A DNA stretch of 58,644 nt, counting the filler, from Sphacelaria rigidula (lineage: Eukaryota): the NCBI GenBank assembly GCA_964200075.2. It is 7 parts of 7 records of this genome, joined end to end, with 100 filler letters (N's around TTAATTAATTAA, not from the genome) between each part and the next. Parts side by side here need not be neighbours in the genome. Positions count along the whole stretch, not along the records: positions 25,178 to 33,469 come from CAXNAA020011627.1; 6 more parts are not named here. One strand, given 5' to 3'. The notes under the pieces are model-generated. The model worked only from the letters and a program-made list of their open reading frames with translations. It searched no databases and had not been told where the DNA came from. Positions 1-58,644 of this stretch are shown here, in pieces. Numbering within the stretch: position 1 is the first letter of the stretch; each line of letters opens with the position of its first letter. A program made the translations under genes and the position numbers.

Positions 1-203
1 TCCCTTGCCATCCCAAAACGTTTTCAAGGGCAGGCGGGCCCCTTCCTTGTATGGGGCTCGGCAAAAGAAACGCAGCGTTTCCCCCCCCCCCCCCCCATGC
101 CCACAGGGTATAACGTGCTTGTGTATCCCTTTTGTTATGTCCTCGTGCTAGCGGTTTCATTTTTGGGGGGTGTTACCGTGTTGCTGTGCTGGGTGTGTTG
201 CAG

Positions 204-2887
204 TACCGCGGCTACGAACAGGTGCTGTTCGGAGAGGATGAAGAGTGTGTCGGCACGGTGGATGATTACAGCAGCTCCCTTTCAGAGGTGCGCCGAACTA
301 CAGTCACTTCAGTCGTCAGGGTGTTGGCACAGTGAATGATGCGAGGCCGTGAGCCGAGTGCAAGGACTTTCATTTTACCACAGTGCTTTGTTTTTGAGGT
401 CGATTTCAGATCAGAACGCCCGCATTCTTTTCACCTGATTGGATGGTGTCTGCTGTTGTCGTAGCTGCTCTATGCCGACAGATGAATATCCTCGGACGTG
501 ACGCTGTTATGCATCCTGGTGTCGAGATTATTGACTCATCACGCGTCTTGGGGCAGTCCGTTCGTGTTTTTTTTTTCCACTATGTTTCTCCCGTGCTGTA
601 AAGGGTTGAACACAGTTATTTTGATGGCAACTTTGTGCAGCACTATGCTCTGCCTGGTTTATTCTCTCCTTGGAGTGTTTGCAATGATCATTTCGGTGGT
701 ACGGCAACCCTCCGTGCCATCATCCTCACTAGAGATGGTGCGCGTGGAATATCTAGCTTGCGAGTGGCGGCGCATGAGCATTTTCGAGGGGAAGGAGCAT
801 GTTTCCATGCAAGCACGGCTGACACTATTGCGTTCCCCACAGCATCAGGTCTTGTTCTGTTTTGTTTTGCCCCAGGTGCACCTGGTTGAAAACGTGCAGC
901 GAAGGGATGAACGGTACTGGCTCCCCGGTCAGCCCGAGGAAGCGTACGTCTGCATTCGGGTAAGGCCGAGTAGGAAACAGCTGCGCTGCACTGCCCAGGG
1001 ATGACGATAGTAGATGACAACCATGTTGCCGAGTATATTCCAACAGTTGTCCCTGCATGTGTTACCCTATCCCACCGTAGTCACCATAATTGATTGCGCA
1101 AGGAAGCGCACGTGTGCACCAAGAAGACTGCGCAACGATGAATAGCTCTGTGGAAACATTATGATGACACCGTGCAATAGTGCAAAAAACAGACTCAACT
1201 ATCGTTGGACACATGCCGGGGTGTCGAGTATGACGCTATACCAGAGAGCGAAAATAGTCGACTGTCGTGCAAAGTTTGTAGAGATAGATGACTGCCACCA
1301 CGCCAGGCGTGGGTTCCGAACGGAGTGGATATATCCAACCACAGTTTCGCTATGTATAGTGGCCTACAACGGAACACCTGCATTCAGTGCGTGTTTGCAG
1401 GCGCGCTGGAGGGATGCGATACGTGTGCTTTGTTTTGCACTCGGCGAATGTCGCGATGACGATTTTGTCGAATAGTATTCTAGATGTTATGAGTATGCCC
1501 GCTGCTTCTGACGAAGCACGCGCCCGATTCTTTGCTGTTTGATATTCTGTTTTTGGTGTGTGCGTACAGTTGGATCGAGTGCGGCGCATCACAAAATTCC
1601 GCTTCCAAAACCGCTACAGCGAAGAGTTTGAGCTCGCCGTTCGTCGCACCAGAAAAGAGGAATGGCAGGTGAGAGCGCTCGACACACTGTACTTTTGGAA
1701 GAAGTTCACGTCTGAGTCGTTGCAGTCATAACAAGTCGAAGTGAATGCCGCGAATACTGTAGTCTAGATCCAGCCTGTCCAGCGTGCAAGCTAAGTGACT
1801 CCCCACTCCCCAATGTTGTTTTTGAAGTTGGAGTATCGGAAAAAACTGTGGAGTTCCACGGAACGAGGCAATAAAGATCATGGGCTGTATCAAGTACACT
1901 AGACGAAAGTTGGCCAACGTTTATTTCGCAACGCACAGCATGGCAGAAATTAGAGTTCTGACTGCGGAGAGGTGGGGTGAAGAGGGTGGTGGGGTGGGGG
2001 TAGGAGGTGGCGCCATATGCTTGTGAAATTACTATCGGCTCTGCTGTAGTGCACTACGTGGACAAGAAATCGAACACGAGAGGCTTCTTCACGTTTGATT
2101 AAATCACAAATGGTGTAACAGACAACCAACATGCGAATGTTCTCAGGATTGTGTATTCCGTGAATGGATGGAAAGTCTCACAGGCATCGCTGATGACTTG
2201 GGACCCAACGCAAAATACTGTTGTGCGATCTGTTCTGTGATTTGGGGGTATTAATACCCCGTATGAATTGCGCTTCTACCAGTGACTATTTCGCCCACCG
2301 ATCTTACGGGGGACTATAGCATGTCTAGGAAGCGAATAGTTTACCCATTGAAGCAGTGAGCCGCTCACTGGTTTAATGTGTAAACTGTTCGCGCTCACTG
2401 ACTCAAAGGGTATGCGGTTCGAGACACGGTGTGATCGATTGTGAAGGTTTGATATGTAGACAGTGAGGCTCGCGAGAGGCCGGGCGCTCCTGAGATCACT
2501 TAATTGTCACGTCGGGAGGGACCACGCAGCGTACCTTTTATCCAGGAAGCGAACTGTTTACCTTTTGGACCAGTGAGCGCCCCTGCTTACTGCTTGCTAC
2601 TTGCTGCTTGAATGGGTTAACGGTTCGCTTCCTGGGCACAGCATAGCTGTCCTGATGCTTCATTCTACAGTACGTCCGTGCCTGTCAAATAAATGCGTCG
2701 CAATGGCGAACGTTTCGTGCGGCAGGTGATTGTGCCGTGTCAGCCAAGCGGTGGTCACAAGGATGTCAAGGAACTGGATCTGATGCGCAAGAGGGTCAAA
2801 GCTCGACACGTGAAGATATCTCTCAGAGGCAGAAAGAGGTCCTGTTATAACACGTCTGTGTACTGGACCGAGCTGCTAGGCTTCTGA
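204..2887 (+). CDS. 3' part of a spliced gene ending in a galactose-binding-like beta-sandwich domain (XRCC1-N / discoidin / nicolin-like); 5' end off contig
   Basis: Four phase-0 AG/GT-bounded exons, 204-287, 876-959, 1570-1668 and 2726-2887 (TGA), splice in frame: YRGYEQVLFGEDEECVGTVDDYSSSLSE|VHLVENVQRRDERYWLPGQPEEAYVCIR|LDRVRRITKFRFQNRYSEEFELAVRRTRKEEWQ|VIVPCQPSGGHKDVKELDLMRKRVKARHVKISLRGRKRSCYNTSVYWTELLGF*. The SS..H..EN...W, L...IT...N and AR.VKI pattern resembles galactose-binding-like folds; the fold call is by eye. Confidence 0.75.
2325..2635. mobile_element. two copies of a small palindromic MITE-like element in an intron
   Basis: Copy 1 (2325-2392): AGGAAGCGAATAGTTTACCCATTGAAGCAGTGAGC/GCTCACTGGTTTAATGTGTAAACTGTTCGC. 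Copy 2 (2542-2635) has terminal inverted repeats CCAGGAAGCGAAC...GTTCGCTTCCTGG. Confidence 0.6.
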
Positions 2888-5022
2888 ACTGGCATCTCTC
2901 GTATAGAGGGATGATGTAACGAGGGACGTGGTGGCACCGTGCTTGTTGCCTCTCTGTTGTCGAAAGTGTTTGGACGTGCGTAGGTGTTTCTCGCCTTGCC
3001 TGACCTTGCCTTGCCAAAGTTTGCGTGGGTGGGTTGTGTGTGTTGTCTCATTTATTCTGGACGCCGGTCTACACCTTTCGGTATATGTGGGCGGACCAGC
3101 CGGGGTCACTCAGGAAGAAGTCCAACACAGGAGTTTTCAAAATTTTGCTCTAGTTCTCCACCTTCCCTTCTACGGTGCTTGCCTTTATTTTTTATCGTGA
3201 GAGGGTATCAGCAGTCCCTTTCACACGTCGACCATCTAGTCGATTTTTTTCCGACGATAAATGTGCTTTGCGGGTATACTATGCATTTGCCATACGATGT
3301 CTTTCGTGCACCTTGGTATCTAGGAGACATGATATAAAACCCGTTCACGTCTGACTCGGGAAGAGGGTGTGTTACGTGTGGTTGGTGCGTGTGAAAATAT
3401 GGAAAGTCCGTCGCGTATCTGTAGTGATAAAGTGGAATAGTGCAGGTAATGAAGTGAAAGAGTGCAGGTGGGGGGGGGGCGTATAAGGCTCTGTGGATCG
3501 ATTCCCGTCCATGTCAAGATTTGCCGAACATGTAGTCAGTAACTTGTGGTACGGTTATTCAATACGTTCGGGTGAAATTGAGTGTGTGTCCGTGAGCGCA
3601 TGTATATTTTGATGTCGGCGCGCGGCTAGTGTAGTGCCATTGAAACGTATGTACATTTTCCGTACATAGTGAGCGTATCGTACGCATTCTGTTGTGTTTT
3701 CTTGGTGTGCCCATGCAGAAGGGAGCGAGATGATGCTCTCCATGTCTAGTAAAGTAACACCCATGTTGCTCGCGTCAAATTACCCACGCGCATGTACAAA
3801 AAATTAGTACCGGTATACAGTATCATGAACCTTGAGAAAAAAACACGATGCCTCGGACAAGGTCCATTTTTCCGTTGAAGATTTCAAATTAAATAGGGTG
3901 TGGCATGGCGAGAGATGAATACTCTTCTATTGTGGGCTTTATCGATTGGACCGCTGTCCTAGACAGTCTCATTTCCTTATTCTCAGTACCTATAACAGCT
4001 GGGTACCTGGGTGTGGCGGGTGAGGTTTCGGAAGGGTAAATATATGTTCATGAACATTATGCACGATCATGGTGGTGGGCTCATCGTATGCAATCAATTT
4101 GTCGTGTCAGATCCCGAAGCGCTATGATCCAGCACGTATTTATGTGTGGCTGATGGATGCGTGCTATTACCCATTTAATCCTTGGATATTGTTCGTTGGG
4201 CAGCACGGTGTATCCTGAGAAGTGAGAAGTGCATCTATGTCTATGACTTGGATGATAATCCTATCGTGACAGGACATGCTTTTGTTGTCAACCCTTTGAC
4301 TGCCAGGGTGGTTCATCTGAATCCTCCACTCATTTCTCGAGTGAAAATAACAGCACCGACTTCACAGCCTGCAGTCCACGAGTTGCTGGGTCACGACCTC
4401 CTTCCACAGCATTTCTTGTTGTACTATACATCATCCTTTTCTGAAACCCAGCAAGGTGGAGGGTAACCTATCGATGTTTAGTCGGTAACGGTACGGGGTT
4501 TTAGCCTCGTCATATTTTTCTTGTCTCCCCCTTCCTTTCTTTTTGTTCACTCAGTGTTTGATTGTCATTGTCGTTGTCATTCCTCTTTCAGACTTCTTTT
4601 CTCGACATTCTGACGGAAAGTGTTGGAGTATCCATCTCGTCACCGTGACTGGACTGGTCGCTTATCAATCAGGGACAAAGGGCGACATTCAACCTGTCCA
4701 TGTGCAGGCTACGGGCCCATTGCACACTCGATGAAGGTTACCGGCCTGGGAAATTCGCAGCGCAAAAAAATCATCACACACATACACCCAGAATCTGCAC
4801 AGAAATAAGTGAAGGAGTAGAGAAAATCAAAAACAAACATGGGGTGAATTCTCAGCGGCTGCCTGGGTCATTCTCCGTGAGGGTATCATTTCACTGTCAT
4901 GCCTTGGATTCGACAAAAATATTCTCCCATTTTTGCACCATGTATTTGATGAAGGACTTGTCACAGACTGCCCTGTGTCCAGGGCGCTACCAAATTCAAT
5001 CTATTTCGTTCTTGAATCTCGA

Positions 5023-5770
5023 CGGTGTAAAACAATGTTTTCGTGAGATAAGAGTTCAAGTATGATCGAGAGTGACCAGTTAATTTGAACGGCGCGGTCA
5101 CACGCACCTTTGAAATTGTTACACCAGACGTTGGCTTCTAGCATAATAATAAGAGGCTAGTTGACCCCGAGAGCAGTAGACCTGAAGAAATGTTTGTATA
5201 CAAGAATCGGAATACTTGTGAGGCCGACAGACTCGTATGCTCCTCGCCTAGAGAGAACGCATTTTTGTTGAAATCGCGTCGCCACAGGCGCCGATTTGGG
5301 GTCCGCCAAGGCCGCACTTTGCCGAGGGAATGCACGTTCCACCCTTACCCGAGGGTTCTCGGTGGGCGTGGGGTTGAGGTTAGGGGTAGGGGTAGCGATA
5401 CTTGTAAAATTGTGTCACCCACTCTAAAACGTAGCCTAACGACGGTCAAACCTTGGACCACGGTGCGGGTAGTCCATCTGGATCACGCATACTGTTTTCA
5501 AGTGAAAATTGATGCCGATTCAGCAGGCGACCCACTTTTTTTTCAGACCTGTATCAAGTCTAAAATCGAGTAGTCATCCCTGTCAACCATTGTGTACAAA
5601 CATTTCTTCAGATCTACTGCTCTAGGGGTCAACTAGACTCTTATTATTATTCTAGAAGCCAACGTGTGGTGTAAAAATTTGAAAGATGCATGTGACCGCG
5701 CCATTCGAGTAAACTGGTCACTCTCAATCATACTTAAACTCTCAATCTCACGAAATCATAGTTGTAACCG
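5023..5770. mobile_element. foldback/MITE with ~180-bp terminal inverted repeats
   Basis: 5023-5203 is a diverged reverse complement of 5590-5770 (e.g. GTTGGCTTCTAGCATAATAATAAGAGGCTAGTTGACCCC vs GGGGTCAACTAGACTCTTATTATTATTCTAGAAGCCAAC). No convincing TSD. Confidence 0.75.
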
Positions 5771-8293
5771 GAGTGGTCTCGGCTGGACCCTTGTTAGAAG
5801 TGACTTTAAAATGAAGGTCTACCACAGGCACCCGGGGTATAGTGATGTGTCGTTGCACGGAAGCGTAAAGTTGTATTGAAGCATAAATCATGTTCGTGTT
5901 ATCACCGTCGCCCTACGTTCGCAAGGGCCCGCAGCAAGCCGGCGCTTAGACGCAAGCCGTTTCCTGGCAAATTCCCGCCAGGTCGTCCGGCACTAGTCCC
6001 AGCCACTACCATGCCTGTTTTCAAGTACACGTACAGAACTTGTTCTCCGGTATGCCGCAGACTATAAGTTGCAAACTGCTGTTTCTCGGGCAGACAGGAG
6101 ATGTTACGGATCGCGGCGTGGAGTGGTGGATAAGGGTAGTACGATGATGGGCCGTCGATTTCAAAACGACACTACGCGCCCGGAGGGCTGATTGCGGGAA
6201 CTGGCTAGTACCGCAATCAGGGGTGAGGATGATGTAATCCGTCAAGAGACGGAATACATCAACATGCCTCTTTACATCTGGTTGGATTCGGTTCTTTCCA
6301 GGGGTCGATTCAATCAGATGTCACCCTGGTGTTCACTTCTCTGAAGTGCGAGTCAATACCACCAAGAGAAAAAGAGGAATTGAATCGCGGCGTGAAGCTG
6401 TGATAAAGAATATCCTGACGCTTGGCTTGTATCGTTCTGCGTTGGACTTTCCCCACGTGCTGTGAGCCTACAATTGTTTCAGGAATAGCGGTAAGACTGT
6501 AACGATGTTTGATTCAAGCAGTGAGCAGATGCAAGAGGGTCGAAATGATAGTGGAACGAGCTATGTGCACAAATGGAATGGTGGAGTATGTAGTCAGATA
6601 GTGAGAATAAGTCGTATCGGCATAAGGTAGCGAAACTTCGTGACTTGCATGATCGATTTTCTGTCGTTGCTTCGCTGTAGTACTCGGCTTGCACAGTAGA
6701 TATACGCAAGGTGGACAACAACTATGGCCAACACTGTTCTGTTTGTATCATGGTGCTTCCAGCCGGGACTATTGTGTCGTATCATATTATCTGCGGTAGT
6801 CACACCCTCGGGTAGGTACCACGTTGGAGAAGGATATTCGTATTCGGTATATCATAAGATATAAGAAGAGCACAGTGTGATCTCGTTTTCATCATCGTGC
6901 AAGATTTATTTAGCAAGGACATAATTTGACAAAAAAAATGATCAGCTATCATGATGCGCGCTGGGGGCGACGCGCTCACGTTTTGCGTCAGTACAGTGGT
7001 GATCAAACTACGGAGACCGCTATAGTGGTCCCCACCACACTTGGGTAGGATGCGGAAACGCGCGTGGTCAAGGTGGTGAAAATCAATTCACTCCTGATGG
7101 CGGACCGAGTTTGGTTAGAAACTTCGAGATATCAGCCAACAAGACGTACCCATATATTTTATAAAATAAGTGTGAACATGTCTAAATCGGGCGATTTCTA
7201 TCTGCATTCACTTGCAAGTGCTATGTTTCTATTGCGAAACGCGTGCAAAACTAAAATCGGAGCGAACATCAATCAGCAGAGCCATCATTACACGATCATG
7301 CACAGAGCTGCGCCCATTAAAGCAAAAAGGCGGTAGTCTGGACAAGCGCTACAAGGTTATAATTTTGCAAAGAGCTTCAAGAGGCAGCAGCTGTCCGGGG
7401 CGGGAGGTCAAGTTCTGCGTGCGTACATAGAAAATGACTGAAGAACATGAAGCACCGCCACATACGTGAGTCAGCGGGCCCATACCCATACAGCTAACAA
7501 TATAATTGCGGGCTTTTGGATTCGGATCCAGACCCGCCCGAAAACTGTACGTTGTGTTTTTCTTTTCGAGATCGTGGACCAAAAGTAAACTGAGGCGTTG
7601 CCTCGGGATGTAAAAGTAAATCAATGAATTGGTCAGCGGTCGATCTCGTGTGCGCTTAAAGTCGCTGCCTACTGGTTTTATCCTACGCCACCGAAGATTC
7701 GTGTCCAAGGCGTTGGGCAGCGGTTATTGCTTACCGACTGAGTTTAAAGTTAGGGGTGCAGCTACGACCGCTGGGCTTTATGTGTTTATTCTACAGTAAA
7801 ATGGGCATATGAAGTGCAATTCTCTGCGTGATTCGTTCCGTGCGTAGTGGGACAAAAATCAGTTCAGGCACAATACTGCTACAGGTTGACATCGTCTCTG
7901 CACCACGCGATGAAACGGCTCTAGGCTTACTGCACACAACGCACAGGTGTGGTTGTACACCGTCCGTTTGCAGTGAGATAAGACACCTGGAGGCTAGCTT
8001 TGTATACCACGCAGCGGATACTGGATGTGCGCACCCCTCCTGCGCAAGTCAACAGATCAAGTTGCCCTGCATCTCACAAACGCCCGTACACAGATGAAAG
8101 TGGTCATGGTGGGTTTGCGATAATCGTTTGTAACCCTTCGCATAGTGGATGAAAAAATTATGCTGGGTCGTGCCAGAGATTACTGTCGGTTGACCTTTTT
8201 CCGACTGTTCCGCGTGTCATTTTCCAACGAGCCAGATTTCGCCCACATAGATGCACGCCGCCCCCACATGAACCACTTGCTCTCGGACACCTA

Positions 8294-8393
8294 NNNNNNN
8301 NNNNNNNNNNNNNNNNNNNNNNNNNNNNNNNNNNNNNTTAATTAATTAANNNNNNNNNNNNNNNNNNNNNNNNNNNNNNNNNNNNNNNNNNNN
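8294..8393. other. artificial contig linker (44N-TTAATTAATTAA-44N)
   Basis: The same 100-nt spacer, with stops in all six frames, recurs at 16686-16785, 25078-25177, 33470-33569, 41862-41961 and 50254-50353. Confidence 0.98.
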
Positions 8394-8882
8394 TGCCACT
8401 CGACGCCAACCCAGGAGTCTAGAGGTGAGGGGGGGTAGGGGGAGTCTAACGGGGGGGGGGGGAGTACTGTAAAAAATAGCTAGTGAGTGTACTCTTGACT
8501 ATGTGTATTGTGAAGCGAAGAATGGGCTACAATTAGTGTCCGCATCTGTCTATGCTTGGTTTGGTCAGCCTTGATTTCACCGGGCTTTCAGACACGGGTA
8601 CTCTGGATGATGCAAGAGGGGAGTATGTACATTTGTGGATCATAAGCATACGTGGTATGCGATGGCAAACACTGTCTGATATCTTCGTATAGGAGAATCC
8701 CAGCACAGTGCGGTGGATCACCGGTACAACGCGACCGCACTATGCAGGGACCCGCATAACACTGGCATAGTACAATAACTTGATACCGTTTTGGCGGATC
8801 GGACTTTGTGGCGAGCAAGTTTGAATGCACTATCGTATTACCTCTCACTTTAGAGGGTCGTGCTGCGGGGAGCGTTGCATTT

Positions 8883-9217
8883 TCGTGTAACCTTCATCTG
8901 GGATGTCCGGGATGTGGACGTCTATCTGGAATATCACATCCCAGATGGATATCCACCTGGAATGTGAACGTTCATGTGGAATATTCATCTGAGACACCAG
9001 ATCCATCTGGTGACATTAATCTGGGATGTAGATATTCCTTTGAGATCTCCATCTGGAGTACGGACGTCCAACTGGTAAACTGACGTCCATCTAGAACATG
9101 GATCCTCATCTTGGATGTTCATCTGAGATGCCCACCTGGGGTATATGCATATCCCTCAGGGATATTCCAGATGGATATCCCAGTTGTACGTCAATATCCC
9201 AGATGAAGGTTTCACGA
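8883..9217. mobile_element. MITE with 22-bp TIRs and an internal array of CATCTGG(G/A)AT-like motifs
   Basis: Left end TCGTGTAACCTTCATCTGGGAT matches the reverse complement of the right end, TCGTGAAACCTTCATCTGGGAT (21/22). The interior is filled with CATCTGG/CCAGATG motifs in both orientations. Confidence 0.7.
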
Positions 9218-9599
9218 TGACCCACGACCTTGACAGTATGGTACCACCTCCCACTGAACTAGAAATATTTCACTTACCCCCTCGTCCGTTCCATTGGCCC
9301 TCCGGCTCTGCGGTATTATTGATGAACTGCACCATACCATGGATGCTCACGGGTGACCGCTGGTCGTGAAGTCCACCTGCGATAGCGCATGACATCAAGA
9401 TATAACAATAACAGCAGGGACGTGCGAACCCGTCAGAACACCCATGCCTGAACTCACAATACTCAACTCGACTCGCTCCCTGAAGAGTCGACGAGCTTCC
9501 CACAATCTTGATTTTCTCTCCATTGTCGGTGACTCGTGCCGAGGAGAAAACTCTAGAGGCCAGGTCCACACTCACTTCACCCATAGTACTAGGTTACTC

Positions 9600-10100
9600 A
9601 TTCATACGAGGTGACACGAGGCTCACTGTACGATTGACATCGCTCACACTGCTCGGAGGGGAGGAAGATATCTTCAACGTATATGCGCCATACGCCACTG
9701 CGTGAACAATATATCCAGCGGATGCCATTGGGTTTGGGCTCGCTCTGAACGCGAGCATGTATATTTAAAGGCCGGTGGTATAGTGGTACACGCGGGGGTT
9801 GTGACAAGTATGCTCGAGCAACGTATACTCGTAAGCCACTGGTAGTGTGTGACGAGCTTCCCGCATACCCAGCCTGCATCGCTTCAAATGGGCCACTCAC
9901 CACCTATCTCTCCGGCAGTGTTGTGTTGGAACGTCGTTCGTCCTACTACCTCAATGTCGTAGCAGTCTTTCGAGTACACGGCACCTGAGCGGGTTGAACA
10001 TCGGACGCACCGGTATAGATGGTTTCGGGTCGGCCAGTGAGTGCTTGCAAGGGTTGCTGAGGGCATGAACGGGTATTCGGACTGTGCAGAGCAGCACATT
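9600..10100 (-). mobile_element. possible degenerate LTR-retrotransposon integrase remnant
   Basis: Minus-strand peptide VSGPFEAMQAGYAG..HTTSG resembles the start of the integrase core (P.GPFE...D..GP...T..G..Y). Frameshifted, no intact DDE triad. Confidence 0.3.
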
Positions 10101-11410
10101 AAAGCTCGCTACGCCGACTGGACCACGCATTACTCGTGCGGTCTTTGCATCTTTTGAATCAGTGATTTTCGCTCTGGACATGTGCATCGATGTCCTCGGA
10201 CAAGTGCTGTAGGTTGCATTCGATGTGCGGCACACGAAGACTCATCTCGATATCATCGCCTTTTTAATCCTCAGCAAACCACCTGTGTGGCAGTCGCCGC
10301 TTGGTTAGTACCTTCAATCATACTGACTGACAGTTTACAAAGCTCAGAAATACCAATTAAGCACCCCTCCCCGTAGATACTGCGATCTGAAAAACGAAAT
10401 ATGCAATTCACATAACAAGCTACCCTGCACACACGCAGTTCAACCGGTCCATCTCACAGCAACACATGTTTCTTTGTATGCAGCATTATCACCTCCGCCA
10501 AAGGAGGCCTCGTTGAGGCTGAAGAAATTGTCCTCGGTGAGCTCCAGATGAATGTCATTTTCGGCGAAAATAGCTGCGCGTAAACATGAAGCGACAAGAG
10601 AGGGACGGATAGGAAAATGGGGATCCTGGGTGAGGAAGCACGGCCGTTTAACTGACAGGTCGGCAACGCCGGAGCCTGTTCGCGTGCGCAAGAACTGCTG
10701 AATGACGTCACCAAAGTGAAAACTCAAAAAAAGCTCTCGGCGTGGTGACCCAAGCGTTACAACGGTTTCGTTTCCCGTTCTTTAGGTGTAAGCAAACTGA
10801 TACCTGAATATGTACGCAAAATTAGTTCATCGTTCAATACAAAATACTCTTGAATACTTGTGGTGCAGCGGTACAAGCAAACACGAGATCGCAGACGTGA
10901 GTAGAACGAGGTTGTATATTTGAGGCCGGTACAAATCAAGCTTGGTTGCTTCCCAATTTCAACTCAAAGACCCCTGACTGCGCTGACGACAGCACTTGAG
11001 GCAGGAGTTGGCACGGACACTGAATGTAGCCACCTCCCCCCTCCCCCCTCCCCTCCCTATCCCCTCCTCTTCTGTTTCATGAGGCCCTCAGCGAGGCTTT
11101 TAAAGCATCACCCAAGCCCTCTACATCACCTCCGCCGTTTTCAGCTTCATTTTTCGCGAAAGTCGTGGTGCCACCTAGAAAAACCGTGCCACTCGCGAGT
11201 TTTGAAGCATCTTGTTTCACCGGTTCTTCGTGCATAACCTCTGCATTAGGAGCGTTCGAAGTTCCGCTCGCATAGATCGCCCCTACACGAGGGTAACAAG
11301 TGCAGAGGGTGAAAGAACGGCGTTGAGATTATCGACTGGCCACAACAAGGGGTTCCTTCACGTGTACCGTGAAATAAACGTGTGCACTTTGTGGGTGATA
11401 TGGTTGCCAC

Positions 11411-11745
11411 CACGCCCAGTGATCTAATGGTGCAAGTGTCACTATTAGGTCGAAACACTGCGGGTTTGATTCCCGGGAGATATATTTGCGCTTCTTGAGG
11501 CTGAAATGTGTCTAACTTCCGTCCTTGAGAACGTACTTCAGTAAGAACGCGAGAACGTGAGCGGCGACAAAAGTTGGTGAGTTTGACGACAGCCGACGCG
11601 GTGCGGGAGTGCTGATCCAATCCGCGATCCCAAAAGGCAAGGCGTGTATCGGGGGAGAGACGAGTCGATCGGTCCTCTGAGACCACAGACTCATCCCAAG
11701 GAAGGGCAGCAGTAAAACGTGTGCAAAGAACAAAAATGGCAAAGA
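11411..11745 (+). mobile_element. tRNA-derived SINE, copy 1
   Basis: Pol III A-box-like TGATCTAATGG (11420-11430) and B-box-like GGTTTGATTCC (11463-11473), followed by a body (11544-11737) similar to 12553-12749. Confidence 0.6.
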
Positions 11746-12436
11746 GTAGCATATTTGAGTGGTGTGAGTACAGTGCGGACGTCAGTACTGATGATTAGCT
11801 GAGAGTGTGGGAGACACGCGTGACACCTCACAAATGTCACCCTACCGCACGTGACAAATCGTATCACCGATGCGTTTACCACACCCCTCCCGGAAAACGT
11901 TTCCGGGTAAAAAACATTTGGTCGTTTCTGGGATCTGTCGGCATCTAGTATAGTGTACGTGACACATGTGCTCCTCGAGAAAAAAAAACGTTTTGGGGTC
12001 GCAAACGCTTCATCACCTCGGGGACATTTCCATTTCCACCGCCACGTACGGTAATATATTTCAAGAGCAATCTCCCGCCGGGCGCGAAGGACCACCGTTC
12101 GTCCAGGAACACACGATAGAGCCATGCACATACGTCGTCAACTGCACCACCTTGATCAATTTGATGGCGAGTACGTCCTCCTCAAATGTAGAGCTAGGCT
12201 ACGTTCCAGCTGCGTGCGAGTCGGCGCAAACTTCGCTCTAAGTTTGTTCATAGGAACGCTGAGCAGATTGGAGTTACGTTCAGGTCGGTCTTGTTCTACG
12301 CTGTGAGCAGATGCAGCCACGCCGTGTACAGTATTCTCCAGAAACACTCGAGAGGGGGGATACATGCATGTACATTGATTCACATGGACTGACTTCAAAC
12401 CTTTATCGACCTCCATATTTCCATAGTGTAGCCGCA

Positions 12437-12755
12437 GCTCCTCGATGGTCCAATGGCACAACGTGTACCGTAAGATCGAAAAAATGTGGGTTCGATTACC
12501 GACAGATGTACCTTTTTTAGTTATTTATGAGAAGCATCTGATTCCCGTCGTCAAAAACGCGAAGACGTGAGTAGCAGAGAAAGTACGCTTGACGATAATC
12601 GACACCAGGCAGGAGTGCTGATGGTCATGATCCAACCTACGATACCAACGTGTCAAGGCGTGTACCCAGGGAGAGATGAGTCCATCCCGTGAGACCACGG
12701 ACTCGTCCTGAGAAGGGGCAGGAGTTAAAAGTGTGACAAAATCAAAGATTTAAAA
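12437..12755 (+). mobile_element. tRNA-derived SINE, copy 2
   Basis: A-box-like TGGTCCAATGG (12446-12456) and B-box GGTTCGATTAC (12489-12499), same 43-nt start-to-start spacing as copy 1. Shared body includes CAAGGCGTGTA..GGGAGAGA.GAGTC...GAGACCAC.GACTC.TCC. Confidence 0.6.
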
Positions 12756-13540
12756 AACGACTTGCCTCCGTGTCCAGATTCCGCCACGTTTTCGTCGAAG
12801 TGCGCCTCGCCAGTGGAGTTGAGCGTGGAGTTAGACGTCATATGGATGGCACCTGGACAGCAGAATGGTACAGTCGAACATCGATCACCGTGAGCACGTC
12901 TCAGCGTCTTCTCGAGTGCACAATGTACGGTGGTGCGTCCGCGGCAAAACCAACCGACCGAGCCTTTTTAATGTTATCCCCATCTCAGGCGTCACAAACG
13001 CCTCCAAAACGTGCATCCCCTCTGATAACGACTGTTTTTCTAAACAAAAAGACAGGGTCGATTCTGGTCAGGCGCCACACAACCTCGGAGTCACTCCCAG
13101 GCCTTCCCCGCAGACACCGGACAACCGGGGCATGACTGTAGATGAAAAAAAGCGAAAAGGATCCACTAAAACCACCGTTACGGAGCCATCTCGAAACGAT
13201 ACTACGAGATGTGCGAACCAACCCGCGAGCGCTGCCTGACCCTGGATACTCATTCTGTGCCGTGTTACCGGTAACATGTCGCGGGATCAATCCAGTCAAC
13301 ACCAATTACCTCCATTTGACGCGGTGTTCCCCGTGAAGTAGATTATTCCGGCGAGCATGATGGTGGATGACTCCGTCGAAAATATGGCTCCTGGCATGGT
13401 GGATGAACACGTGCACCCCAACAGGTAAACGTGATGCAATAATTGAGGCCTTACGGAAACCATCAGCGAAAGCCTGGGCAAAAACGAACTGTGAAAACGC
13501 TTAGACAAATCTTGCAGGGTACCTGGCAATTTGTTTTACT

Positions 13541-13756
13541 TTAGTTCAGACGGTTAGCGACTTCTGGACAGTCAGGCATACTGTGACCGTTACCATTGCA
13601 GTTGATGAATGTGTTGGCATCACGCAGGGCAGCATCCTTGCGAGTCGAAGGCGAAAGCAAGGGAGTCCACAAGTTTGGGTCATCTGTGATGAAAGCGATG
13701 GTAGAGACCAAGTGGACGTCGTCCCAAGTCTCTGCAGAGTAAAGCCCAAGCGTCAA
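13541..13756 (-). mobile_element. degenerate retroelement gag fragment with zinc knuckle
   Basis: DDPNLWTPLLSPSTRKDAALRDANTFINCNGNGHSMPDCP fits Cx2Cx4Hx4C with the first Cys replaced by Phe. Flanked by stops in a gene-poor contig. Confidence 0.45.
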
Positions 13757-16700
13757 AGCTTGCGCGAAACGGATCTTCCTTATTACTTACAATCGTAACT
13801 AATCCACATACAGAGTTGGGTGTCCAAGTATTACTGGACGAGTGCTGAATACGTCCACGAGATCCGGAGGTGTTCGCGGGAGGGGGCAAGCAAAGGCTGC
13901 GAAGACCCAGAAGAATACGCTGTGCCACGAAGGGCAGGCGTCAGATTATTTTCTTGATCTACAAACGCAGTCCACATCGCGTCTACAGAGGCGTATGGCA
14001 TCTATTTGTGCGCCAAGGCATCCGGAACCAATGATGGCATCAGCGTAGGGGACTGCTGAGCGATGCTATTCCGTACACATGTCTGACAAATTGCATCACT
14101 AGGCCCGTTTTGCCTGCCATTACCCGATCGGAGTTCTCGAAACCTTCCTCTGATTACCTGCGCGAGTTCAAGCTTTTTGCCACTGGTACTGTCATATCGT
14201 CGACGCCACATTGTCAAGAGGAACGTCGGAATACTTCTCTAGTACCCCATTTGCGGTGCCTTTGGAAAGAGGCAGGTCAGTACAATGATACAGTGTGTTC
14301 ACTTACACACTATATTCACGCAGTAGGTTCTCGTATATGTTGAACCAAAAAGACAAGCTCGTTCTCAGTTTTATTAGCTTTGACGATCTTCGCTTCTAGC
14401 TTCCACCCGGGATCACCAAAAGCAACGTAGCAATTGACGCCGATGGTCTGAGCAGAGAGTGAGGATGTGTGCGAGACACTCAACCCAAGCCAAACCTCTC
14501 CCTACAATAGCAGGCGTCACCAGCTTCCGGGAGCTGGGGATCGTAAATCAAATCTGCATGCTAACCTTTCCCGGGACTGTAGGAGATTCTGTTCATCTAT
14601 TCTCGAGCAGAAATATCCAAGACCAGCATAATTCTCGTGATGTACGAGTCTAAAAGGGAGACGCTGCAAACGCATCTTCACTTCATGACAGGGGTGTACT
14701 CATGATCATACATTCCGTAGTCACAAGATCATTGGCCTCGGGGAGACGGGTCGGGAGGGGGGGGGGGGGGTCAAGTATGACGAAGAGAAAAAAAACCTCT
14801 TGATCCTCTCGTTGCCCATATCTTCCGGACCGACCGCGTGTACGGGCGATTTTCGCTGTGGCATAAATAGGCCTAGAACAAATATTTTGCGTAACGAGCG
14901 CCAACAGCCAAGAACTGGAGATCTCCTCACAGTGCACCTCTTACATGTACGCACTTGCGTAGACTTGAGTGGCGAGTGTCCTCTGAACAGTATATCTGCG
15001 TTCACTCGTCCTACAGTGCGCGCTAGGAACAGTTGTAGCCCATGTGTACGGCAAGATCTCATACGACGGGGCGGCAATTATATCAGACCTCCCGTGACGC
15101 CCTTGTTGTCCGTGAAGCCCACCTCCCCGTCGACAACAAGCGTTGTGGAGTCCTCCAACGAGATCGCACCTGCGGGTAAAAAAAGTGGTATCCGGAAGAT
15201 TTTTCACCAACCGTTGTAGATTAGATACTGCAAGTATCCACTTGTCCACCACCCACAGCACATTACAGGTATGGTACAACTTCATGATGGTAATGAGGCA
15301 GCCGATGGTAGAAATACTTCAACATTCCCCTAATCGTACTTTGCGATCCTTTTAGTGCTCGGAAGAGTCGAACCTGGCTGACCGTTGGGGAGGGGAGACG
15401 CCGTCGAAGCTGGGTGGCCAACTGGTGCGATGGCCATCTATGGCTATTGAGGAGGGGAGGTGCAAGGCTCATACTGTCTGCATTGCTGTGCTTTATGACA
15501 CGGATGCCTGAGGATGCCTAACTGTACCGTATCCCCCAGCTTCTTTCTAGCTGGCGTGTGCTGTATATGCACCAAGTGATAGATTATATAGCTGCGTTTT
15601 CACGGTTAGGCGAAGCGGCGATGGGGTGGAGGTCTCGTCATGAGTCCTTCACATGTTGGTTGTTGACTGTGCCTCACGGCAATAATAATTCACCGTGCTC
15701 ACAGAGCCGGACTATTCCAAGCGAGTGACATCAGCCGCGTGCACACGAATCAGGTCTCTATGGGTACTCATGGTGAATCCCGTGGTCTTTCCTACAACTA
15801 AGGTCGTATGCAGCAGCACCTCGGGCGGGGGAGGGGGAAAGGCAGTGAACGTAGTTGGAGACTGCAGCCAAGAGGTCCTTTAGAATCAGAACACACGGGC
15901 AATTGTACTGCTGTCCTATGCGTACAGCATACCGGTACAGGACCAGGTCAAGTCTAATCGAGACGGAAAATCCGTCTGCACAAAACCATTTTTTCAACAG
16001 ATTTTCGCCCACAGCGACCAGTTGTGGGTCCTGTCGGAAACGCTGTTTTGTCCAAATCTACGCCAGATTTGAAGACGCTTCGAAGCTGCGGCAGTTCTCG
16101 CAGTGTCCCGACCTGTGTGAGCAGCACATGGCCGGAGCGATAGGCACTGTGGCCACAGACACGGTCCTTGCCGTTTTGTGTCCCATACATGCCACACTCT
16201 AAACGTGAAATCGGAAAAAGAAGATACCAGTTGGTGGTGATTCCCGATGACATGGCTATATATTATAGCAGCTAACGACTAAACTCGAACGGGATTTTTG
16301 GTTTTGACAATGTGAAGACGAGAAAAACACGACTGTACTGTATATTGTAGAAGGCCATGATTACTGAAGGCTTGTTCTGCCCCAATGAGACGCGGCTCAA
16401 GCACGTGGTGTTGCGTGTCGACTGGGTGCTGCTGCTCAGGCTATGAGAAATCCGTATTCGGCTTGCAAACAACTGCGGGAACTCTGTGTTTCGCGCCCAT
16501 GAATGACACTTTGATCATGCCCAGACGCCGCCTGGGCTGTTAGAAATCCATATTTGTTTGGAAACTGTGAAAAACCCGTGTGGACCCAGGAACAACTGCA
16601 ACGAATCCACATTTTCCCGCAAAATCGAGGTAGGGTGGTGGGGGGAGAGGAGTTATGGCTTTGGGGAGGGAGGCTATCTGCCCCCNNNNNNNNNNNNNNN

Positions 16701-18071
16701 NNNNNNNNNNNNNNNNNNNNNNNNNNNNNTTAATTAATTAANNNNNNNNNNNNNNNNNNNNNNNNNNNNNNNNNNNNNNNNNNNNCTGTCTTTTTTCGAT
16801 CGAAAGCTTGAAAATCCATCCGGACCCAACTGCATCAAAAGGAGAAATTTTCGCTCAGATCGATTTTTTGGACAAAATGAGGCGGTGGAATGTACTGTCT
16901 GCAGTGCTTCCACGCAAGGTGTGTTGAGTGCGTGTGTGTGTTTTGTCCAGGAAGATAGAAAGGAGAAGCAGGCAACGTGCAGTGGAGACAGCCTAGAACT
17001 GTCATTTCTCTCTGCTTACAATGCGATGTAAAAAGGACTTCAGCAACGTGCAGCTTTGTACTGCCTGCATTGTCCATGAGCGTGCACGCAACTCGGTTGC
17101 CCACGGTACCATGTAGTTCCGTCCCTGATGCCTACCATGAGAGAAGATGTGCAAGTTTTCGCCAACAAAAAATGAACAAACCACACCGGACTACTGCTGT
17201 ATATCTATCCCTGTGCTCAACTCGTGCTCTGTGCTGCCGGGTTGCGGTGGTAGCTGAGAATGAGTTGGATGAAGTTTGCATGGTCTTGCGAGCAGGTGTT
17301 ATTTGGCGTGCTGGTCTGTAAGATAGAAGTCAAGTGCCGCTTCGTGCCTTTCGACTGCATATTTTCGATCGAAGAAATTTGTTTTTTCCATACTTGCATT
17401 CTACTCCGCGCGCCGCTAATTATAATTTTGAGTTGAAGCCTTCGAGGAACATAAATGCGGTGGACCTATCAGATGGGCAAAACAAAATTCGACCGCACTT
17501 TTTCGATCGAAGAAAAAAGTGCTGATGAGACAGGCCCTAAGACAGGCCCTAAGACAGGCCCTTATTGCGAATATCATTTTTTGTCCAGGGTGGATCATTC
17601 AACGGTGGTGGAAAAGAATGAAATCGACCACTCGATTTGGGTAAAGGTTGGGGATTGGACCGTAGCAACACAAATTTCGGAAGAGTAGGTACCCGAGTAT
17701 TTACCCTGCCCGACATACCTCTAGTATGTTCTGTAGATTGTCCTGCGTAGTATACAGTACTACAACAGTACTGTTGTCGTCTGTACGGTGCTGTACTGTA
17801 CTCATGTTGTCCTAGAGAATATGTAGGAGTAGAGTTTGTCCGTACTGTAACCTACCCTTCTGCCAGCACCAACAACAGACGAGCACAGCACAAGTGGCGG
17901 AACACCAGTGCAACTCCAGCATTTTACTTGTCGGCTTGAAAACGCACATCTCTCTCTCGCACCCCAAACACAGCAATACACAGCCACAGCAGACCACGAC
18001 GAAGTTCCGTACAGTACAGTCAAGTTAGTGCCCGATTCGGCAATACAGCAGATATTGCAGCACGCACTCAC

Positions 18072-18187
18072 TCTTGCTTGGTTATGCCAGAGTCGAGGTT
18101 GAGATTGTAGGCCTTGGGCTTCTTTCCCTTCTTTTTCTTTGCGAACAGGGCCGAGAAGTCGGCGTTAGGAGCCCCGGAAGACGCCAT
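18072..18187 (-). CDS. first coding exon of a gene divergent from the kinesin; Lys-rich N-terminus, CDV3-like (tentative)
   Basis: ATG at 18187 reads MASSGAPNADFSALFAKKKKGKKPKAYNLNLDSGITKQ, then a strong donor GA|GTGAGT at 18071. The FAKKKK N-terminus resembles CDV3-family proteins. Downstream exons not identified. Confidence 0.5.
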
Positions 18188-18732
18188 AATCGCACTAGGC
18201 CAGCACCCACGGCCAACTTGCTTGCCCTGTCGCCACTGAGAAGGGAATTACCGTACCCGAGCACCCCACAACTCGTGGACCGCGCGAGTTTTGTTCTTTA
18301 AGTGTCATATATGCCATAAAAAGTAGTACCTGCAGTGGTAAAGCGAGCATATCATTGGCGGTTTTATTGTTTTCTCCAGTACTTTGCTGCATTCTTCTTT
18401 CTTCTCCGGTATATACGAAATATTTAACGACGCATCATTGGACTCTCCATCATGCAGGAAAATCTTCCTTCCGACCCATATTTGATATTTCGATATATCC
18501 AGGCTGCTAACCCGGTTGTTTCTTCATACAGTTGCTTTTGTCATTTTCCATTCGTGTTCGCTTGATCCGACCATTGTTTTTGAAAAAACGGCGGTTGATC
18601 AATTACCACAATAGCTGCCAAACAAGTTTCACTACGCGCTGCCCGCACTGTATTTACGCTGCTACTGAAGCGAGTACGACACGAGACTGAACCACATATA
18701 GCGCTACACGTTGGGAGCCACTGAACGCAACG
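18188..18732. promoter_or_regulatory. putative bidirectional promoter/5'-UTR region
   Basis: 545 bp between two divergent ATGs (18187 minus, 18733 plus); no repeats recognised in it. Confidence 0.4.
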
Positions 18733-21700
18733 ATGTTTGATGCCGCTCCAGTTGGAGGTGGTGGATCTGTTGTCGAAGACGCACAGAGCGTGATCTCATC
18801 TGATGGATCGTCCTCGTCATGCGAGGAAAACCGTATCAAGGTTGTGTGCCGTGTGCGCCCGCCTGTAGCCCGCGAAACGCACGGCAGAGGCACGTCCCTC
18901 GCATCCTCCAATCGCTGCGTCGTGGTGGGAGCAGATCGGCGTACGGTCACTCTCAATAGCAAGCCTCAGGGCAAGAGCTTTACCTTCGACTACGCTGCAG
19001 GCGAGGACTCCACTCAAGAGGAGCTTTTCGCTGAGGTGCGTGATACTACAATCGTCCCTCCCGCCCGGACACTTTCCTGACAGTTTGCCGTTCCGGCCGG
19101 CCGTTTGGGTTGTTCCCCACTGTGGAGACCCATTCACTTGCGGGCATGGTCATGCAGCTAGCTGGAGCAGAGGATCGCTCTGCCAACAGTGACCGTGTTT
19201 GTTTAGGCATATGACATTGCACTGTACAATTGACCAGTCTCCTGTTTGGAGAATCACTTGTGCGGCAGTATGGAACAAGTTGATAGCTGAAGTACCTCAG
19301 TCTTTCCAGCACAGGGAGGATTTCGAAACGGTTTGGTGCGGGGGCGTGAACGGTATTATGATAAAACGGTCGGTTTGGTGAGGAGACATGGGCGTCTCGG
19401 AGTTCAAGGTGTTTGAACCCGCAAGGTGTGCCTGGTTTTCTCTCTGGTGCTTTTATGCTGTGTGCTGGGGTCGAATTTAGGTCCCGTCTTACCTGCCGCG
19501 TTGTCACGAGTGTAGGTTTTTGCTATACCACCCGGAAATCTGTATGGGCCTTCATTGTGAGCTTCCAGTAGATTTATAGATGGCGAGCTACAAGCGCAAA
19601 CATGACCACAGAACCGCAGGCGTCAACGTGCGCCATCTGCAGTATCGATTACGCTCCGTAATCTACGTCTACCCTGCGGTCTACTTCTATTGGCCGGTGC
19701 GCCATCCTCTTTGCACTGTCAGTATTCAGTGCTGTAGTCGTTGGTGGTTATTTTCTACATTAGCAAGGAGCCCCGACAACAGCACCAACTGCAGGCCACT
19801 AGCCTCAGCCCCCCCACCCCAGAGGTTGTCAAGAATGAGGGAAAAGAGGGCACAAATATTCATATTCTTCCTTCTCCTTCAGTACACGCTATCGAATAAC
19901 ACCCAGGGATGGCTTGTCCATGAAAGTAGGACAAAACCTAGGAGTCTGGGTGTAACCGCTGTGTGATGCTGCGACAGCACTTTGAATTGAGTTTGAAATT
20001 GTCAGTCCATCCACCCATGGATCATGACATGTGGATCATGTTACCTCGATGCCCACTTTTTCACTTGACCTTAGTGGGGGATTAAAGAACTTGTGTTCAA
20101 TGTGGGATAAACTGACTTCTGACTTGACTGGAATAAAAGTCCGTATCCAATACTACGTGTGCAGTGTTGTGGCGACTTTTAAACACGAAAAAAGGCTAGC
20201 CGTCAGAATGGAAACTCCAAAGGAGTACGAGCTGGGCCAGGCTAGAGGCTGCATGAAAGTTTGCAGGCGGATGCGCCGGCCAATATTTGGAGTAAGACCC
20301 TGAAATTTGGTATGGATAATACATGGGGCATAATGAAAAATCGGGAAGAAACACCCGAAGTTTTTTCTTTTTCGTGAGTCGAGGGCGTTTGGTTGACACT
20401 TGAAAACTGATTGTTGCCCTTGACTCACGACAAGAAAAAAACTTCGGGTGCTTTTCCCCGATTTTTTTATTATGCTCTGTGCATTGTTCATACCAAATTG
20501 CAGGGTCCAACTCTAAATATTTCCCGGCACATTCTCCTTTTATGAATCGGATCGGTAGAAAGTCGGAACAGTATTTCGCAGGCTCACCGGCCCACGTTTG
20601 GTTTTCGTGTATTGAAATTTTGTGTGGGCACTCTCTAAGGCATAATTAACATAAACAAGTGGGTCAGGTTGTTTTTTTTCATTTTGTTTTACGTGTTTAA
20701 GGCTTTCTACTATGGTAAAGACCATTTTTCACGAGAACGCCCTAACCTCCACTAATTAAAAAGAAAAATAGAAGGCGCTTTTTTTTTCGGCACTCTTTCG
20801 TGGTTTTTCACACCAAAATCCGTCGCCATCCGCTAAATGCATCGATCGGTAGTTTCACAGAGATTTTAGTATTGGCGCTATCTCCCTTAGGTATAGGAAT
20901 TACTAGACATGGGGTTTAATCAACGACAAAACCCAAACTTTTGGGTGGATGGGGACCTTCCCCTTGATTAGACAATTAATACGATATGCGGACCACGGCC
21001 CAACTTGCCTGTGTCGATGAGATATTGCTTTTAGAGCTTGAATCCGTTTTTAGGATGGCCCAGCTCGTACCATACACAGGTGCTGTCAGATTTGTCCTGA
21101 GCCCAACAAGGAGTAAAACTGTGCGCCGTAACTGGAGTTCGTACCCAGCAGAGAGAGCTTGGTTCGGCCAGCAAGGTTCATGTGCGGCGAAACCGCCGCG
21201 CTTATATGTTGCACTTGCTAATAATTTCGACCGCATATTTCGTGCTCAAACACCGTGCACACGGTCGACGATATATATGTCTTGCGACATGCTGCCAATT
21301 AAGATTGTTCAACTTGCGTTGAGTAGCTAAGAAACAAAGCTACCAATGCCATAAAGTGATGTCGTGATTTATCCTCGACGTGAATGAATAACCAGAGGTC
21401 GAATCGAAAGCACCACCACCACATAATGCACTATTTGCTGAGTTTATGTGTACCACTCTGGCCTCGATGAGGACACCTAGGTGATACTACTTTCACGTGG
21501 GAAAACATGTTGCTGTCGTGCAATGGAAAGAATCTGAGATCCCGTCACGGAGCGCAAAATGGGAAATAACTGTCGGGCTTGTGTGAATACCAATATCTGG
21601 TGCTGGTGATTTTGAAGGGGCATCCATCGGCGATCTGTGTGCTGCAGTTGATAGGATTAAGTCAGAGGGCTATGAGGACGAAACCGGCATTTTGAGTTTC

Positions 21701-24251
21701 CCTACACACAGGTACCCGTTTATTTTGGCTAGACGTCTGATCGACTTCGTTGACGCCGCCGTGTCTTATTCTTCATAAGGGGTGTTGACTGAGGTGCCGT
21801 CATCATCGGCACAACACTGAGCCGGCCTACAATTTTGATAAGAGTAAAAAACAGATTGGCTTTTTCTCGAATTTAAACAACCAAGATTGCCGCTGCCGTG
21901 CTTGGAACATTTCTCCGACTTGCACCCCCACGCCCCCCCCGTTGAAAAGTCAACACAACAAGAGCATGTTTCCTGCCCAACGGTTTTCGGTGACGCGACC
22001 GGATAAAGACCTAGCATTCGTGGCCACGCGGAGGGGCGTTGTATGTCCCCCATTAGCCGATCGTTGAGGTCATCCCATTGGATGGGAAGATTGTTGTTCG
22101 CCGAGAGCTCTCACTGGCAAGGAGGGCCAAAAACTTCGCTTGCCCCACGCCGTGGTCGGCACATGACGCCACACCTCCCCGTGTTCATTCCGTGTTTTGG
22201 CTTGCAGGTGGGACAGCCAGTGACGGAAGCATGTCTAGAAGGGTATAACGGGACGATATTCTGCTACGGACAGGTGGGTGTGCACCTGGTTTTCGTGTAG
22301 ATTCTTTATCGTATCCGAGTAGGTTTGCATCAACAGTAGTGCTCGTCTGATTGCCCTTAGGTGTACAGGCACAAACATGTACCTCGTTTCTGCGGTTGAA
22401 GCGGAGAGGGAGCGGGGGGGGGGGGGATGCGACCTGCGAACCTTTACGGGGCCGCTTTTTGGAGGGGATTTCGGTTGCGTCTTATGTCCCCGATTTTTTG
22501 TTTTNNNNNNNNNNGGTCGTCCCGGTATTATGGGCTGGTGGGGCTTGGGGTGGATGTCGTGTGGGTGGACGGGGGGGGGGGGATGCGACCTGCGAACCTT
22601 TACGTGGCAGCTTTTTGACTGGAATTCAGTTTGCTTCTCATGTCCCGTATTTTTTGTTTTCCTCTTGATAGTCGAGTGTTTCTGTTCCGTTTTTTTCAGG
22701 GATGTGTACGGAGGATATCACGTTTTTTTATTTTTGCTCTGAGATCAACGGTAGAACAAGTTTGACGCAAAAAAGGGCAAATACAACAGCTGATGATGAC
22801 GAGAGATCGAACCAGCGTGTTCGCGTTGTAAAATACATCGTCTTCCTCCCTCAAGAGCCAAGAAAAAAAATCCGTGGAAATTTCGCCACGGGTTACGCTG
22901 TAAATCCGTAGCACGAGCCGTAATACGAATCCTTTCGAAGCAGAATGTGCGCGGATCGAGTCCCCGTACCGGTTACTTTTTTGTATACCCTCTTTTACTC
23001 ATTTTTTTTTTTCACCTTCGATGCGTTCGGCCATCCTGTGACCACCGCTTGATCCATCAGGGATCAGTTGATACTATGTGACGATCAATCAACTGATATC
23101 GGACGTCGCAAACGATAATGCAGTACTTAACGGCGACACGCTTGATGAATAAGGAAAATATTTGCAACCTCCCAGCTCCCCCACAGCACATGCATAAAAA
23201 CGCCGGCGACGACGCCCCACCCCGATGCTGATCAACCGCAAGACTCGCAGCGCCACTGTATTCCACGACTAATATATTACCGACATTACTTGTAACGGAG
23301 CGATCCACAATTTCGCGTCATCACACCACCTTGAGCGAATTTCTGTTGAATGTATTTCGTCGACAGACGGGCTCCGGGAAGACGTTCACCACGTTCGGAC
23401 CGGGGGCTGTAATGGAGAACCACGTCAACCCCGGAGATCCGGCGTCGTACGAGCTTCGCGGGTTGGTGCCTCGCGTGCTGGAGTACCTTTACGCCAGTAT
23501 CGGTCGTCAAATCGATAAATCCAACGACAAGGTATGGGACAGCCCGTTCGAGATAGTCCCTCAGTCTAATGAGTCAGGCTACCGTGCAGTAGCGCACTGT
23601 AGTCGGGCTACCGTCGTGGCCCTTCTTTTTCTCCACTGAGCCAGTGTGTTTTGTCTTGCGCGCAACAAGAGTGCCGCTGGAAAAAAGACGCACGGAAGAT
23701 ACCAGCACGAACAATTTGCCACAGATGTGGCTAGGCCGGGATATTACAAGATTTCGTTCGGTCCGTCGTTTGGCCGGCATTTCTAGAAATTTCGCACAAA
23801 AGTCACCTTTTGCGAAATGTTGGAATGTACTGTACGCGTCATCGTCACCATTTCACGGTCCTTGAAGAGCGCTGTTCCGTGCTGGTTAGTTCTTTCTCTG
23901 CAGCATACTTGCTCACCCATGAACAAGCAACATCCCCAGCTTCCAACAGAAGGTCACCATCCCTGTGGCCATACACCACGTCGTGCGTGCTGCTCTCTTC
24001 ACCTGAAACCCTCGGCTCATCCTCGTCTTGGCGCCCTCCGCCGTCCCCGCTTAATGCAATTACTCAACGTGCGTATAATTGTATGTATACCTGTACAGGT
24101 GAGCTACTCTTGCCGATGTTCGTTCTACGAAATCTTCAACGAGAAGGTCTTCGACCTCGTGGACGACAGCAACCGAGACAGCCCTACTGGCCTCACCGTA
24201 CGGGAGGATACTCGCAAGGGGGTATACGTGGAAGGGCTTACGGAAGAGCCG
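18733..24251 (+). CDS. KIF15: kinesin motor protein, kinesin-12/KIF15-like, 5' part (4 exons)
   Basis: Phase-0 exons 18733-19035, 22208-22273, 23367-23531 and 24099-24251. Motifs: IKVVCRVRP, FTFDY, CLEGYNGTIFCYGQ|TGSGKT (P-loop across a splice junction), RGLVPRVLEYLY, SFYEIFNEKVFDL, VREDTRKGVYVEGLTEE. Kinesin identity is secure; the subfamily is inferred from motif style. Truncated by contig end. Confidence 0.93.
20271..20532. repeat. long inverted repeat (~116-bp arms, 29-nt loop) in kinesin intron 1
   Basis: 20271-20386 pairs with 20416-20532 (e.g. AAAAATCGGGAAGAAACACCCGAAGTTTTTTCTT vs AAGAAAAAAACTTCGGGTGCTTTTCCCCGATTTTT). Confidence 0.8.
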
Positions 24252-25231
24252 GTGAGAGGGCAGTAAATTGTCTGAAGTTTTGAAGAAAAAAAATGAGCGC
24301 GGAAAGGGCGGGACCGGGCAAGAAAAATAGTATTGTGGGTGTTCGTGTGAGGTGGGTTCGTCCCAGTTCGCCTCCGAATTATTCATGGCTATCACATTTC
24401 GTAAATAACGCTAACCCTAACCCCATCCCAAGGTATACCGAGAAGCCTCGGGCAAAAGGATTCAAAGGATGCCCTAGACAGTGTGCGTTGACGACCCTCA
24501 ATGCGGTGCCCGCGGCGCCAATTTCGACAAAAACGCGTTCCGCACACGCTGGGAGCACTAGGAACTGTCAACCCCACTGAAGATCCGAATCGTGGTGTTC
24601 ACACTCAAATCAAGCAGTAGCATCCGCGATTAACCTGGAGGTGAACTGGGAGAAATTCCGTTGTTTTTTTCTTGTAATCGTGCGGTAGAGGCCGCGTAAT
24701 TGCCATGGTAAGGGCTGATTTCTGAAAATGTGTCATCTGCCAAAATCAAGTTATTTTTGGTAACATTGTTGCATATTCGTGTTGCGCGTCTATAATAGGC
24801 GAGCCTCCTTCTGTCTGCAAGCACAGAAAACACACCGCTCGTTACCTGTAGACGCACGCGTGACGCTTCTTACTCACCCCGACCCCTCCCCTTACGCTCG
24901 CGGACCACAGGTGAGAGTTGACGTCCAGTGACGTTCCCGTGTGTGCCGAAAAAGTATGAGAGGGTACGCCTTGAAGAACGATCCTCTTCACCCCCCCCCC
25001 CCCCCCCCACCGCGCCGGCAAGGGCGTCTGGTGCCCCCCGGGGGTGGGCTAGGTGGGTCGTCCCGGTCGGTGTCCGCNNNNNNNNNNNNNNNNNNNNNNN
25101 NNNNNNNNNNNNNNNNNNNNNTTAATTAATTAANNNNNNNNNNNNNNNNNNNNNNNNNNNNNNNNNNNNNNNNNNNNGCCTCATATTGGCGACATTAGCT
25201 AGAACGAACCCAAGCGTGGGAATTCCCAGCT

Positions 25232-25335
25232 TCTCGTTGTGCTTGGCTTTTCCCGTTCCGATTTACGTGAAGATTTTCCCTACCGAAACCATGCATTTGT
25301 TTTTGGGGGGGGGGCTATCGCAGACAGTGTCGACG
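25232..25335 (+). repeat. dispersed repeat, second copy at 41962-42062
   Basis: CTCGTTGTGCT.GGCTTTTCCC.TT..GAT.TACGTGAAGATTTT..CT.CC.AAACCATGCA occurs near the starts of two unrelated contigs. Confidence 0.7.
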
Positions 25336-26815
25336 GTTGAAATCTACCACGAAGATACATTATCGAGACGTTAACTTTAAGTGCAGATGCCGCTGTCGCA
25401 CTTGTTTTTGTTCGAGATTGGCGAACGAACGTTGTTGCGATATATATGCCGGACATATGAAATGTCCATACCGGCACGGAGTGCAACCGACCAGGGGAAA
25501 AGGAAGTTCCATCGGAAGAGGGACAGTTGTCGACCGGAACGCACGGCAATGGTAATTAGCGGCGAATTAGGTGCACATCGAAAGCGCCATCAGTGTACTC
25601 TACCTGAGCAGGCGGATGCGATGGTCACAAAAACTGTGTTATCTTACGAAGAGCCGGCAATCCAGACTAAAGGAACAATTCTTGCCATCGACACATGATA
25701 TTCCATCGTCGTTTTTCGATGGCTTGTCCCGAGTCATTGTTTCCACTTTTTGCATTCTTCTATTTCCGATCGACATTTATTTGGTATGTAACCGATTGTT
25801 CTTCCGGAAATATTCGTGTTGTAAACCGCTGAACAAAATAGTGGACTTCGTTCCGTGCCTGGAAACGGTCAATCACATGCAGAACAGTCGGGAACGTTGC
25901 GGAAGACTTGAAAGAGGTGCGGAACAGGTCCGGCTCCTCAAACCAAGTCTGGTCGAGCAGAAAAAACGAATGCCAGCCGCCGAACTCCTCATTACCTGTA
26001 AATCGGAGATCGGTGACCCTGCAGTCGGAACAGTGGAGAGCCCAGCTTTCCCCACAAATCCCACGCGAGTACCTGAAATTTCACGAAAGATCCTGGTTAG
26101 TGTGCGTCACCGAAGCTAATCCAGACAGACCATAACAAGAAAGACATCGACCAAAACAAATGGGAAGAAAATAAAAGTAGGTCCGACAATACTCGTCATA
26201 GGTGCGCTGGAGCGGTATACGTATATTTGATGACGAATAAGGCACTCTCTACAACCTGACGATGGACACTGAGTGGATATCTTTCAAGATCCGTTTTTTT
26301 TGTGCACCCTTAGTCGAGTGAATTGTGGTACTCGTTCGCCGCCAGCGATAGCACGTCGAGTCCAGAAGTACTGACTACGAAGCGATCGCTACTATGCCCT
26401 GTACTGCCAGTAGCTGGAAACACGGTGGCACTGCTCGACGTGTCGATGTTTCGCTGCTGGTACTCTTGAGAGCGAATCACACCACGAGATTAACTTCCGT
26501 GGACACTTTCGGTTCTTCTTCCCTCCCTCACATTCATCTCAAACGCCTTAACGCCTTTGTTGCATGTCATAATTATTGTGATAGCGTAATCCTACGACGG
26601 GGGGGTAGGGCCTCATATGCCGCCTGCCTTCGGTATTTAATTATACAAAACTCAGAGGGTAATAGGCGTGTTCAGACGACCTAACACACTCCCGGTGCGC
26701 TTTTAGTTAGGTGAGCACGGTGTCAAGTAATATGAATGAACGTGTCTTAGTAGTAACATGGGGCGTTCGAACGACGATCTGAAGTGAAATTTTGTGGAGG
26801 AAATGGCCCATAATA

Positions 26816-26915
26816 CCCCCCCCCCTCTATGTGTACGCCCCCCCCCCCTCTATGTGGTCAATGGTCAAACGACTAAGGCAAGCAACAAATGAGTACGCCC
26901 CCCCCCCCTCTATGT
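26816..26915 (+). mobile_element. two ultra-truncated non-LTR retrotransposon (family A) 3' ends in a triplicated poly(C) target site
   Basis: [C10TCTATGT] GTACG [C11TCTATGT] GGTCAATGGTCAAACGACTAAGGCAAGCAACAAATGAGTACG [C11TCTATGT]. The 42-mer matches the 3' terminus of the LINE fragment at 33651-34105. Confidence 0.8.
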
Positions 26916-27285
26916 CGTAGGATGGCTCCATAGCGGTTGTGTTCTTTTATTCGGGCCAGAGGAGCAATCAGCCAGGGTCACAGACAAGAGAGGGATCAAG
27001 TAGCACCCCTTCCGAGAGACGATCGTCGGGTCGACGATATGTAAGCCGTGGGGAATGACGGAGTTTCTACTAGACTCTAAACCTCCATCGCATGTTTCTG
27101 TGCCGCGTTCTCGGCAATTCCTCCTTGCAACTGGGCAACACGACACAGCACCCTTAGCGATGGCCTACGTGAGCCAGCGGGGCCTTGGCTATTTGCGAAG
27201 CACGTTAGCTGAATGGTCTATTGAGAGAACAACTCGAAACATCGACTCTATTGGACTTCATTTGTTCTCACTTCACCCTCCATAC

Positions 27286-30200
27286 CCGCTCCCAGCAGCA
27301 GGTTGTCCCCCGGGTCGAAAGCCAAGGATCGAATAGCCGCTCGATTGCCGTGCTTAGACTGCTCGTGGACGGAGCAGGGGGGGGAGGGGGGGGGCTAGGG
27401 GTTTCCATAAGACATGGACAATCCATTGATATATTTGTTGCACTGTGCCACATTAACGCATCTCCTGCGAACCCACCCGCGGTCATAAGATGTCCGAAAA
27501 CAATCAAAATGGGGGATTCGCGTGTAATCAAGCATAGCCATCGCTGTGACTACAAACACGAGCGGTAACATCCAACAACACGCACGGCGATACCGATTCT
27601 GACAAAACGTGAGGGGGGGGGAGTACAAACGAAGAGAACCAAGTGTAAGGTAGGACGGGAGAGTCTAGTTGCAGGGGGACTGCAACGACACTCCGAACAT
27701 CATGTCTACAAAGCGCACATTTTGAGAGGGCAAAGGTACCCTATCATGTCCATTAGTGAGCGGTCCAATTGCATTCACATGCCTCAGACGTCGGACCACA
27801 CCATTACACCAAAATCCACAACGGCTAGGACAAACGAGCGCTAAGGAAAGTTGCGTGATAGAGTCACTGCATTATACCAGGGCGCCTCACATATACGAGA
27901 CTGCACCAGTCTTTCGCATTAGCGTAGAACATTCGTGGTCCTGTAAAAAGGTAGAGGCTTCGCCTGCCCATTACAGGATGACACACGCCCCTTCAAAGGG
28001 ATTACCTACTGTGCAGACAAGGGTTACACGGAGGCCTCACTTGTACATACGAGCCCTTTTCGATATCCCACACGTACACGGCTCGATCGAGCCCACAGCT
28101 GATGAGACGCTGCCCGCACTCTGCCTCTGAGCCACTCACAGCCAACAAATCCTGTCAGTATGCGCACACGTGAGGACGGAGGTCGAGGGTGTTGAGGACG
28201 TCACCAGAGCAAACAAGCTATATCCCCCGAACAAAAATGAAGGTGAAGGGGAATTATCACATTGCGAGGACGACGGTTTGTTTTCAAGGCCATTCGTTGA
28301 TGCCGCGTGGAAACTCAAGGATGAAGGAGGGTACTTGATGGATTGCTCACATATTCAGTACTACTACTGTGTACATCCTGTAGACCATTTCAGAGCCTGC
28401 ACGTACGTTGGTTAGCCAACATTAGCACAGCCCTTGCGGCGTTCCAAGTGCTCGGTATCAGCACCTTCGCGGCGTGCGTCTTTAGTTTGCGTCTGAAAAC
28501 ATATAACGGAGTACGTCAGCGTATACCTGAACAATGTCGCTGTGGCGCTTCAGCGCGCCAACCTGCGTGACTGTGACCCGCACGCCCGGTTGCGTATCGT
28601 TGGCCACAGCTTCATAGTCCGTATCAATTGAAAAGGGTAAAATTGCGCCGTCACAGCCCGACGTGAAAGCCAGGCCCGTCACTGGACAGTACTCCAGCAC
28701 GTACTAATCACGATAGGGCGAGGTTTGCGGGGAGGACGGTAGCGGCGTGTAACGTCGAACAAAACGATAGACGTTCGGGCCGGTGGGGTATCAATTGTGC
28801 AGGCACTCCGTAGTTGATATGTCCTGGCGCGACAAAAGTGTACCGCTGAAATATTTAGGCTTCATCCGTGTGCACATCGTGGGTGTTTTACGTCCTATCC
28901 CATCCGAAGTATGTTTTCCGGTTCGCGCCACACAGGGTAACTCATTAAAATGGAGAGCAATCAATAAAATGCGGAGCAATTCTCCTTCACACCCACGATT
29001 GATGTGATATTTCGATAGCTCCTATGCCGAATCCATTGCATTGTGTGTGTGTGTGTAGTATGTCATGAGTATGGCATACTGAAGTGGCGCCAGCACATCT
29101 AGGTCGTTCCGGACCGTGCACCTGCTGCGACGAGGTCTTCACCAGCGCCACCCGAACGTAGGTGTCGCCTGCGAAGAACGCTAGACTCAAGTCGCTCCTC
29201 AGCACCATCAGCAAATTCTTCGCCTGGGTATATAAAAGAAGATGTAAGAACGAATTTGTCGGTTCAGTCTCGACAGACTGTTTGGAATTGCCGGTTAAAA
29301 CAGCGAGCCCTGTCTAGCCAGCGTACGGCATTGCCCGTACTATTCCCTTTGGCAAAGTATGCATGCTTGTCGATGATACTGACTTAAGTGCCGCGTAAGC
29401 ATTTCGAGACACGGTAGAGTAGGATCGATTTTTTCTGCAATTCTCAATTTTTGTATGTAAACTGGAGACACCTAGTGTGCACTTCAGCTCGAACATTGAC
29501 CAATGGGCGACGGTGCGATCACTTGTTGAACGCTAGCGACCACAGGCATTGCTCCCAGAATCACAGGTCCCGTCATTGTACCTCAAGCTACGCTAGTTCC
29601 ATGGTGAAACCTACGGCGTCGTCGAGAATCACCAAGCAGTATGGTGTTTGTTCACACCGATACTCGGTGAGTCCTACGTAATTTCCAAAACCGAAATTTG
29701 GCATCCTAGTTGCAGTGCCTCATCGCGTCTTGCAGTGTTCAGAATACAAAGCGCGAAGGCCTGGCGAAAGAACTACAGCACAGTTTCACGCGGAGTCAGG
29801 AATAGGTGCAAGACTTGACGCTTTCGCTTTGACCGCAGCAATGCCAGTGAGTTGGTGTCTCATGTGTCCATGGCAAAAAGCCTTCATCGTTACAAAGCTC
29901 TAGAGTTTTCTTCACCCAAAAACCATCTTCTGCTCCCTTCGATATATATATATATTTTGCGTGAGCGAGTCTTTTCGTTTTGCTTACCTGGCCTATCCCC
30001 ATTTGGTGACCACGGCTGGGTCATGACTACCTCAGAAATAAGTCAATGTGCGACAATCAATCACATCGATGCTCGAAACAACTTTTTCAAGGCATTCATT
30101 GTACTCTACGAGCACAAGACTCTCAAAAAAGAACATTCGAACCTCGGGGTTTTCGTTGTCGTAAAAATTGCGGAGCATCACCCCACATGAGTTCCACGAC

Positions 30201-30548
30201 GATAACTGTGTCTAAGTGACAAACAGCACGCATTGGTACACACCCAAATCATGTCAGAATGCCTTATTATATTCATGGCGAAAAACTGACGGCTGTTGAG
30301 GGCAAAACCAACGAGTGTCATGAGCAATTTTCATCACTTCTACATACTGGTCCGTTACCTACTGTTGAGTTGACGTCTGGAAATAGTTCCCCACGTCATG
30401 TAGTAGTAGCATTATAACAAAGTTTCGTACACGCACCTCAATGTACTTGACATCCATGGCGAACACAACCGGAGCTCCCCTGTTCCGAGTAGGGTTGGCA
30501 CCGGTCCCGAGCATGCGAGTTTTGCCGTCTTCCTCCAGAATCGCGGCG
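27286..30548 (-). CDS. WD40-repeat protein, internal exons (partial)
   Basis: Minus-strand exons 30548-30437, 29223-29122 and 28703-28563 splice in frame (...VVFAMDVKYIE|AKNLLMVLRSDLSLAFF...KTSSQQ|YVLEYCPVTGLAFTSGCDGAILPF...). Exon 27358-27286 gives SKHGNRAAIRSLAFDPGDNLLLGAG, a WD40-like blade. Exons between 28562 and 27359, and possible upstream exons near 32600-32980, are unresolved. Confidence 0.7.
29852..30063 (+). mobile_element. SINE/LINE 3' end with (CAAT)n tail (family C)
   Basis: Similar to 31972-32180. Terminal motif GGCTGG.TCATGACTACCT.GGGG.TCAGTTAATGT.CGACAATCAATC also at ~49950-50012 (+) and, inverted, at ~39655-39720 and ~46820-46875. Confidence 0.6.
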
Positions 30549-31971
30549 CTGGATCCATGTTCGAAACCCTGGACACAATCAGAATGGAGGAGTACAACAA
30601 CAACAACAACAACAACAACATGGGTTCTAGCTCGTACAATTCGGACAGAAAACGGCGATCGATAGTCAAGCCCTTGTCGCCACGACGGCTAACAATCGCC
30701 AGAAGAATTCCCATCCATCCGCCACGCCCTTACCATTCCATGACGCTATTGACCACAGTATTGTGATTTCATCGGATGTTACCTGGCTACCTACATCTTG
30801 TACTTTGATCACATGCTCGCATGCTCGATAGTGTCACTGCAGAGCGTACAATTCCCCCCGCCAGGATCAATACGTCAGTACCCCTTGCTGGGCGTCGGGG
30901 ACCCCCTGTTGTCGCAAGCTGTATACCTGGACTTCCTCGACGGGAGAGATGGCAAGGAACGCTTCAGTCCGTTTCACTCCATCTCGCTTCGCTTGACGCG
31001 GTCGCATGCATGGATCCCAAGCCTGCATAAAAGTACAAATACGTCGACTATCGACTTGTTGGCAGTTTTGAAACGATGGGCTGAAAAAATGCCTCGGAGT
31101 TACCACCTGCACCTCTGTAGCAGTCAGGCGGATGCTACTTCGATCATGGACGTACACATATATGCTTTGCGTGCATACAGCGCAGCGGTTCGCACACATC
31201 CTGTCGAGCCGAGTTGACCATCGCATAAGTCATTTTCGAGTTTAGCGGCTCCATTGACACCGCTCCCATTATGCCCAAGGTAGGCCCACGGGTGGTTGTA
31301 ACCAACATGTGATCGCTGATGCCGTAGGGATGTAACTTCAGGGTACTCAAACTCAGCTTCCGCTATCGTGTCGTGCGGAAGAACGAGAAGAGGTAGCTTG
31401 CTAAATGGGTACAATACCAGGATATTCTGAGACCCGAAACGACCAGCAACACGAGGAATACTGTATAATTCTGCACGATTGGCAGTCAATTCGATATCCT
31501 CACACATCTTCACCAGTGTCTCTCCCGACCCTCAGGCGCTACTGCAATGTAACTTTAGGGGTATAGGCTAAACAAAACAAATAGTTCAATAACGAACGTG
31601 TCAAAAATATGCTGAAGGTAGCCCTTAACGGGGTTTCATGAAGGGGATACGCATCTAGCCCACCCCATGTAAGAAACTTCGGCGGTCATGTCGCACGCAC
31701 CTGCACCACCGGTCCGACGCACGCAAGGATGCGCCCCAGTTGCGGAACGTAGCGAACCTTGCGTACGGGCAGTTTCGCTACGAATGCCTGGGACACAAAC
31801 GCACGGGAACAAACAAACCACGAAGGGCACTATGGCTACAATTTCGTTTTCGGTGGAATTTATGAAACGACAGGGTCGAGATGAGTCGATCCCGCTGAAC
31901 GGTGTACCCATGATCATGCATGCCATGTCGATCCCGCTGAAGGGGGGGAGGGAACGCGCAGAACGCGATAT

Positions 31972-32180
31972 TTGGTGTCCCATATATCCATGGCAAAAAC
32001 CCTTCGTGGCGGAGAGTTCTGGTGTATCACGCAAAAACCACCTCCTGCTCCCTTTGATTTCTCACGTTTTTTTTATCTTCAGCAAGCGCTTCCGTTCTGT
32101 TTACCTCGGGTACCACCATCTTGCGGATAATGACTAAATCACGACTGGGTCCCTCGGGGATCAGTTCATGTGCGAGAATT
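31972..32180 (+). mobile_element. family C SINE/LINE 3' end, second copy
   Basis: TTGGTGTC.CAT.T.TCCATGGCAAAAA.CCTTC...AAAAACCA.CT.CTGCTCCCTT.GAT shared with 29852-30063. Confidence 0.55.
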
Positions 32181-33650
32181 GATGAAAATAATTCTCGAAA
32201 CACCTATTTTCGATTGTGCGTGCGAGTTCTATCATCGGCTGATTCTCGGACCAATCGTTCCACAAGAGTCACTTCCCTCGCCTGCCCTTTGTCTATCTTG
32301 CATATCTTCCTCTTCTCGAACCATTGTTTACTTCTTCCCTTTTCCTTCTTCTCCCTGTGTCGAGTTCCCTGGAGCGAATGCTTTCGTTTCTTTACCTTGG
32401 ATACTTCCGTCCTGTGACAACGGCGGATCACCTTGTGTGCGACCATCTACAAATCAATTGACGAGTCATTCAATCAATCAAGGACGCCCAACAGTTGTCC
32501 TCCTTCAGCTAACGGCGCCTCAGGGTTGTGTTTTCGTGGCCATCTATCCCAACCTTCCAAATCATACTGACGTAGATGATTCTGCTTGACAGCGGTGTGA
32601 GGAGACCGCACGCACGTAAGCATATTCAGCCGTTCGCGTACTACTGCAGCACCTCCCTTGATTGATGCGAATCTTTTCATAGAGCGAAGCTTCCCCACTT
32701 ACGACATAAGGCGTGCGTCAAAGTATTCGGTTTGTCGAGATATTCCCTTCTATAGAAATATTTGTTCTTCGAGAGACCAAGGCGGAATATTTCAAAAGCC
32801 GCAACGATCCTTGGCCTTGTGGCCGCCAGAGGTTCTCCGGAGACCGAAGCGGAACGCGTGTCACCGAGAGCGCTGATACACCCCCTACTGCGACCTCATT
32901 CTGCGAGGACACTGACAATGCCCGCAAGCGGCGTGGGTGACGAAGATGTCGGACAACATCCGCGGTGGTATCATACGCCACCTGCGCCGCCGTGCGGTGA
33001 GAATTCCTTTGGAATCGCGAGAGACACAAGGACTCAAAAAGTGCGATGTTTGGTGCCACAACAAACTGTGGGTGTGGGCAAAATATGGACAACCACAACA
33101 GATATACAGCTTCCTAGTTTTTCATCGTCTGACTGAAGGGGCGCAGGGTGAATTGGGTTGCCGTCCGGAATCGAAGAGTTTGAGTATCGAAAGATCAACG
33201 TTTTGGTTCAAGCGAGCTCGCTTCTGGAATTTTCTTTCGATGTTATCGCGTTAACGCACGCGTGCCTGTGCCAAGGTGCAGCTGCACGTGGTTGCCATTG
33301 GATTTGAATTAAAATCATGGGGGAAATGCACCCCTTTGTTGTGAGATGTACATCAGCTCTCGGAGTCATGCTACGAGGGGGGGGGGGGGGGGGGGGGGTG
33401 TCTGTTGTTGTTTCGCCTTGGGGTTTTGTCCTTTAGCCCGACGCCCCTGTCAGGCGGAGCGGCGGTTTCNNNNNNNNNNNNNNNNNNNNNNNNNNNNNNN
33501 NNNNNNNNNNNNNTTAATTAATTAANNNNNNNNNNNNNNNNNNNNNNNNNNNNNNNNNNNNNNNNNNNNTGAGTTGCTTTATTCTGTGGTACCGCCACTT
33601 CCAGAGACAGCCACAGCTTTTACACTGCTTCATGGGGGGGGGGGAGGGGA

Positions 33651-34105
33651 CGTACTCATTTGTTGGTTGCCTGAGGCCTTTGACCAGTGACCACGCATCT
33701 CTTCCGAGATGGAGCATCGTTCCTACTCCTGATAGAGACACCTCCAACATTTGGGCGTTCACAAGGTTCTCCCCCACACATTGCACAAGAAGCTCGTAAG
33801 CATCTTATCATCTTCCTGTTTCGTCGTCTGTAGCCACCATCTATCTTCTAGTATAGCAATCGTCTTCTCGCTACCATCTAACGTACCTCACGAGCTTTTT
33901 ATATACACTCTCGGTTAGTTTCCCCATTTCCTCCTTCAACACGACCAGTTTTTTCTCGTATAATTCACGTTCTCTTACTACATGAGTTCGCCTCTCTGTT
34001 TCTTTGCCACAAGGTCAATTCTGCGCATCTACTTCCTCCTTTCACCCGATTACTGGTGTGCCTCTTTCTTCTTCCTGGCCGGTCCATGTCCCGCACCCAA
34101 AATCA
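33651..34105 (-). mobile_element. 5'-truncated non-LTR retrotransposon (family A): degenerate ORF C-terminus plus 3' end
   Basis: Disrupted translation ..FWVRDMDRPGRRKRHTSNRVKEEVDAQN*PCGKETERRTHVVRERELY...SEKTIAILEDRWW shows a decayed C-terminal CCHC-type motif of non-LTR elements. Ends AACAAATGAGTACG followed by a C-run. Confidence 0.75.
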
Positions 34106-34164
34106 CAGATCCAGCTCAAAGACAAAAAAAAACTAGAGAGAGACATGGCCCAATCATCAGAACA

Positions 34165-34585
34165 AAAAGCTGTGGGATATCGTGGCTAATCTATTCCGAC
34201 CTCACTATTCTGGGTATGAAGCTGTCATCCATGAACCCGGCGGAGGCGAGGTACCAAATTGCTATGAATACCCGCATAAATCGGGAGGAAAGAGCACACA
34301 AGTAGAGCAAGATAAAGGTGGGGAAATAAGGAGAAACAAGGAAGAAGGAAACTATAGAAGCGATGAAACCCAAAGGACGCAGTACAGCACAGTAGGGCAG
34401 GTACAAATACACAAACCAGGGAGCACCGCAGAATTGCTGATTGAGGACAATATCAACAACAGATCGGGAAAGACAGGAGTACATCAGTTTTTTGTGTTGG
34501 CCTCGCTTCTCGCATTCACCCCTAGTCGTGTACAAAGCGGGTCATTCCCTTGGTTATTTCCATCATGGATTCCTCACGAGCAGGT
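34165..34585 (-). repeat. ~400-bp dispersed repeat (likely LINE 3' UTR or SINE), second copy at 39950-40345
   Basis: Both copies share GGGTATGAAGCT.TCATCCATGAACCC and CCAGGGAGCACCGCA, and end in a T-run on the minus strand. Confidence 0.65.
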
Positions 34586-34690
34586 GCTGTTGTTGTGCAA
34601 ACGAGGGTAGATATGGCTGTTCATATGTTTTTCGTGACGTTCCTTACATTATGTTGTCATCTCAAAAACAAACACGATACACGGGGGGAG

Positions 34691-34751
34691 CGTGCTCATG
34701 TGTTGCTTGCCTTAGCCATTTGACCATTGACCACGCATCCATTTCGAGACG
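34691..34751 (-). mobile_element. family A 3'-end fragment
   Basis: Minus strand reads CGTCTCGAAATGGATGCGTGGTCAATGGTCAAATGGCTAAGGCAAGCAACACATGAGCACG, then C-rich sequence. Confidence 0.7.
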
Positions 34752-34780
34752 AAGAATATACAGAGGGGGTGAGCGGGGGG

Positions 34781-35245
34781 TGTACTCATGATCTTGCACG
34801 TCGTAGTCGTGTGACTGTTGACCTCGCACCCCTACAAAGCTGGGACGGAGAACTCCGAGTTTTTGCCGGACCAGGCTCCCAATCACCACAAGGGGTGAGC
34901 TGCATCATGCTAAAATTGGTCGGCCCGAATCGTTCAAGCGATCGTGCATATGGAAGACAGCCTCGAAGGAGTTGCTTCATTTTCTGGTATTTCAACTTCC
35001 AGAGACAGCCACGGGTTACACACTGCCTCATCGATGTCTCGCTATTCAAACGCTACGTAGTACGATCATGCCCTTTGCGCGGAGTTGAGGTTCTCCACCT
35101 TGAACAACGTGCAATCCAACATGACCACCATCAAGGTTACCGCAAAACCTCCCCGCAAACGACAAAAAAGAGCGGTGACCTGGTTGTTTAGCTTAGAAAG
35201 TGAGTGGCGTGTTTTACAGCATCGTTACCAACCGACGTCAAACCT
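34781..35245 (-). mobile_element. family B non-coding retroposon-like repeat
   Basis: Core GG.TTG.CGTCGGTTGG.AACGATGCTGTAAAACACGCCACTCACT..TAAGCTA..CAACCAGGT through CCTGGTCCGGC.AAAA to the 3' end GATCATGAGTACA + C-run. Confidence 0.75.
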
Positions 35246-36382
35246 TGAATACAGGGGAGACGGGGATGGGTACGCGGTAGGTGCAGCTGTGTGCGAGAGA
35301 TGTCGGTAGATTCTTTGCTTGAGTGCAACCTGTTTATATGAAAAACTTGGGGTGTGTCATATGCGTGTCGCGAATACTGAAGGTCTCAGCCACACCGTTG
35401 GGGCATGCACTCGAGAAATACGTCCGTACCTCCTCCGTTCCATTAGTCTGTGTGGTTATCTTTGCACGGACCCTCAACCGTGTCCGACTTCATCATTGGT
35501 TTTCTTGTTGCATTCGTTGGCATTTTATTTGTCAGAACGACTGTTTGATTTTTACCGTTGGGGCTTGACCCATGCGGCCGAGCGGTCCGACACTCGTCCC
35601 TTCTCCGGAGGCACCCCCCCCCCCCCCCCCCCCCCCCCCCCCGCCCCCACCGAACACGCAAAAAAAACAAACACACACCCCCACCAAGACCCAGCACANN
35701 NNNNNNNNGGGGCCCGCGCCTCGCCCCTCCCCGGGAGGGCCCCCCCCCCCCCCCCCGCCCCCCTGGAAAAAATGGCAAAGCAAGTAAAAAACGCTTGCTC
35801 CTCGCACAAAGGTCAGTTTTGCCTCGTCCTGAACCACGTTTGTCGCGTCGTCACCTCTGTCCAGCTCGTCAATCGCGAAACTCGGTCGAATCAGGCTAAA
35901 ACCGTATTCAAAGCGGTCAAAATTGGGTTACTCGGGTCCAAACTTGTGTCTACAAATTATTTCATTTCTTACTTTTCCTTGTTCTAAAATATGAATATCT
36001 CTATATTTTCATTTCTTCGCCGATACTAACAACAGCATCGAAGCAGCCTCTGTTCGAGAGGTGCGATGTGCACCCCATACCCACCCAGACCATGGAATAG
36101 AGGAAGTGTAGGGTAAGCACAGTGACACCTCGACAACGAAAATGTGCGTCCTCGCAGACTAAACAAAAAACTTTGATCTCGGCGCACGTCATGACTGTGA
36201 TAACACACCACAGTTTCAAGGATCATAGCACTGCTCTCCGAAGAAACAGCAATCCCACGTTTCAGCGAACGAGGGTCTGATGGAATCTGAAGCGGAGTCT
36301 ACATGCATTCGCAATGTCGAACCGGATGTTCTTCAAGTGTGCGTGGTCCATGGTCTCCTTTTCATGTCTCGACTGTCATCAG

Positions 36383-39300
36383 GCCTACGGGGGCACAATC
36401 GAGGAACTGGAAGATGCGCAGCTGCAACTGCAGACGCTGTTGTCCATGCGGCACGTCACTCCATTTCGAGAAGTAGTCCAGGTGAAGCTATTCCATAACG
36501 CATTCGGCTTTTTTTCGGTGGTACCGACTTTGGAGTTCAAAACTGGAGCAGATCGAACATACGGGAACATAAAAATTGCGGTGTTAGTACGATGCTCGTT
36601 TGTGCTTGGCGCTTACCCCTAAGGTTCAAGATCGTTGCCCATGGGCATAACTACGGTTGCAATAACTTGACGTACACACATATTCATGCGTTATGTTGTC
36701 GCATGTATTTAAGGAGTATATATGTATGCTTTGGGGGTAATGGGGAAGGAGGCGACCGTACGTCTTTTTTTCGAACATTGGTTCGGTGCCAAACTTCCTC
36801 TAGATCATAAAGAGAGGTATATTCGACCACATCACATCTTCGGTTCGGATAAGCGGCGAAGAATAAAGAATGGAGAAACTGTTTGCTTCGCCCCCGCGAA
36901 ATTCACAGGGCAAACTCAACGAGCTGAGCAACGCCACGGATAGCCTCGAGCTATGGGTGAAAGTGCAGCTGCTGTGGACGAGCCTTGAAAGTGTTTTTAT
37001 GGGAGGAGACATTGCGAAGCAGATGCCCCTCGAGGCGAAGAAGTTTGTGAAGATCGACAAAGACTGGTCGAAGATCATGTTCAAGGGTAAGGCGTACTAC
37101 TTGAGCTACAACGGCAGGCCTCGATCGTTTGTGGTAACGAGAACGGCAAGTCCACCGGTCCAACCTTATTTCAACTGGCATATTTTCCCGAAGCAGTGTT
37201 GTGAATGGATGGCTAATGTGACACACACTTATTCCGTAAATCGATGATGGAATCGGAGCCAATCTATCTCAGCCCAAACTATCACCGAGGTGGCGACTGA
37301 GCCACCGTTCGTCATTCCTGGAAGCCAAATACTAGTTGCTTTCGCACCATCAACCGATTGAGTCGAGATAACAACAGAGATGCAGAATGTTCGCCATCAA
37401 CAATACGCCTTGTAGAATCATAATTGCCAGCGTGTTCCGCTATAGGACTATCTCGATCCAGACTTCAAGGTATACAGGGTTAACCCACTACGTACATGAC
37501 TGATGACTGACTGTGTGCATGAGCAAATGTATCTGCCAACGCTTGGCAACGACCCGCGGTACCCTGGCTCGACCCCCGAAACATTGTTTTATCTCACGCC
37601 GCATAGCGGAGGAGGCGAAGAAAGTTCTCGCCTGCTGCTCGAGCGAGGCCCTCTGCACGACGCTGCCGGTGCTATTCGTCGAACTGGAGAAGTGCCAGAA
37701 AAGTCTGGAGGGGTATCTGGAGCAGAAGAGATCGAGGTTTCCCAGATTCTACTTCGTCTCCAACCCGGTGTTATTGCTCGTGCTCAGCCAGGGATCTGAC
37801 CCTGTTCAGATGCAGCCTTACTACGAGAAAGTATTCGACAGCATAAGTCAGGTCGTTCACGATAAGAGGTGCGCTGTTATTTTTAGGACATTGGTGAGAG
37901 TCGCTATCGAACCTACTATATATGTCATGCGCGTGAGTTGCGCCGTGGGGGCGTGCTTCTCCTGAGAAGGAAACAGCACGATGTACCGCAATGGTCCCGG
38001 TAGTAAGTATGAAGTAATTTTGATGGACGATGATTCTATGTGTGCGTTACCTTGTTAGAACAACCCCGTAGACACGAGACAGCATTTATCACAAGCATCT
38101 GAAATATTGACAGCCAGGCAGCGATGACGGTGTCTTCCTCTGTGTGACTGCAACCGTCACGATACAAAATATGGTACCGTGAGTACATGGTTCTTTTGTT
38201 TTTCATCTCTTGGGTCTTGTTGGCCGTTTTTCTTCTTTTTCCCACCTTCCTCTTTTCTTCTATCTTCTTCGTTTTCTAGCCTGTCGTAGTTTTGTCTGTA
38301 TTCAACTCCTCCAGAGCTACCGGCTGTCAGCTCGTATGTTATCGTGCGGTGTCATGATACCTAAGTCGCAACCTGCATCCATGTCCTCGCTTTTTACGGC
38401 TCCCATCCTTTCCCGGAGCCCCGGCAAATAAACTGTCGGGGGCATTAACTTGGCGTCCACGTCAGCGTACCCCATCTGTTTCACCCTTTCTCCTACTTAT
38501 CACCCATCTTCTCCCTCATCTTAAGATTCCCGTTGAGAGTGTCCTCGCGGTACTTACCTGGGGTATGTCTATCTCGTGACTACACCTGGGTTCGTAGTAG
38601 ATCACTTGATATGGGACAATCAGTCAGTCTCTCTCACTCACTCACTAACCAATCAGCCAACCAACCAACCAACCAACCAACCAACCAACCAACCAATCTT
38701 TGCAATTTTTCGGTTCGCGACGTCTGTTTTTTTTTCGACCAGAGAAAAATCGAACATCGTCAGCATTATCAACATATCTGGCGCGGACGAGGAAACCATT
38801 CCATTGTTGAAAGCCGTCAAAGCCACGGGCAACATCGAAGACTGGCTGGGGGCTCTTGAGAAGGGGATGCAGGTACGGTACCGATGGGGTGGGATGCTTC
38901 CAACGATTTTCCTAACTCGCGTCAAGATTGACCAATGAGATACTTAGACTGGAATCTATGAGAACTGGATGACGGATCATATCAGAAAGTCATGACTAAC
39001 ATTCCACGTTTTACCCAACGTGTCCCTCGTGCCGCTCATTCAAGAATTTATATCAAGAGCAATCGCCCGGTCATTATTATGCGATATATCGACCCCCGAA
39101 CGGAGTTAGTCGCGCGTTAGACATACATCTTCATCGAACTTATGAAGAATACACGTTAGTTCCGCACGGACGAGGACAAACGTTGAGCACTGCGTGGAGG
39201 CTTCGATCGTTCATGTTTACATTGCACTTGAATTACGAAAGCATGTTTTAATGCATTACTTATCCCACATTCAACCTTCACGCATCACGATCGCGCACTA

Positions 39301-41259
39301 TGCGCGATTTGTCTTCGCCTCTAATACTTGGTAGGTATCCCTCAAGCATCTAGCGGGGCTTGCTGCGGTGCAATGCAGCCTCATGCCACTCAGGCAGTTC
39401 GTAGACTGCAGCTGTGGACAATTCGCACTTCTTGGCCTCCAGTTTTCGTGGACTGCCCAGGTATGTTATCACCCTTTTCACATCCGAATTGCACCGTCAT
39501 CCTGAGCGTCTTGTAGAGAAGCAAGCGGCACGCAGTTTCATCGTGCAAAAACGCGTTCATACCAGCAGCAAATTTCGCCGAACGCTGTGGGTTTCCTCAA
39601 AAGGTGCCACTTTTGGGGGGAGGGATACACCTCTCATGTGATATGATGTGATGACTGATGATTGATTGGTGGATTGTTGCACATTAATTGACCCCCCGAG
39701 GGATTCAGCTGCGGTCATTATCCATAAGATGGACGTACCCGAGATAAAGCAAAACGGGAACAGTCGCTCAAGAAGAGGGGAGAAAAAACAGAAAGGTACA
39801 GCGGACAAGCAGATAAAAAAAAAAAGGAAAAACAAGGGCAAAATGAGGATCAAAAACACGAGCTAGAAATGCCCAGCCTCTGCAATATAGTTTCGGTGGG
39901 AGAGGTCTTGCGCAACAAAATAAGCACACACCCAAACTCACTTATGAAAAAAAAAGCCGTGGGAACGGATTGGGGCTCATCTATCTCGACCCCACTATTT
40001 CGGGTATGAAGCTCTCATCCATGAACCCTACGGAAGAGGACCAGCAAACTGCTACTTGCATGCACCGAGAGTAAAGAACACATACAAAGCGTGAGAGATG
40101 GGGCAGGAAAAAGAGAACAGAAAAGAAGGAGACTGCAGAAGTGATGCGACCCACAGGGCACAGTACAGAAGAGCAGGTGCAAAAACACACCAGGGAGCAC
40201 CGCAAAAACCACCGATCGAAGACAAAACCAACAACCGATAAAAAAACACAGGGGTGCATCAATTTCTGTGTTAGCCCCAGTTGTCGCATTCATCCTTAGT
40301 CGGGTACCAAGCTTCTCTCGGGGATTGTCATCTTGGATTCCTTGCGAGGACAGAGGACAGTTCACCGATTGGCGGCTCTCAACGCAGAAGCTTCTCGTTT
40401 GTGGCGGCTGTAGGGTTCCCTTTTGTTTTTGCGTTGCCATGTGTCTTCGAATACGGGTGTTCATAATTTTTACCGATAAGAAAGGCGCGAGTGTTCGTAA
40501 TAGAGGGGATAGACACCGGGAAAGAATCTTCGATCAGAGCCGAGTCTGTCAAACCTAATGCTGGAAAAATTATCCGAATGTTTCAAACTACGCCTGAAGT
40601 GGCTACCCGGTCGCATGTGGTGTTGCCATAGGTTGAGAGTTTCGTTTTCAGAGAATTGTAAAAGCCGCGCGCAGCCCGTGTCATTGAGAAGACGAGAGTC
40701 TTTTTTATGCGTCCGCCTCTGATTCTGAGCATGGTATCAAATGGTGGTGCAACCAATCGTACAGTGGCCGACGCTCTGCCAAGTTAAGTGTTTGCGGGCG
40801 ATCGTATGTGTCTACGATCTCCACACACTCGTCTTCGTAAGTCGCTGCTAGGAGACAGCGCGTAGGGTTCCGCCACTGCAATGTTGTTTGGTGTGCGTTG
40901 CGTCCAAGATCGGTCGGAAGAATACTCCGCAGAACATAGTTGGAGACACTACTCCGAAAGTGTCATCAATTACATGGCCGCCGTGTTTGATAGGGATATG
41001 TAATACTACTCGTAGTGCCAACTCTATGCGCGGAAATCGTTTTGACAGTGCCATTTCCTGTATTTCGTATGCCTCGTCGTATCACTGACCAACGCGGCAG
41101 TGTCAAAATGCTCTAGACAAGTGTCGGTCCAACCGGACCATTGTCAACGAGACAAACAGAGCACAGCTGGGAGTTCTACAAGAAATGAGCTCTTGGTGCT
41201 TACAGGACCTCGTGACGAAGATGAATCGGACCAAAATTGAAACACTAGTGACTATTCAG
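36383..41259 (+). CDS. axonemal dynein heavy chain (outer-arm gamma/DNAH5-8-like), internal linker-region exons
   Basis: Phase-consistent exons 36383-36481, 36909-37086, 37607-37868, 38743-38872, 39335-39460 and 41101-41259. Motifs: [109 protein letters not shown]. Confidence 0.95.
39950..40345 (-). repeat. second copy of the 34165-34585 repeat, in a dynein intron
   Basis: Colinear similarity to 34165-34585. Confidence 0.65.
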
Positions 41260-41522
41260 GTGAGCACGACCTGAATTAAACTTGCTCTGCTTGATATTCA
41301 GCGGTGTTCTACGATACTCTCTGTAGGAGTTTGCTTGGGCCTGACCCCGGGAGCATCAACATTGACTAATCGATTGATCGTGCCGCATTAGGTGGTCCGC
41401 TATAGACCGAGCCGCGATCACAAAATAGATGGACGTATCCAAGGTAACTATATGATGAATCTTACTGAAAACTTCTTAATAGGAGGGGAAAATTGGTATA
41501 GGTCCTGTAACCCCCCCGCCGA

Positions 41523-41861
41523 CAGTCTCCGGTCCGGCGAGAACCCGGTGTGCTCTTTCCCGGCTTTGTAGGGCCGGACCCCGATGAGGTTGGTGTCGGT
41601 TGGCGATGACGCTGTCAAACACGCCACTCACTGCGTAAGCTAGGCAATCAGGTTACCGATTTTTTTGCGCACTTGCGTTTTTTTGCGGTAATCATGATAG
41701 TGGTCGAGCTAGATCATTTTGTGCGGCGTGGAAGAACCTCAACTCCGCACAATGGGGATGGTCGTACTACGTAGTGTGTACATGGTGAGACACCTATGAG
41801 GCAGTGTATAAGCCATGGCTGTCTCTGGAAGTGGCGATACCAGACAACAAAGCAACTCATT
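41523..41861 (+). mobile_element. family B repeat (truncated by contig end)
   Basis: C-run, then the module CCGGTCCGGCGAGAACCCGGTGTGCTCTTTCCCGGCTTTGTAGGG, then the core GGTTGGTGTCGGTTGG...CACTCACTGCGTAAGCTAGGCAA. Confidence 0.75.
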
Positions 41862-42208
41862 NNNNNNNNNNNNNNNNNNNNNNNNNNNNNNNNNNNNNNN
41901 NNNNNTTAATTAATTAANNNNNNNNNNNNNNNNNNNNNNNNNNNNNNNNNNNNNNNNNNNNCTCGTTGTGCTCGGCTTTTCCCATTTCGATCTACGTGAA
42001 GATTTTGCCTCCCAAAACCATGCACTTTTTTCGGGAGGGGGCTATCGTAGAAAGTGTCAACTATAGTACAGCCCATGCATGTATGCCATGATTCTCATGC
42101 GTATGCTTGTTTGATACTGTAAACGAACAAAACTTTACTGCTCCGCTCCACCTGCCAAATTGAATTAAACCTCAACGTGGTCCGAGACGTAAAAAAGTAC
42201 AAGTCATG

Positions 42209-42552
42209 CAAGGGCAGGTCAGATAGGGTACGTGCTTTTGAATACTCAGGTATAATACTCGGGTATTTACTCTACCGAGGTTTGGGTAGATTGGATACGG
42301 CCTCAAATACTCCACCCAATTTTTGGGTAGATTGGGTATGATCTCAATACCCTACCTAAAGGTTAGGTAAGCACTCTCAGCAAACACCTGGGTATATAGT
42401 ATCACTTGAGTCTGGCCTCAATGCTCCAACCATTTTGGGGGGTAATTCGGGTACAAATAATCTACCCCAATTTGTGGTAGATTGGGTAGGACCTCACACG
42501 TTTGGGTATTAAGAGTATGACTTTTCAAAATACCCTGCTCGACCTGCCCTTG
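42209..42552. mobile_element. hAT-type MITE
   Basis: TIR CAAGGGCAGGTC / GACCTGCCCTTG; 8-bp flanking duplication AAGTCATG / AAGTCACG (1 mismatch); many internal GGGTA/TACCC subterminal motifs. Confidence 0.85.
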
Positions 42553-42909
42553 AAGTCACGTGTCAGTTTTTCAGGAAGGAAAAAAAAACAGAAAAAGCAT
42601 GAAAAATATAAAAATGCAAGCACTCTGACCACAAGAAAAACGAAAAAGTGAGAGCAATCAACGGTGAAAAATAAAAATAAAAAACAATTAATAACCCATC
42701 AACACAAAAAAACACAACCTACTGGCCCACAATCCCACTCATCTAGTGACACACACAGTCTATACCGCGAGTGTAATCAACTGAAAGCAAATAAATAAGA
42801 GCCAACCAACCAATCAACAAACAGAAGTCAAAGATAATATAACCCCTTCACCACCCTCATGAGTACGCCTCCCCCCCCCCAACCACAAAAGAAATGGGCC
42901 ATAGACAAA

Positions 42910-44040
42910 AGTCAGTCGACCCACGCCTTTTCTCAGTAAAAAAGGGGGTCTCGGCGAAAGACAGGTACGGGCTCTGTCCGTGCTCCTCGGAAATCGATCG
43001 AAGGTCAAATCTTGCCACGGTCTAGCCAGGGCACGGGAGTCAACTTTCAAGAACTTTGGGGGGCGCGTACGAACCAATCAGTGCCGCGGACAAACAAGGG
43101 CTGCGGATGGGACCTCCTTTAGTCTGGGAACGGGGAGGAACGACCCCTCGACATCTACTTTTTTTCATCCTGGATCCTCTTTTATGAATAGTCAGACCCC
43201 CCTTTTACCAAAGCAGGCCCTCTGGTGACCACTTTCCACCCCTCAAAACTCGCCCTCCACGGCACCGGACGGCCGAACATCACAGGACCTACAACATCTC
43301 CGCCGGTCTGCAGAATTCTGTCCTCACGAGTAATATTTCGGGAAACGTAGAAACGGTTCGAAAATGTTCGATTTTTTTTCTGGTAAAGAAGTGAAACTCT
43401 CCGTCCAGAGCAGTCACGCCCCCTGTAGCATGCTTTCAGCGTATTCTTATTCTTAGGGGGCTCGACCCATAGGGTCCCGTTGGGGGTCTCTGCAACTGTT
43501 GCAGCGAGAAAATATGAGAGATCGTTGTCGGCCTTTACTGTTGTTGTTCCGTGAGGTGACGATCAGCTAGACATCGCGATGGGGTCTGGTTTGTGTACGA
43601 GGGATTTCTCCAGGCCGCGAAAAGATACGGCGGAGATGTTGTAGGTCCTGTGATGTTCTGCCGTGCGGTGCCATGGAGGGCGAGTTTTGATGGGTGGAAA
43701 GTGGTCACTAGAGGGTCTGCTTTGGCAAAAGGGGGGTCTGACCATTGAAAAAAGAGGGTCTAGGATAAAAATAGTAGATGGCGGTGGGTCGTCCCTCCCC
43801 ATTCTCGGGCTAAGGGGGGCGTGCTGCGCAGCTCTTGCTGCCTGCGGCACTGTTTAGTCCGTACGCGCCCCCGAAAGTTCGTGCAAGTCGACTGCAGTGC
43901 CATGGCTGGGCCGTGGTCGACTTGCCTTCGCGTCAGGATTTGACATTCGATCGATTTCAGAGGAGCACGGACAGAGCCCGTAGCTGTGTTTTGCCAAGAC
44001 CCCCTTTGTGTGACTGAAAAAGGGGGTCGGTCGACCCACT
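42910..44040. mobile_element. foldback element with ~400-bp inverted arms
   Basis: 42910-43305 is a diverged reverse complement of 43628-44040 (e.g. GAACATCACAGGACCTACAACATCTCCGCCG vs CGGCGGAGATGTTGTAGGTCCTGTGATGTTC); non-coding spacer of ~320 bp. Confidence 0.85.
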
Positions 44041-44084
44041 TATACCTGCGGCCCAGATGAAAATGCAACTGACCAAACCACAAT

Positions 44085-44121
<37 letters not shown>

Positions 44122-44319
44122 GCAACGACAACAACAACAACATGCAACCCATCCACCTGACCCACTCACCAATCACACCCCAGAAAAAAAAAAAAAAGCT
44201 AATACAAAACAAAAACTATCCAACTATCCAACTAACCAAACAAAGAAACAAGGAAAAAAAAACGCGACCATCTCACCCACCCTCTTTCCCACCCATCCAT
44301 CAACCACCAACACACTCAC

Positions 44320-47300
44320 CGCACAACCCCAGGCGCCGGAACACTCAGCAGCCCCACGAACGCGTCGAGGACCCCGGCCGTGTTCACCGCCTCCACCAGG
44401 CGTGTTCCGCCTCTGGATACCAGATTCCACATCGCAAACGCCGCCTCGCGCTGCATGTCGAGCTGCCCCGACACCAGCAGAGCCGTCAGCGCGGCCGCCG
44501 ATCCTTGAGCAACGAGAGCTTCGCAATGTTCCGGTCGGCCGGCGGCGACGTTGGAAGCTACCCAGGCCGCTTCCTTCACGAGCGCTCGTTGGCCGGGTGC
44601 CTGGCGTATTGCGCGTATTGGTTCGGTTGTGTTGTACCAAATCAATTCGGAGAGCAAGCACATTGCTTTTCTCGGGCTCTGCCACATCAAAACTCATAGA
44701 CAGTGTTCATGAGAGGTCATTTCTCCACGATCGACAGGTTGCTAACTGCCTGCCCCTCTGTCTCTGTCTGTCTCTGTCTCCCTGTCTCTCTGTCTGACGG
44801 TACTGTCCTCAGGAACGTGTTCGGTCATGTTGAGAGGATTTTTTTTCTTTTTCATATTTTTCGACTCCACATTTGTTTGCTTTTTCTTCTATCGTCATTT
44901 TGTTCCAATTCCTTCCCCTGTCCCCCCATTCCTCCCTCGAGGGTTGGCGTCGGTTGGCAACGATGCTTCAAAGCACGCCACTTCCTGCGTAAGCTAGGCA
45001 ACCAGGTTACCGTTTCTATCCTCGCTTGCGTTCTTTGCGGTAACCGTGATGGTGGTCGAGCTATGTCATGTTGTGCGGGGTGGGCGAACCTCGATTCCAT
45101 GCAAAGGGAATGATCGTACCACGCCGTGTCTAAATGGTGAGACACCCATGAGGCAGTGTAACCCGTGGCTGCCTCTGGAAGTGGCGATACCACCAAATGA
45201 AGCAACTCATTGTTGGCTGTCATCCAAATGCAAGATAACCAGTACACCTCGGGCCGAACAATATTAGCACAATGCGGTTCACCCCTCATACGATTCGCCG
45301 AACATATCACAGCACTTCGCGCTTAGTGATTGATTGCGAGCCTGGTCCGGCGAAAACCCGGCGTTTTTAGAAAAGAGGCAGTAGTGCGGGTAAAAATCCA
45401 GCCCCGAGTTTCAATAGTGGAGGGTGAAGCCTCTCGCTGTTGGTCAGGTGACGCATAACCCCCTCCCTCCCTCGAGATGAGCCCGCAGGCCCGAGAGATG
45501 CATTAAGCCATCATTTCTCCCACGGTACCTATCCACCTGCCTTGCATTTTGTTCAAATTTACCAGTTTATGAGCGGCTCGCTAGATGCCTACGCGCGCGC
45601 GCGCGCGAAAACCGCGACAGGCACACCCGAGTATTTCGTCTTCCTTCCGAAAACCGACCACCTGGTTCCCGAAAACTAGCTGAATCTGGCGGAAATAGTT
45701 CGTTCGTATGGTGGATTGCCAAGAAGCCGAATGCCATCGTCCAGCTCTTCCATAACAGCGGCAAAGCAACGATGATCGTACACTTTCGAGGTTTTCCCAC
45801 AGGGCACATCCCCGTCGGAAAGTACACCACTACAGGTGTTCCAAACCCTGACCGAAGCCTGACGCTTCTTGAGTGCGGAGGTTCGGCAACTACTGTACCC
45901 CCGAGTTTTCCTTTCCCTTGACAGATAACCGGTGCAAGGGCAGAACGGGGCTCACCGAGGGCTAACAAGGAAGAGCCATGCACGCCAAACACCGTAAGAG
46001 AGTCATACCCCGAACCGGAGTATACATCAACATGTTATTATCCAGACCCCCGAAAATATGCCGTTTTCGACATAAAATATCGACACATGGGGAAAACTTA
46101 CCCCCCCGTCTACGCAGGTCAAACGACTAAGGCAAGCAATGAATGAGTACCCCCCCCCCCCCCCAGGGTGAGTGAAGCGAGTAAACAAGTAAACAAGTAA
46201 ACAAGTAAACAAGTAAACAAGCAGTATCTAGAATTCTTGATGTGGCGCGGGGGGGTGGGGGGGGGGGCTGTTGTACGAGGAGCAGCAAAGTGTTTGAGAA
46301 GAGTAGTTTTTTTGGCCGCTGGCCCTTTCGCCTACCTGGCTCTTTAGGATGGAATCTAAAACCGGTAAGAACGCCGCTTGCTGCAAAACCGCATCCCCCC
46401 ACTCCTGCGGCCCGGCCATCATATTGCCCAGCGAACGGAGGACCGGGGTGCACAGCGGGTCCTGAAGAGTGGGTGGGGGAAAATGTGGCAACGTACATGC
46501 ATGCATGCAGGCAGGCAGGCATGCACGGGGCGGTCAAACGCGGGGGTAAAACACTGCAGACGCTGACACTAAGTTTAACCCTTCGATGAATAATCAAACT
46601 GCGAAGCAAGCCTCTGGAATCCTTTGTATATCGCAGGTCACGAACGCGCTCATATTGGCTTACGCACAGACAGATATATACAGACAACCAGGCAGTCAGA
46701 TAGTCAGACAGACACATACATACATAAATACAGACACACACAGAGACACACACATTGGAACATGACACACACACGGGACTCGAAACGGTCAAGGCTTGAT
46801 CAATCGAGAGATTCTGATTTGATCGATTGTCGCACATCAACTGATCCACCGTGAAGAAGTCAGCCGTGATGAACATGCACCCGTACCCGTACACTAGTAG
46901 CCAACGTAAGTAATTAATGAAAACATGCCTCTCTCGAGTGCTACGATGAGGGGATAATTAAAAAATGGCCTCGATAAGAAGGGAAAATGAAGATGAAATG
47001 AAAAAGAAAAACAATATATTTGATCACCAAAGAACCTAAAGGAAAGAAAGAATGAAGCCTAGTTAAGTCAACTCGAAAACGAGAGAGAGAGAAAAAAAAA
47101 GTGGAAGACAGAGAGAAACGAAATAAAGCAAAGTGAGGCAAAGCAAAACGAAGAGCAGCAAGGCAAAGCAGAGCCAAGCGAAGCGAAGCAACGGAAGAGG
47201 AAACAGCGGACGAGAAAACAACTGTTTCACAGCAACCCGACGGGTTTACACATTCAAAATAGACCCGCCGAAACTACGTGACAAAGAAAAAGACGTCTGC

Positions 47301-49214
47301 TCTATCGGGGTTAACGAAAAATACACAGTAATCGGTACGATGATACACACGTGAGAGCAAAGTATGAGCGACACTTGGCAGCGAAATAAGGGGGTGGCCT
47401 GGGACGAGGAAAGAGTAGCTTTTGGGGTACTTTGGTGTAACCACCCACCCTCCGCGAACCAGCTCAATGATGTTGCGAGATCCTCCCACCCTCGTAATAC
47501 ATTGCTTCCCACCACATCCCCAAGGCAGTGCATACAACTTTAGTATCATCCGCGTTCTACTGAAAATGTGTCATGGGTTCATTTTAGCCTCGCGGGGAGC
47601 GAGGTCTGTCGCTCTCTCGGAACAATATCGCCCGCTGACCTTAACCCCTTCACTGCCAGGGTGCATCAGCTGTTGAATCGGCATCATGTTCACTCGCAAT
47701 ATCGTTTTCTCTGGTAGTCGGAGGGTTACTCTTAGACATTCCTCACGTTAGAATAGCTGAGCAGCAATCATCTCTTTTCCAGCAACCCCCCCTCCCTCCC
47801 CTCCCCTCCCCCGCCCGATCTACTCCTGAGGGTTGGCGTCGGTTGGTAACGACGGTGTTAAACACACCACTCACTGGGGAAGCTAGGCAACCAGGTTACC
47901 GTGTTTTCTTTGCTTGCGTTTTTTTGTGCGGTAACCATGATGGTGGCCGAGCTAGATCATACTGTGCGGCATGGAGTACCCGAATTTCGCGCAAAGGGGA
48001 TAATCATACTGAGTAGTGTTTATGTGGTTAGACACCCAGGAAGTGTTGAACGCGAGGCTGTCTCTGGACGTGGCGATACCAGCAAAGGAAGCAACTCATT
48101 GTTGCCTGTCACCCAAATGCAAGATAATCAGTTCGTCTCGTGCCGAAAAATATAAGCAGGATGCAGTTCACCCCTCATGCGACTCGCCGAACACATCACG
48201 GCGCTTCGCGCTTGGCGATTGATTGCGAGCCTGGTCCGGCGAAAAGTCGGTGTGCTCCGTCCCGGCTTATGACGACGGCATGCAAGATCATGAGTACACC
48301 TCCCCCGCCAAGGTCGGGTAGGGTAGTGGAGAAAGTATACAGGAGGATACTAAGAACATATACTGTCCATAGGTAAGGTTTGGGGACTCAAGAAAAAGGT
48401 TAAAAAAGGGATGGAAATAAGGGAAAAGCTAGCGCGAAGACAGAAAGTCGACGAGGAAGAACACTTGGAGACGTACGGGGGACTGAGAGAAGAGATAGGG
48501 GATGAAAACATATTGGAACGGCCAAATGGACTACGCGAAAACGCTGCAACTGCGATTTCGGGTGCGGCACCTGGACCTGCCAGAAGGACGAAAAAGGTGA
48601 ACTCGTAGTCGGGTGGAGGAATTCCCACAGTCGGTCATACTCGCTTTGTGCTGTGGTTTGCCCAGACAACATTTACGGTCACGTGAGCACTGTACATACA
48701 GCCCAAGAATTCGCGACATTCGTTTTCATCGATCATCTGCTAACGCACGGAGGCGTATAGTAGAAACTGGTAAAGACATACGAAATAAATGGCCAGCGGG
48801 ACACCGCACACTGGAGTACAATATACACATTGGAGTATGACGCACACGCGCATACACATGCACACGCGCGCGCGCGCACATACACACACGCACGCAAGCA
48901 CGCACGCACGCACATGTACACGCACACACACACACACACACCTCCCCTTTGCTGTCCACCAGCGCCTCCACCAGCGCCGGCACCATGCCCAACTGCACCA
49001 GAGCGGAACCGGACTCGTCATCTTTGGCTGTAACAAAAGCCAATATCCAGGCGGCCTCCACGCGAAGGGGCTCGTCTCTCGGCGCACCCGCCGCCGTTCC
49101 CTGCAACGCCGCGATCACTTCGCACCCAACTTGCAAAAAGGGTTTCGCCGGTGTTTTGTCGCCGCGAGCCAGGTTCGAGATTGCCCACGCCGCTGTGCGG
49201 GCGATTTCGACGGA
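44320..49214 (-). CDS. ARM-repeat protein, importin-alpha-9/TMCO6-like, internal exons
   Basis: Minus-strand exons 49214-48942, 46461-46336 and 44600-44320 splice in frame. ARM helix-3 motifs: [56 protein letters not shown]. Confidence 0.88.
44939..45363 (+). mobile_element. family B repeat
   Basis: C-rich flank, then the core from GAGGGTTGGCGTCGGTTGG to the module CCTGGTCCGGCGAAAACCCGGCG. Confidence 0.75.
46117..46150 (+). mobile_element. family A 3'-end fragment between C-runs
   Basis: GGTCAAACGACTAAGGCAAGCAATGAATGAGTAC followed by a C-run of ~14, with a C7 run just upstream. Confidence 0.7.
47828..48298 (+). mobile_element. family B repeat, core to 3' end
   Basis: Core + module + GGCATGCAAGATCATGAGTACA, with C-rich sequence on both flanks. 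Confidence 0.75.
48312..48620 (+). mobile_element. family A LINE internal ORF fragment (degenerate)
   Basis: [48 protein letters not shown] (frameshifted); its 3' part overlaps the 5' end of the 33651-34105 copy. Confidence 0.7.
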
Positions 49215-49374
49215 CTGGATTGCGTTCAAGGTAGATTAATACATATACACATATATATATATGAAGAAAAAGAAAATAATACGTATATATCGATTAGTAA
49301 TATATATTAACATACAGATTTTGGTCATTTCTTTCTGTGCTTTGCTCGTGTTGACTTCTTTTTTTCACGTCTTA

Positions 49375-49855
49375 GGCCACTTCCTATAATAGATAAAACT
49401 AAGAATCTGGAAAAGTGTATTTTTGGAACTTTTACGTCGTTTTACGCCTCAAAAGAGAGCTAGGCGGAGTTTGACACCTTGGAATGGCTTGCTCTACTAG
49501 TTGAGGCGGTTCCAGGACATCTCCCCGTTTTCCGGTGGCCGCAGTTTTCATTTTGGCCAAGCAATAATTTTCGTTCAAGAACGGTAAAAAACGGTCAAGT
49601 CCAGAGAAAAGTGGCGATTTTTTCTAGATTTGACTGTTTTTTTTTCCATTCTTCGACAAAAGTTCTTGTTCCATAAAAATGAAAACTGCGGACACCGGAA
49701 AATGGGAAGATATCCTCAAACCGCCTCAACCAGTAGAGCAAGTCATTCCAAGGTGTCAAACTCCGCCTAGCTCTCTTTTGGAGCATAAAACGACGTAAAA
49801 GCTCCAAAAAGGCACTTTCCCACATTTTTAGTTTTGTCTATTATCAGGAGCGGCC
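49375..49855. mobile_element. PIF/Harbinger (Tourist-like) MITE
   Basis: TTA on both flanks (49372-49374, 49856-49858); termini GGCC...GGCC; ~180-bp inverted arms 49375-49553 and 49676-49855. Confidence 0.85.
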
Positions 49856-50353
49856 TTAGTCTACTATGTCATTCTGTTCAACTTTTTTTTTTTTTCCTTC
49901 AGCGAGTGTTTCAGTTTTGTTTTTCTTGGGTACGTCTGTCATGTGAACCCGGCTGGATCATGACTACCTGGGGGGTCAGTTAATGTACGACAATCAATCA
50001 ATCAAATCAATCAAAAATATTCTCTCTGTCTCTGTCTCTCTATTTTTCAACTTGCTGTTGTCTATTTTTTTCACTATAATATTCGTATATTTTTTCACTA
50101 CTCGACTGTTGTTCTAGCAAGTGATGTCGTGATTGTTCACTTTTTTTTGCCAGGAGAGGGGGGGGGGGGGGGGATTTTTATCTCGCCCCCTTCACCACAA
50201 ATGAAATAATAAAGGGATAATTTAATCAGTTAGTTCTGTATTCAATTGTTTTTNNNNNNNNNNNNNNNNNNNNNNNNNNNNNNNNNNNNNNNNNNNNTTA
50301 ATTAATTAANNNNNNNNNNNNNNNNNNNNNNNNNNNNNNNNNNNNNNNNNNNN

Positions 50354-50615
50354 GTCGCATGAAGGGTGAGCTGCATCCTGCTAAGATTGTTCGGTCCGAA
50401 GCGTACGGATATATCTTGCATTTGGATGGCAGCCTCCGATGAGTTGCTTTATTGTCTGGTATCGCCATTTCCAGAGACAGTCACGGCTTTTACACTGCTG
50501 CCTCGGGCGGGGGGGGGAAGGTGTACTCATGACATTGCATGCCGCAGTCTCATGACCCTTGACCTCGCATTCCTACAAAGCCGGGACGGAGCACGCCGGG
50601 TTTTCGCCGGACCAG
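50354..50615 (-). mobile_element. two stacked family B fragments separated by a G-run
   Basis: On the minus strand: module + 3' end ATGAGTACA (50615-50522), a C-run, then a 5'-truncated core (~50505-50354). Confidence 0.7.
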
Positions 50616-50894
50616 GGGCGGGAGGGGATAGGGTATATTGTTTGGCCGGTGCTCTTTGTATCGCCAACTTTTTGTCTACTGAGTGCATGGACAGGAAAAA
50701 CGAACACTAGTCGTCCATTTTTTTCATTTCTGCTGCTGTTGTCGCTGCTGCTGTTGTCGCTGCTGCTGCTGTCGTTGCTGCTACTGCTGCTGCCCCCATC
50801 GCCCTCCTGGATGCGCTTCTCTTTGTTTTTGTTCCATTTTTTTTCGTGTGTGTGTGTGTGTGTGTGTGTGTGCATGGTTTCTGGATTTTGACAG

Positions 50895-51509
50895 ATTCAA
50901 TTTCCCGATCGAGTGGTGGTTCAAGCAACGTTTGGGTGTAAAGAAGGCGTCAAGGATGTCATTCATCTCGTGAAGGACTGTCTGGGAGAGGAATACCAAG
51001 GACGACAGGCGGGTGCTCTCCCCCCCCCCCAAACGCCCCCATCTTACCCCTGTTGCGCCCCTTGATAGGTTTTAATCCTTGTGTATTTGTCAGTTGACCA
51101 CAATCCAAGACTTTGATGATCTCTCAGCACATCATAACACACTTTGTACGTGAAGAAGCTTGTTCAATTTTTTACATGTCCCCGCCCGTTCATGCCCTCC
51201 CCTTGTGAGGGATGCGAGGACAATTGTCTCATGACTACGACATCCAATATCATGAGTATCCCCATTTCCCTCGTCGATCCATCTCTACCCATATCCTCAA
51301 TAGTCCTTCCCCACTAGATAATACTGCAGTGGTGAAAATCCCCAATATTCACGTCTACCGACTGTAGTGGCGTTTCTAATCACTCAATGCTAGCGTGCGT
51401 TGTGTATGTGCCATGTTCCACTTCCGCGTCTCACCACTATGTTATCCTGCATCCCACCCACCCAGTAGGATGGACGAACGGAATTGTGGAAGAAGTCTCA
51501 GGCCCGGAT

Positions 51510-51566
<57 letters not shown>

Positions 51567-53797
51567 CCATTGAGCAGGCGGAAGACATGCGTAGCAATTT
51601 GAATTTTTGACGTACCTACCTCCAAGTACGTTCATTTTTCGGCACAACGCCCATACATGAGGGTAGTTTTTTGTAGTGAAATGTGAAATTCTATGAATCA
51701 AAGGCCCTTCAATGAGGAATCGGCGGAATCAAGCAAGCGCTAATGAAATGCGGCCTTCGTAGTCAATTATGTAGCGAAAAATGCTTGTGATTGGCTCGCA
51801 CACTCGAGCCACACCTGTAGTGTACGCACTACAGTACATGGGTGAACAGTCGCGCCGGGACGGATAGAGCAGCAGCAAAGAAACGAAGCTGCAAGCAGAC
51901 AGGCAGGCAGCGAGTGGTATATTGCCGCCGCAGGGTGTCACTGCGATGCTCCTGTATCGGTATATCCCCATCTTAGTATGGCGGGTTGTGTCTTTCCGTG
52001 GCAGCGAGCGCTGGCGCCGACGCCAGCGGCAGCGGCCCCCATGCTGACGGGTGCTACCAGTACCCTGGCGGTGCAATATATCATCGCAGCACGGGGTCTG
52101 GCCCAGCCGGTCGAGCGGTGTACACCGGCGCTGGTGGTGTGTCCTTACCCAGCCATGTTCGGTATTTTGCACACCCTGGACAAGAGAATACACAGTCAAA
52201 AAGTGTACTGCGTACAGTATCGACTATTGCGCCTATTGCAAGAGACAATGGATTCCATACTGTATGCAGTACAGTTTTTTACAAAACAATGTTTTGTCCA
52301 GGGTGTGGTATTTTGCGCTAATGATGGGTCTGGGCAGCACCTTGTTTGTTTTACGGAAGACGCAACGGTCAACACACCGTGAACATTTCAACAGTGTGTA
52401 GACAGCACTGCGTCCCGACTACTGATGCTATATTGTACAGAGAGACGAACGCAACAATACGGCAGCTCAGGCAAAAACTCAGCGGAGACCAAACCGTCTT
52501 CGCAAGGTCTAAACACACACCACAGAACAGTCATGTAGCTACAGCACATGAGGGAGGACGTGAGTGTGTTTGTGCTGCAGTAGTTGAACAGGACATGTCC
52601 CATGTTTTTTTTGTCCTTCCCCTGATTTTGAACGCGTCCTCACGGTTTGCCGGGTGGCGATCCTGAACGCTCGGCCATATTCGCGCTTTGCGCAAATAAT
52701 TTAGTTCACTACAAAAGTATCTCCATGTATGGGTCCTGTGCCCATTTTTCGAGATACGCGACTGCGTCTGGCGGACCGATCATGATTGTAGAGGTGTTTT
52801 TGGAATAATTTTGCGGGGGAACGTTGTTCGCACGAGTGGATACAGGCACGGACGTAACTCGAGCGTTTAAAGGTCATGGGTCGATTTCAACAAACGATAC
52901 CTCCGATAAACCGCAAGATCCACGCGATCAACGGCCAGCAACAAAAAGATATACTTGTAGGTATATGTGTATATATATATATATATATATGCACACAAGA
53001 AGTCGAGGCCAATTTTATGAATTTTTCCTGTTGGTGTCCCTCCAATTCCGGCTCAGGGGTTGAGATATGTCATGCCATACCTCCAGCGTTTTAACGTCAA
53101 ATTCCACAAACGATAGGTCGGATGAAGCGCAAGGTCTTTGGGATGACCTGATCCGATTTTTCGTACATGTTTTTGGCACCCGCAGCCCGTCCGCTCTGAA
53201 TTGCTGTTCATCCCTCGTCCACTCTGAATTTTCAGATTATTGATGTGATCGCGGATATATGTAGTCCATCCATCCCCAAGTTTTTTCAGGGGTTGGGTTG
53301 AAGTCTCTCAGGTGCGGGTTGTTGGTGAAGTCACGTTGAAGTTTCTGAAAACACATGGGAAACAGTGTAATAACTATGCTGTACTGTCCGGTTTTAGTGC
53401 CCCGGAAATATGTTTATTCATTCCCGTTATGTTTATTCATTCCCGTGCCGTACTGTCTGTACTGCTTGTAATTACCGTTCCCCTCCCCCCCCCGCCCACC
53501 CCCCCACCTCTGCCACCCTTCTTGTGGTCGGTCTTGTGCGCGTCGGTCCCGTGTGTGTGGTGGTCGATACTTTGAACATCTCGTGCGTGCGTGTGGGAAA
53601 ACATGCAACAGTTTCAGCTGTACGTGAGCCCGCCTCGGACACTACTGAAGGAGGCGTCTTCTTTGTCCGACGCGGGTCTTGTTCCCGCGGCCTTGGTGTA
53701 TGTCTCGTGGACGTTGGTTCCCCCCTCTGGTGAGTCGTCGTTGTTACGATTGTGTTGATATTGTTAGTATTAGTACTAGTAGTGGTGGTGTCAGCAC

Positions 53798-53846
<49 letters not shown>

Positions 53847-53863
53847 ATTATTGTTATTAGTAT

Positions 53864-53910
<47 letters not shown>

Positions 53911-54937
53911 TTACTATCAAAGATGTTATGCATTGAATAGAGAAAATAGAGTATACTACATGATTTTGGGAACAAGAACGGGTAGCTCACTTTTGGGCTC
54001 GGGGTGCAGCGCTGCACGGGGGTTGAGCACCTCGAAAACATGTTCCAGCGCCTCAGCCCCACGCGCAACGTGCCTGGGCAGCATCCCCGACATTTTTTTT
54101 TATACACGCATCCTCTCCCCATACCCCCCGTCATTCACCGAGCGTTTCAGCGCTTGCACACGACACACCCGCTTCCCACCCCTTGTTACCCCTTGTTTTG
54201 CCCACCGTTTCGACGTGCGTGGGCTTGAATTGCGTCCTACACGCCATACACCTTATACTGAAGCACCACTGATTCATGCATCCCTCGATCTATCTTCTAT
54301 CTCTTTTCCGTCTTTCTCATCATTCGCATATATCCACAGCTCCCTGGAAGTGTTGCGACCTTCGACAACGGGGGCCGAACGCCGCACTACTTTATTCGAC
54401 GAATATACAAAATCATGCAGCATGCGTGAAATTTGTATTAGCTTGTGAACTATTATAATCCCCCCCCCCCCCCCTCGCCGCCACCGAAAAGGCATTCAAA
54501 AAGTTCATATGTACTGTATGGTAAAAACATTATGAACGCCCGAATGCTGCAGGTGTCTTCGGTAGGAGTAGAAACGGCGCTCCGTCTCGAAAGTGATGTG
54601 TGGTGAACGGTCGAATGACTAAGGCACGCAACAAATGAGCCCCCCCCCCACCTCCCCACCCCCCGCCACCCCCCGCCACCGCTCTTGCATGTGTTGTTGA
54701 TACGCAGGAGAGGCAGAAGGCGCGTATTTGAAGACGGAGCTATCAGGCAACCCTGGAGGGAGCGGCGCCGCGCTCTCGAGGCCAGTCGGCGTTGCCCTCG
54801 TGCCTGGACAGCCAGACGCTCAAGAGGGAGCCCGCGGGAGGGGCGGCGGCAGGCTTGGTGGGGGAGCAGGAGTTTCAGGATCGATGGGATCGGGAAACAA
54901 GCGAAAGGGGAAGCCGAGTTGGCTGAAGATCAACTAG
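50895..54937 (+). CDS. ASPSCR1: TUG/ASPSCR1 (PUX1/Ubx4)-like UBX-domain p97/Cdc48 cofactor, 3' part
   Basis: Exons 50895-51008 (IQFPDRVVVQATFG...DCLGEEYQGRQ, donor CAG|GCGGGT), 53612-53729 (FQLYVSPPRTLLKEASSLSDAGLVPAALVYVSW) and 54708-54937 (...KRKGKPSWLKIN*). FPDR..Q..F, F.LY..PP, GLVPAA and a terminal KP.WLK are typical of the family. Confidence 0.85.
51512..51563. repeat. (TG)n microsatellite
   Basis: About 26 TG units. Similar tracts at 48922-48941, 50846-50872 and 57355-57407. Confidence 0.95.
52171..52306. mobile_element. 136-bp Mutator-like MITE with perfect 10-bp TSD
   Basis: TIR ACACCCTGGACAA / TTGTCCAGGGTGT; GGTATTTTGC on both flanks (52161-52170, 52307-52316); inner inverted repeat TGTACTGCGTACAGTAT / ATACTGTATGCAGTACA. 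Confidence 0.85.
53799..53910. repeat. compound (GTT)n-(AGT)n microsatellite
   Basis: Seen directly. Other simple repeats: (CAA)n 30595-30620, (AACC)n ~38656-38695, (CAG/CAA)n 44085-44142, (GTAAACAA)5 46181-46220, (AGACAGGCCCTA)3 ~17528-17562. Confidence 0.95.
54487..54639 (+). mobile_element. family A 3' fragment flanked by C-rich direct repeats
   Basis: Matches the last ~150 nt of 33651-34105 (GAACGCCC.AATG.TG.AGGTGTCT...AGGAGTAG.AACG..GCTCC.TCTCG...GACTAAGGCA.GCAACAAATGAG). Both flanks are C-runs ending in GCCACCG. Confidence 0.75.
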
Positions 54938-57354
54938 AGATTGTTGTGTAGTTTTATACAGAGCGGCGGGCTGCGGAGGATCACCGCCGGCAAGTCTCTC
55001 AAACCCGGCGAGAGGAAGATCACCGGGGGACTGACTGGACTGCCTTCCTGCCTCGTCTCGCGTTGTGCGGTGAACATGACCAGATTTCGGTTTGGTTTGG
55101 CTTGGTTGCCGTTCTGTTGTGTGCGTACTGTTTTGCGCTACCGTTGTTGTGTGGGTTAAAACAATTTTTGTACGACTTGCGTTCGTCCGTTCGTTCGTCC
55201 GTTCGTTCGTTTTTTTTTTTTGCGAGTCCACGTGCAATCCATGGCTGTTTGTCAAACTCGACCCGATGGAGGCTGTAGGTTGTTATATGTCGTGGATTGG
55301 ATGTATGTGTCTTTTGGCCAATGTTAATGTTGATGTTAATGTCATGATGAGAGCAACATTGTTATTTCGTTTCGCGCCCTGTGGCGTCGTTGCCTCGTGT
55401 TGCTTGGTCGTCTGGGCTATTCTTTTCTGCGCGAATGCGTTTCTCGGCCGCTGTGCAACAGAAGGGGAAATGCCTCCAGTTTTCCCGTTGGCCGAAATTC
55501 TTGAAAAAAAAAAACTCACTAGCCGATGATCCTCTTCTCCAGCGGCTGACATCAATCATCAACTGTCCTCTCGGGGAAAGGGCATGGAGTCAGTGGATGA
55601 CGTCGTCCACAGATCAAGGATTCTCAGCACAGAAGAAGATTGAAATTCCTCCGCTAGTAATATTTCTGGGTCCATGGAAAAAGTGTGGGCAGGGTTTGTC
55701 TTTTTGCCTTTTTTTGCGCACCCCCGGGGGTTGCGTCGCGTGTCGTGTGTGCTTTCTTTTCAGGGTCGATTATTATTTCAGCAGTTGAGAAAGTGGCGAT
55801 GCGCTCGTCGAAGCAAAAACAAGAGAGTCTTGCACCCTCGCCGTGGTGGACGATGACTGTTCGGGCAGCCAGTGCCGTTACGGTTCCCTGCTGCGGTCCT
55901 GCGCGGTTTCTGCATATTGGAGCTGCAGCACACCGCATCTGTAGCGGTACGAGCCTGAAAGAATGAGGACAAGAATACTTTTCTCTACCATGATACGAAC
56001 AGCGCCACAACGCACACACACTTCTCCACACACTTCTTCTCTCCCCTCCCCTCCTCTCCCTCCACCCATGTGTTTACAGCAAGTATCATACATGACAGAA
56101 TCACGTCCGAGTTTCTCCCCGCCGTTTTCCATCCTCCCCAACACAAAAAAACAAACCAGTCATCCACGAACGTGCCAGACGGTAGCACTGTAATGTGGGC
56201 GGTGCTCCATCGTTTTTTTCTTGTCCGTTTTCACGATATATAGCGCTGCGAGACTCCCATGTCATGTTCCAGCGATTACACGTACAATTATGAACAAGAT
56301 AGGGAACCCGAAATATCTGGTCATACTGTACTTGTCACCAAGCAAACAAGAGAAATTCAGCACGATCTCTCATTTGCCCCATAAATACTGTAGCTTACTG
56401 CCAACTGCAACTACTCTTCGCGGAGTTTCCATTACAACAGCCCAAGCAGGAACCATTTTTCCACCCCCACTCTGCGTTTACGTTGAAACACTGTTCGAGA
56501 CCCCCCCCCCCCTGTGCCTACTGACGTACGTGGACAGGTAAAGGAGACACGACATAGTCCCAAGTAAACGGTGTGGAAGAAACGCGGTTATGGAGAACAA
56601 TAAAGTGGGGTCGACAGGCTATCCTATCTATGAACAAGTTGCGCTGCCACGCTCAAATCAACACCGGGGACCTTCCTTCGCCCCCCCTCGCCCCCTCAAA
56701 GCACCAGCATTAATTTTGCGAAAAAGTAGTCATGAGGTGGGCAACGATGTAACACCAGCTGCCTGCACAGCATGCGAAGCGCAGGAAACAGGAAGGGTAC
56801 ATGCTACACCTTTACGCGTTCGCTGCTGCACCAGGACGACGTCCGTAATACTCCCGCAGGAGTAACGATAACAACACGATCACGGTAACAACCAAGGAAA
56901 TACGACTTTTCCTCGCCCGTTACCGGTCGTTCCGCGTGTGTTTCCTCTCGACGATGCCCCCCCTCCCCTTCCCATAGCCCTTCAAAAGCGAAAGTAGGCC
57001 ATCTATTGAATCGGCACCAAATACACTCCAAAAAAATATCCATGATTCCGATGGACTACTACTCTCACGGTCGAAGGGTTAGGGTCGTCATCAACGGGGT
57101 TGTTTTTTTCTCCAAACTCGTCCAATTTTTCGCGGGGAATAAAAAGAGTCCCGTCAACCCTTTGACCGCGAGCTGCTGAATCGGCATCAATATTCACTTG
57201 AAAAAAGTATAGGTGATGCAGAGGGACTACCCGCACCGCGTTTTGAAGGTTAATGACGACCCTTGGAAAATACCATCCATTTCCCCCCCAAAATATTTCG
57301 GCACTTTGGCAATTTGTCCATGAGTCCCCACCACACACAGCACTTTCACACAAA

Positions 57355-57410
<56 letters not shown>

Positions 57411-57470
57411 CTTTACTGAGTAAGCACCCACAGACAGTAGTAGTATCACCAATTTTCTCAACTTTTGTAT

Positions 57471-57615
57471 AACCCTGGACAATAGACAACATGGTCAAAA
57501 AGTGTACTGCGTACAGTATCGATTATTTTGCCCATCGTCATGAAAGACAAAGAGATTCAATACTGTACGCAATACACTTTGTAGCAACGTAATATTCTGC
57601 CATTATCCAGAGTGT
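57471..57615. mobile_element. diverged second copy of the 52171-52306 MITE
   Basis: ACCCTGGACAA...GTCAAAAAGTGTACTGCGTACAGTATCGA...ATACTGTACGCAATACA...TTATCCAGAGTGT; TSD not recognisable. Confidence 0.7.
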
Positions 57616-58077
57616 CATTTCATCAAGTTCCGCCGACTCCACCACAGTAGAAAACGGGTGGATTCGAGGTTTTAACCACCCACAAAGGGCACCCACGAAA
57701 GGTACCGCTAATTGCGCCATGTTTTCGTCATTTTTTTTTGCCATACGTGTGAATATAGAAAGTAATCGTGTGAGAAACTGACCACGTTGAGAGCAAACAC
57801 ACATACTTTCTGAAACACCTGACGGAACGGACACCCGATACACACAGGGAGGACGAAATCCCCTCCCCCCTCCCCTCCCCCCTACCCCCTCCCCGAGGGT
57901 TCTCCAAAACACTTTCGATAGGAAGTAACACTGGCCCGTTAATCCCGCGACTGCTTCACCAGCCACTGCAACACTTGATCGATGTTGATCACCTGACACG
58001 AAACAATAATAAATTCAGGCAGCAGAGGGATAAAACGTATGCCAGACAACGGCAAGAGAGGGGGGGGGGGGGAGGGG

Positions 58078-58125
58078 TGTACTCATTATCATGCATGCCA
58101 TAGTCATCAGACCATTGACCTCGCA
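58078..58125 (-). mobile_element. family B 3'-end fragment inside a G-run
   Basis: Minus strand: C-run+TCT, GCGAGGTCAATGGTCTGATGACTATGGCATGCATGATAATGAGTACA, C-run+TCT. Similar fragments at 14695-14740 (-) and ~51211-51260 (+). Confidence 0.75.
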
Positions 58126-58440
58126 GAGGGGCGGGGGGGGGGGCGGTGGGGGGTTAGAGCACGCACGCACACAGAGAGAGACAGAGAGACAGAGACAGAG
58201 AGACAGACACGGAGACACACAGAGACAGACACGTGTATCAACTTTTTTTTTCCTCGAAGGAAGGAGGAAACTCTCCCAACAGTTACCCCGCAAGCGGGTT
58301 CGTGTGCCGATTACCCCGATGCTCGGCTAGATCGCCTCACGGCAGTCATGTGGGGTAGGCGCCTCGAGCGTTCGAAGGCTTTGCTTGGGGCAAGTGCGAG
58401 AGTAAAACCCGCGAACTTCCCCCCCCCCCTCCCCCCCGTC

Positions 58441-58644
58441 AGCCTGGTCCGACGAGAACCGGGCGCGCTCCGTCTCGGCTTTGTAGGGGCGGACCCCCCA
58501 TGGGGTTGGCGTCGGTTGGCGATGACGCAATAAAACACGTCTCTCACTGCGTAAGCTAGGCAACCAGGTTACCGATTTTTTTTGCGGTAACCATGATGGT
58601 AGTCGAGCTAGATCATGTTGTGCGACGTGGGAGGAGCTCAAGTC
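58441..58644 (+). mobile_element. family B repeat (truncated by window end)
   Basis: C-run, module, then core, in the same arrangement as 41523-41861. Confidence 0.75.

What the first reader, a model, noticed from the sequence alone, without database searches (positions are those of the whole stretch)
26816..26915. Non-LTR retrotransposon that appears to target poly(C)/poly(G) homopolymers and has no poly(A) tail
Seen: the site C10-11TCTATGT occurs three times in tandem, separated by GTACG and by a 42-nt sequence ending ATGAGTACG. The same terminus ends the protein-coding LINE remnant at 33651-34105 and the fragments at 34691-34751, 46117-46150 and 54487-54639. All are variably 5'-truncated, share the 3' end and run straight into C-rich sequence; where the flank is clear it is duplicated upstream. 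Established: a fixed 3' end, 5' truncation and a TSD are the signature of target-primed reverse transcription, and microsatellite-specific LINEs exist (Waldo/Mino for AC, Kibi for TC, Koshi for TTC). Inference: this lineage targets C/G homopolymers, a specificity I do not recall being described, and each TSD creates a new target.
Basis: partly seen in the sequence, partly recalled or inferred. Interest (0 to 1): 0.8.

Follow-up and report, generated by a model that had tools for sequence, protein, structure and literature searches.

The report
C-run-seeking LINE retrotransposon of brown alga
The triple repeat is the scar of a very abundant jumping gene (a LINE retrotransposon) that ends in a run of C's instead of A's and inserts into runs of C's; this is real and unusual, but the same behaviour is already listed for related elements of the brown alga Ectocarpus.

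Summary
Observation confirmed. The 42-nt piece is the 3' tip of a high-copy LINE with one ORF (APE endonuclease + reverse transcriptase) whose stop codon lies 5 nt from the end. Of 1,652 exact termini in the genome, 1,152 run into CCCCC and 0 into AAAAA. In 69 usable copies a C-run of 5 or more lies in the 5' flank in 48 (background 2.1%; G-runs 2 of 69); 26 have a clear duplication, median 15 nt. The flagged site is the C-run in one end of a ~330-bp MITE-like repeat whose paralogues are empty and still carry the run. So the preference is real, but loose, and the element also adds C's. It is catalogued: the Ectocarpus TE library lists RTEX-1/-2_Ec32 with '(C)n 3'' and C-rich TSDs and a ~600-bp non-autonomous partner; closest named homologues are from Ectocarpus, and a like partner exists here. 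Not found in what I read: 33 of 69 copies stop at 62-70 nt, the edge of a 3' domain that distant relatives share while ending in (TAT)n instead of (C)n.

The parts
26816..26832 (+). Target copy 1: C10 + TCTATGT (target-site duplication)
26833..26837 (+). GTACG: last 5 nt of the LINE (its whole 3' UTR); preceded by ATGT where the element has ATGA, a 3-of-4 microhomology
26838..26855 (+). Target copy 2: C11 + TCTATGT; its last GT also matches the element (2-nt microhomology)
26856..26897 (+). 42-nt 5'-truncated LINE tip (family A): last codons, TGA stop, GTACG
26898..26915 (+). Target copy 3: C11 + TCTATGT
26590..26922 (.). Host repeat: MITE-like element with short inverted ends, G-run inside the left end and C-run inside the right end; the insertions sit in the right C-run
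   Evidence: body 69-73% identical to L139, L147, L156
33651..34105 (-). Older family A remnant, ~455 nt, coding C-terminus with stops and frameshifts; C-rich 3' flank, T-rich 5' flank
34691..34751 (-). Family A tip inserted just behind the C-rich tail of a family B copy
46117..46150 (+). Family A tip, C7 upstream and C15 downstream
54487..54639 (+). Family A fragment, C15 upstream, C-rich downstream
48342..48621 (+). Internal family A coding fragment starting ~40 nt behind a family B tail; its own 3' end is missing
47828..48298 (+). Family B non-autonomous copy (ends ATCATGAGTACAC + C-rich)
34780..35248 (-). Family B non-autonomous copy
44939..45364 (+). Family B copy lacking its 3' end
41511..41861 (+). 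Family B copy with its 5' head, cut by an assembly gap
58428..58644 (+). Family B 5' head behind a C-run, cut by the window end
50520..50626 (-). Family B 3' tip (~100 nt) with C-rich flanks
58076..58130 (-). Family B 3' tip between two C-runs
14693..14745 (-). Degenerate family B 3' tip behind a C-run
51203..51260 (+). Degenerate family B 3' tip

Best explanation
A brown-algal RTE-X-type LINE that works like human L1 with C in place of A. SHOWN: single APE+RT ORF ending 5 nt before the element end; fixed 3' end; 5' truncation; 8-24-nt duplications that begin with a C-run; pre-existing runs at empty paralogous sites; one orientation only (C-run on the element's sense strand); a non-coding partner family sharing the last ~50 nt. 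INFERRED: the endonuclease nicks the G-rich strand within or at the edge of the run; the freed 3'-OH ends in G's and pairs with C's that follow GTACG in the RNA (read-through into the donor copy's own C-run), priming reverse transcription; slippage of G on C sets a 3' run of about 3-17 C's whatever the target had; the second nick falls a few bases past the run, giving a duplication of run plus unique letters; the RT picks its RNA by the last ~50-67 nt (stringent type), which is why family B is carried along. Each insertion leaves two C-runs, so copies pile up. The flagged triple is most simply two such events (or one event with a re-priming jump) in the C-run of a MITE end.
For: Domains: Pfam RVT_1 and Exo_endo_phos in genomic copies and in the intact relative P0008, which matches L033/L134 along its whole length. 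3' flank: 1,152 of 1,652 termini followed by CCCCC, 0 by AAAAA within 3 nt. 5' flank: C-run of 5+ in 48 of 69, 8+ in 30 of 69; background 2.1% and 0.4% of 4,392 windows; G-run of 5+ in 2 of 69. Duplication of 8+ nt with 3+ non-C matches in 26 of 69; mismatched-pair control mean 5.7%, max 10.6%. Run lengths on the two sides uncorrelated (Spearman 0.06, n=26): upstream run of 5 or fewer gives a longer 3' run in 6 of 8 (2 equal); upstream run of 9 or more gives a shorter one in 7 of 7. Empty right ends with a C-run in L147 and L139; L156 has its own insertion there. Family B: 1,582 exact termini, last 51 nt ~77-85% like family A. Same terminus + C13 and + C10 in two unrelated public contigs, L168 and L169. 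RT tree joins the genomic copies with Ectocarpus proteins at 100/99. Ectocarpus RTEX families annotated with the same traits.
Against: 43 of 69 copies did not pass the duplication test and 21 of 69 lack a C-run of 5 upstream, so the preference is not absolute or many sites have decayed. The uncorrelated run lengths can also come from post-insertion slippage, homopolymer sequencing error and regression to the mean. No RNA 3' end was seen. Nick positions are inferred only. No named RTEX reference could be put in the tree; the paper's FASTA library could not be read.
Confidence: 0.8

Rival explanations
1. Pure target choice: the RNA ends at GTACG, the endonuclease recognises G-runs, and every downstream C comes from the duplicated target.
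For: At the flagged site the runs are 10, 11, 11; in 14 of 26 clear duplications the 3' run is no longer than the 5' run; empty paralogues carry the run.
Against: 12 of 26 have more C-rich letters downstream than upstream, by 4-17 in eight cases; C fraction is 0.87 in the first 8 nt downstream against 0.59 in the upstream peak zone; distant relatives with the same 3' signature carry a constant (TAT)n tail, so a tail is the norm of this lineage.
Confidence: 0.12
2. Tail only: the element carries a C tail and inserts at any nick; upstream C-runs reflect priming bias (only nicks beside G-runs can pair with the tail), with an endonuclease that has no sequence preference of its own.
For: A third of copies lack a long upstream run; no single base dominates before the upstream run (A 11, T 10, G 5 of 26). 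This differs from the best reading only in where the selectivity sits, and genomic data cannot separate the two.
Against: 33-fold excess of upstream C-runs and strict orientation still need a strong filter; APE endonucleases of other LINEs have intrinsic preferences (established knowledge, recalled).
Confidence: 0.3
3. For the triple itself: one insertion, then local duplication of the unit and a deletion between the ATG of the duplication end and the ATG near the element end, leaving GTACG; no second retrotransposition.
For: All three target copies are identical apart from one C; the ATGT/ATGA microhomology is where such a deletion would join.
Against: Needs two further steps with no other change; tandem stacks of tips with target copies between them are common in the genome (L056, L060, L095, L120; 'goes back' joints); the same microhomology is expected for a 9-nt cDNA joining the target end.
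Confidence: 0.25

Closest known systems
RTEX-1_Ec32 and RTEX-2_Ec32 (LINE/RTE-X) of Ectocarpus sp. 7 (PMC12477816; seen: passages, part 1 of section 5, supplement list, part 1 of 3 of supplement file 1)
   Same: Single EN-RT ORF; '(C)n 3'' and '(C)n termini/TSD'; TSD 'C-rich'; 5.5-5.9 kb; most abundant LINE group of the genome (16,418 copies); brown-algal host; nearest named protein homologues here are from Ectocarpus sp. CCAP 1310/34 (up to 69% over the RT region).
   Different: Another genome (244 Mb assembly); long copies here are old and broken (about 75-87% alike) while very short tips are abundant. The main-text passages I saw give no target statistics, no mechanism, no stub-length peak and no 3' structure. 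Sequence identity with the Ec32 consensus was not testable.
RTEX-N1_Ec32 / RTEX-N2_Ec32 (non-autonomous partners; same supplement)
   Same: Family B: non-coding, ~600 nt, shares ~50 nt of 3' end at ~80%, C-rich flanks, often tandem, no Rfam head; N1 is 604-607 bp with '60 bp 3' end 83%' and 'can be present in tandem'.
   Different: Family B repeats ~55 nt of its 5' head just before the shared tail; orthology to N1 untested.
RTEX of green algae (PMC3747384, passages and Table 3 seen)
   Same: 3' ends are simple repeats other than (A)n: (CA)n, (CAA)n, (CCAT)n, (ACAATG)n, (CTTGTAA)n; SINE/LINE pairs sharing a 3' stem-loop define the stringent type.
   Different: Here the repeat unit is a single C.
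Human L1 (best PDB sequence match, E 6.6e-21; mechanism recalled)
   Same: APE+RT, homopolymer tail that matches a homopolymer at the start of the TSD, TSD of about 15 nt, 5' truncation with microhomology (14 of 26).
   Different: C instead of A; no ORF1 seen; 5-nt 3' UTR; tail cannot come from poly(A) polymerase; RNA recognition appears stringent.
Waldo/Mino, Kibi, Koshi (recalled; no call)
   Same: APE LINEs found in simple repeats.
   Different: Recalled as R1- and Tx1-clade elements with near-strict targets; this family is neither strict nor shown to belong to those clades.

Membership tests
APE-type non-LTR retrotransposon | APE endonuclease N-terminal to an RT | tested here: met
APE-type non-LTR retrotransposon | Fixed 3' end, variable 5' truncation, variable-length TSD | tested here: met
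RTEX-1/-2_Ec32 lineage (RTE-X) | Single EN-RT ORF | tested here: met
   P0008 (1360 aa) aligns from residue 1 to 1360 with L033 in pieces; no intact copy seen in this genome
RTEX-1/-2_Ec32 lineage (RTE-X) | (C)n 3' end | tested here: met
RTEX-1/-2_Ec32 lineage (RTE-X) | C-rich TSD | tested here: met
RTEX-1/-2_Ec32 lineage (RTE-X) | Non-autonomous ~600-bp partner sharing ~60 bp of 3' end | tested here: met
   family B
RTEX-1/-2_Ec32 lineage (RTE-X) | Length 5.5-5.9 kb | tested here: inconclusive
   at least ~4.8 kb of shared sequence (L033 724-5827 less one insertion); 5' end not fixed
RTEX-1/-2_Ec32 lineage (RTE-X) | RT groups with Ectocarpus elements | tested here: met
   100/99 clade with P0001, P0013, P0014, P0021; these are from Ectocarpus sp. 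CCAP 1310/34 and carry no TE name
RTEX-1/-2_Ec32 lineage (RTE-X) | Direct match to the Ec32 consensus, or RT placement among Repbase RTEX references | not testable with these tools
   FASTA supplements unreadable; no named RTEX protein among hits
RTE clade proper (RTE-1/-2_Ec32) | (CAA)n 3' end and RTE-type RT | tested here: not met
   tail is (C)n; an RTE-looking copy of this genome (L136) is 27% identical and far off in the tree; its RTE label is my reading of motifs, recalled
L1 clade, relaxed type | poly(A) tail | tested here: not met
   0 of 1,652
Strictly microsatellite-specific LINEs (Waldo, Mino, Kibi, Koshi) | Nearly all copies inside the target repeat at a fixed register | tested here: not met
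   48 of 69 with C5+, 30 of 69 with C8+ upstream; criterion recalled
Known ribozyme or structured RNA family at the 3' end | Rfam match | tested here: not met
   no match on any family A or B copy at E up to 1

The most novel reading that the evidence does not exclude
The last ~67 nt of this lineage form an old RNA domain, overlapping the final codons, that the RT binds and that sets a preferred stub length; it has been kept from brown algae to a distant eukaryotic host while the tail behind it switched from (TAT)n to (C)n and the target switched with it. Tail and target would then be a swappable module, with an RNA that needs no poly(A) for priming and is supplied with C's by its own previous target; the 62-70-nt stubs may even be a self-standing mini-retroposon made from a protected or cleaved RNA fragment.
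Probability: 0.4. Interest if true: 0.58.

Novelty: new member of a known kind. Interest (0 to 1): 0.36.

Why it matters
A C-tailed, C-run-seeking LINE is a natural mirror of L1 and a clean test of whether tail-to-target pairing or endonuclease preference decides where LINEs land. It also explains why this genome is full of C/G runs: 193 of 554 C-runs of 6+ in the fetched loci follow a terminus-like motif (the loci were chosen for holding such termini, so this overstates the genome). Because the trait is already listed for Ectocarpus, the gain here is numbers, empty-site evidence and the (TAT)n-tailed sister group, not discovery of the specificity.

Tried and rejected
ORF running off the element end with no stop: my first reading used the wrong frame; intact relatives end ...TKASNK then TGA. 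Ribozyme or tRNA head: no Rfam match on these repeats; single-sequence folds of five window copies gave z from -0.99 to +0.52 (the sixth sequence was folded on the wrong strand and is ignored), so stability alone does not support a structure. Metagenome scan with a distant relative's C-terminus gave 1 locus, a chance bacterial hit. Viral scan: nothing. A 17-letter pattern in genome contigs was too loose and gave chance matches; not used. Expression: no RNA holder listed. Empty or one-step alleles of the flagged site: none among contigs of 4 runs, and no listed piece spans the site. Literature: six searches found no paper whose main text describes a poly(C)-tailed or poly(C)-targeting LINE; the record was found only in a supplement, and subscription papers, Repbase and Dfam were not searched. 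PMC6007223: one passage seen (RTE 3' repeats match TSD starts), no mention of RTEX. Earlier scan findings: none on this family. Host gene context: only one exon was scanned with success (dynein heavy chain).

Full report
1. Observation. The named copies elsewhere in the window share the 3' end. The last 28 nt occur 1,652 times exactly in the 244-Mb genome, the reversed control never. Contigs of run X5 reproduce both halves of the site without a differing letter (possibly the same source as the window).

2. What the element is. A search with the 33651-34105 remnant had 3,186 first-look candidates, of which 40 were scored. Walking upstream in long copies gave an APE endonuclease and an RT. All long copies seen are broken. 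An intact database relative, P0008 (1360 aa; Pfam Exo_endo_phos 170-392, RVT_1 740-989), aligns with L033 from residue 1 to 1360 and with the window remnants at 55-74%. The ORF ends ...TKASNK, then TGA, then only GTACG. A Cys/His motif near the C-terminus (CPCG...H...C) is visible (reading it as a zinc knuckle is recalled). Shared sequence spans at least ~4.8 kb. The nearest named homologues are Ectocarpus proteins, and an RT tree puts two genomic copies, P0008, P0009 and four Ectocarpus proteins in one clade (100/99; 35 rows, no named clade references). The host is therefore most likely a brown alga (inference); one exon in the window is a dynein heavy chain.

3. Flanks. Genome-wide, 1,152 of 1,652 termini are followed by CCCCC and none by AAAAA within 3 nt. 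For the 5' side I took the first 100 listed places: 30 came as loci, 58 of the other 70 were fetched (12 at contig ends were skipped), giving 88 distinct termini, of which 19 were dropped for short or N-containing flanks. The pattern holds no flank letters, but exact matching favours young copies. In the 69 left, the 25 nt before the 5' junction hold a C-run of 5+ in 48 and of 8+ in 30; background 2.1% and 0.4%; G-runs of 5+ in 2. The C fraction peaks (0.63-0.72) 9-14 nt before the junction, as expected for a duplication made of a run plus a few unique letters. A duplication of 8+ nt with 3+ non-C matches was found in 26 of 69, against 5.7% for mismatched pairs; median 15 nt, range 8-24. 43 did not pass this strict test; several of them have only C's to match.

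4. Target or tail. Both. In the 26, run lengths on the two sides are uncorrelated; 12 are longer downstream, 3 equal, 11 shorter. Short upstream runs (5 or fewer) gain downstream in 6 of 8; long ones (9 or more) lose in 7 of 7. This fits a nick inside the run plus a slipping C tail, though homopolymer error and regression to the mean act the same way.

5. Empty sites. The flagged site is the C-run inside the right end of a ~330-bp repeat with short inverted ends. Of three paralogues aligned, L147 and L139 have this end empty with the C-run in place; L156 has a 42-nt tip with its own duplication there. The repeat bodies are 69-73% alike while the two tips are 38 of 42 alike and the window's tip holds the common 28-mer unchanged, so the two insertions are probably independent (inference). 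All three paralogues carry a family B copy in the run of the left end, which in the window is empty; they were fetched because of that copy, so this shows the site can be used, not how often.

6. Partner family. Family B (1,582 exact termini) is non-coding, about 600 nt when full, 5'-truncated, C-flanked, and shares its last 51 nt with family A at 77-85%. A and B stack on each other's tails: 6 of 69 A copies have another terminus within 45 nt upstream, against 7 of 2,446 background windows.

7. Beyond this genome. Three contigs inside public MAG records encode close relatives; two end in the same terminus plus C13 and C10, the third is decayed with a short C-rich stretch. A sister group (RT 52-56% identical; 89/88 support only), found on eukaryote-like contigs inside MAG records (host unknown), keeps the same 3' signature but ends in (TAT)n: A+T 86% and C 9% in the 10 nt behind the end, n=12, against C 75% in family A, n=63. 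In a 5-bp hairpin of this signature the two inner pairs are T-A and C-G in families A and B (58 of 63; 15 of 15) and C-G and G-C in the sister group (9 and 10 of 12); L295 shows a third pairing by eye. These are two or three lineage-level changes, not many independent ones, the pattern used fixed three letters of the stem, and single-sequence folds are not unusually stable. No Rfam family matches.

8. Stub length. 33 of 69 copies are 62-70 nt long (mode 66), with 1 copy at 47-59 and 3 at 73-85. The peak coincides with a GTGCTC that starts at -67 and can pair with the terminal GAGTAC. Either the RT tends to let go at the edge of a bound domain, or a protected or cleaved ~66-nt RNA is itself a template; I favour the first (about 60:40) because the starts are spread over nine positions. 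Sampling toward young copies may sharpen the peak.

9. The triple. Three readings fit: two insertions with the same nicks; one event in which the cDNA jumped to the target end, re-primed on the RNA's C's and joined again through ATGT/ATGA; or duplication followed by deletion. Stacks of tips are common in the genome, which favours the first two. No intermediate allele was seen.

10. What is known. The supplement of the Ectocarpus TE paper (PMC12477816; file 1, part 1 of 3 read) lists RTEX-1_Ec32 'single EN-RT ORF; (C)n 3'', RTEX-2_Ec32 '(C)n termini/TSD', and RTEX-N1/-N2, all with TSD 'C-rich'; N1 is 604-607 bp with a 60-bp 3' end 83% like the LINEs and 'can be present in tandem'. The part of the main text I read (passages) mentions the shared 3' end but not the C trait. 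Green-algal RTEX end in other simple repeats (PMC3747384 Table 3). Every testable trait matches; a direct sequence match could not be run because the FASTA supplements are unreadable here. Six literature searches found no main-text account of the specificity; Repbase, Dfam and subscription journals were not searched.

11. Verdict. Real, well supported, and a new member of a catalogued but barely studied kind. Works like L1 with C for A (0.8). Member of the Ectocarpus C-tailed RTE-X lineage (about 0.85, by traits and homology, without the direct match). Interest 0.36; 0.58 if the conserved 3' domain with a swappable tail and target holds (0.4).

Noticed in passing
window 26590-26922; L139, L147, L156: MITE-like repeat with C/G runs just inside both inverted ends; these runs are used again and again by families A and B. 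The end motif behind a C-run appears 17 times in the fetched loci and window.
   Followed up: partly
window 41511-41570, 58428-58490 versus 48230-48270: Family B repeats ~55 nt of its 5' head just before the shared 3' tail; truncated copies often start at this second copy (~100 nt). The head has an 8-bp inverted pair; no Rfam match.
   Followed up: partly
P0008, P0009, P0014, P0033, P0050-P0058 and others: A C-terminal motif like GCVVNG is kept at the very end of the ORF in distant relatives (16 of 126 long proteins by a strict pattern); probably the RNA signal seen through the code.
   Followed up: partly
L292-L327, L168-L170, P0005: Eukaryotic LINE-rich contigs filed inside bacterial or archaeal MAG records; contamination of those records.
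   Followed up: no
window 49371-49859 and 20265-20538: Long imperfect palindromes (82% over 490 nt; 76% over 275 nt), probably MITEs; weak miRNA-family Rfam hits far below threshold.
   Followed up: no
window 42895-43305 / 43628-44055 and 5023-5203 / 5590-5770: Pairs of long inverted repeats (80% and 88%), likely ends of DNA transposons.
   Followed up: no
window 34161-34580 / 39948-40348; 29852-30087 / 31972-32209; 22415-22504 / 22571-22660: Further dispersed or local direct repeats of unknown family.
   Followed up: no
window 33470-33569: Assembly gap of N's containing the spacer TTAATTAATTAA (stops in all six frames): an assembly linker, not biology.
   Followed up: no
window 37507-37965 +; 23787-24266 -; 48726-49235 -: Short exons: dynein heavy chain (Pfam DHC_N2); a kinesin-like and an armadillo-like stretch by eye only (not tested).
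   Followed up: partly
L136 (reverse strand, first ~1.6 kb): A separate RTE-looking LINE fragment next to a family A copy, 27% identical in the RT.
   Followed up: partly
endonuclease domain, P0008 versus P0028: The loop before the SxxDY motif differs between C-tailed (QCIQKGE) and a sister-group protein (VRSSLNQ); in L1-type enzymes this loop shapes target choice (recalled). A lead for the in vitro test; the tail of P0028's element was not seen.
   Followed up: no
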